A program made the position numbers and the translations under genes. A stretch of 39,784 nt of DNA, from the sequence record SRR31156797_4029; one strand, written 5' to 3'. Shown here in pieces: positions 1-39,784 of this stretch. Within the stretch, counting starts at the first letter, position 1. Every line of letters starts with the position of its first letter. The notes beneath the pieces are model-generated. The model made no database searches, was not told where the DNA came from, and saw nothing but the letters and a program-made list of their open reading frames with translations.

Positions 1-15
1 AGATAGACCAATGGT

Positions 16-29
16 CCCCCCCCCCCCCC
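16..29. repeat. C14 homopolymer tract
   Basis: Run of 14 consecutive C read directly from the sequence, in non-coding DNA at the window edge. Confidence 0.9.
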
Positions 30-141
30 GATTACTGTACCAAGCGGCTGCTCTCTCCTCATGAAAATCACTGAGCAGCAGTTCGAATGTTTGTCATCAA
101 AACAAAACCCCTCTATACTAAAAAGAAAGGGGTTTTTCACA

Positions 142-348
142 ATGACGAAAAAACCGCCGCAAACGTCTGAAGAAAAAGAAGCCGCTTCTAACAATATGGG
201 ATTGGGGATCGGTGTCGGAATGGCCTTAGGTGCTGCATTTGGGATGCTGTTTTTTGACAACCTGGCTTTAGGCATGGGTTTAGGCATCGCACTAGGTGTA
301 GCGATCGGTGCCGGTATGGATCAAAAAAGCAACAAAGACAAGAAATAG
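142..348 (+). CDS. Small glycine-zipper membrane protein (about 68 aa)
   Basis: ORF 61..348. The better start is ATG 142, after GAAAGGGG. Two hydrophobic GxxxG-rich helices (GLGIGVGMALGAAFG, GMGLGIALGVAIGAG). Confidence 0.75.
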   Translation: MTKKPPQTSEEKEAASNNMGLGIGVGMALGAAFGMLFFDNLALGMGLGIALGVAIGAGMDQKSNKDKK

Positions 349-401
349 CTGAAGCAAAGAGCTGTGTTTATCTGTCACAGCTTGCTGCCCAGTAAATACC
401 C

Positions 402-447
402 AAAAAGCCTAGGTTCTGCACTTGTTGTACAGGACCTAGGCTTTTTT
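402..447. terminator. Bidirectional intrinsic terminator
   Basis: AAAAAGCCTAGGTTCTG...CAGGACCTAGGCTTTTTT inverted repeat with A and T tails, between convergent genes. Confidence 0.85.
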
Positions 448-491
448 GCTACTTCGAGCAATATTCTCGAAAACAGTTGCTTCACAGTTGT

Positions 492-788
492 TTACAGCAG
501 ATTTCTTTTCGCCATTTCCGCGCGATACAGTTCATAGACCGCATCACTTTGCTTTGCATGGCTGCGGTAAAAGAGCCCATAAGAGAAAATCGCTTGGAAA
601 TTGCTTCCTTGATTTGCTCGTGCTACAGCGTGGTACAAATTCGCCAATTGCTGATCAGACATCTTCCCGCTTTTGATTCGTTTGGCAACTGCTTTTTGGG
701 AAAGGGTAAATAAAACCGTCGTAAATATTTGATAAACCACCCAAATCGCCAGAATAACCAAAATAAATTTCACCAAATCAGGCATCAC
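492..788 (-). CDS. Hypothetical membrane-anchored protein
   Basis: 98-aa ORF, GTG start 7 nt after AGGAG, N-terminal TM helix followed by a basic soluble part. Confidence 0.7.
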   Translation of the reverse strand: MMPDLVKFILVILAIWVVYQIFTTVLFTLSQKAVAKRIKSGKMSDQQLANLYHAVARANQGSNFQAIFSYGLFYRSHAKQSDAVYELYRAEMAKRNLL

Positions 789-885
789 TTTTCAACTCCT
801 TACAAAAAGTAAATCATTCGGATGATTTGATGTCAATAATAAAATAACCCAACGAAAATAAAATATTTATTTTCTAAAGTAATAA

Positions 886-930
886 AATAACAGTACGACA
901 ATGATTAAAACAATCAGTCGTACTGCTATT
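886..930 (-). terminator. Probable terminator downstream of pepV
   Basis: AATAACAGTACGAC...GTCGTACTGCTATT inverted repeat, followed by a U-rich tail on the minus strand. Confidence 0.65.
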
Positions 931-1005
931 CCTTTATTGCCTCTATTCATCTAAGTATCAATAAATCGACTCCGCTAAAAAAGAATAGACGGTATCAATG
1001 TCTCT

Positions 1006-2430
1006 TTATTTCGCCAAACGGTAGATAGCATCTGCATAGATCACCGCTGCGTTGAATAGGTCATCCAAGCTCATGAATTCATTGGCTTGGTGCATGGTAT
1101 CAACATAGCCTGGGAACATTGCGCCATAGGCAACGCCGCGTTTCAATAGACGGCCGTATGTGCCGCCGCCGATGATTTGTTCAAAGCCTTTTTCGCCGGT
1201 ATGTTCTTCATAAACCGCCAATAAAGTTTCTACCAATGGATCATCTGCTGGCACGTAGTGAGGTTCCATGTTGCGGTCATTGCGAGTAACGGTGGCCCCT
1301 TCCATACCGACGGTGCGTTCCACACCGATTTCAAGTCCTTCCGCAGTTACCCCTTTAGGATAACGGAAGTTCAATGCGATAAAGTTGTCTGCTTGCGTTC
1401 CTGCTTGGTTCGCTTTAAAAGCAAACAAGCCAGCATTCATAGTCAATTTACCCATTTTTTCGTCTTCGTACGCCACACCTAATTTTTCACCGTAGAAATC
1501 TTCATGGACATAGGCTGCTGCTGCATGGATGAATTGTTTTGCGCCGCCGCCAAAGGCATAGTTATCTAAGAAGACTGCTAAGAAAGTCCCCGCATTGATT
1601 CCTGATTGTGGGCTGGCACCATGAGCACCTTTACCGACTAATTCGATCGTCACTTGTTCATTTTCTGTTTCAATCGTGCCCGTCACTGGATTGGCTTCGA
1701 CGTAATCGAAAAAGGCTTTTTCGATCGCTAATGCTTCTTCTGTTGATGGAGCAATGAAGCTTGCCGTTGCCGTTCCTGGTACCATATTTTCCCGCAAGCC
1801 AGCAGTAAAGCTTTGTAGCGTGAAGTCTCCTTCATTGTTGCCTTGGAAATGGACCCCTAATGTCACATTCCCTTTTTCCCCATTGATGATTGGGAAATTG
1901 GCATCTGGCGAGAAGCCAAAATCAGGCTTTTCTTCATGCTCAAAGTAGTAATCCATATCTGCCCAGCCGCTTTCTTCATCAGAACCAACGACAAAACGGA
2001 TTTTTTTCGATAATGGCAAGCCCAATTCTTTAATGATTTTCATCCCATAATAGGCGGCCATTGAAGGACCTTTATCATCAGAAGAACCACGAGCATAGAT
2101 TTTGTTGTCATTGATGACTGGATCATAAGGATCGGTTGACCAGCCGTCACCTGCAGGAACAACATCCATGTGACCGAAGATCCCTAATGTTTCGTCTCCT
2201 TCACCAAATTCGATGTGACCAGCGTAATTATCGACGTTTTTGACTGTGAAGCCATCACGTTCACCATAAGCTAGCATGTGTAGCAACGCATCACGAGGTC
2301 CAGGACCAAATGGCGCGTCCGCAGTCACTTTATCATCTTCTCTTTCACTTTTCACTTTCAATAGATCAATCAAGTCGTTCAGCAAATCGTCTTTGCGGGC
2401 TTCGACCTCTTTTTTCCAATCGATTGTCAT
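1006..2430 (-). CDS. pepV: Dipeptidase PepV (M20 Xaa-His dipeptidase)
   Basis: Motifs GHMDVVP, RGSSDDKGP, DEESG, GGGTYGR, MHQANE. 474 aa with a GGAGGG RBS. Confidence 0.95.
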   Translation of the reverse strand: MTIDWKKEVEARKDDLLNDLIDLLKVKSEREDDKVTADAPFGPGPRDALLHMLAYGERDGFTVKNVDNYAGHIEFGEGDETLGIFGHMDVVPAGDGWSTDPYDPVINDNKIYARGSSDDKGPSMAAYYGMKIIKELGLPLSKKIRFVVGSDEESGWADMDYYFEHEEKPDFGFSPDANFPIINGEKGNVTLGVHFQGNNEGDFTLQSFTAGLRENMVPGTATASFIAPSTEEALAIEKAFFDYVEANPVTGTIETENEQVTIELVGKGAHGASPQSGINAGTFLAVFLDNYAFGGGAKQFIHAAAAYVHEDFYGEKLGVAYEDEKMGKLTMNAGLFAFKANQAGTQADNFIALNFRYPKGVTAEGLEIGVERTVGMEGATVTRNDRNMEPHYVPADDPLVETLLAVYEEHTGEKGFEQIIGGGTYGRLLKRGVAYGAMFPGYVDTMHQANEFMSLDDLFNAAVIYADAIYRLAK

Positions 2431-2589
2431 AGTGTTCCCTCCATTTCTGTTCTCGCTATTTATGATAACACTCTTAAACCAAAAAAGGAAAAAAAATTGC
2501 GCCTTTTTCCATGGGTCTTTTCTATGAAATTTCTAGGAAACAGGTATAATAAATATAACTCGATTTTGATTAACGAAAGGAGTCATTGC

Positions 2590-3426
2590 ATGGTGCAACT
2601 TGATTCTGCGATTTTATCCAAAGTGATCCAACAGCGCCCGACAAAAAGCCACAAAGGTACCTTTGGCCGGGCCGTTTTAGTAGGGGGCAACCGCCAATTC
2701 GGTGGGGCGATCTTAATGGCGGCGCAAGCCTGTGTATATGGGGGAACTGGTTTGACCACTGTGATCTCCGATGGCGTCAACCGAACCGCCCTGCACGCCC
2801 GCTTGCCTGAAGCGATGTTTGTCGATTGGCAGCAAACAGAACTGATCGATACGGTCACCGAATCGGCGGACGTCCTACTGATTGGTCCCGGATTAGGAGA
2901 AGGAAAAAGCAATTTTGATCTGCTGCAGCGGATCGTTTCTGCCCAAAAAGAACACCAATGGTTGGTGATCGATGGTTCGGCGATCAATTTGGCTGCCAAA
3001 TATCCGCTGATCATCCCCTTTCCTGAACAAGTCGTCTTCACGCCGCATCAGATGGAATGGCAACGGCTCAGCGGACTGGCAATTGCCGACCAGACCGAAG
3101 AAAACAATCAGCAAGCCCAACAAAAACTCGGAAGTCTGGTGGTCTTAAAAAGCCATCGCACGCAAATTTACGGTAGCAGCATCGCCCAAAATCCCCTCGG
3201 AACACCCGCAATGGCGACTGGTGGGATGGGTGATACGCTGGCAGGCATGATTACCAGCTTTTTGGCACAGTTTGAAAAAACAGAGGAAACGATCCACGCG
3301 GCTGTCTATCTCCATAGCCTGATTGGCGAAGCATTGGCAGAAGAGCACTATGTCGTGTTGCCGACACAAATCAGTGCCGCATTGCCTCAATGGATGAAAA
3401 AGCACCAAGCAGCCGATCCAGAATGA
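2590..3426 (+). CDS. nnrD: ADP-dependent NAD(P)H-hydrate dehydratase (YjeF C-terminal domain only)
   Basis: Motifs SHKGTFG, IGPGLG, VIDGSA, TPHQME, MATGGMGDTLAG. ATG 2590 follows GAAAGGAG. Confidence 0.92.
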   Translation: MVQLDSAILSKVIQQRPTKSHKGTFGRAVLVGGNRQFGGAILMAAQACVYGGTGLTTVISDGVNRTALHARLPEAMFVDWQQTELIDTVTESADVLLIGPGLGEGKSNFDLLQRIVSAQKEHQWLVIDGSAINLAAKYPLIIPFPEQVVFTPHQMEWQRLSGLAIADQTEENNQQAQQKLGSLVVLKSHRTQIYGSSIAQNPLGTPAMATGGMGDTLAGMITSFLAQFEKTEETIHAAVYLHSLIGEALAEEHYVVLPTQISAALPQWMKKHQAADPE

Positions 3427-3446
3427 TTTCTGATAAACCATTCATC

Positions 3447-3489
3447 AAAAAAACGTCCCTTTCTGCATTTGTCGAAAGGGACGTTTTTT
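3447..3489. terminator. Bidirectional intrinsic terminator
   Basis: AAAAAAACGTCCCTTTC...GAAAGGGACGTTTTTT between convergent nnrD and the GH42 gene. Confidence 0.9.
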
Positions 3490-3500
3490 CCAATGGTCAG

Positions 3501-5555
3501 CTAATTGTTAAAATAGACCACTCGCACTTCATACGGCGCCAAGGTTGCTGTTTGAGGGACTGCTTGATTGGTCTCTAAATCAACGACTTCTTTGATCAAG
3601 TGTAGTGTCTGCTCTTTCTCAGAAAAATTCATGATGAAAAAGTACGTTCGTTCTGGACTGATCCTGCCTTGGATCGAGACTGCAGGATTGGCATGCGCGA
3701 TCCTTTCCTCTGCCAAGGACAGCTCACGGACCAAAGAGGCATAAAACTGTTCGAAAAAGTCATAGTTGGTGCGAGCCGCCAGATAGTAGGCGGTGCCTGC
3801 ACCAAAGGTATGTTTGGTGATCGCAGGTGTTCCTTGGTAAAAATCCGCTTGATACACCCCTAGTACCTCCGCTGTTTCGGCTTCGATGATTGCAGAATAG
3901 TCCCGTGTTTCAAAGGGCTGTCCTTGAAAAACCACTTGATTGTGTTCAGTGTCAAAAAGAGTTTCCAGCTCCAGCACGTTGATGCCTAATAACCCTCGCA
4001 ACGGCTGTGGCAAGCCCCCCATATACAACAGGTCGGTTTCATTGACCATGCCGCTAAAGTAACTGGAAATCAAGGTACCACCAGCTTCCGTGTACTGGCA
4101 AAGTTTTGCCATCGTCTCCGATGACATCAAGTAAAGCATCGGAGCGATCACCAACCGATAGTCAGAAAAATCTTGCTCTGGCGTCAAAATATCGACAGCG
4201 ATGTCTTGTTCCCAGAAATAACGATAATGCTCCTGCAACGTTTGCGGATACCGTCTGGTTGGTCGACCAAACCCGCCGCCTCGCTTCAATGCCCAGTTGC
4301 TTTCCCAGTCAAAAAGGATCGCCACTGCTTTTTTTCTTGTGGTTCCTTGAATCTCTTTGATTTTTTCCAAGCGCTTGCCGTAAGCCGCAACTTCTTTGAA
4401 GACCCGATTCTCCGTGGAATCATCATGTCCCACGACTGCCCCATGGAATTTTTCTGAATTGCCGCGGGATTGGCGCCATTGAAAATACAAGGTACTATCT
4501 GAGCCGTGAGCGATCTGCTGCATGGCACTCAACTGATGGACACCAGGCTTTTTCGCTTTATTAAAGGAATGCCAGTTAACAAAACTCGGCGTGCATTCCA
4601 TCACTAAAAAGGGCTGTTTCTTCAAAGACCAGTACTGGTCATGCACATAGGCAGATTTCATTGCTGTCGCTGCCAAAGATTCAAAGTTGTTGTTCCAATC
4701 AGGGTAACTATCCCAGCTAACGATGTCCACATGACGAGCAAACTTGCTGTAGTCAATGCCTTCTAAAGGAATAAAATCTTGGGTAGCATGTCCTTCCGCC
4801 ATAAAATTCGTCGTCACAGGAATGTCCGGTGTCAGTTGGCGAATCGGCGTACATTCATGCAAATAAAAATCGATCGTCCTATCTGTAACAAATCGTTTCC
4901 AATCAAGATCCATGCCATGCACTTTGTGTTCTCCTAGAGGCGAAGGCGGTAAAACCTGCGACCAATCGGAGTACGTACCACTCCAAAAAGAAGTCCACCA
5001 GGCATGATTCAACGTGGCTAAATCACCATATTTCTTTTGCAGCCAACTGCGCCAGTTTTCTTGACAATAGGAGCAAAAGCATTCCCCAGAGTACTCATTG
5101 GAGATATGCCACATGGCTAATGCCGGATGCTTGCCGTAACGTTTTGCCAACTGCTGATTGATTTGCGTTACCTTTTCCCGATAGATCGGTGAAGAGTAAC
5201 AGTGATTGTGGCGAAACCCATGGGTATGTTTTTGCCCTTGGGCGTTGGTCCGATTGACTTCGGGATACTTTTGGCTCAACCATTGCGGACGTCCACCGCT
5301 AGGAGTGGCCAAAATGACTTTGCCGCCGATGCCATGGATCTGATCAAACACACGATCCAACCAGTCAAACTGATAAACGCCTTCTTGCGGCTCTAAGGCA
5401 CTCCAAGCAAACACCCCTAATGTGACGGTGTTGACATGGGCTTGCTGCATATAAGCAAGATCCTTTTGCAAGATTTCTGGATAAGCCAGCCATTGATCGG
5501 GGTTGTAATCCCCGCCATGCATAAACTGCTGATCAAACAATTGATTGCTCATCAT
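3501..5555 (-). CDS. Beta-galactosidase, GH42
   Basis: HGGDYNPDQW N-terminus, WHISNEY acid/base, VMECTP nucleophile, YFQWR and EKFHG motifs. The start overlaps the stop of the GH36 gene. Confidence 0.93.
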   Translation of the reverse strand: MMSNQLFDQQFMHGGDYNPDQWLAYPEILQKDLAYMQQAHVNTVTLGVFAWSALEPQEGVYQFDWLDRVFDQIHGIGGKVILATPSGGRPQWLSQKYPEVNRTNAQGQKHTHGFRHNHCYSSPIYREKVTQINQQLAKRYGKHPALAMWHISNEYSGECFCSYCQENWRSWLQKKYGDLATLNHAWWTSFWSGTYSDWSQVLPPSPLGEHKVHGMDLDWKRFVTDRTIDFYLHECTPIRQLTPDIPVTTNFMAEGHATQDFIPLEGIDYSKFARHVDIVSWDSYPDWNNNFESLAATAMKSAYVHDQYWSLKKQPFLVMECTPSFVNWHSFNKAKKPGVHQLSAMQQIAHGSDSTLYFQWRQSRGNSEKFHGAVVGHDDSTENRVFKEVAAYGKRLEKIKEIQGTTRKKAVAILFDWESNWALKRGGGFGRPTRRYPQTLQEHYRYFWEQDIAVDILTPEQDFSDYRLVIAPMLYLMSSETMAKLCQYTEAGGTLISSYFSGMVNETDLLYMGGLPQPLRGLLGINVLELETLFDTEHNQVVFQGQPFETRDYSAIIEAETAEVLGVYQADFYQGTPAITKHTFGAGTAYYLAARTNYDFFEQFYASLVRELSLAEERIAHANPAVSIQGRISPERTYFFIMNFSEKEQTLHLIKEVVDLETNQAVPQTATLAPYEVRVVYFNN

Positions 5556-7789
5556 TCTGCTCCTTTTTTGGCTTGTAAATGGTATACAAATGATTGAAAA
5601 TCGCCAGTGACTTGCGCCGTTCCATGGTTGACGGCATTAAACTGATAGGGTTTACGCAACCCTAATTGTCTTAACAGCTGACCAGAGACGGGTTCGCCAT
5701 TGACCTGGTACACCTGTTGGCCATCGAGAAAGGCTGCGGGCAAAAAGTCTTCCGCCGTCGGATTGGCTTGTGCCAACACGCGAAAGAAAGCAACCAATGC
5801 TTCTTCGTTTTGCGGATCATACACCGCCCAAGTTTTTTCATTGGCATGTTCCAACTGCTGCAGCTGATAAAAAGTACCAAAGGTCAGCAATTGCCGCTGC
5901 TTTTTATAAAAAACGATTTGGGATTTGATTGCCTGCTTTTCAGCGTCAGACAAGTGAAAGAGATCGAGTTCATACCCCAATGGCCCAAACATTGCGACGG
6001 TTTGCCGAAAGGCTAAAGAAGTTGTCCTGCCGACTTGGTGGTTTGGTGCCGCCGACACGTGATTGCTGAAGGAGGACAACGGATACCCTAACAACGTTCC
6101 GCTTTGGATGGCTAAACGTTCCACTGCATCACTATCATCACTAGGCCAAATCTGCGGACTGTAAAACAAGATCCCCAAATCGTATCTGCCCCCGCCGCCA
6201 GCACAGCCTTCGATCAAAAGGGTCGGAAACGCCGCTAAGATTTTTTCATATAAGCGATAAAGGCCTAAAATATAACGATGATAAAACTCCGTCTGAGAAA
6301 TTCCCTGTTCCGCTAAGTAAGGAGAGTAAGCTTCCGTGATATTGCGGTTCATATCCCATTTGATGTAATCCAGCTTGGTTTCAAGGATCACTTTTTGCAT
6401 CGCTTCGAAAATTGCCTCGACCACTGCTGGATTGGCAAAATCCAACACGTATTGCCCGCGCCCCACAGAGATCCGCTCATAAGGATGCTTGACTACCCAC
6501 TCAGGATGCTCTTGGTACAACTGACTATCTGGCGAAACCATTTCCGGTTCAAACCAAATCCCCAGCTGCAGCTGCATGGCATGAATTTTCTCAGCAAAAG
6601 AACCGATTCCTTTTGGAAATTTGGCAGGGTCCGCCACCCAATCGCCTAATGAACTGCGGTCGTTGTTACGTTTTCCAAACCAACCATCATCCAGCACAAA
6701 GCACTCCATCCCTAACGCCTTGCTTTCTTGGGCTAAGGTCAACAGCTTCTCTTCATTAAAATCAAAATAAGTCGCTTCCCAGTTATTAAAGACGATCGGC
6801 CGCTGCCGCTTTTGCCAATAAGGGGCAATCACATGCTTTTCGATAAATTGGGCGGATTCTTGACTCAAACCATTCAGGCCAGCAGCGGTGAAGGTGAAGA
6901 GACATTCCGGCGCTTCAAAGGTTTCTCCTTGTGAAAGCTGCCAGCTGAAACGTTCAGGATGTATCCCCAACATCAATCGAACGTTGTCCCATTCATCCAT
7001 TTCTGCTTGCGCCAAAAAGTTACCAGAATAAATCAGGTTGGCACCGTAGACGTGACCAGTGTCATTGGTGGCTTGCTGTTCTTTTAAGGCAACAAAAGGA
7101 TTGTGCTGATGACCAGACGCTCCTTTTAACGAGCCGACACTGATCGTCCCTTGGGTCAAAGGAACCGTCTTGATATGTCGTTCTTTCAGCCAGGCGCCTG
7201 AAAGATGCAGCAGTTCAAAATCGCGATTTTTCAGCTCCAAGACACCACTCAAAAAGCGCTGGATGGTTCTAGGCTTGCTCCCCGTATTGGTCAGTGTTTG
7301 CTGCCGCGTGATGGTACCTGATCCTTTGAAGATCGTATAGGTGATCGCCAGTTCCAGCTGCCGCTCTTGATCTACCAATTCAAAGACGATGCTTTGGCTT
7401 TCATCGGCAGCCGCGAAGCTGGCTGGTTGCGCCAGCTTTCGTTCTTTGCCCTCAAAACAGTGAAAAGCCACAAGTTTAAAATCAACATAAAGTGGGGTTT
7501 CTTCCTCAAAAACCGACACTGCACCTTCTCGAAAATCAGAAGTCCCATACGTTGGCAATTCTTGAAAACGGTCCGCCAAGGTAAAAAGATTGTCTGCTTC
7601 AAAAAATTTGACGGTTCCTGCCGATTTATTCTCTTTTTTCTCAAGGTACGCTTGATCAAACGGCGCCAGTGTGCCTAGAGATGGCCCAAAATAGACATGA
7701 CCCAGTTGCTGATTTGGTAACACATTTATGATATAACTGATTTTTTCATTGTATAAGTGAAAGAGTTGTTCGTTCTTTATTTCTATCAT
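5552..7789 (-). CDS. Alpha-galactosidase, GH36
   Basis: NNWEATYFDF, VLDDGWFG, IKWDMNR (nucleophile), CAGGGGRYD, WPSDDSD. Likely start MIEIK at 7789. Confidence 0.94.
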   Translation of the reverse strand: MIEIKNEQLFHLYNEKISYIINVLPNQQLGHVYFGPSLGTLAPFDQAYLEKKENKSAGTVKFFEADNLFTLADRFQELPTYGTSDFREGAVSVFEEETPLYVDFKLVAFHCFEGKERKLAQPASFAAADESQSIVFELVDQERQLELAITYTIFKGSGTITRQQTLTNTGSKPRTIQRFLSGVLELKNRDFELLHLSGAWLKERHIKTVPLTQGTISVGSLKGASGHQHNPFVALKEQQATNDTGHVYGANLIYSGNFLAQAEMDEWDNVRLMLGIHPERFSWQLSQGETFEAPECLFTFTAAGLNGLSQESAQFIEKHVIAPYWQKRQRPIVFNNWEATYFDFNEEKLLTLAQESKALGMECFVLDDGWFGKRNNDRSSLGDWVADPAKFPKGIGSFAEKIHAMQLQLGIWFEPEMVSPDSQLYQEHPEWVVKHPYERISVGRGQYVLDFANPAVVEAIFEAMQKVILETKLDYIKWDMNRNITEAYSPYLAEQGISQTEFYHRYILGLYRLYEKILAAFPTLLIEGCAGGGGRYDLGILFYSPQIWPSDDSDAVERLAIQSGTLLGYPLSSFSNHVSAAPNHQVGRTTSLAFRQTVAMFGPLGYELDLFHLSDAEKQAIKSQIVFYKKQRQLLTFGTFYQLQQLEHANEKTWAVYDPQNEEALVAFFRVLAQANPTAEDFLPAAFLDGQQVYQVNGEPVSGQLLRQLGLRKPYQFNAVNHGTAQVTGDFQSFVYHLQAKKGAE

Positions 7790-7797
7790 TGCTATCC

Positions 7798-8268
7798 TCA
7801 ATTTTCCCCATTTTTTTCATTTGTCCCTGCTCGTTGACAAGCTGCTTCAAGATAACGCAAGCGTTTTTTGACACCACGATTGAAAAAGAATTTGTAAAAC
7901 AGCGCCGCCAGCATAAAACTGTAGGTTGTTTTCTGCTGCTCAAAACGGCTTTGTTCCGAATACGTGACTTGCAGCTTCCCTTTTCGTCCTGGAGCAAAAC
8001 TGTACCGTTGATCGATCACTCCTTCTTCATGGGTCGTACGAAGCCACAGCTCATCCGCGGCAATTTTTTTGACCGTCATAACGGCAGGTACCAACCGCGG
8101 AGCGGTTTTGGTTTGAATCATCGTTTCAATACGGCAGCCTTTCCCGAACGGTTCTTGGGCTTGTTTGGCTAGAAAGAATTTCTCTTGTTCCGCCAATAAC
8201 ACACGGGAAAAGTCCGTAGGTGTGGTATTCATTTGATAACTGCAAGACAATGTATCGGTTCTCATCAC
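7798..8268 (-). CDS. DUF3284-like hypothetical protein
   Basis: About 155 aa with a C-terminal 'LFYKFFFNRGVKKRLRYLE' segment. Sits next to a cellobiose-type PTS IIC, as is typical of this family. Family call is from memory. Confidence 0.6.
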   Translation of the reverse strand: MMRTDTLSCSYQMNTTPTDFSRVLLAEQEKFFLAKQAQEPFGKGCRIETMIQTKTAPRLVPAVMTVKKIAADELWLRTTHEEGVIDQRYSFAPGRKGKLQVTYSEQSRFEQQKTTYSFMLAALFYKFFFNRGVKKRLRYLEAACQRAGTNEKNGEN

Positions 8269-8318
8269 AAATTCCTTTCTAAAGGATGCGCGTATTGCAT
8301 TCCTTTACGTTTCTGGGC

Positions 8319-9653
8319 TTATCTTTCTTCTACCCTTTGATTGATCGTCTCAGATGCCGCTTGTTCATTTAATGCCGCTTCCGCTTTTTCTTCTTTTAAG
8401 TACCCGCGATCCATTACGATCAAGAATGGCACCCAGATCAAGGTCATTACGGCAACCGTCACTAACTGTAAGATTGCGCCGGCAACAGAACCCGTGCCTA
8501 ACCAACCAGATAAGAAGACCGGGGTCGTCCAAACAACCGTTGCTCCGATTGGCCGCGGAACCAAACCTGCGGCAATCGCAAAGTAAGAGATCGTCGTACT
8601 GGCTAATGGCGCTAAGATCCATGGGACAAAAGCGATTGGGTTCAAGACGATCGGCAAACCAAAGGTCATCGGTTCAGATACGTTGAAAACAGATGGAGCG
8701 ATCACCGTCTTCATTAATTTTTTCATCCGAATCGAACGAGCGATAAAGAAGGCCATTGTAATCGAGATCCCCAACTGCATTCCTTGATTGACGAACACGC
8801 CCATAAAAGTAGTGTTAATGATATGGGGCAATTGCTCAGCTCCCGCTTTGTAGGCTTCATAGTTTTCGATCGCTAACGCATTCATGATTGGATCGATCAC
8901 CGCATTGACCACCAAGGTACCGTGAATCCCAAACCACCAGAAGAATTGGGTGAACAAGACGGCAATCAGTACTGCTGGCAACGTACCGCCCAAGCCCATT
9001 AATGGTTTTTGCAGAATCTCATAAACGAAATCAACGGCATTGCCCCATGAAGTAAAGGTGAACAAGTAGCGGATCAAATTGAAAAGGAACAACGGTGCCG
9101 CACCAGGAATGATGGCGACAAATGATTCTGCGATCATTGGCGGAACCGAATCTGGCATTTTGATCGTCAGCCCAGCCGCACTGATTTTGCAATAGATCTG
9201 CGTAGCGATAATGGCCGTGATGATTCCAACAAACATTCCCTCAGCCCCTAATTTCGACAAGGGGATCACTGTACCTAACTCTTCGGATGAGCCAAAAGGC
9301 AGCAGCATCAAAAACGAAGACAGTGAGATGGCACCCGCAAATAATTTGGCTTGTCCATACTTGCCAGCCAACTGATAGCCGATCCCAAAAACAACGAAAA
9401 TAGCGGTGATACTCATGGTTGCATTTCCGATAGGACCAAAAAAGTCGTTTAGAAACGTGATGAATCCCTCTGGAAGTTTTTCCGAGAGTCCGAAAGTAGC
9501 AGGCAGATTTTGAATAATAATCATAATTGACGCAAACATTGTTGCAGGAAAAGCGACCATAAACCCATCACGAAGACTTAACAAGTATTTGTTGTTGGCA
9601 ATGATCTGAGCAAAAGGCACCATCTTTTCGGCTAATTTATCAATAAACTTCAT
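8319..9653 (-). CDS. PTS lactose/cellobiose-family IIC component
   Basis: LRDGF, IKMPDSVPP, WWFGIHG, FNVSEPMTFGLPIVLNP motifs. About 10 TM segments. Confidence 0.92.
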   Translation of the reverse strand: MKFIDKLAEKMVPFAQIIANNKYLLSLRDGFMVAFPATMFASIMIIIQNLPATFGLSEKLPEGFITFLNDFFGPIGNATMSITAIFVVFGIGYQLAGKYGQAKLFAGAISLSSFLMLLPFGSSEELGTVIPLSKLGAEGMFVGIITAIIATQIYCKISAAGLTIKMPDSVPPMIAESFVAIIPGAAPLFLFNLIRYLFTFTSWGNAVDFVYEILQKPLMGLGGTLPAVLIAVLFTQFFWWFGIHGTLVVNAVIDPIMNALAIENYEAYKAGAEQLPHIINTTFMGVFVNQGMQLGISITMAFFIARSIRMKKLMKTVIAPSVFNVSEPMTFGLPIVLNPIAFVPWILAPLASTTISYFAIAAGLVPRPIGATVVWTTPVFLSGWLGTGSVAGAILQLVTVAVMTLIWVPFLIVMDRGYLKEEKAEAALNEQAASETINQRVEER

Positions 9654-9677
9654 TTCGTTTTCTCCTTTATTTTTAAC

Positions 9678-9691
9678 TGTAAACGTTTACT
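9678..9691. promoter_or_regulatory. cre (CcpA) or LacI-family operator TGTAAACGTTTACT
   Basis: Matches TGWAARCGYTWNCW and contains the perfect palindrome GTAAACGTTTAC, just upstream of the IIC RBS. Confidence 0.7.
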
Positions 9692-9737
9692 ACAATCAGT
9701 ATAGTTGTTTAGTTAATGTTTACACAACCCCTAAAAT

Positions 9738-9767
9738 AAAAAAAGATCAGACGTCACTGATCTTTTT
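9738..9767 (-). terminator. Terminator overlapping the lacI-family stop codon
   Basis: AAAAAGATCAG-ACGTCA-CTGATCTTTTT inverted repeat with a U tail on the minus strand. Confidence 0.7.
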
Positions 9768-10788
9768 CGGCAATCGATTCTCTAATGATCAATTCACTGC
9801 CACAAACGACGCGAACAGGCATCGTCCGCACCCCAAGGATTTTATTTTTCGCTAATTCGACACTCATCTGCCCCATCTCTTCAGCTTTCATCTTGACGGA
9901 AGACAGTGCGGGCGTCATAAATTGCGCCATTTCGATATCATCAAAACTAACGACTGACACATCTTTAGGAATCGATAGCCCCGCTTCAGCGAGTGCCTTG
10001 TAAACCCCGACAGCCATAGGATCGCTGGCAACGACGATCGCTGTGGGGCGAGGATTCATTTGCGCGATCTGCTGACCAAAATGCAAACCAGTCTCTGGTG
10101 ACCATTTCCCCTGCAGCACGGTTGTGAACTTTTCCAATTTATTGAGCAGCATCCATTGGCGATAATTTTCTGCTCGAATCTCTTGTTCATCGTAAACGAC
10201 TTCGCCAGAAATCGTCACTCGGCTGGCAACACCGCCCACAAAGGCAATATTCTCATGGCCCTTCTCTTTTAACAACGTGAGGATCTGGTGAGTCTTTTGG
10301 GCAAAATCGGTTTGGATGCAATCGTAGCTGGGTGCTTCACTATAATTATCCACCAGGATAATATTGGCATTTTGCTGACTGATCTCTGCCAAAGCATCGC
10401 TGGTCATCTCTCCAATAATAATGACTGCGCCATACTTCGCCAATTGTGCCAAATCTTTTTGAGGCTCCCGCATGGAAAAGGCCCGAATCGTTTTTAAGCG
10501 CCACTTCGCCGCTTCTTTTTCGATCCCATTGCGGATCATCATAAAATACGGATCGTTTCTTTCCGACTCTCGATCGTGGCGGGTAATGATGGCAATCGTG
10601 TTTTGGTCGCCGACTTCACGGGAATGGGGTTGATTTTTTTCTTTTGAATAATTCATTTGGTTGGCGATCTCAATGACTCGTTGACGCGTGTGTTCATTGA
10701 TACTGAAGGTTTCATCATTGTTAAGGATTCTAGAAACACTTGCTACCGACACCCCGGCTAATTTCGCGATATCTCTCATACTTGCCAT
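9754..10788 (-). CDS. LacI-family transcriptional repressor (LacR/GalR/EbgR-like)
   Basis: N-terminal HTH ASMRDIAKLAGVSVASVSRILN, DPYF motif, IPKDVSVVSFDD. Confidence 0.93.
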   Translation of the reverse strand: MASMRDIAKLAGVSVASVSRILNNDETFSINEHTRQRVIEIANQMNYSKEKNQPHSREVGDQNTIAIITRHDRESERNDPYFMMIRNGIEKEAAKWRLKTIRAFSMREPQKDLAQLAKYGAVIIIGEMTSDALAEISQQNANIILVDNYSEAPSYDCIQTDFAQKTHQILTLLKEKGHENIAFVGGVASRVTISGEVVYDEQEIRAENYRQWMLLNKLEKFTTVLQGKWSPETGLHFGQQIAQMNPRPTAIVVASDPMAVGVYKALAEAGLSIPKDVSVVSFDDIEMAQFMTPALSSVKMKAEEMGQMSVELAKNKILGVRTMPVRVVCGSELIIRESIAEKDQ

Positions 10789-10870
10789 AGCTGCACCTCA
10801 TCTGTTTACTGTTTACTAAATTTACATTCAGCATAGGCATAATTTTTGGCCCTGTCAACCTTCTTTTCAC

Positions 10871-10913
10871 AAAAAAACCGAAACTCCTTAGCTTTTCACT
10901 AAGGAAGTTTCGG
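10871..10913 (-). terminator. Terminator of the ABC operon
   Basis: CCGAAACTCCTTAG...CTAAGGAAGTTTCGG stem, followed by T7 on the minus strand. Confidence 0.8.
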
Positions 10914-10929
10914 GATACCCATTTGTTTT

Positions 10930-11532
10930 CTATTTGAGCGCTTGGTCACAAAGCACGACATTGACTAAATACAAGGTGCTGATTCCTAAGACCAATAAGT
11001 AGACTGGACCAAACAGCAAAAAGGTCAAGACAAGCGTCACTGTTGCTAAAAGATGCGCCAGTACTCGTTTGGGTGAACGAGCAAACTGATAAAAACTATA
11101 AAACAATGAGCTGGGCTGCTGCGGATAGGTGTGAAGCAGCCTCGTTTGATAAAGTAAGACCAAGCAAAACAAGCCAAAGGTGAACGCTAACGCGTAACTA
11201 GCGATCTGAAACAGCGGGTGCTGCAAACGGCTAAAGATAAAGCTGTCCGCCAAAAGCAGCAGGAAGAATAGACTGAGCAAACGGTCTTGCCCTTTTCTTG
11301 TTGTCCACTGTTGATGAAATGCCTGCTGAAAACGAGCTTTGCTGCTTGCCTCCAAGCCATCGTTCCGCAGTTCCGTCAACGTCTCGATCAATGCTCGACT
11401 AGCGGTGGTACTGGTGATCAAAGGCAAGGAATACAACAGCCACATGCCTTGTAAAACCAGTAAATGCGGAAGCCAGTTGATGCCAGTCAACAGCGCTTGG
11501 TTCAAGCATTGCGGGGTAACTTTTGTTCTCAT
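10930..11532 (-). CDS. YesL/DUF624-like membrane protein
   Basis: 200 aa, multiple TM helices, 'WLLYSLPLIT' segment, translationally coupled to a sugar ABC permease. Confidence 0.7.
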   Translation of the reverse strand: MRTKVTPQCLNQALLTGINWLPHLLVLQGMWLLYSLPLITSTTASRALIETLTELRNDGLEASSKARFQQAFHQQWTTRKGQDRLLSLFFLLLLADSFIFSRLQHPLFQIASYALAFTFGLFCLVLLYQTRLLHTYPQQPSSLFYSFYQFARSPKRVLAHLLATVTLVLTFLLFGPVYLLVLGISTLYLVNVVLCDQALK

Positions 11533-12389
11533 CCTTTGGAACCTCCCGTCAGATCCATTCCCTCAATAAAGTAGCGTTGTGCGAGGAAGAATAGCAAGAT
11601 CGTCGGCAATAGCACAAGCGTTGCTCCTGCCATCAAGTAGTTCCATTGGGTCGTTGATTGGTTTTGGAAGACTTGCAGGCCAATCTGCAGCGTGTACTTT
11701 TCTTGATTTTGAATATACAGTAATGGTCCTAAGAAATCATTCCACGCCCCATTGAAGGAGTTGATGGCAATCGTGATCAGCGCGGGTTTCGTCAATGGGA
11801 TCATTAGATGGCTCCAAATATAAAGATGATTGGCGCCATCGATCTTAGCGGCTTCGATCAATTCATTGTTGACGGACAAGTAAAACTGCCGCATCAAGAA
11901 AATGTTAAAGGCGTTGCCGAAAAACGCTGGAACGATCAGCGGCAGATAGGTGCCAACCCAGCCGATTTTGGAAAACAAGACATATTGCGGGATCATCGTC
12001 ACAAAGCCAGGAATCATCATCGTAGACAAGACGAGGGCAAAGATCAGATTTTTTCCTGGAAAGGCCAATTTTGCAAACCCATAAGCAATGAAGGAATTTG
12101 ATAAGACATTCCCGAAGACCACTAAGACGGTAATGAATAACGTATTTTTTGCATACTGCCAAAATGGAAAGGCGTTGATAGTCTCCAAATAATTGCCAAG
12201 ATTGATTTCTTCTGGGAAAAAGGTCGGCGGGTAGCGCACGATCTCCTCCATCGGTTTCAATGACGTAAAGACCATCCACAGCAACGGGATCAGCAGCACG
12301 ATCCCGATGATCGACATCACCACATAGCTGATGATTTTTTTGACTCGCTGTTGGCTTGATTTGCTTCGTGTTTTTGTCGTCATTTCCAT
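11529..12389 (-). CDS. Carbohydrate ABC transporter permease (MalG-like)
   Basis: EAA loop ELIEAAKIDGA, WNDFLGPL motif. Confidence 0.93.
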   Translation of the reverse strand: MEMTTKTRSKSSQQRVKKIISYVVMSIIGIVLLIPLLWMVFTSLKPMEEIVRYPPTFFPEEINLGNYLETINAFPFWQYAKNTLFITVLVVFGNVLSNSFIAYGFAKLAFPGKNLIFALVLSTMMIPGFVTMIPQYVLFSKIGWVGTYLPLIVPAFFGNAFNIFLMRQFYLSVNNELIEAAKIDGANHLYIWSHLMIPLTKPALITIAINSFNGAWNDFLGPLLYIQNQEKYTLQIGLQVFQNQSTTQWNYLMAGATLVLLPTILLFFLAQRYFIEGMDLTGGSKG

Positions 12390-13309
12390 TAGCTGCCACC
12401 TCCGGTATAGTGAACCCAGCGTGGTGCCAGCTTGAGATTGATAAAGGTCAAGACTAAGACGATCAAGAACAAGATCATCGACATGGCCATCGCATAGCCC
12501 ATATCAAAGGCGACGAAGGCTTTGTTCCACATATGCAAATTATAGAAGAGCAGCGAATTTGCAGGACCGCCGGTACCATTTTTGGTCATCACGTATGCTT
12601 CTTGGAAAATTTGAAAAGAACCGATCGTTGAAGTAATCACATCATAGAAGATGATTGGCGTGATCAAAGGGATCGTAATATTTTTGAATTTCGCCCAGAC
12701 TCCCGCCCCATCGATCTCAGCCGATTCATACAGCGTCGGTGAAATATTTTGCAAGGTAGCTAGATACAAGAGCATCGCGCCCCCCGAACTCCAAATCTTC
12801 ATCAAAATCAACGCTGGTTTCGTCCATTCGGGATCAAACAGCCACGCTGGACCTTTGATATTGAACCAGCTCAAGAAGGTATTGATCAATCCTGCGGAAG
12901 GAGATAATAATTGCATCCATAAGACGTAGACGGCAACCCCTGAAAGGATCGCTGGCAAGTAAAAGGTCGTTCGGAAAAAACTGATTCCGCGGATTTTTTG
13001 ATTCAATAACGTGGCTAGAAAGACACTGAACAACGTGGTTAAGGGAACATTGAAGAGTACAAAATACGCCGTGTTATAGAGAGATTTCCAAAACAGGGTA
13101 TCTTGCGTAAACATGCGGGTAAAGTTCTTAAAGCCGATAAAATTCATTTTCGAAGTCAGATTGTAATCGGTAAAGCTTCCTACGAAGGAAAACAGCATGG
13201 GCCCTAACATAAACACCACGAACCCAAGCAAAAATGGTGCTACGAAGAAGTAGCCCCAAAGAGCTTCTTGCCGTTTACTTTTTGAACGCTTCTTTGGCAT
13301 TCCTTCCAC
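12389..13309 (-). CDS. Carbohydrate ABC transporter permease (MalF-like)
   Basis: EAA loop LYESAEIDGA, FRTTFYLP, MGYAMA motifs. Confidence 0.93.
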   Translation of the reverse strand: MEGMPKKRSKSKRQEALWGYFFVAPFLLGFVVFMLGPMLFSFVGSFTDYNLTSKMNFIGFKNFTRMFTQDTLFWKSLYNTAYFVLFNVPLTTLFSVFLATLLNQKIRGISFFRTTFYLPAILSGVAVYVLWMQLLSPSAGLINTFLSWFNIKGPAWLFDPEWTKPALILMKIWSSGGAMLLYLATLQNISPTLYESAEIDGAGVWAKFKNITIPLITPIIFYDVITSTIGSFQIFQEAYVMTKNGTGGPANSLLFYNLHMWNKAFVAFDMGYAMAMSMILFLIVLVLTFINLKLAPRWVHYTGGGS

Positions 13310-13432
13310 TCCATTCTATTTTTACTCATTGTTTGTTCAAGAAAACATGTCCGCTTCGCAAAGCAGAAAGCAAAGCCCAGTCCGCTAACCGACTGGACTT
13401 TCCTTCTTTTTTAAAAACGCTCGTTTTGAAAT

Positions 13433-14749
13433 TTATTTGTTTTGCTCAACGAGATCTTCGACCGCTTTTTGCGCATCTGCCAACCCTTCAGCCGGTGTTT
13501 TGCTGCCCAGCATGATTTGGTCGATCTGTTCATTGACAAGACTGCTGAAATCAGGAGCTGTCAATGGTACAGGTGTGATCACCGTATTGGCAAAGTTTTC
13601 ATCTGCCATTTGGTAGATCATTTGGCCGTTTTCATCTAGATTGTCGTTGTTGACCAAGTTTTCGTTGGCTGTTCGATTCGCCATGATATCAAAGCTTTTC
13701 TCACCAAATTTCTCTTGAACTTCTGGTGTCGACAAGTATTTGATAAACTCATAGGACGCTTCAGGATCTTTGGCTCCGTATGGCACTTCTAAGACGAACC
13801 CGCCACCCCATGACCAGTGACCAGAACCACTTTCTTTTTCAGGAATTTGAATGACCCCAAATTCAAAGTCATCCGGTGCATTTTCCGCTAAACTTGAGTA
13901 GTAGTTGATGTTTTGCGCACGCATCGCCACTAATCCAGAAATGAATGGATCGGCAACACCTGAACCAAATTCAGCTTCTAACCGATTGATGGTATCTTGA
14001 CCATAATACTCTTGCCAGTCTAAGATCCATTCCAACGCTTCCACTTTGTTGTCTGTATCGATTTTGACGTTCTCATCCTTGTCAAACCAGCTGACGCCAT
14101 CGTCGGCATTCAAGGCCCACACATCGGCGCCTAAATTCCACAATGGGTAAAAACCGATCCGCTCAAAGTCATCACCGTTTTTGACATCTAATTTACGAGC
14201 AACTGTTTCTAACTCCTCCCACGTTTGGGGCAGTTGCTCTTCACTGATACCTGCCTCTTTAAAGAGTGTCTTGTTGTAGAAAATCACTTGCGTATCTGTA
14301 TTGAAAGGAACAGCATACGCATCCCCTTCATACTCCACCGTATCCCATAATTGCGGATAAAATTCATCAGAAAAGCCTTCTTCGATATACTCGCTTAAAT
14401 TTGTTGCTTGCTGCGCTTCTGCCCGCTGAGCAACAGAATTAATATCTTGTACAATAACATCAGGCGGATTACCAGCAGTGATCGACGACAGTGATTTTGT
14501 CCAAATATCGCCCCAAGGCTGGTAGCTGTATTTGACCTCGATTTTATCTTGTGACGCATTAAAATCATCAATAATTTCTTCAATTACTTCTTGTCTTGCA
14601 CCAGACCCCCAGAAGGACCAAAAATCCAACGTCGTTTTGCCATCTGCTGACTCATTCCCCGAGGAATCAGCGGTTTCGCTATTGCCACATCCTGCCGCCA
14701 GTACACCAACTGAAAAAAGCAAAGTCCCCATATAAAATAACTTTCTCAT
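13433..14749 (-). CDS. Carbohydrate ABC transporter substrate-binding lipoprotein
   Basis: Lipobox LAAGC, AGNPPDV and IFYNKTLF motifs of SBP family 1. Confidence 0.92.
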   Translation of the reverse strand: MRKLFYMGTLLFSVGVLAAGCGNSETADSSGNESADGKTTLDFWSFWGSGARQEVIEEIIDDFNASQDKIEVKYSYQPWGDIWTKSLSSITAGNPPDVIVQDINSVAQRAEAQQATNLSEYIEEGFSDEFYPQLWDTVEYEGDAYAVPFNTDTQVIFYNKTLFKEAGISEEQLPQTWEELETVARKLDVKNGDDFERIGFYPLWNLGADVWALNADDGVSWFDKDENVKIDTDNKVEALEWILDWQEYYGQDTINRLEAEFGSGVADPFISGLVAMRAQNINYYSSLAENAPDDFEFGVIQIPEKESGSGHWSWGGGFVLEVPYGAKDPEASYEFIKYLSTPEVQEKFGEKSFDIMANRTANENLVNNDNLDENGQMIYQMADENFANTVITPVPLTAPDFSSLVNEQIDQIMLGSKTPAEGLADAQKAVEDLVEQNK

Positions 14750-14991
14750 TTAACCTAACCTACTTTCATTTATTTTTAATGTACTATTTAAAAGCTATCA
14801 CTACTTCTTCTTTTCAGCAAACAAAAAGCATCGTTATTCGAATAAAAAAATAACATTTTTACCGTTTCACGATAAGAAGAGCGTTTTCTTTGAAAATTTA
14901 AAAAAAGTGGGGCATCATAGAAATAGCACCTATTTTTCAACCTCTCGTTAGATCATTTGAAAAACGATGTTTATAGAAAGGGAGTAACCAC

Positions 14992-15495
14992 ATGCTAGTC
15001 ATTGTCGATATGCAAAACCAAATTCTCGATGAAGCGAACGAAGCGTATGTGCCAGATAGCGCCGCTCTCGTCAAACGAATCGCCAAGCGCCTAGAACAAG
15101 CGCGGGTGAATGGGGAGTACATCTTACACACCCGCGACATCCCAATCGAAGTCAAAGGAACGCCTGATGAAGAAGCCGCTGCCCTGCAGCTTATCCCAGA
15201 ACTTAAGCCTCTCGAAAATGAAAAAGTCGTCAAGAAATACTATTACAGTATTCCACCTGAAGTCTTGATCGACATCAAGAAAAATCTATTTAAGCCTGAA
15301 GAAGAAAAGAAAATCGAAATCACCGGTGTTGAAACCAACATCTGCGTCCTTTCCAATACGATCGAGATCCAAAGCGCCTTTCCTGACGCTGATTTCACCA
15401 TCAATAAAACATTAGTCGCCGGTAAAAATCACGAGTCGCAAGGACTCGACATCTTACGAGACTTCAATGTCCAAATCATTGATGGAACAAAATAA
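14992..15495 (+). CDS. Isochorismatase-family cysteine hydrolase
   Basis: VIVDMQN, catalytic K (VVKK), GVETNICV. RBS GAAAGGGAG. Confidence 0.88.
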   Translation: MLVIVDMQNQILDEANEAYVPDSAALVKRIAKRLEQARVNGEYILHTRDIPIEVKGTPDEEAAALQLIPELKPLENEKVVKKYYYSIPPEVLIDIKKNLFKPEEEKKIEITGVETNICVLSNTIEIQSAFPDADFTINKTLVAGKNHESQGLDILRDFNVQIIDGTK

Positions 15496-15516
15496 ACCAA
15501 TGACCAATAAATAACG

Positions 15517-15549
15517 AAAGCTCCCTGTTCAAGGAACAGAGAGCTTTTT
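15517..15549. terminator. Intrinsic terminator, probably bidirectional
   Basis: AAAGCTCCCTGTTC-AAG-GAACAGAGAGCTTTTT between convergent genes. Confidence 0.8.
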
Positions 15550-15565
15550 CAATTTAATTATTCAT

Positions 15566-15850
15566 TCAATTCATTGAGCCATCTAATAGCTCGGTCGGAA
15601 TTTCAATCCGAACCTCATTTTCTGTCTGACAGTTTGGACATACGAAGGTTCCTTCGATGGCTTCCTTCACTTCCCCGTAAGTATAATGAATAGCGATTTC
15701 ATCTTCTGCCAATTCATTCGTTTCCAACGGTGGTACCATGGTTAATTGCCCCTCGCTGTCTTCTTGTAAATGAACGACTAGCTTCCCATCAAAGTTTTCA
15801 TTGCAATTGGTGCAGGAAGCTTTTCCTCGAATCGTTAGATCCATGATCAT
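15566..15850 (-). CDS. Small acidic zinc-ribbon-like protein
   Basis: Two CxxC pairs (CTNC, CPNC) about 55 aa apart. RBS GAGGAGG. Confidence 0.7.
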   Translation of the reverse strand: MIMDLTIRGKASCTNCNENFDGKLVVHLQEDSEGQLTMVPPLETNELAEDEIAIHYTYGEVKEAIEGTFVCPNCQTENEVRIEIPTELLDGSMN

Positions 15851-16135
15851 CCCTCCTCATTTCTTGTCACTGGTTGATGCAGGTTCCAGTAGATACTCGT
15901 AACACATGCATGCTTCACTTTAATAGTGTCACGCTTTCACTTTTTTAGCAAATCATCTGTTTTTCTTTTTTTAAACCATTGATGAAGAAAAATCCTAATC
16001 AACCGTTTTGAGCGTTTTCGTTGTCAAATCGTTAAAATCCTTGCAGAATTAACTTATCTGTTACTGAAAAGTAAAAACATGTTGTTGGAAAAATTAGTGA
16101 TTGTCCGAACTTATCTGAACAAACAAGGAGGAAAA

Positions 16136-17272
16136 ATGATGCAAGCAGTAACCTGGCAAGGAAATCAAAAAATGGACGTTCGCCGTGTAGAAGATCCAAC
16201 GATTTTAGAACCGACGGATGCGATCATCCGAATCACCGCAACTGCAATCTGCGGCTCTGATCTCCACCTTTACCACCATGGCGGCTCGGTTTTGGAAGAA
16301 GGCTATGTCGTTGGTCACGAACCAATGGGTATTGTCGAAGAAGTCGGCAGTCAAATACAGAAACTAAAAAAAGGCGACCGCGTCGTCATCCCTTTCAATA
16401 TCGGTTGCGGTCACTGCCACTTTTGCCAAAATGAGATGGAAAGTCAATGCGACAATTCTTCAGAAGATACATTGTATGGCGGCTTATTCGGTTTTGGAAA
16501 AATGAACGGCAACCACTGGGGCGGTCAAGCCGAATTCTTGCGCGTACCGTTCGCAGATTTCACCTCGTTTATCGTACCTGAATCAACGATCCCTGATGAA
16601 AAAGTATTGTTTTTATCTGACATCTTACCTACAGCATATTGGAGCGTCCAAAATGCCGGCGTCAAAAAAGATGATACCGTGATCGTCTTAGGCTCAGGAC
16701 CAGTTGGCTTGTTTGCGCAAAAATTTGCTGTGATGGCAGGCGCTAAGCGGGTGATTGCCGTGGACCCTGTTGCTCATCGCCTAGAAAAAGCCAGCAGCTA
16801 CAATCAAGTCGAAACATTCCAATTGGATGATCTGGCTACTAGTGCCGATGAATTGTATGAGCTGACCAAAGGTGGCGCTGATGTGATCATCGACTGTGTT
16901 GGGATGGATGGTTTAGAACCCGTCAAAGAAAAAGCCAAAAATCTAGTCAGCTTGCAAAGTGGAACAATCTCACCGATCCAGATGGCCGCCAAGGCAGTCA
17001 AAAAATTTGGTACCGTCCAAATCACTGGCGTTTACATGACACCTGCTTCTTCTTATCCATTGCAAGAATTCTTTATGCGCAACATTGATGTCAAACACGG
17101 GCAAGCACCTGTGATCCATTTGATGCCAAAAATTTATGATATGATCGCGGACGGTTTGTTTGACCCGTCACAGATCATCACCCACACGATGCCTTTAGCA
17201 GATGCTGCCAAAGCGTATGAGATTTTTGACAAAAAAGAAGACAAGAACATCAAAGTTGTCTTGAAACCTTAG
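16136..17272 (+). CDS. Zinc-dependent alcohol/aldehyde dehydrogenase (formaldehyde-dehydrogenase-like MDR)
   Basis: ICGSDLH, GHEPMG, structural-Zn CGHCHFC...C, GGQAEF, LSDILPT, GSGPVG. RBS AAGGAGG before ATG 16136/16139. Confidence 0.9.
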   Translation: MMQAVTWQGNQKMDVRRVEDPTILEPTDAIIRITATAICGSDLHLYHHGGSVLEEGYVVGHEPMGIVEEVGSQIQKLKKGDRVVIPFNIGCGHCHFCQNEMESQCDNSSEDTLYGGLFGFGKMNGNHWGGQAEFLRVPFADFTSFIVPESTIPDEKVLFLSDILPTAYWSVQNAGVKKDDTVIVLGSGPVGLFAQKFAVMAGAKRVIAVDPVAHRLEKASSYNQVETFQLDDLATSADELYELTKGGADVIIDCVGMDGLEPVKEKAKNLVSLQSGTISPIQMAAKAVKKFGTVQITGVYMTPASSYPLQEFFMRNIDVKHGQAPVIHLMPKIYDMIADGLFDPSQIITHTMPLADAAKAYEIFDKKEDKNIKVVLKP

Positions 17273-17291
17273 CACAAATAAAGGAGCAGTG

Positions 17292-17636
17292 ATGGCACCT
17301 ATGCCAAAAATCAAACGGAGTGAACATCAATTCGATCCTGGAAAAGAAGAAGATGTGATCATCAAGGCAAGTCGCTTTCGCATCTACTTTCAAAATCGCT
17401 ACATGTTGATCTCACTTACGAATGATATTTTGACGGGCTTGTTTTATATTTTCGGGAGTATCGTTTCATTAACTAGCTTACCTGCGATTTACGGAACGAT
17501 CGCCTATTTGATCGGCGGTGTCTTTTTGACCATTCGCCCGCTGATTAAAATCGTTCGCCATGTCTATATCTATAATGATCGCAATCAAGAAGGCGAGAAA
17601 GAAAAAGATGTCACCATCACCGACGATGAAAGTTGA
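17292..17636 (+). CDS. YrhK-like membrane protein
   Basis: 'NDILTGLFYIFGS...LIGGVFLTIRPLI' two-TM pattern recalled as YrhK-like. RBS AAGGAG; exact start uncertain (17289/17292/17301). Confidence 0.7.
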   Translation: MAPMPKIKRSEHQFDPGKEEDVIIKASRFRIYFQNRYMLISLTNDILTGLFYIFGSIVSLTSLPAIYGTIAYLIGGVFLTIRPLIKIVRHVYIYNDRNQEGEKEKDVTITDDES

Positions 17637-17664
17637 TGGGGCGACAACTAGAGAGGAGTTTCCT

Positions 17665-17880
17665 ATGTTAAAAACATTTGATGGGATCGCACTGACACTA
17701 TTGATCATCGGTGGGATCAATTGGCTGCTGGTCGGCGCCTTCGAGTTTGACCTTGTCGCAGCGATCACCGGCGGCAGCACGTCGATCATTGCCCGCGTCA
17801 TTTATATTCTAGTTGGGATCAGCGCATTGTATAGCCTAAAATTCTTTCCAGCTATCGCCCGCCAACAAACACTCGACTAA
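17665..17880 (+). CDS. DUF378 (YuzA-like) small membrane protein
   Basis: IIGGINWLLVG.F.FDLVAAI.G...ARVIYILVGISA signature. RBS GAGAGGAG before ATG 17665. Confidence 0.85.
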   Translation: MLKTFDGIALTLLIIGGINWLLVGAFEFDLVAAITGGSTSIIARVIYILVGISALYSLKFFPAIARQQTLD

Positions 17881-17893
17881 ATGAAAATAAAGC

Positions 17894-17976
17894 CTGCATC
17901 TGCGGTGTGCTGACCCCAAAAAAGTTAGATTTTTGGTCTAACTTTTTGAGGTCGCATCTGTGGATGTAGTTTTTTT
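17894..17976 (+). terminator. Long terminator hairpin with a nested repeat
   Basis: CTGCATCTGCGG pairs (with G-U pairs) with CTGTGGATGTAG, followed by T7. Confidence 0.7.
17906..17956. mobile_element. IS3/IS150-group terminal-inverted-repeat stub (MITE-like)
   Basis: TGTGCTGACCCCAAAAAAGTTAGA...TCTAACTTTTTGAGGTCGCA. TG...CA ends and a CCCCAAAA(A)GTTAGA core resemble IS150-group ends as recalled. No transposase. Confidence 0.6.
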
Positions 17977-18061
17977 GTCTACAATCATTGAAAAAAAACA
18001 CCAGTTGTACTACTCTTGTATTTAACCTACTATTTTCGAAAATATAAAAAGGACGTGACTC

Positions 18062-18904
18062 ATGACCCCACCTACTAGACCCTCGCTGATACGTCGGATA
18101 CTCGGTCGGATGCTTTTGCTATTGATTTTCTTATTTATTCTAGGTATTATTGGCGGAATTATTGTTTTAAATAACCTCACCATCGCGGAAAATTGGTTTG
18201 GTCTGAATGAATACCAAGTCGTTGAAACCAGGCATCAGATCATTCGTTTGTTCCCCTACTTTTGGGTAGCAGGGATCCTGCTGGTCTTTTTGATCGGTCT
18301 GATCATCGGCCTCAAAAAACACAAAAAGTCGCCATTTTACTGGTTATTCTCATTGCTCTTGCTGCCAGCGATTCTCTTTTGTATTGGCGTAGTTTCCACC
18401 TTTTTACCTGTAGACCGCCAACTCTTTCGAGAAGAAACCAGTGCCAAAGAAATTATGGCGGCGCTGCCAAATCAATCTTCATTCAAGGACAAAGAGCTGC
18501 AACTGGTCAGCTATAGTTTTCACATCCGCAATGTCCCGCTAAAAAGCGGCATTTATGCAGTTGCGCGAGTGATCAATCCAAACACAGGCCTACAAGACGA
18601 GTATTGGTATTACCCAGAAAATCTGTTGACCAAATGGAAAAAAGACGACGATACGATCGAGCTTTCGATGGAAGATACCATTGCCTTTGATGCCATCGAC
18701 TGGGGCGTCATTCCCAAGATCATCAAGGATTCTGAGGCGCGAGCAGCTCAGCTAGATCACTATGTTCCTGGCGTCAGCATCGTCATTTTAAACGGCTTCC
18801 AAGGTGAATGGACTTGGACCGTTGGTTTAAATGGGATTCGTAATCGAACCGAGATCAATTATGTCTATGATCTCAAAGGAAATTATCAATCCGAATGGCA
18901 ATAA
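18062..18904 (+). CDS. Hypothetical membrane protein (3 N-terminal TMs + soluble domain)
   Basis: 280-aa ORF, RBS AAAGGA, own terminator. No recognisable motif. Confidence 0.75.
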   Translation: MTPPTRPSLIRRILGRMLLLLIFLFILGIIGGIIVLNNLTIAENWFGLNEYQVVETRHQIIRLFPYFWVAGILLVFLIGLIIGLKKHKKSPFYWLFSLLLLPAILFCIGVVSTFLPVDRQLFREETSAKEIMAALPNQSSFKDKELQLVSYSFHIRNVPLKSGIYAVARVINPNTGLQDEYWYYPENLLTKWKKDDDTIELSMEDTIAFDAIDWGVIPKIIKDSEARAAQLDHYVPGVSIVILNGFQGEWTWTVGLNGIRNRTEINYVYDLKGNYQSEWQ

Positions 18905-18907
18905 AAC

Positions 18908-18943
18908 AAGCGGCACCTATCCCCGTGAATAGGTGCCGCTTTT
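18908..18943. terminator. Terminator between convergent genes
   Basis: AAGCGGCACCTAT...ATAGGTGCCGCTTTT perfect stem. It closes the sulfatase operon from the other direction. Confidence 0.88.
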
Positions 18944-18955
18944 GCTTTTATCAGT

Positions 18956-19819
18956 TTACTGATCCAAGTCTTTGACACACCGAAACCCTAAATTATTGGC
19001 TGCCGACATCCCAGAATTACCATTTCTAGCGGCAATTCGGTATCGTTTGCAATAGGATTCATGGCACAAAAATGAACCGCCGCGAGTCGCATACAGTTGA
19101 TCATCTTGTGTTTGATTCCTTATCCAAAAGGTTTGTCCCGTCTGTTGTTGAAACTGCGTCAACGGGATGCGGGCAGGATTGACGCACCATTCCCAGACGT
19201 TGCCGATCACTTGATAGAGACCAAAGCCATTGGGCTCATACCATTTCGCAGGCGCTGTATTGGCGAAGCCGTCTGCTCGCGTGTTGCTTTTTGGAAACTC
19301 GCCTTGCCAAATATTGCAATGATAGGTATTTTCTGCCAAAAATTCCCTTCCCCAAGGATATTTTTCAAAAGTTGTCCCGCCTTTTGCAGCGATCTCCCAC
19401 TCTGCTTCTGTCGGGAGGCGTTTTTTTGCCCATTGGCAATAGGCGATCGCATCGTTGCGAGACACCTGAACCACTGGGTGATCCATCCGCTGGGCAATCG
19501 TTGAATCAGGTCCTTCAGGATGACGCCAATCTGCGCCACTAACTGTGTACCACCAAGCCATATTCGGTATCTTTTGACTGCGGTGTTTCGTTTGCTCACT
19601 TAAAAAATAGTGAAAAACGAACGACCAGCCAAAGCGCTCGGCTTCTGTGACATATCCTGTTGCTTCCACAAAAACTTGGAAAGCTTGGTTCGTCACCGTC
19701 GTGGCATCAATGGCAAATGCTGGGCTGTCGAGGCTGATTTGCGGTCCCTCAAGATCCTCGGCAAAGCCGTCCATCGTATTCGTGCCGATTCGATAAGTTC
19801 CTGCTGGAATCGTGGGCAT
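18956..19819 (-). CDS. Formylglycine-generating enzyme (FGE/SUMF1, aerobic sulfatase maturase)
   Basis: HPVVQVS, RLPTEAEWE, GNVWEW, catalytic RGGSFLCHESYCKRYR with both Cys, NLGFRC. Confidence 0.92.
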   Translation of the reverse strand: MPTIPAGTYRIGTNTMDGFAEDLEGPQISLDSPAFAIDATTVTNQAFQVFVEATGYVTEAERFGWSFVFHYFLSEQTKHRSQKIPNMAWWYTVSGADWRHPEGPDSTIAQRMDHPVVQVSRNDAIAYCQWAKKRLPTEAEWEIAAKGGTTFEKYPWGREFLAENTYHCNIWQGEFPKSNTRADGFANTAPAKWYEPNGFGLYQVIGNVWEWCVNPARIPLTQFQQQTGQTFWIRNQTQDDQLYATRGGSFLCHESYCKRYRIAARNGNSGMSAANNLGFRCVKDLDQ

Positions 19820-19834
19820 CTGTTTGCCTCCTTT

Positions 19835-20611
19835 TTACAATAATTGATAGCCATTGTACAGATTGATCAGTAACACCAGCACGATCACGGTTTGGAATAC
19901 CAGTGTCACTCGCTGCGGTGACAGGACGTTGCTGGCCTTGGCGCCTAATAGTCCTCCCACGATCGCGGCTGGAATAACAAACCACAAAATTTGCAGATCA
20001 TACGCACCAAAACCTGTCGAAAAAGCGATCGTCAAAATTTTTGCCAGCTGCGAGAAAAAAATCGTACAAATTGAATAAATCGTCGCCTCTTTGATCGGCA
20101 TGGCAAACAGCAACATCAATAAAGAAACATTGATGGGTCCGCCGCCGATCCCCAGCAAACTGGCTAGAAAACCGAGAATCAAACCACAAGCTGCATACCA
20201 GCCGACTTTTTCCAACGCAAACCCGCGCCAGTTATATTTTGTATACAAAAAAGCAAACAATAGTGACAGCACGGTCACAAGGATTTGGATCAGCTGAACC
20301 ATCTTGTCGTCTCGAAAAACCAGCAATAGCTGTTCAAAGGCAACATTGCCTAAAACACCGCCTAACACAGCACCACCAGAAACCCACAAGGCAATCGACC
20401 AATTGATTTTCCGTCCACTGGCTAATTGTCTAGCTGTCGAAACGATAGACATCGTGAAGACAGCTGTCGCCGAGTAAAAAGAGATCGCAGCAACAGAATG
20501 GGCGCCGATAAAATCGAAAATCGGTTTGATCAATACACCACCACCCATGCCGGAAACTGCACCTACGGCATTTGCTAAGACGATCACGAGAAAATAAATC
20601 AATCCGATCAT
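19835..20611 (-). CDS. TauE/SafE-family sulfur-compound (sulfite) exporter
   Basis: Duplicated G(M/I)GGG motifs (SGMGGG, LGIGGG), about 8 TMs, 258 aa. Overlaps the upstream stop (ATGA). Confidence 0.85.
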   Translation of the reverse strand: MIGLIYFLVIVLANAVGAVSGMGGGVLIKPIFDFIGAHSVAAISFYSATAVFTMSIVSTARQLASGRKINWSIALWVSGGAVLGGVLGNVAFEQLLLVFRDDKMVQLIQILVTVLSLLFAFLYTKYNWRGFALEKVGWYAACGLILGFLASLLGIGGGPINVSLLMLLFAMPIKEATIYSICTIFFSQLAKILTIAFSTGFGAYDLQILWFVIPAAIVGGLLGAKASNVLSPQRVTLVFQTVIVLVLLINLYNGYQLL

Positions 20612-21720
20612 TGTCTCACCCCTTGCAACAGCCCCAATATCTCATTGATTCTGGGTGTGAAGTCTTTTAACAGCTCCTGATAGCCGCAAAACCCCTCACT
20701 ATCCACGTACATTGCATCTTTCATTCGTTTACAGCCTCCTCGGCACATTTTTTGGAAAGGACATTGCGTACACTTCGAAGGCATGTCTTTTTTCTGGCAC
20801 AAAAACTGCTGCGAACAGTCTTGAGAAAACAATTCCCGCAACGTTTGCTCTTGGATATAGCCCATGCGAAACTCATCTAATACATAGAAGTCACAAGGAT
20901 AGACACTGCCGTCGGCTTCGATCACATACTGCACTTGGCAGTTGCCTAGAATCCCACAGGCAGTTACTTGCTGCCGCACCAATAGATTTAGTAAATCATC
21001 GAACAGCTTAATACTTAGGTAGCGCCCTTGTGTCAATTCCTGCAGCCAAAACGCCAACAGCTGCTGATAAAAGTGCGCAAAGCTTCTTGGTGTCAAGGCA
21101 TAGTCGTTCGTTGACGTGGCATCCAAATCAGCCAAACAAGGAATGAACTGCGCAAAGGCAATCTGCTCTTCCTTGAGAAAATCAAACACACGCTGGGCTT
21201 CCTTTGCTAATGGATTTGTCAACACGCACAAGACATTGTACTCGATCTGATAGGCGTCCAATAATCGCTTGGTCTGCAAAACCCGCGCAAAGGTCCCCCG
21301 CCCTTTGGCGTCTAATCGATGCCGATCGTGCGCAAGCGGATGCCCATCGATCGACAGCCCGACTAAAAAGCGATACTCTTTCAAAAAACGACACCATTTA
21401 TCATTGATCACCATGCCGTTGGTCTGGATCGCATAGTGTACTGTCACTCGCTTTTTTTGCGCCGCAACATAAGCCGTTAGTTTTCTAAAATAACTCAGCC
21501 CTGCCATCGTCGGCTCTCCGCCTTGAAATGCCAACGTCAAATGATCGCCAGCTTCTAAGTCTGCATAGATGTTTGCAATCATCTTTTCCATTACACCCTC
21601 TTTCATTTTGCCAAAGGAACGCACTTCGCGCAAGGAACTGACGTTGGCATAAAAGCAATAGGTGCAGCGCAGATTGCAAAGATAGGATGCTGGCTTGATC
21701 AATACGGAGATATGTTTCAT
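20608..21720 (-). CDS. Anaerobic sulfatase-maturating enzyme (radical SAM/SPASM, anSME)
   Basis: IKPAS..CNLRCTYC, FQGGEP, QTNG, SIDG, EADGSVYPCDF and SPASM CTQC...CRGGC motifs. Confidence 0.93.
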   Translation of the reverse strand: MKHISVLIKPASYLCNLRCTYCFYANVSSLREVRSFGKMKEGVMEKMIANIYADLEAGDHLTLAFQGGEPTMAGLSYFRKLTAYVAAQKKRVTVHYAIQTNGMVINDKWCRFLKEYRFLVGLSIDGHPLAHDRHRLDAKGRGTFARVLQTKRLLDAYQIEYNVLCVLTNPLAKEAQRVFDFLKEEQIAFAQFIPCLADLDATSTNDYALTPRSFAHFYQQLLAFWLQELTQGRYLSIKLFDDLLNLLVRQQVTACGILGNCQVQYVIEADGSVYPCDFYVLDEFRMGYIQEQTLRELFSQDCSQQFLCQKKDMPSKCTQCPFQKMCRGGCKRMKDAMYVDSEGFCGYQELLKDFTPRINEILGLLQGVRQ

Positions 21721-21749
21721 GTGGAGGCCTCGATTCTTTTTTTACTTTT

Positions 21750-23237
21750 TTAGCGTTTGTCGCGTTTCATCGGAACAAAATCAGTCGTTTCCATATAAAA
21801 ACGAGTAACGCGTTGTTTCATTTTCTCGACAATTTCGGCGTATGCTTTTTCTAGCGCCAAATTCTTGATTTCCATCGGGTCTTTTTCCAAATCATATAGT
21901 TCGTCATGCTCATAAAGACGCATCACATATTTATAGTTTCCCATCTTGCACATAACTGCTTTTGTATGTTCCGGACCTTCGCTATACTGTGTCGCAAGCC
22001 GCGGCCAATACGGAGATTTCGGTCCATGCCCCAGCTCCATCGCTTGTGTCTCCCCATGAGTGCGTCCGCCTTCGCAAAAAACAGCATCTTTGTGCTCTTC
22101 GGCTCCTTTGATCACAGGAACCAAGGATTTTCCAAATTGTGTATAGGAAAGATCAAACTCAGCCATTTCGGCGATCGTTGCTGGTAAATCTAGCAGTTCC
22201 GCTTGTGCTTTGGTGATTCGCGGCACACTTTCAATCGTTTTAGCAGGTTTGATGACCAATGGGACATTCGTGATCGGCTCTTCAAAACAGTTTTGGACTT
22301 TTTCAGTGATCGTGTAGTCACCAGTATAGTCCCCATGATCACTGAAAACAATGAGGTTTGTCTCATCATAAAAGCCTGTTTCACGCAGCTTCTCTTTGAT
22401 CATGCCCAGTTGATGATCAAAGCGCGAAACCATTGCTAAATAGGTGGCGCGTAATTCATCAAAGCGCTCTTCTGTCCAACCGTTCAAATTCTGTTTCTCA
22501 TTGATGCCATACAGCATTGAGGCTTTGTTAGGAATATCTTTGATGTTCGGTCGGCGTTTCGGCAGTTTCTGACGATCAATACTCGAATACCATGGATCTT
22601 CGCAAGCATAGGGTGGATGTGGGAATGAGATCGTACAATAAACGAAAAATGGTTTGTCTGTCTTTTCCTGACTGCGACGTTCAAGATAGTCCAACGCCTT
22701 TTTCACACAATTCCAATCCGTTTTGCCATAACCCTCACTATCTGGTAATTTTCCCATATAAAATGAATAATACGTATCTCCTGAAAGCATCTGGTCGTAT
22801 AGCTGTTTACTGGCTTCGTTCATATCGGCGGAATGATTGACTTCACTGTTTTGTGCATCCCGAGTGTTTTCGTCTACCACACCGTCATAATATTCATCAC
22901 AATAGTCTGTTTTTGGTTTATCTCCCGGAACCACATCATTTCTGCCGATCCAGATGACTTCATAGCCTTGATTCTTCATTTCTTTCAAAATATTGGGTTC
23001 ATCTTCTCTTTGCAAATAGTGCATCGTTCGATGCCCATTGACATGTGGATAAAAACCCGTCAGAAAACTATTTCTAGAAGGCACACAGACGGGGTTTTGG
23101 CAGTAGGCATTTTCAAATGAAACCCCTTCTTCTGCCAGTTCATCAAAGTTAGGGGTGATTGATGCGGGATTCCCCATATGTGCGAGTGCGTCATTTCTCA
23201 TCTGATCTGCTACGAATAAAAAGATATTTTTTTTCAA
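21750..23237 (-). CDS. Cys-type sulfatase (formylglycine-dependent), cytoplasmic
   Basis: N-terminal ADQ metal ligands, CVPSRNSFLTG (CxPxR), PHPP, SDHGD, ELYDLEKDP. No signal peptide. TTG start after AGGAGG. Confidence 0.92.
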   Translation of the reverse strand: MKKNIFLFVADQMRNDALAHMGNPASITPNFDELAEEGVSFENAYCQNPVCVPSRNSFLTGFYPHVNGHRTMHYLQREDEPNILKEMKNQGYEVIWIGRNDVVPGDKPKTDYCDEYYDGVVDENTRDAQNSEVNHSADMNEASKQLYDQMLSGDTYYSFYMGKLPDSEGYGKTDWNCVKKALDYLERRSQEKTDKPFFVYCTISFPHPPYACEDPWYSSIDRQKLPKRRPNIKDIPNKASMLYGINEKQNLNGWTEERFDELRATYLAMVSRFDHQLGMIKEKLRETGFYDETNLIVFSDHGDYTGDYTITEKVQNCFEEPITNVPLVIKPAKTIESVPRITKAQAELLDLPATIAEMAEFDLSYTQFGKSLVPVIKGAEEHKDAVFCEGGRTHGETQAMELGHGPKSPYWPRLATQYSEGPEHTKAVMCKMGNYKYVMRLYEHDELYDLEKDPMEIKNLALEKAYAEIVEKMKQRVTRFYMETTDFVPMKRDKR

Positions 23238-23250
23238 CTTGTCTTTCCTC

Positions 23251-25296
<2,046 letters not shown>

Positions 25297-26118
25297 TTAT
25301 TGATCGATCAATTTTTGTACATGAAGCGTTAAATACAATTGTTCATCGTCATATAATGTTTTATTTAAATATTCGCCAATCAAACGGGTGGTTTCATAGG
25401 CTTTAGGATATTTATCAATCACGTGGACTAACAGAGGATTCCCGACGCCTTCAACGATTTCCTTGTTTTCAATCCGTTTAAAAAAGAATCTCAAATGGGT
25501 GACGAAGCGATCGAAAGCTAAACTATTCTCATCAATGTGCACACGATTGTGAATACGAATAAGTGAAATAATGTCTTTGATTTTTTGTGTCAGCAATTCG
25601 ATATCTTCCATCTTCTCTGAATCGTCATTGATTTGCGCATTAATAAAATGCATGGCGATATTACTGATCTCTGCCTCATTTAGGGAGAATTGCGTTTTGC
25701 TTTCAATCAATCGAACCGCATGCTCTCCTACTGCATACTCGTTGGGATAGAAACGCTTGATTTCCCAAGTCAAGCGATTGTTGATGCTGATCCCTTCTTC
25801 TTTCAAGCGAATCAAATTATAGATGTGATCCGTCAAAGAGATGTAAATGGAATCACTTAATTGGTAGGAAATGACTTGCTTTCCATAACGGATAATATCA
25901 TCCGCAAGAGACGCATATTGGATTGGAATGTTCTCTAGCAATTCCATCAAACGATCAGAGGATTTCTTATGAAGCACAAACACTTTTTCAATTTTTGATT
26001 CATCGGCGGTTTGTCCTGGTTTCATTTTGAAGCCAAGGCCGGTACCGATCCAGATAAAATCTTTGCCATCTTGTCCGACCAAAACTGCATTGTTGTTTAA
26101 GATTTTTTTGATCTTCAA
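25297..26118 (-). CDS. BglG/LicT-family transcriptional antiterminator
   Basis: CAT domain KIKKILNNNAV...GTGLGF, four PRD histidines (LTDHI, IAMHF, FVTHL, LTLHV). TTG 26118 follows AAGGAGGTGA. Confidence 0.93.
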   Translation of the reverse strand: MKIKKILNNNAVLVGQDGKDFIWIGTGLGFKMKPGQTADESKIEKVFVLHKKSSDRLMELLENIPIQYASLADDIIRYGKQVISYQLSDSIYISLTDHIYNLIRLKEEGISINNRLTWEIKRFYPNEYAVGEHAVRLIESKTQFSLNEAEISNIAMHFINAQINDDSEKMEDIELLTQKIKDIISLIRIHNRVHIDENSLAFDRFVTHLRFFFKRIENKEIVEGVGNPLLVHVIDKYPKAYETTRLIGEYLNKTLYDDEQLYLTLHVQKLIDQ

Positions 26119-26142
26119 GACGCTTCTCACCTCCTTAAAATG

Positions 26143-26202
26143 AAAAAAGGCGATACCTTAATACATGTGTAGGATCCATACACACGTAAAAAGGTATAGC
26201 CT
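26143..26202 (-). terminator. Leader attenuator terminator overlapping RAT 1
   Basis: Minus strand AGGCTATACCTT...AAGGTATCGCCTTTTTT with an inner TGTGTA/TACACA stem. Confidence 0.85.
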
Positions 26203-26221
26203 GCATTATCAGTAACTACCC
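26193..26221 (-). promoter_or_regulatory. RAT upstream of the antiterminator gene
   Basis: Minus strand GGGTAGTTACTGATAATGCAGGCTATACC. Confidence 0.88.
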
Positions 26222-26235
26222 ATTTGATTGCCTTT

Positions 26236-26273
26236 ACTATACTATTTTTCTAGAAACGTTGCAAGCGTTTTAT
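26236..26273 (-). promoter_or_regulatory. SigA promoter of the sulfatase operon with a cre-like site over the -35
   Basis: Minus strand TTGCAA-17 nt-TATAGT (26264..26236). Plus strand TGCAAGCGTTTTAT (26260..26273) is a 2-mismatch cre. Confidence 0.7.
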
Positions 26274-26333
26274 TGATTTTTCTTTTTTTCGCTTCGTTTT
26301 GAATAGACGCAGATCAGCCTTTCTCCAAACTGT

Positions 26334-27647
26334 TCACTGATCCAGCAAACGGCTTTGCCCTTCGATTTTTTGGATCTCCGTAATGTCTTGCGTGACTTCT
26401 AGACAACCTAAATAGATGCCTGCTTCGTTTTTTAATGCAAAATAGCGAATATAGATTTTACGGCCCCGCATATCGATCCAAAATTCAGCAGTCTCCCGTG
26501 TGCCCGCTCGAAAATCATCCAAAATCTGCTGCACGAGATGCATGCTTTTCGGTGGATGGCAGTTGACGACTTCACGGCCTAAAACCGAATTCGTTCGTGG
26601 AAAGACGCGACTCTTGCCTTCTGAATAAAAGCGCACCCGCTCTTCACTATCTACAAAGGTCAAGTCCACTGGCAACGTTTGAAAAATCGCCACCAATTGT
26701 TCAAATTGCAAATTACCAGTAGGCAATGAGAGGGTCGGCTGTTCAGCAATTTGCGGCGAATTTTCCGTTTCTATGACTTGAAATTCATCGAATCCTAAAC
26801 CGGCTGCGATGCCGGCGGTTGTTTCTTGGGCTTGTTTGATCGCCGCTTGCCTTGCGGGTTCTGCCGCCTGTTCCTTTTCAAGAGCTTCTTGGCTCGGTTT
26901 CCAAGGAAGCGGTTCTGGAATAAAGGCAAAGCCGATGTCTAAACTGTCAGCCGCAATTTGTTCCCAATCTTTAAGACTGAAGACATCCAGCGTCATTGGC
27001 ACCATGATTTCTTCTTCTTTGAAAATCATCTCTTCGATTTCGTTTTTGACCGCTTCCCATTGGACAGCAATCGGATTATAGGCAGTTTTTTCGGAAGCCA
27101 AAAGCTCATTGAGCGCTTTGATCATGACCCGAATATTATCATCGACACCCCACATCACTTTTGGCGGTGCAGTGATGCCGTACTTCTCCATGTAAGAAAA
27201 AATCAACGTTTCTTTTCGCGCATAATGTTTGTCGATCTGCATTAAATCATTGCAGGCAGCTTTTAGACGCTTTTTAGGCGTCCAATCACCGGTTTTTATT
27301 TTAGCTAAGAGGCTATCGATCTCATCGGTCAACAAGGATTGCAGGACTTGGTTCTCCAATTTCAGAGTATGCACAGGATGGCCTGGTTGCCCATATTCTT
27401 CATTGGAGTGATGGATCTCATTGATCGATCCTTTAAAAACAGCAGCATGAATATTGCACAAACGCTGAATCTCAGAAGGGTCCAACCCCGTTTGGATCAA
27501 AGCTTTTTCAGCAGCAGTGATCTCCGTCACATCCACACCATCAAATTCTTCGTTAAACAAGCGTTTAGCTTCTTCAAAGGAACCGCCTTGGTGAAGCAAA
27601 CTCAGTATTTCGACGATCCGTTCTTGTCTTTGACTGTTAGTTTTCAT
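26334..27647 (-). CDS. DUF438 / hemerythrin-like / PAS domain protein
   Basis: EIQRLCNIHA, GHPVHT, HYARKE, PPKVMWGVDD, MIFKEE and C-terminal PAS (DLTFVD, VVNCHPPKS, LEVTQDIT). Start MKTNSQ coupled to the DUF1858 stop. Confidence 0.85.
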   Translation of the reverse strand: MKTNSQRQERIVEILSLLHQGGSFEEAKRLFNEEFDGVDVTEITAAEKALIQTGLDPSEIQRLCNIHAAVFKGSINEIHHSNEEYGQPGHPVHTLKLENQVLQSLLTDEIDSLLAKIKTGDWTPKKRLKAACNDLMQIDKHYARKETLIFSYMEKYGITAPPKVMWGVDDNIRVMIKALNELLASEKTAYNPIAVQWEAVKNEIEEMIFKEEEIMVPMTLDVFSLKDWEQIAADSLDIGFAFIPEPLPWKPSQEALEKEQAAEPARQAAIKQAQETTAGIAAGLGFDEFQVIETENSPQIAEQPTLSLPTGNLQFEQLVAIFQTLPVDLTFVDSEERVRFYSEGKSRVFPRTNSVLGREVVNCHPPKSMHLVQQILDDFRAGTRETAEFWIDMRGRKIYIRYFALKNEAGIYLGCLEVTQDITEIQKIEGQSRLLDQ

Positions 27648-27877
27648 TTCGTCGCTCCTTTCACAAGAAACCCTTGTTTTTCGAAAGCGAGACAAACCCT
27701 TTCCAAGGGGATCTTCTTCATCTGAGCCCCTTTGGGAATCGTCATGTAACGTCCAGCAGTTTGTAGCATCCCTGGTTGATTGATCGCCGTAAACCCTATT
27801 TTACTCATGATTTCTTGTATTTCAGGGTATTGTGCCACAAGTTCATAGAGCGTTTTTGACAGATCGATTTCTTTCAT
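27644..27877 (-). CDS. DUF1858 domain protein
   Basis: IDLSKTLYELV.QYPE...GF...MTIPKGA...GF pattern, 77 aa, typical partner of DUF438. Confidence 0.8.
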   Translation of the reverse strand: MKEIDLSKTLYELVAQYPEIQEIMSKIGFTAINQPGMLQTAGRYMTIPKGAQMKKIPLERVCLAFEKQGFLVKGATK

Positions 27878-27896
27878 AGTAAGGTCTTCCTTTCAG

Positions 27897-27911
27897 TGAG
27901 AATGATTCTCA
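27897..27911. promoter_or_regulatory. Fur-family box (perfect 7-1-7)
   Basis: TGAGAAT-G-ATTCTCA between a TATACT -10 (27930..27925) and the RBS of the DUF1858 gene. Confidence 0.75.
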
Positions 27912-27990
27912 ATAAGATATCCTTAGTATAAATCATTTTGTTCAAAAATACACGAACTGCCGCAAACATTTATCAATCGATCATTCTTTT

Positions 27991-28725
27991 CTAAGATTGT
28001 CGGTAACGGCACACCACTTTTTCCAACCAATCGATACTGGCAAAAAGCAGATAGCCCATCAAAGCAATCAGGAGGATACCCGAAAGCATTTGTGGGTAGT
28101 CCATTTTTGACCACGCACTTAAGATCAGATAGCCGACACCATACGTCGTGTTATAGTTTTCGGCAAAAAAGAGGGAAGCCAACGCGATCCCGATACTGAC
28201 CCGCACACTGGCAAAAAGTGCTGGCATGAGCGCGGGCAAAATAACGAAGCGCAAGACATGGTGCCATTGGTTGGTATAATTTTTCATGACCTGAAAATAC
28301 GCTGGTGGGATCTTCGTGACTGCATCACGAATCGAGACGATCACTTGAATGACGATCACCGCAAAAATCAAGAGAATTTTTGAGAGATTGCCTAAGCCAA
28401 AGAAAATCATAAAGACAGGTAAAAACGCAACTTTAGGAATCGGATATAAAAAGTAAAGCAGTGGACCAAGCAGCCGATCCACTCTTTGGGATCGCCCAAT
28501 CAAGATTCCTAACGGCACCCCGACTAGCAACGCCCCACTCAACGCCGCAAATACCCGCAGCAAACTGGCACCTGTGTGGATCAGTAAGACTTCTCGCAGT
28601 GCCCAAAAACGTTCGGCCGTTTCTAAAGGATTAGGCAGTGAGCGATTGTTGGTCACCCAGCTTACGCCCCACCAAACCACGACAAACGAACAGAAGCCCC
28701 AAGCAAAAGATTTGATGGGTTTCAT
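27991..28725 (-). CDS. NitT/TauT (SsuC-like) ABC transporter permease
   Basis: LPNP, YPIPKVAFLP, VILPALMP, AEN...GVGY motifs. Confidence 0.88.
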   Translation of the reverse strand: MKPIKSFAWGFCSFVVVWWGVSWVTNNRSLPNPLETAERFWALREVLLIHTGASLLRVFAALSGALLVGVPLGILIGRSQRVDRLLGPLLYFLYPIPKVAFLPVFMIFFGLGNLSKILLIFAVIVIQVIVSIRDAVTKIPPAYFQVMKNYTNQWHHVLRFVILPALMPALFASVRVSIGIALASLFFAENYNTTYGVGYLILSAWSKMDYPQMLSGILLIALMGYLLFASIDWLEKVVCRYRQS

Positions 28726-29441
28726 TGCCTCGCCTCCCTCATTTGTTCTTTCAACTGCAAGACGACTTCATAAAAAGCCAACGAGTCTCGTTCCAGCTGG
28801 CTGCCGTAAAATGGATTACTGATCGGCGTAACGTCCTGATCTTTTAGCAACAAAATCGTCTGCCCCAAAAACACTGCCTCTTCTGGATCGTGGGTCACCA
28901 CGATTAAGCTGTTTTGTCTGCGCTGCTGTTGAGCAGCGATCATGGCTTGTGCGTTTGCTTTGGTTTCTTGGTCCAGTGAAGCAGTCGGCTCATCCAATAA
29001 TAAAACATCGGGCTGTGTGATCAGTCCCCGCCCCATGGCAGCCCGCTGTTTTTGACCGCCGCTAAGCTGATGTGGATAGCGGTCCTGCACCTGCGTCAAT
29101 CCCAACTCCGCCAAACAGCTTGTGACCCGTTTTTTACGGCTCTCACTGGGTGTTTGATTGATAAGCAGCGGCATTTCCAGTACTTGGTAAACTGTTTGCC
29201 AAGGAAACAAATGCAGTTCTTGGAAAACGACCTCGATGTTGTCAGGGGAACAGCCTTGGTAAGTGATCGTGCCTGATTGCGGTCGCTGCAACCCTTTGAT
29301 CAAGGATAAAAGCGTGCTTTTGCCAATCCCCGATTCTCCCAGCAGCACATAGGTCGTTCCTTGTTCAAAACAAAACGAAAGATCCTTAAAAATGACGGTT
29401 TCCCCATACGTAAAGGAAACGGAATCGAATCGAATACTCAT
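28722..29441 (-). CDS. NitT/TauT ABC transporter ATP-binding protein
   Basis: Walker A GESGIGKST, YPHQLSGGQKQR, LLLDEP, VTHDPEEA. Start MSIRF after GAAAGAAG. Confidence 0.92.
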   Translation of the reverse strand: MSIRFDSVSFTYGETVIFKDLSFCFEQGTTYVLLGESGIGKSTLLSLIKGLQRPQSGTITYQGCSPDNIEVVFQELHLFPWQTVYQVLEMPLLINQTPSESRKKRVTSCLAELGLTQVQDRYPHQLSGGQKQRAAMGRGLITQPDVLLLDEPTASLDQETKANAQAMIAAQQQRRQNSLIVVTHDPEEAVFLGQTILLLKDQDVTPISNPFYGSQLERDSLAFYEVVLQLKEQMREARQ

Positions 29442-29470
29442 CAGAGAATAAACTTCTTTCTTAAAATTAT

Positions 29471-29501
29471 TTGTGTTGGTTTTCACATTTTATGCTATAC
29501 T
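29471..29501 (+). promoter_or_regulatory. Rex- or Crp/ArcR-like site plus extended -10 in the divergent promoter
   Basis: TTGTGTT-GGTT-TTCACAT (29471..29488) resembles TTGTGAA-N4-TTCACAA and TGTGA-N6-TCACA. TGcTATACT at 29493..29501. Confidence 0.45.
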
Positions 29502-29534
29502 ATTTTTTGCGTGATTGACAAGAAAGGATGGTTT

Positions 29535-30290
29535 ATGATGTTTCAGACCCTCGTATTTCATGAAATACGTCCCGAAGCAGAACTTTATGATCAGGTGCGC
29601 CCGATCAAAGTCGCAGACGGCTATCAAGATGCCTTGCCTCTGCCCTTATTCAATAGCACTTCTCATTTTAAACAACAAATCGACTTTTTGAAAGCAGAAA
29701 ATTACCATACGTTGACCCTTGCAGAAGTCAAAGATTTTTATTTCCGGCAGCAGCCGCTACCAGAAAAATCCGTGTTGCTGACCTTTGACGACTGTTATCA
29801 ATCAATGAAAGAATATGCCTACCCACTGTTGAAGGAAGCTGGTTTCAAGGCCACTGCCTTTGTCGTGACCGGCTGGCTTTTTGATGCCCCTCAGCCTTAC
29901 GAACCAGAAGTTTCGCGGACATTGAGCAGTGCCGAATTAGCCGAAATGAGCGATGTCTTCGAATATGCCAATCATACCGCTCATTTTCACGAACGCAAGA
30001 ACCAGCAAGGGCGGTCAATGTGGGAAACACCGGCAGCCTTTGCGCAAGACTTACGAAGCTGCAATCAGCACGTGGCCATCAAGGATGTTTTTGCCTATCC
30101 CTTTGGCTTTTATGATCAGCAGACGATCGCAACACTAGAAAATGAAGGCTTTGTTCTGGCATTTACAACCAAACCAGGCATCAATACGACAAAAACCAAG
30201 CCAATGGAACTCCATCGGGCAGTCATCCCGTTCTCACTACCAATGGCTGCTTTTGAACAACGATTTAGAAACGAGGAAATGAACCAATGA
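29535..30290 (+). CDS. Polysaccharide deacetylase family (CE4) protein, cytoplasmic
   Basis: LLTFDDCY, ANHTAHFH, FAYPFG motifs. No signal peptide. RBS GAAAGGA. Confidence 0.88.
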   Translation: MMFQTLVFHEIRPEAELYDQVRPIKVADGYQDALPLPLFNSTSHFKQQIDFLKAENYHTLTLAEVKDFYFRQQPLPEKSVLLTFDDCYQSMKEYAYPLLKEAGFKATAFVVTGWLFDAPQPYEPEVSRTLSSAELAEMSDVFEYANHTAHFHERKNQQGRSMWETPAAFAQDLRSCNQHVAIKDVFAYPFGFYDQQTIATLENEGFVLAFTTKPGINTTKTKPMELHRAVIPFSLPMAAFEQRFRNEEMNQ

Positions 30291-31264
30291 AAAAAACGAT
30301 TTTAGCAAGTATCCTAGCACTATTCGCTGTTGGCGCTGCCGCATGCGGCAACACTGGCGAAACAGCAAGTACCAGCAATTCCAGCACTAGCAGTACAGAA
30401 GCTGCGGTAACGGATCAAACATTGACGATCGGGGTGTTACCAGCAGAATCAGCGATTCCGATCATTCTAGCAAAAGAAGAAGGCTTTTTCGAAAAGCAAG
30501 GATTGACTGTGGAACTCGAATCCTTCACTTCCCCAAATGACCGCAATGTGGCAGTGCAGGCAGGCGAATTGGATGGTACGATCAGCGATGTCATGACAGA
30601 AGCGACCTTCAAGCAAAACGGCATCGATATGACGATCACTTCTGATATTTTGGAAAACTTCAAGATTCTCGCTTCACCGAATTCAGGGATTACTGAGATG
30701 AAAGGGTTAGCGGATAAAAAAATCACCCTTGTACCGAATTTCATTTTAGAATACATCATGGATCAATTTGCACAAGAAAATGATTTTACTTATGACATCG
30801 TGGATATCGCTTCTTTTTCTGCCCGTTCCGAAGCATTGCTCAATGACCAAGTCGATGGCGCTGTTTATACGGAACCGCAAGCCAGCATGTTGGCTGCCCA
30901 AGGGGCGATTGTTTTAGGCAGCTCTAAAGATGCTGGCATCAAAGGCGGGACGCTGCAATTTATGGACGAAGTCATCCAAAATCGACCGCAAGACCTAAAA
31001 GCATTCTACACTGCTTACAACGAAGCCATCGATTACATGAATGCTCATTCAGCAACAGACTATGCCGACATCTTGGCAGACTATCAATTTCCAGATGCTA
31101 TGAGTACTTACTTAGACAGCCAGGAAGACTATCCTTATGCCCAAGCTGTACCGCAAGAGCAATACGACGCGATCATTGCTTGGACGAAAGACAAAGGACA
31201 AATCGACCAAGCATATTCCTACAACGAGTTGACCAATTTCGATTTTTTACCCGCTGACGAATAA
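30287..31264 (+). CDS. NitT/TauT (SsuA/THI5-like) ABC substrate-binding lipoprotein
   Basis: Lipobox AAAC, IGVLP...AKEEGFFEKQGL, QAGELDG, YTEP motifs. ATGA-coupled to the deacetylase. Confidence 0.87.
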   Translation: MKKTILASILALFAVGAAACGNTGETASTSNSSTSSTEAAVTDQTLTIGVLPAESAIPIILAKEEGFFEKQGLTVELESFTSPNDRNVAVQAGELDGTISDVMTEATFKQNGIDMTITSDILENFKILASPNSGITEMKGLADKKITLVPNFILEYIMDQFAQENDFTYDIVDIASFSARSEALLNDQVDGAVYTEPQASMLAAQGAIVLGSSKDAGIKGGTLQFMDEVIQNRPQDLKAFYTAYNEAIDYMNAHSATDYADILADYQFPDAMSTYLDSQEDYPYAQAVPQEQYDAIIAWTKDKGQIDQAYSYNELTNFDFLPADE

Positions 31265-31270
31265 GAAACA

Positions 31271-31300
31271 ACAAAAAAGACGCAAATGCGTCTTTTTTGT
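31271..31300. terminator. Intrinsic terminator
   Basis: Perfect inverted repeat ACAAAAAAGACGCA-AA-TGCGTCTTTTTTGT. Confidence 0.9.
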
Positions 31301-31392
31301 CTTTTCACTTCTTTTTGACACTCTTTTTTGCTCGTGGCAAGAAATTCAGGTATACTTTTGACAAATCAGCTGCCATGAAAGGATTTGATTTA

Positions 31393-31719
31393 ATGCCAAC
31401 GATCGCTGTTTATGCCGACCAGAAAGAAGATACTTGGGAAGCACACTTGACTCACCAGTTAAAAATAAATGAAGAAAGGACCCAGGCTCATCAAACATTC
31501 CATAACGAACCTTTAACGATCGACGAATACTTCTTTACAGAAGATCCTGCCCCTTTTCATACGAATCAAGCCGTCAAGCAGCAATTAGCAAGCAATGGCC
31601 GCAGCTGTCTGCCACTCGTTTATGTCGACGATCAGCTATTTTGCCAAGGTCGCTTGCCAACGATCCGTGAATGGGAACAATTGACGAAATCTGGGATCAC
31701 TGTGCAATTTGATGAGTAG
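31393..31719 (+). CDS. ArsD-like thioredoxin-fold protein lacking the N-terminal Cys cluster
   Basis: C-terminal half (P..F..N..VKQ.L...G...LPLV.VD......GR.PT..E) follows the ArsD pattern. ATG 31393 after GAAAGGA, promoter TTGCTC-17-TATACT upstream. Confidence 0.65.
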   Translation: MPTIAVYADQKEDTWEAHLTHQLKINEERTQAHQTFHNEPLTIDEYFFTEDPAPFHTNQAVKQQLASNGRSCLPLVYVDDQLFCQGRLPTIREWEQLTKSGITVQFDE

Positions 31720-31775
31720 CAGCCACTGTTTTCTTTGCCAGACAAAACAACGCACCACGTGCCAATCATAAGCGT

Positions 31776-33038
31776 TTAGTTCTCCCCCTTCGCGGCAACT
31801 GCGTCGGTAACGCCTTTTTCTTCTTCCGTTAAACTTCGTTCGCTGATTTTAAAGAATGGATAGTAGATCGCCACACTAATCAGTAAGGAAGCGATACTCC
31901 AAAGAACAGCAGGGATATTGCCGCCGGTTGCAAGGTAAGTATTGATAAAGGGCGGTGTGGTCCACGGTGGATTGAACATGATTCGCCCAATGACATTGGT
32001 GACCGACAAGAAATACGTTCCGACACATAATACAAGGGGTGTCAGGATGAAAGGAATCATCATAATAGGGTTCATCACGATCGGAAACCCAAAAATGATT
32101 GGCTCATTGATACAAAAAATAGCAGAGGGCAAAGCCATCTTCCCTAGGGAACGATAGGCTTTTTTCTTTGAAACTAACATGTTGATGATCAGCCCCAGTG
32201 TTGAACCAGTGCCTCCATAGCACAAAAACATGATATAAAACCCGCCTGCAAAAATGTTCGGTAACGGTTCGCCTGCAGTGTAGGCTTCGGTATTGGCTGC
32301 TAATAAAGCTAGAAAAATCGGATCGCCGATACTCCCCATCACATTGCTGCCATGAATCCCTAAACACCAAAGCAACAAAATCAAAAAGGTATACAACAGC
32401 ATCCCAGACAATGTGTTTAGACCAACTGCCAGCGGTGAAAAGATGGCTTGCACGAATTGATTGACATTAAATTCCAACAAGACCCGAATCACCCAGGCAC
32501 CAGTGATGATGGCAGCTCCGGGAAGCAAGACCGAAAAACTCTTGGCAACTGCGGGCGGCACTTCTGCTGGCATCCGAATCACTAAGCGGTGCTTGAGAAA
32601 AAAGCGATGGATCACTACTGTCGCAATCGCTGTGACGATTCCTGTAAACAGACCAGACGCCCCCAAAGAAGCTGGATCGATCGTCCATTCTTCCCCCGCC
32701 TGCAGCAGCAAAAACGCGCAGACTGCCAACACGACAGAACCGATCCGATCGATCTCATACGAAGCCGCCAAATAGTAGGCGATCCCGATACAAGCGGCCA
32801 GTCCCAAAATCCCAAATGTAAAATTGCTGGCGGCGCCTAGTTTGATGCCAAACTCCCCGACAAACTCGGTCCAGCCGGGAAAAGGCAGATTGGCTAAAAT
32901 CAAAAAGAGACTGCCGATAATCGTCAGCGGCATCGTAACGGCGACTCCGTTACGTACGGCAACTAAAAATCGATTTTCACTGATCCTAACCAATCTTGGT
33001 GCAAAATTTTCCTGAAACCCTTCAATCAACCGATTCAT
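31776..33038 (-). CDS. PTS lactose/cellobiose-family IIC component (stand-alone)
   Basis: AVRNG, IRMPAEVPP, LWCLGIHG, GGTGST, INEPIIFGFPIVMNP, PWTTP. Start MNRL after AGGAGG. Confidence 0.92.
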   Translation of the reverse strand: MNRLIEGFQENFAPRLVRISENRFLVAVRNGVAVTMPLTIIGSLFLILANLPFPGWTEFVGEFGIKLGAASNFTFGILGLAACIGIAYYLAASYEIDRIGSVVLAVCAFLLLQAGEEWTIDPASLGASGLFTGIVTAIATVVIHRFFLKHRLVIRMPAEVPPAVAKSFSVLLPGAAIITGAWVIRVLLEFNVNQFVQAIFSPLAVGLNTLSGMLLYTFLILLLWCLGIHGSNVMGSIGDPIFLALLAANTEAYTAGEPLPNIFAGGFYIMFLCYGGTGSTLGLIINMLVSKKKAYRSLGKMALPSAIFCINEPIIFGFPIVMNPIMMIPFILTPLVLCVGTYFLSVTNVIGRIMFNPPWTTPPFINTYLATGGNIPAVLWSIASLLISVAIYYPFFKISERSLTEEEKGVTDAVAAKGEN

Positions 33039-33147
33039 CCTGTCTCCTCCTACTAAATATCTCGCTTTTTTAATAAGAGTAGCATAAAAAACGCTTTCTG
33101 CATTTTTAGAACACTCGACGCCTTCCCGATTCCAAGAATACTGCTGG

Positions 33148-33804
33148 CTAGCTGTTTCTTTGCCAAATGGGTAAAGCCCCTGCCAAATCACGTTCCTTCG
33201 ACCAAGCGATGGCACCTGACAGCAAAAAGAAACTAATGACCGTCCCTTCCCTCACCGCTAGCGGTAAGCCCAAACTGATCGCTAGCAAGAGTGCCCCCGA
33301 AATACAGACTGCATCAACGCCATAACGGTACTGCTTAAATGTCCAACGACTGCGTTGCGCCAGCAAATGACACCAGTGCTCGATTGGAAATTTCAAGACC
33401 TGCAACCGTAGGACTTGTCCCGTCGCCGTTCCAGAAATCAAGATCCCACCGATCAAAGCAGCTAGTTGGCTCCAATAATTCGTCAAGTGCAGCGATGCCA
33501 AGAAGTAGTAAACAAAGCCATTGATCAAATAGCCGAAAGCCAGCAAAGCGAAAAACATAATCAAGTACTCACTGCCTTTTTGTTTGAGGGACGTCTGCCG
33601 CCGATCCAATAGCCAACAGGCAGCTAAAAAGCCCAAGTTGATGGCTGTTGTGATGGTGCCGACTTTGATTCCTGACATCGTTGCCAGCGTAACATTCAAG
33701 GCATTAAAACTACTGACCCCAACGCTTGCTTTAATGGTCAAGCTGATCCCGAATGCACTCAGCCCATAAAAAATCCCTGATCCTATCCATTGCTTTTTAT
33801 TCAT
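33148..33804 (-). CDS. YczE/YyaS/YitT-like membrane protein
   Basis: ASVGVSS..AL, IKVGT, VREGT motifs, about 6 TMs. Confidence 0.75.
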   Translation of the reverse strand: MNKKQWIGSGIFYGLSAFGISLTIKASVGVSSFNALNVTLATMSGIKVGTITTAINLGFLAACWLLDRRQTSLKQKGSEYLIMFFALLAFGYLINGFVYYFLASLHLTNYWSQLAALIGGILISGTATGQVLRLQVLKFPIEHWCHLLAQRSRWTFKQYRYGVDAVCISGALLLAISLGLPLAVREGTVISFFLLSGAIAWSKERDLAGALPIWQRNS

Positions 33805-33865
33805 TTTTTCTCCCACACTTTCGTTTTTGCTTTTCTAAGTATGTGCTATACTGACTAAAAACAAA

Positions 33866-33881
33866 TAGGAGATTTCTCCTA
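33866..33881. promoter_or_regulatory. Palindromic operator between divergent genes
   Basis: TAGGAGA-TT-TCTCCTA, downstream of TGcTATACT (33844..33852) and just upstream of the regulator RBS. Confidence 0.6.
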
Positions 33882-33896
33882 GTTTGGAGGAAAAAA

Positions 33897-34568
33897 GTGA
33901 AAAAAACCACTTATGCCTTGGCAATAAAGCAGGTACCAATCAAAGAAAGCTGCCCCTTGCCGATTCCTGAGGAGATTTTACAACAAAGTGCCCTCTGGAC
34001 CTTTGATCATCGAGAAGCGATCCAAAAAGAAACGGTGCCGATGTCGGTCTTTTTCGTCCTATTGACTGGAAAAGCCAAGATCATTCAAACGCAAGAAAAC
34101 GGCAAACGTGCCTTGCTGCAGTTTCTCCATCCTGGTGATTGCATTGGCGATCTCACGTTGATTGGCGCCGAAACAGTACCGAAAACCGTGGTTGCGATCG
34201 GTGAAACAACATGTCTGGGCATTCCGATGCAAGCAGCAGCTCACGGGCTCATGCAAGACCTGGCTTTCGTACAAACACTAGGCAAAACTATCGGTGAAAA
34301 ATTGCTGCTGCGTATGGATCATTTTTCCGTCAATCAAACCTATCCCTTAGCTTGGCGCCTTGCTCATCTACTGTTGGAAGCTTCGATCGATGATCTTTTT
34401 CAAGAAAAATTGACGGAGACCGCAGAATACTTAGGCGTGAGCTATCGCCATTTGACGTATACCTTAAAAGATTTCAAAACGCAAAAACTAGTCACAAAAA
34501 CTGAAGACGGCTATCGGATCGATGCGCCTGCGCTGCAGACCTTTATCCAAAACCAACAAAAGCAGTAA
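33897..34568 (+). CDS. Crp/Fnr-family transcriptional regulator (YeiL-like)
   Basis: cNMP-fold LLTGKAKI...ENGK...IGD and C-terminal HTH TAEYLGVSYRHL. GTG start after GGAGG. Confidence 0.88.
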   Translation: MKKTTYALAIKQVPIKESCPLPIPEEILQQSALWTFDHREAIQKETVPMSVFFVLLTGKAKIIQTQENGKRALLQFLHPGDCIGDLTLIGAETVPKTVVAIGETTCLGIPMQAAAHGLMQDLAFVQTLGKTIGEKLLLRMDHFSVNQTYPLAWRLAHLLLEASIDDLFQEKLTETAEYLGVSYRHLTYTLKDFKTQKLVTKTEDGYRIDAPALQTFIQNQQKQ

Positions 34569-34577
34569 CAAGCAAAT

Positions 34578-34677
34578 AACGACAGCGAAATAGTTGGTAT
34601 GATGCCCCCCTAAAAGCCAGAGAAAAAGCTGACTCTTGGGGGTGCAACAAGAAAAACCAACTGTTTGCTGTCGTTTT
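34578..34677. terminator. Long hairpin/terminator between convergent genes with a nested repeat
   Basis: AACGACAGCGAAATAGTTGGT...ACCAACTGTTTGCTGTCGTT outer arms. Confidence 0.7.
34603..34646. mobile_element. Degenerate second IS3-end-like stub
   Basis: TGCCCCCCTAAAAGCCAGA...CTGACTCTTGGGGGTGCA resembles the element at 17906..17956. Confidence 0.45.
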
Positions 34678-34689
34678 CGGATCGTTGCT

Positions 34690-36132
34690 TTATTTTTTCG
34701 CCAATGCCCAAGCATTGACAGTAACCGTGCCGGTTCCGCTGAGAGCGATCGCCTCGGTCCGTTTTGGATACACGCGAGAGGTCAAACAATATTGCCCGCC
34801 ATTTAGGAAGATCTCAATCGAAGACGTATCGACAAAAATCTGCAGCTGCGTCAGTTCATCGACCTTGACACTGCGCTGTTTACGACCGTAGCCAGAAACG
34901 CCATGATGGATCGTGAAGACACCAGCTTCATAAGCCAAAGTCGTATCTTGCAAAAGTCCAAGCTGGAACTGCTGCAATGGGGCTTCCGCCGTAACTTGCA
35001 ACTCATATGCCAATTCATCGAAAGACAAGTGCTGCGGTTTCTCTGAAAGCACAATTTTTTGTCTGACTTGCTTGTCTCGCAATTTTTGGAATTCTGGCAA
35101 AGGTTCTTGATACAACTGGTCATTTTTGACCGAAAGCTGTCTTGGCAGCGTTGCGGCATGCTGCCAGCCGCGAGGGGTCGTAGGATTGCTGTATTCAGGA
35201 CTGGTATCTCCTAGCCCCATCCAGCCCCACAAGATCCGACGTTTCTGCTCATCTTCAAAGGTTTGCGGGGCATAGAAGTCAAACCCATAATCAAGTTCAC
35301 GAAACGCAGAAGTTTCTTTAAACGTCAGGGTTTCCCAATCCACCTCACCGATCAGATACCCTGATTGATGAATATTTTGGTAGGCATGTTCTTTGGCTGC
35401 CAAGCCTTGCGGTGAGAAGACCAACACATCTTTGCCATCTAAATGGAAGTAGTCTGGGCATTCCCACATGTAGCCTAGAGCATAGTCCTCACCGAAAAAG
35501 ATTCCTCGATAGGTCCATTCATTTAAATCCGTCGATTCATAAATCAAAATTTTCCCTTCGTTTTCCAACGTACGCGCGCCTAGCAGCATATAGTAGGTGT
35601 CTTCGTGGGCAAAAACCTTTGGGTCACGAATATGATCGGTAAATCCTTCAGGGTAGTCCTCATGAGGAATCACGACTTCTTGCTTTTCGACGGTATAGCC
35701 GTCTTTGCTGATTACATGGACCGTGTTTTGTTCTCTTCCACTAAAGGTATAGTCATGATCACCAGGATGTTTGACATTCCCAGTATAGAAGAAATGGATC
35801 GCGTCATTATCGATAAAGGCAGAGCCCGAGTAGACCCCGTCTTTGTCATAGTCGTGTTCGGGAGAAAGAAACAGCGCTTCTTCTTGAAACGTGACATAAT
35901 CCGTCGACGTTTTGTGTCCCCAGTGAGGTGGTTCCCCGCCATGGGGCGTTTGCGGTACATATTGATGGTAAAAATGAACCACGCCTTTGAATTGGCAAAG
36001 ACCATTCGGGTCGTTCATCCATCCTGTTTCTGGCATCAAATGATAGTTCAAGCGCCACGCATCAGCACTGATTTTTTCTGCTAATTCGTTTTGTGTTTGG
36101 GCAAGCTGTGCCCAGTATTCCTTCGTTAACAA
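34690..36132 (-). CDS. scrB: Sucrose-6-phosphate hydrolase / beta-fructofuranosidase, GH32
   Basis: WMNDPNG, YSGSA, RDP, MWECPD and FYAPQT motifs. Confidence 0.9.
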   Translation of the reverse strand: MLTKEYWAQLAQTQNELAEKISADAWRLNYHLMPETGWMNDPNGLCQFKGVVHFYHQYVPQTPHGGEPPHWGHKTSTDYVTFQEEALFLSPEHDYDKDGVYSGSAFIDNDAIHFFYTGNVKHPGDHDYTFSGREQNTVHVISKDGYTVEKQEVVIPHEDYPEGFTDHIRDPKVFAHEDTYYMLLGARTLENEGKILIYESTDLNEWTYRGIFFGEDYALGYMWECPDYFHLDGKDVLVFSPQGLAAKEHAYQNIHQSGYLIGEVDWETLTFKETSAFRELDYGFDFYAPQTFEDEQKRRILWGWMGLGDTSPEYSNPTTPRGWQHAATLPRQLSVKNDQLYQEPLPEFQKLRDKQVRQKIVLSEKPQHLSFDELAYELQVTAEAPLQQFQLGLLQDTTLAYEAGVFTIHHGVSGYGRKQRSVKVDELTQLQIFVDTSSIEIFLNGGQYCLTSRVYPKRTEAIALSGTGTVTVNAWALAKK

Positions 36133-36175
36133 TGCGGTACCTCTTTTCTCTTGCCGATGAACAGCAAGGGATTAT

Positions 36176-37552
36176 TTATTGATTCAACTCTTTGGCTAGC
36201 GGTTTGCGCTGCAATTGGACACCAGCAAAACCGACTGCAAAGGCAATCAAAATCACGACAACGTATTTCAGCATGGCACCGAAATCTCCAGTATACAACA
36301 ACAGTCCTGGTATAAAAGTGATGCCCATCCCAGTGGCAGCTAATTGGAAGACATACGTCGCAAACCCGCCGACTGCGCCCCCCAGCATGCCTGCGCCAAA
36401 AATCCGCATCGAGCGTAAGTTGACCCCAAATAGTAAAGGTTCAGTGATCCCAAATAAGGTTGGAACCGCCGCACTGATGGCATTTGAGCGTTTGACTTTG
36501 TTTTTATAAATAAATGCCGCAGCGATCGCAGCCCCGAATTGTCCCGCCATACTTGCTGTACCTAAGACTTGTAGGACGTTTTCGCCTGTCGTATTCAATA
36601 ACCCTAACTCAATAATACTTAACGAATGGTGCAATCCAGTGATCACGATCACTTGCTGAACCCCTCCGTAAATGATATAACCGATGCCCAATGGCGCTTG
36701 CACCAAGTAGACGATACTGTTGATGACTGCTCTTTCAGCTACTTGCAAGATTGGTCCTAACGCAAACAAAATCAAGCCTAAAGTAATGACGATCGTTAAG
36801 AATGGTGTCACGATCAAATCCATCATTTGCGGAACAAATTTACGGAACCATTTTTCTAGCTTAGAAACTAAGATCCCGACAATAATTGCTGGAAAAATCG
36901 ACCCTTGATACCCAGAGATCGATAAACCGAATAAGTGCAATGGCTCTGCATCCCCGCTGGCAACTGCCCAAGCGTTCGGCAATTGCGGTGCCACCATCAT
37001 TAACCCTACCACGATCCCGATGATCGGATTACCGCCGAATTTTTTCGTCGCACTATAGGCGATCAAAACAGGTAAAAAGGCAAAGGCTGTATCCGTTAAC
37101 ATTTCAAACATGGCTAACCAGTCAGCACTATAGGTGACCCCCAACTCGGTCAATAACCCCCGAATCCCCATCAAGAGCCCCGTCGTTACCAAAGCTGGAA
37201 TCAATGGCACCAAGACATCTGACAACGTGCGGACAACTTTTTGGACGGGTGACAGATTCGAATAAACATCATCTTTGAAGCCAGCTTTTTCAGCGGAGGC
37301 GTCATTGCCCATTTCTGCTGCGAAGGCTTGATAAACTTCATTGACTTTTCCTGTTCCAAAAATGAACTGATGCTGTCCCGTGTTGAAAAAATAGCCCTTG
37401 CTGCCCTCAACTGCTTCCGCTTTGTCTTTATCTACTAACTGATCGTCTTTCAAAATCAAGCGCAAACGTGTGGCACAGTGTTCAAAGTTTTTGACATTTT
37501 CTTTGCCGCCAATAGCTTCTAACACTTGGTCGATCGTTTTTTGTTCCTTCAT
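36176..37552 (-). CDS. scrA: PTS sucrose-family IIBC transporter
   Basis: HCATRLR IIB, PQLPNAW, ITGLHH, GITEP. No IIA domain. Start MKEQ after AAAGGAG. Confidence 0.85.
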   Translation of the reverse strand: MKEQKTIDQVLEAIGGKENVKNFEHCATRLRLILKDDQLVDKDKAEAVEGSKGYFFNTGQHQFIFGTGKVNEVYQAFAAEMGNDASAEKAGFKDDVYSNLSPVQKVVRTLSDVLVPLIPALVTTGLLMGIRGLLTELGVTYSADWLAMFEMLTDTAFAFLPVLIAYSATKKFGGNPIIGIVVGLMMVAPQLPNAWAVASGDAEPLHLFGLSISGYQGSIFPAIIVGILVSKLEKWFRKFVPQMMDLIVTPFLTIVITLGLILFALGPILQVAERAVINSIVYLVQAPLGIGYIIYGGVQQVIVITGLHHSLSIIELGLLNTTGENVLQVLGTASMAGQFGAAIAAAFIYKNKVKRSNAISAAVPTLFGITEPLLFGVNLRSMRIFGAGMLGGAVGGFATYVFQLAATGMGITFIPGLLLYTGDFGAMLKYVVVILIAFAVGFAGVQLQRKPLAKELNQ

Positions 37553-37582
37553 TTTTCCCACTCCTTTGATCGTCGGTTCATT

Positions 37583-37600
37583 TGTGGAACCGGTTCTACA
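37583..37600. promoter_or_regulatory. LacI-type (ScrR) operator
   Basis: TGTGGAACCGGTTCTACA near-perfect palindrome with central CG, just downstream of the -10. Confidence 0.75.
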
Positions 37601-37605
37601 TCTGT

Positions 37606-37634
37606 AGATTAACAGAAACCGTTTGCAATTGCAA
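37606..37634 (-). promoter_or_regulatory. SigA promoter with a cre in the spacer
   Basis: Minus strand TTGCAA-17 nt-TAATCT with extended TG. The spacer contains TTGCAAACGGTTTCT (cre pattern WTGNAANCGNWNNCW). Confidence 0.7.
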
Positions 37635-37698
37635 GCAAAGAAAATAAAAAAACAGAACGCCGCAAATGGTCGTCCTGTTTTCTCTAAAAATATTTGCT

Positions 37699-38694
37699 TT
37701 ATTTCTCCTGCTTTTCACGCTTGGCAGTCGACTGTTTGACCACTAATCGATTCGGCAATTCGATCACTTCAGGAACCTCTTCCCCTTGCGTCAGTTTTTG
37801 GATTGTTAAGACGGCATCGATGCCTAATTGGACATAGGGATATTGGGTCGTTGTGATGGTCGGATAGACATAATCCGTCGAATCATAGCCGCCAAAGCCG
37901 TTCAAGGAAAAGTCTTGCGGCACTTGATACCCTAGTTCATGGGCGGCTTTCAATACAGCAACAGCAATATTGTCGGTAGCACAGGCGATGTACGTTGCCG
38001 GTTGATCTTTCAAGAACACAAGGGCTTTTTGGTACGTTTCTCTTCTTGAAAAAGACGTTTCGATAAAGTCGACTTTGACGTTGGGGGTTTGTGCCAAGAC
38101 ATCAAGAAATCCTTTTTTCCGCAAGACACCTACCGCATAATCATTTTCGCTGACACCAACAAATAAATAACGTCGGTGGCCAGCGCTGACTGCATATTCT
38201 GCCATGGTTTTGCCAGCTTGATAATCTTCATGGACGATGGAATGAATGCCAGCTAACTGTTGACCTAACAATAAAACAGGCATAGGAACCTCTGCCAGCA
38301 CCGCTTGCAGCTGCGGCGTGATTTTGCGCGCAAAAAGGATCATCCCTGCTACTTTTTGTTTGACTAGCATTTCGATATTTTCTAGTTCCCGTTCATCGCT
38401 TTGATCAGAGTTGGTGATCAGCATTTGATAGCCGTTTTCCCGAGCCGTCGTATCGATCCCTTTTAACACATCATTTGTCGAGGGCGAATTCAATCGAGGA
38501 ATGATCACGCCCAGCAATTTCGTGTCTTGGGCTTTCAGCGATCGAGCAAATGTATTGGGGCGATAACCAGTTTCAGCAATGATCTGATCAATTTTTTTGC
38601 GCTTTTCTTCACTGATATAGCCATTGTTCAGATAGCGGGAAACCGTACTTTTCGCTACTCCCGCCTTTTCAGCAATGTCCTTGATCGTTGTCAT
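37699..38694 (-). CDS. scrR: LacI-family sucrose operon repressor
   Basis: TIKDIAEKAGVAKSTVSRYLN HTH, YRPNTFARSL. Adjacent to scrA/scrB. Confidence 0.85.
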   Translation of the reverse strand: MTTIKDIAEKAGVAKSTVSRYLNNGYISEEKRKKIDQIIAETGYRPNTFARSLKAQDTKLLGVIIPRLNSPSTNDVLKGIDTTARENGYQMLITNSDQSDERELENIEMLVKQKVAGMILFARKITPQLQAVLAEVPMPVLLLGQQLAGIHSIVHEDYQAGKTMAEYAVSAGHRRYLFVGVSENDYAVGVLRKKGFLDVLAQTPNVKVDFIETSFSRRETYQKALVFLKDQPATYIACATDNIAVAVLKAAHELGYQVPQDFSLNGFGGYDSTDYVYPTITTTQYPYVQLGIDAVLTIQKLTQGEEVPEVIELPNRLVVKQSTAKREKQEK

Positions 38695-38897
38695 GATTTC
38701 CCACCTTTGCATTTTCTTTTATTATAACAATAACTGAAAGAAAAGCGCAGGTTTTGCGTAAAAAACAAATAGGAGGGAAAGATCAAGTATTTTTTTCATC
38801 TCCTAATGCTAAGTGCTGATAAAAATAATTGCAGACAAAGTATTGATTCAGATATCTTCTTTTTTACAAGTACTAAGATCAATAAAAAAGAGTGTCT

Positions 38898-39242
38898 TCA
38901 GCAGACATTAAAAACGATTGAGTTTTTCGTTTCCATACTAAGATCATACCCACACAATTCTTTAAAATAATTTTTATAGTCGCTCTCAATAATTCTTATG
39001 ATGTCGTTGTCTGAAAACTCCTCATACTTAGATAAATCAACTAAAAGGCCCAATTTTGCATCAATCCCAAGAATTTGTGGAATAACCTCCCAAAAGGTTT
39101 CTTTCGAAATTTCTTCAATTAGTTGATTTAATCGTTCTACTTGTTTTTCTAAATAGTCTTCTAGCGTGTCTTTCTCTCTTGGCAAACGATCTATCTCTTT
39201 TTGAAAATAATTGACATACTCTTTTTTCGTCGCAAACAACAT
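38898..39242 (-). CDS. Hypothetical helical protein
   Basis: AT-rich ORF. ATG 39242 follows GAGAGGAG. No recognisable catalytic motif. Confidence 0.65.
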   Translation of the reverse strand: MLFATKKEYVNYFQKEIDRLPREKDTLEDYLEKQVERLNQLIEEISKETFWEVIPQILGIDAKLGLLVDLSKYEEFSDNDIIRIIESDYKNYFKELCGYDLSMETKNSIVFNVC

Positions 39243-39353
39243 TTTCTTATACTCCTCTCCGCTCTTACTGATTATTCTCACATACCATAAAAGGACTACG
39301 CATCCCTTTTCATTTATTGAATACTCTATTTTGTAACTAGTTTTAGATTTGAG

Positions 39354-39391
39354 AAAGCAGCAAAACCTTCATGGGCTTTGCTGCTTTTTTT
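39354..39391. terminator. Intrinsic terminator
   Basis: AAAGCAGCAAA...TTTGCTGCTTTTTTT, just past the stop of the surface-protein gene. Confidence 0.75.
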
Positions 39392-39411
39392 AATATTGAC
39401 TAATGTAAGTC

Positions 39412-39784
39412 TTACCTGTCTTTATTTTTCTTTTTGTCAAAGATAATGATTAAGGTAATTAATAGTAGTAGTGATCCAACAATGAGCATGATTCGTTGCC
39501 CCGCCATCATTTCCCCAGTATTGGGAAGTTTTGGATCTGCAAGATCTCTTTTGTCATTTTCTGGATTCTCTTTTTCAGGCGAAGTTTGTCCACCATTATT
39601 TCCTTCTTTTTGATAGACATAAATCACTTTTTGGAGGTCATTCGTAAACGTTCCAGAGGCGTTGGTTGGTATTTCCATCACGGTCCAACCAGAAATTTCT
39701 TTTGGCTTGCTTTCATATGGCATGTCGACTTTCCCAGTTAGAATCGTTGGCTTCGATAGTTGATTTCCTTCAGTATCCTCATAC
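39412..39784 (-). CDS. MucBP-domain LPXTG cell-wall protein, 3' part (5' end outside the window)
   Basis: Frame is open to the window edge: YEDTEGNQLSKPTILTGKVDMPYESKPKEISGW...NASGTF...VIYVY (MucBP pattern), then LPNTG, a TM helix and a KKKNK tail. Confidence 0.85.
   Translation of the reverse strand, partial: YEDTEGNQLSKPTILTGKVDMPYESKPKEISGWTVMEIPTNASGTFTNDLQKVIYVYQKEGNNGGQTSPEKENPENDKRDLADPKLPNTGEMMAGQRIMLIVGSLLLLITLIIIFDKKKNKDR

Follow-up and report, generated by a model that had tools for sequence, protein, structure and literature searches.

A bgl-type PTS operon with a cytoplasmic sulfatase in Enterococcus as a candidate system for sulfated beta-glucosides

The classical bgl/lic operons of bacteria, such as bglGFB of E. 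coli and licT-bglPH of B. subtilis, are controlled by antiterminators of the BglG/LicT type, whose activity is set by the occupancy of the cognate EIIB and by HPr phosphorylation of PRD2. Cytoplasmic sulfatases linked to PTS genes are, on the other hand, common in gut Firmicutes, and to our knowledge none of them has a known substrate; nor do we know of any sulfatase that acts on a 6-phosphorylated glycoside. A Cys-type sulfatase of Clostridium perfringens, together with anSMEcpe, was reportedly described by Berteau and colleagues in 2006. In S. pneumoniae, an island described in 2012 comprises a ROK regulator, a Lac-family PTS (two EIIC, EIIA and EIIB), a sulfatase, a sulfatase-modifying enzyme and TauE, and no substrate was found for it there (PMC3283741; PMC3302838).

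The operon analysed here belongs to an Enterococcus and occupies positions 26264-18908 on the minus strand of a 39.8-kb stretch of DNA, hereafter the window. It consists of a promoter, two RAT/terminator leaders, an antiterminator gene, a PTS gene, genes for a sulfatase, an anSME, a TauE permease and an FGE, and a closing hairpin. An earlier note on this DNA had named these genes, all of which were confirmed on the minus strand by the list of open reading frames, Pfam and NCBIfam, and its promoter, two RAT elements with terminators and strong end hairpin were all located. The spacing from the PTS to the FGE gene (13 nt, 29 nt, a 4-nt overlap and 15 nt) upholds its picture of a single, tightly packed bgl-type unit, and GGAGG precedes the TTG start of the sulfatase gene. 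No GH1, GH3 or GH4 enzyme was found among the open reading frames of at least 400 aa in the whole window, operon included, and the operon lacks the 6-phospho-beta-glucosidase gene (GH1 or GH4) that marks a classical bgl operon. The empty glycosidase slot emphasised by the note is a property of this operon and window but not a universal one, as Amphibacillus (locus L003) keeps a GH1 gene in the order BglG-PTS-sulfatase-GH1-TauE. A TauC/SsuC-like ABC transporter is encoded just upstream of the operon, at 27991-29486.

The regulatory region follows the antitermination design closely. A sigma-70-like promoter (TTGCAA-17 nt-TATAGT, 26236-26264, minus strand) matches the consensus at 9 of 12 positions; the promoter scan gave 15 sites in all, no more than the 16.8 expected from shuffling, and the credibility of this one comes from its position some 15-20 nt upstream of RAT1. 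In leader 1 (26142-26220, minus strand), the RAT1 core (26216-26199) overlaps the stem of terminator 1 (26202-26148), which is followed by a T-run and folds at -29.6 kcal/mol (z -4.77). In leader 2 (25218-25294, minus strand), the RAT2 core (25288-25271) likewise overlaps a terminator stem (25274-25224) with its T-run, folding at -39.2 kcal/mol (z -7.34). The core GTTACTGN5GCAGGC occurs twice in the window, where 0.03 copies are expected, once before bglG and once before the PTS gene, so that each RAT overlaps an intrinsic terminator upstream of the genes to be regulated. Nine sequences belonging to several genera retain the RAT2/terminator element, in which 10 of 21 pairs show compensatory changes, and in 9 of 79 loci a RAT core precedes bglG, the PTS gene or both; the Rfam search gave no match at the gathering score. 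At the other end, a bidirectional terminator hairpin (18908-18941; 15 pairs, minus strand; -29 kcal/mol, z -8.25) closes both the operon and a convergent gene at 18062-18904. Two RNA-library contigs span the junction between the PTS and sulfatase genes (22148-24251 and 21713-23964). However, another such contig, of 4832 nt, continues about 2 kb beyond the end hairpin, and DNA carry-over or read-through may therefore underlie these contigs, leaving the transcript unproven.

The first gene (25297-26130, minus strand) encodes an antiterminator of 273 aa from a probable TTG start at 26118, with an N-terminal CAT domain (CAT_RBD, PF03123, 72.9 bits) followed by two PRDs (PF00874, 121.7 bits in two stretches). 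It aligns with the LicT PRDs (1tlv) at 157 bits, and all four regulatory histidines are conserved (SLTDHI, IAMHFINA, RFVTHLRFF and LYLTLHVQ). As the NCBIfam LicT model scores 273.3 bits, under its equivalog cut-off of 300, sequence comparison places the protein in the BglG/SacY/LicT family and not among LicT equivalogs. The second gene (23251-25185, minus strand; frame open from 25290) encodes a PTS protein of 644 aa from the ATG at 25185 with EIIB, EIIC and EIIA_1 domains. It exceeds the cut-off for beta-glucoside EIIBCA proteins (TIGR01995, 729.3 against 614.7 bits) and stays below that of the E. coli BglF equivalog (703 against 894). The PTS proteins linked to the sulfatase in other genera are 53-82% identical to it, and within the nearest genome (G001, 84% of k-mers) the best paralogue reaches 47%; by their sequences, the PTS genes of the sulfatase-linked loci are orthologous. 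Family membership further suggests that EIIBCA would import the substrate and phosphorylate glucose at C6.

The protein that sets the operon apart is a cytoplasmic S1 sulfatase of the Cys (formylglycine) type, 495 aa long (21750-23237, minus strand; PF00884, 138.9 bits), with Cys51 in CVPSR. Its signature, CVPSRNSFLTG, conforms to the pattern C/S-x-P-x-R...LTG, from which the activity is predicted, and C51, P53, S54 and R55 are invariant in 41 sequences, namely the window protein and 40 homologues chosen from the 120 matches listed. The first strand begins at residue 4, too early for a signal peptide to precede it, and an N-terminus of this kind is common to the window sulfatase and the 40 homologues. 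An AF2 model (pTM 0.90) finds its closest solved folds at about 21% identity (~18-23%) and a TM of about 0.7. Three specific assignments were rejected on equivalog scores: choline sulfatase (160.8 bits against a cut-off of 433), PehA (159.8 against 900) and the arylsulfatase PRK13759 (187.9 against 481). In the nearest genome there are four Pfam Sulfatase matches, of which only the window-type enzyme is of sulfatase size; the other three belong to frames of 623-722 aa and are taken to be LtaS-like. The maturases of the operon therefore serve the window-type sulfatase.

Both maturases are, at the level of sequence, close to solved and characterised enzymes. The anSME (20608-21720, minus strand; Pfam Radical_SAM and SPASM) aligns over residues 3-357, its full length, with anSMEcpe (4k36-4k39) at 313 bits and carries a CNLRCTYC motif, narrowly missing the equivalog cut-offs (TIGR03942, 342.7 against 349.45; PRK13758, 377.1 against 441). 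The aerobic FGE (18956-19819, minus strand; PF03781, 227.6 bits) has no signal peptide and contains LCHESYCKRYR, with both active-site cysteines (CHESYC) present; it scores 300.7 bits against the T. curvata FGE (5nxl), with GGSFLCHESYC aligned to the same motif, and 283.7 bits against human FGE (1y1e). Between them lies the gene of a TauE/SafE (TSUP) anion permease (19835-20611, minus strand; PF01925, 110 bits over residues 6-247 of 258), whose first 4 nt are shared with the end of the anSME gene. In 24 of 78 loci the sulfatase has TauE or a ChrA pair no more than 7 kb away, and gene context suggests that TauE would export the released sulfate. The description of a cytoplasmic Cys-type sulfatase with two genuine maturases and a TauE permease is thus borne out, and the provision of an oxygen-dependent and an oxygen-independent maturase for a single sulfatase in one operon is a tidy adaptation to a facultative lifestyle.

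A survey of gene neighbourhoods, which the earlier note had proposed, reveals that the link between PTS and sulfatase is conserved across genera. A PTS EIIC gene stands directly upstream of the orthologous sulfatase in 55 of 78 loci (45 of Lac/Cel type, 10 of bgl type), adjoins it on either side in 59 and is found within 7 kb in 69, while the remaining nine have no PTS gene within that distance by the clustering used. In a tree of 89 sulfatases, the window protein falls into a clade of ten, all bgl-linked, spanning four families of Bacilli (SH-aLRT 100). To call the operon 'rewired', as the note did, is consequently an overstatement, since most of the 78 loci link this sulfatase family to a PTS, mainly one with Lac/Cel-type EIIC and an RpiR regulator. 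Nor is the arrangement a novelty, a PTS-sulfatase-maturase-TauE island having been in print since 2012 (PMC3283741; PMC3302838). By gene order and sequence, the operon is a bgl-type variant of a widespread Firmicute unit of PTS EIIC and cytoplasmic sulfatase and not a one-off.

The distribution of the module is patchy (2 of 8 genomes of the genus; 8 of 134 Enterococcaceae species genomes), and it has probably moved horizontally. The sulfatase orthogroup is common in Clostridia and Erysipelotrichia of the mouse, human, rumen and chicken gut, and gut bacteria make up the majority of its carriers. The close named relatives of the window sulfatase are E. gallinarum. The label E. casseliflavus is absent among the 120 homologues listed and the 79 loci. 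The only distant Streptococcaceae match, at 40% identity, sits in a different, MFS-linked cluster. Four of the loci (L003, L074, L040 and L052) carry a GH1 gene within or beside the PTS-sulfatase operon, L003, L074 and L040 having it in the operon, and these enzymes score 655-926 bits against a 6-phospho-beta-glucosidase subfamily cut-off of 639 and only 200-257 bits against lacG, far under its cut-off of 561. A sulfated beta-glucoside, the substrate type proposed by the note, would fit the kind of GH1 found in these sister operons. YdjC deacetylase-family genes in nine loci and three sulfatases in each of two others (L012 and L015) hint that some relatives may act on N-acetylated or multiply sulfated sugars.

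Overall, it is probable that the operon is a substrate-induced catabolic unit for a sulfated beta-glucoside. Transcription would start at the one promoter and halt at the two RAT-overlapping terminators unless the antiterminator is active, as would be the case when substrate occupies the cognate EIIB and PRD2 is open to phosphorylation by HPr. The bgl-type EIIBCA would import the glucoside and phosphorylate its glucose at C6, as its family does, and the formylglycine sulfatase, its Cys51 presumably converted by anSME without oxygen and by FGE with oxygen, would strip the sulfate from the phosphorylated glycoside in the cytoplasm. TauE would export the sulfate. The genome encodes ~26 GH1 enzymes outside the operon (27 GH1 matches, about 26 genes, in G001), and one of these would cleave the desulfated 6-phospho-beta-glucoside.

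What the sulfated glucoside might be is less certain. Animal glycans seldom contain beta-glucosides, and glucosinolates surpass all other natural sulfated beta-(thio)glucosides in abundance. Were these the substrate, the PTS would yield a 6'-phospho-glucosinolate, which the sulfatase would desulfate before any P-beta-glucosidase acts. The cell would then gain glucose-6-P and be left with a harmless nitrile where an isothiocyanate would otherwise arise inside it, so that desulfation ahead of cleavage makes evident selective sense for this substrate. The GH1s linked to PTS-sulfatase operons are indeed of the glucoside type, and a bgl-type EIIBCA with a GH1 6-phospho-beta-glucosidase imports and cleaves sinigrin in Companilactobacillus farciminis (PMC8660893). 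Two reviews state, moreover, that desulfoglucosinolates yield nitriles and that the bacterial sulfatase converting glucosinolate to desulfoglucosinolate is still unidentified (PMC6767122, PMC8468500). Yet no sequence feature suggests a thiohydroximate-O-sulfate, few Enterococcaceae carry the module (8 of 134), and the window relatives are named E. gallinarum, the studied degrader E. casseliflavus being absent from the 120 listed proteins and 79 loci; its strain CP1 forms isothiocyanates as well as nitriles. Further, an orthogroup common in animal-gut Clostridia and Erysipelotrichia, at times with YdjC or several sulfatases, is unlike what a plant toxin with a single sulfate would suggest, and glucosinolates are a doubtful, if attractive, candidate.

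Those same gut carriers, together with the YdjC genes in nine loci and the triple sulfatases of L012 and L015, would suit uptake by the PTS and intracellular desulfation of a host-derived sulfated sugar, such as a mucin or glycosaminoglycan fragment. This is what has been suspected for the pneumococcal island, which adds fitness in the mouse nasopharynx, lung and blood (PMC3283741). The likeness to that island is nevertheless one of gene content, the only distant Streptococcaceae match (40% identity) being MFS-linked, and the window transporter passes the beta-glucoside subfamily cut-off, while the sister-operon GH1s are of the 6-phospho-beta-glucosidase and not the lacG type. In the host, moreover, sulfate is carried by Gal, GalNAc, GlcNAc, GlcN and uronic acids, frequently at C6, the very site of PTS phosphorylation, and a host sugar appears improbable. 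It is far less credible still that an arylsulfatase cassette landed by accident, or for sulfur supply, behind a GH1-less bgl PTS and acts on substrates unrelated to the PTS sugar. An accessory, patchy module (2 of 8 in the genus, 8 of 134 in the family) with a TauC/SsuC-like ABC transporter just upstream (27991-29486) would be in keeping with such a history, but 10 loci in four families have the same PTS-sulfatase junction and orthologous PTS genes, the sulfatase family stands behind another PTS family in 45 further loci, control lies with a sugar-PTS antiterminator and not a sulfur regulator, and a cytoplasmic sulfatase requires an importer, the operon encoding none other than the PTS.

A sulfatase that works on phosphorylated glycosides, as the sulfated beta-glucoside reading implies, would be undescribed enzymology and, if true more broadly, PTS and cytoplasmic sulfatase acting on phospho-sugars would form an unrecognised class of catabolic module in gut bacteria; the related pneumococcal fitness island may be explained too. 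We can offer only as speculation that the operon is the missing bacterial route of glucosinolate desulfation, its sulfatase accepting the phosphorylated thioglucoside and housekeeping P-beta-glucosidases releasing glucose-6-P and nitrile. Were the inducer a glucosinolate, the sulfatase would be the one long sought in bacteria, by which dietary glucosinolates end up as inert nitriles and not as isothiocyanates, a question that nutrition reviews leave open (PMC6767122, PMC8468500); were it another compound, the operon would still define a novel pathway for sulfated glycosides of plant or host origin. The Enterococcus version is the easiest to study, because its own substrate-sensing switch, the two RAT leaders, permits a reporter screen of sulfated glycosides.

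Among solved enzymes, SpAS1 (4upi), the S1_46 sulfatase BT1918 (7oz8), phosphonate monoester hydrolases (2vqr, 2w8s), choline sulfatase (6fny) and the exo-2S-iota-carrageenan sulfatase PsS1_NC (6pt4) share with the window sulfatase the alkaline-phosphatase-like S1 fold and the formylglycine motif, but at ~18-23% identity and a TM of about 0.7 no specificity can be transferred. As in C. perfringens, a cytoplasmic Cys-type sulfatase is accompanied by a radical-SAM anSME, whereas the window enzyme is far under the PRK13759 cut-off, is PTS-linked and has an FGE as well. The PttS/PbgS sinigrin route of C. farciminis resembles the window operon, by its description, in import and phosphorylation of a sulfated thioglucoside by a beta-glucoside EIIBCA, which the window operon would likewise perform on its sulfated glucoside, followed by cytoplasmic processing, and differs in having a GH1 and no sulfatase and in yielding allyl isothiocyanate (PMC8660893). 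The S. pneumoniae island likewise joins, by gene content, a PTS, a cytoplasmic sulfatase, a radical-SAM-type maturase and TauE in one unit, but with a Lac/Cel-family PTS, a ROK repressor and no FGE, in contrast to the bgl-family PTS, RAT antitermination and FGE of the window. With the bgl/lic operons, finally, the window shares a CAT and two-PRD antiterminator, though one under the LicT equivalog cut-off, a RAT overlapping a terminator and a bgl-type EII, which in those operons serves transport and signalling, and it departs from them in carrying a sulfatase, two maturases and TauE in place of the 6-phospho-beta-glucosidase.

The gene content proposed in the earlier note for the minus strand between 26264 and 18908 was confirmed exactly by ORF calling, Pfam and NCBIfam. 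A BglG/LicT-family antiterminator (ORF 26130..25297, minus; its likely start is a TTG at 26118 preceded by AGGAGG, giving 273 aa) is followed on the same strand by a beta-glucoside-type EIIBCA (25185..23251; 729 bits to TIGR01995 against a cut-off of 614.7), a sulfatase of 495 aa (23237..21750) whose TTG start has GGAGG ahead of it, a radical-SAM/SPASM maturase or anSME (21720..20608), a TauE permease (20611..19835) and an FGE (19819..18956). From EIIBCA through FGE the intergenic spacing is 13 nt, 29 nt, a 4-nt overlap and 15 nt. The claimed lack of a glycosidase was likewise borne out, with no GH1, GH3 or GH4 among window ORFs of at least 400 aa. A promoter, TTGCAA-17-TATAGT, lies at 26264-26236 (minus) in a scan that as a whole did not rise above chance. 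The core of the antiterminator's RNA target (RAT), GTTACTGN5GCAGGC, is present at two places in 39.8 kb (expected, 0.03), one ahead of the antiterminator gene and one ahead of the PTS gene, and each copy is overlapped by a strong terminator (folding z of -4.8 and -7.3); a further hairpin closes the operon (z -8.3). The RATs were assessed by motif and folding because Rfam gave no match in the window at gathering score. The two-RAT architecture was found again in nine loci, and in an alignment of nine sequences of the second leader the RAT core is invariant and 10 of the 21 pairs of the terminator show compensatory changes.

Sequence comparisons bear out the family assignments of the antiterminator, FGE and anSME. 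The antiterminator scores 157 bits against the LicT PRDs with all four regulatory histidines present, and falls below the LicT equivalog cut-off of NCBIfam (273 vs 300 bits). The FGE matches those of Thermomonospora curvata (300 bits) and human (284 bits) and retains the CHESYC cysteine pair, and the anSME aligns over its full length with anSMEcpe (313 bits), carries CNLRCTYC and comes slightly short of the TIGR03942 cut-off. The sulfatase bears the motif CVPSRNSFLTG, and its first beta-strand starts at residue 4, for which reason it is taken to have no signal peptide; a signal peptide is also absent from 40 aligned homologues chosen among the 120 matches listed. Named close members of its 90% cluster are E. 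gallinarum (6) and Enterococcus sp. (1), and it lies far under the NCBIfam cut-offs of choline sulfatase, PehA and the PRK13759 arylsulfatase. Foldseek with an AlphaFold (AF2) model (pLDDT 84, pTM 0.90; segment 52-71, after the catalytic Cys, at pLDDT below 50) returned no close solved relative. The nearest solved folds are SpAS1, BT1918 S1_46, phosphonate monoester hydrolases, choline sulfatase and a carrageenan sulfatase, all only ~21% identical, and the specificity of the modelled enzyme is not readable from known structures.

A survey of gene neighbourhoods, run on one genome per species, yielded 79 loci that encode a relative of the window sulfatase, at 55-87% identity in 77 and at 46-47% in L077 and L078. 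The six window proteins were compared with these loci, ORFs within 7 kb were clustered and the clusters named by Pfam, and the counts rest on the 78 loci whose sulfatase was called by the ORF filter, L056 being lost. A PTS EIIC stands directly upstream of the sulfatase in 55 of them (45 Lac/Cel-type and 10 bgl-type), adjoins it on either side in 59 and lies within 7 kb in 69; ORF clustering found none within that distance in 9 of the 78. Within the same 7 kb are an RpiR regulator (44 of 78 loci), anSME (37), TauE (18), a ChrA-family pair (6), TauE or ChrA (24), a LicR-type regulator (17), GH1 (10), YdjC (9) and FGE (4). In L022, L044, L058, L060, L066 and L070, TauE is absent and a pair of short genes of the chromate-transporter family (ChrA), often accompanied by a LysR regulator, adjoins the RpiR-EIIC-sulfatase unit, a hint that another anion exporter stands in for TauE. 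Some loci are more elaborate. The Clostridiaceae locus L013 (~8600-18000) holds two PTS-sulfatase modules in tandem, one RpiR/Lac-Cel EIIC-sulfatase-anSME and the other BglG-bgl PTS (56% identical to the window's)-distant second sulfatase-TauE; an extra RpiR-sucrose-like EIIBC-second sulfatase module is present in L020, L025 and L036, and L012 and L015 have three sulfatases each.

In a quick maximum-likelihood tree of 89 sulfatases (the window's and all cluster members above 400 aa), the window enzyme falls in a clade of ten rows (SH-aLRT 100), all ten bgl-linked, the other nine coming from five Enterococcus genomes, two Pseudolactococcus, Listeria costaricensis and Amphibacillus sediminis. 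Because this clade is nested among sulfatases from Clostridia and Erysipelotrichia that are linked to a Lac/Cel EIIC, its bgl arrangement looks like a swap of transporter and regulator within an older PTS-sulfatase module. Identity to the window's PTS is 63-82% in the sister loci and 53-56% in two Clostridium loci, higher than for any in-genome paralogue (at most 47% in G001, the nearest genome compared). Within the clade, both maturases occur in the window, L001 and L002, FGE alone in L007 and anSME alone in L004, L005, L008 and L009, with neither found within 7 kb of the sulfatase in L003 and L006. The module is rare and patchy, being present in 2 of 8 genomes of the genus and in 8 of 134 genomes and 6 of 17 genera of the Enterococcaceae, and a search of 401 sampled Streptococcaceae genomes gave four orthologues at 80-82% and one match at 40%. 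In this search, meant to place the pneumococcal island sulfatase, the 40% match proved to lie in a different, MFS-linked cluster. That one-strand cluster (L085; G511:C9:41000-60900, ~4686-18965) runs MFS_2 transporter, sulfatase, anSME, TauE, second sulfatase (the 40% match), PFK-like kinase, class II aldolase, PGI-like isomerase, second TauE, xylose-isomerase-like TIM barrel, GFO/IDH/MocA oxidoreductase and another TIM barrel, and has the look of a glycolysis-style route for a sulfated hexose brought in by a non-PTS importer.

G001 has 84% of k-mers in common with the window, and its counts of GH1, sulfatase and PTS paralogues describe a close relative rather than the window's own strain. Of its four Pfam Sulfatase matches one is sulfatase-sized, the other three lying in frames of 623-722 aa that we take to be LtaS-like; both maturases would therefore serve the operon's one sulfatase. 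An O2-independent anSME and an O2-dependent FGE (18956-21720) accompany a single sulfatase in one operon. GH1 gave 27 matches in about 26 genes, and given these a dedicated glycosidase in the operon is unnecessary.

Elsewhere the glycosidase is part of the unit: BglG-PTS-sulfatase-GH1-TauE in Amphibacillus, BglG-sulfatase-PTS-GH1 in L074 and RpiR/EIIC-sulfatase-GH1 in L040. The GH1s of these three and of L052 exceed the 6-phospho-beta-glucosidase subfamily cut-off (655-926 vs 639 bits) and are far under the 6-phospho-beta-galactosidase models, and the Lac/Cel EIICs score best with the cellobiose EIIC model (334-356 bits, below its equivalog cut-off). These linked GH1s lend support to the general claim of the earlier note, and the substrate is probably a sulfated beta-glucoside, which would be phosphorylated during entry, desulfated and then cleaved, a sequence that could be the common denominator of the PTS-sulfatase loci. 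Three other classes, a 6-phospho-beta-galactoside, a monosaccharide sulfate and N-sulfoglucosamine, were dropped for the clade, the linked GH1s being glucosidase-type.

Narrowing the substrate to a glucosinolate, the candidate of the earlier note, is a doubtful step, even though removing the sulfate ahead of cleavage would keep isothiocyanate from arising inside the cell. In Companilactobacillus farciminis, sinigrin has been shown to be imported by a bgl-type EIIBCA and cleaved together with a GH1 P-beta-glucosidase (PMC8660893), and reviews call the bacterial sulfatase that gives desulfoglucosinolates, and hence nitriles, still unidentified (PMC6767122, PMC8492924, PMC8468500). However, nothing at the sequence level points to a glucosinolate, no E. 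casseliflavus homologue appears among the named proteins in the matches listed or among the loci, some sulfatase relatives have YdjC or multi-sulfatase neighbourhoods, and the survey found the orthogroup widespread in animal-gut Clostridia and Erysipelotrichia. A host glycan could be brought forward on the strength of the pneumococcal PTS-sulfatase island, which affects in-vivo fitness (PMC3283741), but it fits poorly, because the PTS is of bgl type and the linked GH1s are of glucoside type. That PTS and sulfatase were joined by an accidental fusion is unlikely because their linkage is conserved across loci.

Contigs from RNA libraries weakly support PTS-sulfatase co-transcription. Two mouse metatranscriptome contigs span the PTS/sulfatase junction (X2, 22148-24251; X3, 21713-23964), X3 also spanning sulfatase/anSME, and another continues ~2 kb beyond the end hairpin, and DNA carry-over is possible; in these Logan contigs (X1-X3, X12), uncovered parts, ends near RATs and depths give no information on starts, attenuation or levels. 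The next gene upstream, on the operon's strand (26334-27695), encodes a DUF438-hemerythrin-PAS_10 protein and probably lies outside the operon, as its counterpart occurs in L001 only among the 79 loci. The stretch beyond it (27991-31264) encodes a TauC/SsuC-like ABC permease and ATPase and, on the opposite strand, an NMT1-type binding protein; the same permease cluster lies near the sulfatase in 3 of 79 loci (L001, L016, L074), and a link of these genes to sulfur compounds is possible. The wider surroundings (3501-9653 and 31776-38712) form a sugar-utilisation neighbourhood with GH42 beta-galactosidase, GH36 alpha-galactosidase, a Lac/Cel EIIC with LacI regulator, an ABC sugar importer, a GH32 sucrase with sucrose-type EIIBC and LacI regulator, and another EIIC.

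The operon offers a ready-made, self-reporting system for learning the function of cytoplasmic sulfatases coupled to a PTS, and its possible connection with the glucosinolate-sulfatase question can be tested. The literature search found no reported substrate for the window's sulfatase clade and no paper on a BglG/bgl-PTS/sulfatase operon. Papers of 2012 report a Lac-type PTS-sulfatase-maturase-TauE island from S. pneumoniae and name no substrate for it (PMC3302838, PMC3283741); where that island has its Lac-type PTS, the window has a bgl PTS. The PTS-sulfatase-maturase-TauE design is therefore already published, and the BglG/bgl-PTS version would be a variation on it.

Follow-up and report, generated by a model that had tools for sequence, protein, structure and literature searches.

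The question raised by the DNA analysed here is why one operon with a single sulfatase gene should carry two unrelated enzymes for the same maturation step. The formylglycine-generating enzyme (FGE) and the anaerobic sulfatase-maturating enzyme (anSME) are treated in two papers as alternatives, the choice "depending on the organism" (PMC6189696, PMC7771511), FGE being described as O2-dependent and acting on Cys, and anSME as O2-sensitive and acting on Cys or Ser (PMC7771511, PMC3920027). The window, meaning the whole stretch of 39,784 nucleotides from sequence record SRR31156797_4029, holds both genes in one terminator-bounded operon of six genes on the minus strand, in the order licT, PTS EIIBCA, sulfatase, anSME, TauE and FGE (Table 1). 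The preliminary description had placed anSME and FGE on either side of TauE at 18956-21720, and the ORF positions agree with this exactly.

Table 1. Genes and control elements of the sulfatase operon, as positions in the window
Feature	Position	Strand	Remarks
Sigma-70-like promoter, TTGCAA-17-TATAGT	26236..26264	-	upstream of operon leader; consensus match only
Leader 1, upstream of licT	26131..26225	-	RAT-like sequence overlaps 5' arm of terminator hairpin, followed by U-run
LicT/BglG-type transcription antiterminator	25297..26118	-	CAT RNA-binding domain and two PRD domains
Leader 2, between licT and PTS gene	25200..25296	-	RAT-like sequence overlaps strong terminator hairpin with U-run
Beta-glucoside-family PTS permease EIIBCA, 647 aa	23251..25194	-	ATG start at 25194
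Cytoplasmic Cys-type (CVPSR) type I sulfatase, 495 aa	21750..23237	-	directly upstream of anSME
Anaerobic sulfatase-maturating enzyme (radical SAM/SPASM), 370 aa	20608..21720	-	Radical_SAM and SPASM Pfam domains
TauE/SafE-family anion permease, 258 aa	19835..20611	-	PF01925, 110 bits, residues 6-247 (whole protein)
Formylglycine-generating enzyme (predicted Cu/O2-dependent type), 287 aa	18956..19819	-	PF03781; no signal peptide
Bidirectional intrinsic terminator	18908..18941	both (.)	15-bp stem, 8 G-C pairs

The six genes are closely packed on the same strand, with gaps of about 13-100 nt and one overlap of 4 nt, between the anSME stop and the TauE start; anSME itself starts 29 nt after the end of the CVPSR sulfatase gene. 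The terminator that closes the operon lies 15 nt past the FGE stop and is common to a convergent ORF (18062-18904). RNA-library contigs X12 and X13 span all six genes, and contig X1 spans FGE-TauE-anSME to 21742 and then diverges, in each case at low depth and with DNA carry-over possible; the contigs are not taken as evidence of transcription. Sigma-70-like promoter matches are no more numerous in the region than in shuffled sequence, and the match in Table 1 is to be read accordingly.

Leader 1 folds with -29.6 kcal/mol (z -4.2) and leader 2 with -39.3 kcal/mol (z -7.0), and for neither was any of 200 shuffles equally stable; the sequences overlapping the 5' arms of the two hairpins resemble each other and also appear to resemble the RAT consensus. 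The LicT protein matches the Pfam domains CAT_RBD (72.9 bits) and PRD (121.7 bits in two stretches), and scores 273.3 bits against the NCBIfam LicT equivalog, below its cut-off of 300. Its start was given by the ORF lister as 26130, while the TTG at 26118 agrees with the family alignment. For the PTS gene, the lister's GTG start at 25290 falls within leader 2, and the match to TIGR01995 (729.3 bits, above the cut-off of 614.7) is aligned from residue 38 of that ORF; Pfam recognises EIIB, EIIC and EIIA domains in the product. In the E. coli bglGFB and B. subtilis licT/bglPH operons, an antiterminator with a CAT and two PRD domains is combined with an EIIBCA of the Bgl family, and RAT/terminator leaders precede both the regulator gene and that of the PTS. 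The operon in the window is like them in having the same antiterminator architecture and permease family, with RAT-like/terminator leaders at the same two places, but its cargo is different: it has a sulfatase with a maturation and export module, and no phospho-beta-glucosidase.

The sulfatase domain (PF00884, 138.9 bits) extends over residues 3-359, and since it begins at residue 3 there is no signal peptide. Signal peptides are likewise missing from FGE and anSME, and the three proteins would therefore share one compartment. The motif VCVPSR is present as the preliminary description wrote it, with CVPSR at residues 51-55; in the window's translation it opens the signature CVPSRNSFLTG near the N-terminus, which follows the pattern C/S-x-P/A-x-R-xxxx-TG. 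In the orthologues L102 and L103 the signature begins at residue 53, and in genome G001 CVPSR is again at residue 51. The enzyme scores below every NCBIfam equivalog cut-off (arylsulfatase, 187.9 against 481 bits; choline-sulfatase, 160.8 against 433; Mn-arylsulfatase, 117.8 against 850), and its nearest solved relative, at only 112 bits, is an exo-2S-iota-carrageenan sulfatase, followed by sulfatases of the phosphonate-monoester-hydrolase type. By these cut-offs and solved relatives, it fits no characterised subfamily with a known substrate.

FGE is a full-length match to PF03781 (227.6 bits), its residues 3-283 covering positions 7-255 of the 255 in the profile. It aligns with FGE of Thermomonospora curvata (5nxl) at E 1e-88 and with human FGE at E of about 1e-83, and the residues C252 and C257, contained in GGSFLCHESYCKRYR (CHESYC, C-x4-C), align with the motif of both; we take these two cysteines to be the Cu ligands. 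NCBIfam offered no matching FGE-specific model, only distant families of the FGE fold, all below their cut-offs, and the identification therefore rests on the Pfam and PDB matches. The same fold and two-cysteine motif are found in the copper-dependent enzymes of T. curvata (5nxl/6s07), Streptomyces coelicolor (2q17/6muj) and human (SUMF1, 1y1e), at E 1e-88 to 1e-77, but the window's enzyme comes from an aerotolerant fermenter of low GC and has an O2-independent system as its partner in the operon.

anSME aligns with the Clostridium perfringens enzyme 4K37 at E 2e-92 (313.5 bits). Its radical-SAM CX3CX2C motif is CNLRCTYC (residues 15-22), and in the SPASM domain (PF13186, 41.8 bits) cysteines 255, 261, 276, 317, 320, 326, 330 and 345 align to those of 4K37 and are presumably the ligands of two auxiliary [4Fe-4S] clusters. 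Its two best NCBIfam matches, TIGR03942 (342.7 against 349.45 bits) and NF010321 (377.1 against 441), fall slightly short of the curated cut-offs, with peptide maturases far lower (at most 189 bits). Both maturases thus deserve the word intact that the preliminary description had used of them: FGE for its full-length domain and its two motif cysteines aligned to characterised FGEs, anSME for its CX3CX2C motif and complete set of SPASM cysteines aligned to 4K37.

Between them lies TauE, which is kept in this place in related loci; tblastn found it intact in six such loci where ORF calling had dropped it. It is a putative exporter of the sulfate freed in the cytoplasm.

Whether both maturases have the operon's sulfatase as their client was approached through the nearest genome, G001, which stands in for that of the window (84% shared words; operon stretches 99.6-99.9% identical). 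It has one FGE, and one anSME together with one weak radical-SAM match. Four of its proteins match PF00884, and only the operon's protein has the C/S-x-P/A-x-R motif; the other three, with lengths of 606-707 aa and hydrophobic N-termini, are without it. The proposal that there is a single FGly-type sulfatase is thus borne out in this genome, and both maturases would act on it. The alternative, that FGE or anSME serves another CxPxR protein or a peptide, or catalyses a reaction that does not yield FGly (as in EgtB, OvoA, SenA, PvdO or GldK), draws on the breadth of the PF03781 fold, for which the best NCBIfam matches, far below cut-off, are to other families of that fold, and on the frequency with which SPASM radical-SAM enzymes modify peptides, many such NCBIfam families matching anSME at lower scores. 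It is very improbable, however, because G001 has no second motif-bearing sulfatase; because FGE, which scores 262-301 bits against solved FGEs and at most 78 bits against CalU17, OvsA, PorK and EgtB, stands at 300 bits to true FGEs and keeps the presumed two-cysteine copper site; because loci with FGE only (L014, L104, L105 and most of L137-L162) place the gene directly after a Cys-type sulfatase; and because the gaps of 13-29 nt between the operon genes show no sign of a short gene for a precursor peptide.

The preliminary description had also stated that loci usually carry one maturase or the other. As a general statement this holds: of 79 loci with a homologous sulfatase, only two contain both. 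FGE occurs among the 79 only in three Enterococcus loci and one Bacillus locus, and was found in none of those titled Clostridium, Lachnospiraceae, Erysipelotrichaceae or Coriobacteriaceae, which have anSME or no maturase; this distribution fits hedging against oxygen. For the Enterococcaceae the statement fails. Among 134 genomes of this family, which are relatives and so not independent samples, FGE is present in 25 and anSME in 44, all 25 FGE genomes also have anSME, and in 19 of the 25 (20 of 27 FGE places) the two are in one locus, mostly as anSME-TauE-FGE. The dual-maturase arrangement is a conserved module across the Enterococcaceae and not a one-off.

The sulfatases ahead of this module are diverse. 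They include type A (CVPSR), type B (CMPARR, 22-23% identical) and a 456-aa CSPSR sulfatase, and the module also has an EfAS-type Mn arylsulfatase in its neighbourhood, which scores 998 bits against NF052527; altogether it is preceded by Cys-type sulfatases of at least four types that are dissimilar to one another, and all 19 of the 19 sulfatase ORFs in those loci are Cys-type. In a comparison of the window with the close relative G060, the flanks and anSME-TauE-FGE are 94-99% identical, but the stretch from about 25,950 to 21,745, comprising the body of licT, the PTS gene and the sulfatase gene, is only 32-70% identical: the front half of the operon has been swapped and the module retained. 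GC3 is 0.38-0.42 in licT, PTS and sulfatase and 0.48-0.54 in the module, against 0.50 ± 0.04 in the other ORFs of the window, so that the atypical composition belongs to the front half and not to FGE. Recent import of FGE, considered for its high GC (0.49), was rejected, its GC3 of 0.476 being within the window's range.

Within the module, anSME, TauE and FGE are all under purifying selection (dN/dS about 0.03-0.2), with values of 0.067-0.169 for anSME (11 pairs), 0.028-0.172 for TauE (15 pairs) and 0.055-0.201 for FGE (16 pairs, dS < 0.8). Pairwise identities of FGE and anSME co-vary over 25 dual loci (r 0.90; as high in 0 of 2000 permutations). Loci orthologous for the type-A sulfatase have both maturases (L008, L009), anSME and TauE without FGE (L011, L013, L015, L016) or FGE alone (L014), which speaks for the two being interchangeable. 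A rival suggestion is that one maturase is a dispensable passenger, either FGE as a recent addition to a sulfatase-anSME-TauE cassette or anSME as a relic. In its favour, FGE is the last gene of the operon, and an FGE-less cassette is found in Listeria costaricensis, Pseudolactococcus and Enterococcus sp. (L011, L013, L015 and L016). In the relatives G062 and G115, anSME is respectively broken and N-terminally truncated and adjoins an intact FGE; the pair is therefore not obligatory. Streptococcus pneumoniae also has the gene order PTS-sulfatase-modifying enzyme-TauE (PMC3302838). Against this stand the dN/dS values of 0.05-0.2 for both maturases in many pairs, the retention of the two-cysteine motif in 24 of 24 FGEs and of all cluster cysteines in 22 of 22 anSMEs, and a linkage that persists down to about 50% FGE identity and has, on the FGE tree, three or more origins. 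In G062, moreover, decay extends to licT, sulfatase, anSME and TauE, and so to the operon as a whole and not to one maturase alone. A passenger role for either enzyme is decidedly unlikely.

The reading that we favour, and regard as reasonably probable, is a pathway of LicT-antiterminated uptake and cytoplasmic desulfation, in which a portable anSME-TauE-FGE module activates the sulfatase by either maturase and disposes of the sulfate. An inducing substrate would bring about antitermination by LicT and hence expression of the operon; the beta-glucoside-family PTS would import, and presumably phosphorylate, a sulfated glycoside-like substrate, from which the cytoplasmic Cys-type sulfatase would strip the sulfate, to be carried out of the cell by TauE. 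Conversion of Cys51 of the sulfatase to formylglycine is proposed to occur through either of the co-transcribed maturases, the anSME route needing no O2 but requiring three Fe-S clusters, and the FGE route requiring O2 and Cu. The module may serve in this way whichever Cys-type sulfatase precedes it, in Enterococcaceae and neighbouring Lactobacillales. No phospho-beta-glucosidase was found in the operon or the window, and the model therefore leaves the catabolic route after desulfation unexplained.

That oxygen, or damage to Fe-S clusters, may be the reason for keeping both maturases is consistent with these data, and a division of labour between oxic and anoxic conditions, perhaps matching plant and gut habitats, would follow the same lines. 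Against the main reading, sulfatases are matured by some anSME/AtsB enzymes even in cells grown aerobically, so that in air anSME might be enough by itself; FGE is, besides, absent from 19 of the 44 anSME-bearing Enterococcaceae genomes and from four close type-A loci. The pair could instead be a hedge on cofactors or stress, that is on the supply of iron, on Fe-S clusters being damaged by oxidation, or on copper being scarce, with habitat oxygen playing no part: anSME costs 12 Fe, SAM and reductant and would be vulnerable to self-made H2O2 and superoxide, while Cu and O2 are all that FGE requires. H2O2 and superoxide are produced by catalase-poor lactic acid bacteria themselves, and the dual loci are concentrated in Lactobacillales families. 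The comparative data, in which both genes are maintained, apply equally to this explanation and do not reveal the reason for keeping them; sequence does not separate it from a response to oxygen as such, with which it overlaps in that O2 itself causes Fe-S damage. We consider the cofactor hedge unlikely, though with a real chance of being correct.

Organisms with both types of maturase have been noted before. The Kiritimatiellales strains F1 and F21 have 11-20 FGE-domain genes and one anSME, a coexistence that the authors call paradoxical (PMC6388578). FGE-family genes and anSME thus coexist in one organism, as here, but these are strict anaerobes with hundreds of sulfatases, many of the PF03781 genes may not be true FGEs, and in the available text of that paper operon linkage is not reported; the window has one sulfatase, one FGE and one anSME within one transcription unit. 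The closest arrangement in a Lactobacillales genome is SPH1922-SPH1929 of S. pneumoniae, known from annotation only, which likewise combines a PTS, a sulfatase, a linked maturase and TauE (PMC3302838). It differs in that its PTS is of the lactose type, with EIIA, EIIB and EIIC as separate components, and its regulator is MarR/ROK, where the window has EIIBCA and LicT, and the available text reports one modifying enzyme and no FGE.

C. perfringens anSMEcpe (PDB 4K36-4K39) and Klebsiella AtsA/AtsB likewise pair a sulfatase with an adjoining radical-SAM/SPASM maturase containing three [4Fe-4S] clusters. Those loci are known to carry one maturase only; in the window, by contrast, FGE is co-transcribed and a TauE gene lies between the two maturases. 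A full-text search of literature outside the subscription journals found no paper on an operon with FGE and anSME, or on this enterococcal locus, and the E. faecium arylsulfatase paper (PMC12421950) makes no mention of FGE, anSME, PTS or operon. The parts are already known, and their combination in one operon is the variant; what is new is a conserved unit carrying both maturases and a probable sulfate exporter, which is reused with unrelated sulfatases and on which purifying selection acts in many lactic acid bacteria that tolerate air. One sulfatase with two maturases makes a clean, genetically tractable system for asking why organisms keep both FGly pathways, and could address whether the choice of maturase in vivo depends on O2, on Fe-S damage or on the supply of metal. 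The compact module might also aid production of active recombinant sulfatases or aldehyde-tagged proteins whatever the aeration.

The locus also flags PTS-linked cytoplasmic sulfatases in gut and plant-associated enterococci, and it is tempting to ask what they desulfate. Enterococcus casseliflavus CP1 metabolises glucosinolates and desulfo-glucosinolates, with a phosphorylation step suspected, and the sulfatases that process glucosinolates are said in the same review still to "require identification" (PMC6767122). The PTS-sulfatase operon of this lineage might accordingly be a pathway for a plant sulfated beta-glucoside, glucosinolates being the boldest candidate, with the anSME-TauE-FGE module, able to act whether or not O2 is present and horizontally exchangeable, plugged behind unrelated sulfatases in Lactobacillales. 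On such a scheme the PTS would deliver a hypothesised 6-phospho-glucosinolate, which the cytoplasmic sulfatase would convert to the desulfo form, reportedly turned into nitriles by enterococci. Taken as a whole, this extension is quite unlikely.

Upstream of the operon lies a gene for a DUF438-hemerythrin-PAS protein (26334-27695). It was considered as an O2 sensor for the operon and rejected, as tblastn against all the collected loci matched it in three only, L087 (G060), L089 (G064) and L008, all from relatives of the same genus. G061:C8 appears to match L008.

Both maturases encoded in the window are intact, as the preliminary description had held: each has a close relative of solved structure with which its catalytic cysteines align. 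The O2- and copper-dependent maturase FGE matches the Thermomonospora curvata enzyme (5nxl) with 300.7 bits (E 1e-88) and human FGE with about 284 bits, as against 78 bits at most for other FGE-fold enzymes, and its C-x4-C motif GGSFLCHESYCKRYR (Cys252, Cys257) falls on that of the T. curvata and human proteins. The O2-independent radical-SAM maturase anSME matches the Clostridium perfringens enzyme (4K37) with 313.5 bits (E 2e-92) and is aligned with it at the CX3CX2C motif (residues 15-22) and at Cys 255, 261, 276, 317, 320, 326, 330 and 345; its top two NCBIfam matches both stay slightly below their curated cut-offs, at 342.7 against 349.45 and 377.1 against 441. With the permease TauE, these enzymes occupy the 3' half of a unit of six genes, all of whose products belong to known families.

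Features of the sulfatase operon and its control elements
Feature	Position	Strand	Remarks
FGE	18956-19819	-	ORF
TauE	19835-20611	-	ORF
anSME	20608-21720	-	ORF
Sulfatase	21750-23237	-	ORF, upstream of anSME
PTS EIIBCA, beta-glucoside family	ATG start 25194	-	TIGR01995, 729 bits, above cut-off
LicT/BglG-type antiterminator	TTG start 26118	-	domain/profile matches
Terminator	18908-18941		15-bp stem, 3' of FGE stop
Leader hairpin before licT	26131-26225		strong terminator fold and U-run, z -4.2
Leader hairpin between licT and PTS gene	25200-25296		strong terminator fold and U-run, z -7.0

Spacing at the four distal genes is close, at 13, 29, -4 (an overlap) and 15 nt, so that expression of the operon as one substrate-induced transcript is the natural reading; the RNA evidence consists of RNA-library contigs over the operon, at low depth. 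Neither leader hairpin was equalled in stability by any of its shuffles (0/200), and the 5' arm of each is overlapped by what we take, from the RAT consensus, to be a RAT-like sequence. Reading of these leaders moved the start of the PTS gene to ATG 25194 and that of licT to TTG 26118. Convergent with FGE, and sharing with it a bidirectional terminator, is a 280-aa ORF (18062-18904, plus strand) with a hydrophobic N-terminal third and counterparts at 58-98% identity in same-genus relatives; Pfam gave only a sub-threshold Sugar_tr match and NCBIfam none, and thus no convincing family.

The window sulfatase is of the Cys type (CVPSR, residues 51-55). Like FGE and anSME it has no signal peptide, and its domain begins at residue 3, so it is predicted to be cytoplasmic. 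It fits no characterised subfamily among NCBIfam models and solved structures, its closest solved relatives, none of which exceeds 112 bits, being a carbohydrate sulfatase and members of the arylsulfatase/phosphonate-monoester-hydrolase group; the closest named relative of the window is E. gallinarum (87% identity in the sulfatase). The claim that two maturases stand beside a single sulfatase is borne out for G001, the compared genome nearest to the window (84% of sampled words in common; operon stretches 99.6-99.9% identical), which has one FGE, one anSME together with one weak radical-SAM match, and four PF00884 proteins, among which only that of the operon carries the C/S-x-P/A-x-R motif. 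It is missing from the other three, which are 606-707 aa long and hydrophobic at the N-terminus, as is expected of LtaS-like proteins.

The anSME-TauE-FGE module is separable from the genes in front of it. Alignment of the window with the locus of a same-genus relative (G060; L087, G060:C3), with identity taken per 200-nt windows, gave 94-99% in the upstream genes, along the leader and into the beginning of licT; 32-70% from about 25,950 to about 21,745, covering the body of licT, the PTS gene and an unrelated sulfatase; and 94-99% again from the sulfatase/anSME spacer through anSME, TauE and FGE and beyond. The two breakpoints fall within the 5' part of licT and within the 29-nt spacer. A metatranscriptome contig (X1) tracks the window over 18900-21742 and then diverges, and GC3 is 0.38-0.42 in the swapped genes, as against 0.48-0.54 in the module and 0.50 +/- 0.04 in 19 other window ORFs. 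The drop in identity, the divergence of X1 and the low GC3 together show that close relatives have exchanged the regulator-transporter-sulfatase front as one cassette by recombination, and that the end for maturation and export has remained in place. We read the module as generic for Cys-type sulfatases.

A sulfatase scan of one genome per species gave 79 distinct loci, which were screened with the six operon proteins of the window as tblastn queries (at least 50% coverage, +/-10 kb). An anSME-like match was present in 41 of them (one at a mere 21% identity), FGE in four (L008, L009, L014 and L085) and both in two: L008 from Enterococcus gallinarum, with the gene order of the window, and L009 from Candidatus Enterococcus huntleyi, with FGE immediately upstream of licT. 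L008-L016, the nine closest loci, are linked to a PTS, and L008 and L009 are the only dual ones there; four have anSME and TauE without FGE (Enterococcus sp. UD-01, two Pseudolactococcus and Listeria costaricensis), L014 of E. rivorum has FGE alone, and two have neither maturase within 10 kb. FGE is absent from all Clostridium-, Lachnospiraceae-, Erysipelotrichaceae- and Coriobacteriaceae-titled loci among the 79.

A search anchored on the maturases covered 134 Enterococcaceae genomes, related members of which are not independent samples. It found anSME in 44 and FGE in 25; every FGE genome has both (25/134; FGE without anSME, 0/134), and 19 of the 134 have anSME without FGE. Judged by coordinates, FGE and anSME are no more than 5 kb apart in 19 of the 25 FGE genomes (20 of 27 FGE places), the two being on separate contigs in the other six. 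The earlier claim that one maturase per locus is the usual case thus stands for the 79 sulfatase loci and fails within this family. Across the locus surveys linkage was scored within +/-7 to 10 kb, some loci stop at contig ends, and the tblastn thresholds of 40-50% coverage may miss fragments. Twenty of the FGE places were retrieved and annotated. The window's arrangement with its own sulfatase type (type A, LicT-PTS-sulfatase-anSME-TauE-FGE) recurs in G036 and G075, and an equal architecture with an unrelated CMPARR sulfatase (type B, 22-23% identical) in G060, G064, G097, G119, G016, G020 and G096. Type B operons are decaying in G062 (L088, G062:C10:182000-197000), where licT is truncated, sulfatase and anSME are each in two pieces, TauE is frameshifted, FGE is intact (98% identity) and the hemerythrin gene described below is absent, and in G034 (L095, G034:C7), where the breaks fall in licT, the PTS gene and the sulfatase. 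Other orders are PTS EIIBC-sulfatase-FGE-anSME(-TauE) in G101, G108 and G113, and sulfatase-anSME-FGE in G117; FGE-only loci occur in G083, G085, E. rivorum and, as a second locus, G075. G061, to judge by its agreement in coordinates and identities apparently the E. gallinarum assembly of L008, has a second module copy (L090, G061:C30:18000-32500), 92-95% identical to the first, with no LicT/PTS in front and about 7 kb from a divergent EfAS-type Mn-dependent arylsulfatase (NF052527, 998 bits). Only Cys-type sulfatases can be used by FGE, and all sulfatase ORFs in the Enterococcaceae maturase loci (19/19) are of that type.

FGE was found in 60 of 401 genomes in an order-level sample and in 36 of 401 in a class-level sample. 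From the former, 54 FGE loci outside Enterococcaceae were retrieved (L107-L160), eight of which have an anSME-like match within 7 kb (L107-L112, L117 and L134), most others being sulfatase-FGE(-TauE). From the latter, 37 loci were retrieved, G001 being left out; five contain a radical-SAM gene no more than 7 kb away, and the three tested all exceed the TIGR03942 cut-off (387-389 bits). Loci L164, L165, L168, L173 and L175 (family f24, from 5-7 Mb Bacilli outside Lactobacillales), with anSME within 7 kb of FGE and sulfatases, contain bona fide anSMEs and are independent cases of clustering. An FGE tree with 80 rows places most dual loci within one 27-row clade, and the "dual" label needs seven changes on it, at least three of them forced by well-supported branches. 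These counts and the tree make FGE-anSME linkage a minority pattern in Bacilli with more than one origin, and the norm in one large clade of enterococci. A very regular unit of three genes, in the order Mn-arylsulfatase-like sulfatase, FGE, TauE, was seen in L137-L154 (family f4), from many small (1.7-2.2 Mb) Lactobacillales genomes; its sulfatases are 67-75% identical to the L090 enzyme, and no anSME lies within 7 kb.

Pairwise dN/dS (NG86, pairs with usable dS) was 0.067-0.169 for anSME (11 pairs), 0.028-0.172 for TauE (15 pairs) and 0.055-0.201 for FGE (16 pairs, dS below 0.8), rising to 0.28-0.38 in FGE pairs at about 52% identity, where dS approaches saturation; purifying selection acts on all three genes. 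All 24 FGE sequences compared retain the two-Cys motif, with Tyr in place of the His after the first motif Cys in a single one, from an FGE-only locus, and all 22 anSME sequences retain every cluster cysteine. Across 25 dual loci the pairwise identities of FGE and anSME are correlated (r 0.90; as high in 0/2000 permutations), as co-inheritance predicts and as any two vertically inherited genes would show. The dN/dS values, motif conservation and this correlation argue against either maturase gene being a relic. The dual-maturase operon is less singular than first described, being common in its family, but the case for a functional arrangement kept by selection is stronger.

In the proposed mechanism the PTS would import and phosphorylate a sulfated glycoside, whose presence would induce the operon through LicT antitermination; the sulfatase would work in the cytoplasm and TauE would remove sulfate. 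Formylglycine would be formed by anSME without O2, and by FGE where O2 is available or Fe-S clusters are impaired; for the chemistry of both enzymes we follow reviews (PMC7771511, PMC3920027). Oxygen hedging as the reason for keeping both maturases fits the taxonomic pattern without being proved by it: the loci of the strictly anaerobic groups listed above lack FGE, and enterococci have both. Against this, 19 of the 44 anSME-bearing Enterococcaceae genomes do without FGE. Some anSMEs, moreover, reportedly function in aerated cells. The window operon offers a simple system for testing why both pathways persist.

Directly upstream of the operon and co-oriented with it is a gene (26334-27695, minus strand) for a 453-aa DUF438/hemerythrin HHE/PAS_10 protein, possibly, from its domains, a sensor of O2, iron or NO. 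Among the loci compared it adjoins the operon only in three same-genus relatives (L087, L089 and L008), and is for that reason probably a mere neighbour rather than part of it.

Cassettes noted from annotation in S. pneumoniae, in the part of PMC3302838 concerned, likewise bring together PTS, sulfatase, maturase and TauE. In Kiritimatiellales, FGE-domain genes and anSME share a genome, a situation termed paradoxical in a passage of PMC6388578, whereas in the window they share an operon. Full-text search, with subscription journals outside its scope, returned no description of an operon with both maturases or of an anSME-TauE-FGE module.

The operon transporter is a clear Bgl-subfamily member, and no phospho-beta-glucosidase (GH1/GH4) is encoded in the operon or the window. 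It is speculative, and we think it rather improbable, that the substrates are glucosinolates or other sulfated beta-glucosides from plants. According to a review (PMC6767122), both glucosinolates and their desulfo forms are metabolised by E. casseliflavus CP1, a 6-phospho-glucosinolate intermediate is suspected, and the sulfatases involved await identification. The surroundings of the operon (3501-14749 and 31776-38712) are rich in sugar utilisation genes, among them those for a GH42 beta-galactosidase, a GH36 alpha-galactosidase, a PTS EIIC, a LacI regulator and an ABC sugar-binding protein, and a sucrose-type unit of PTS EIIBC, GH32 hydrolase and LacI regulator.
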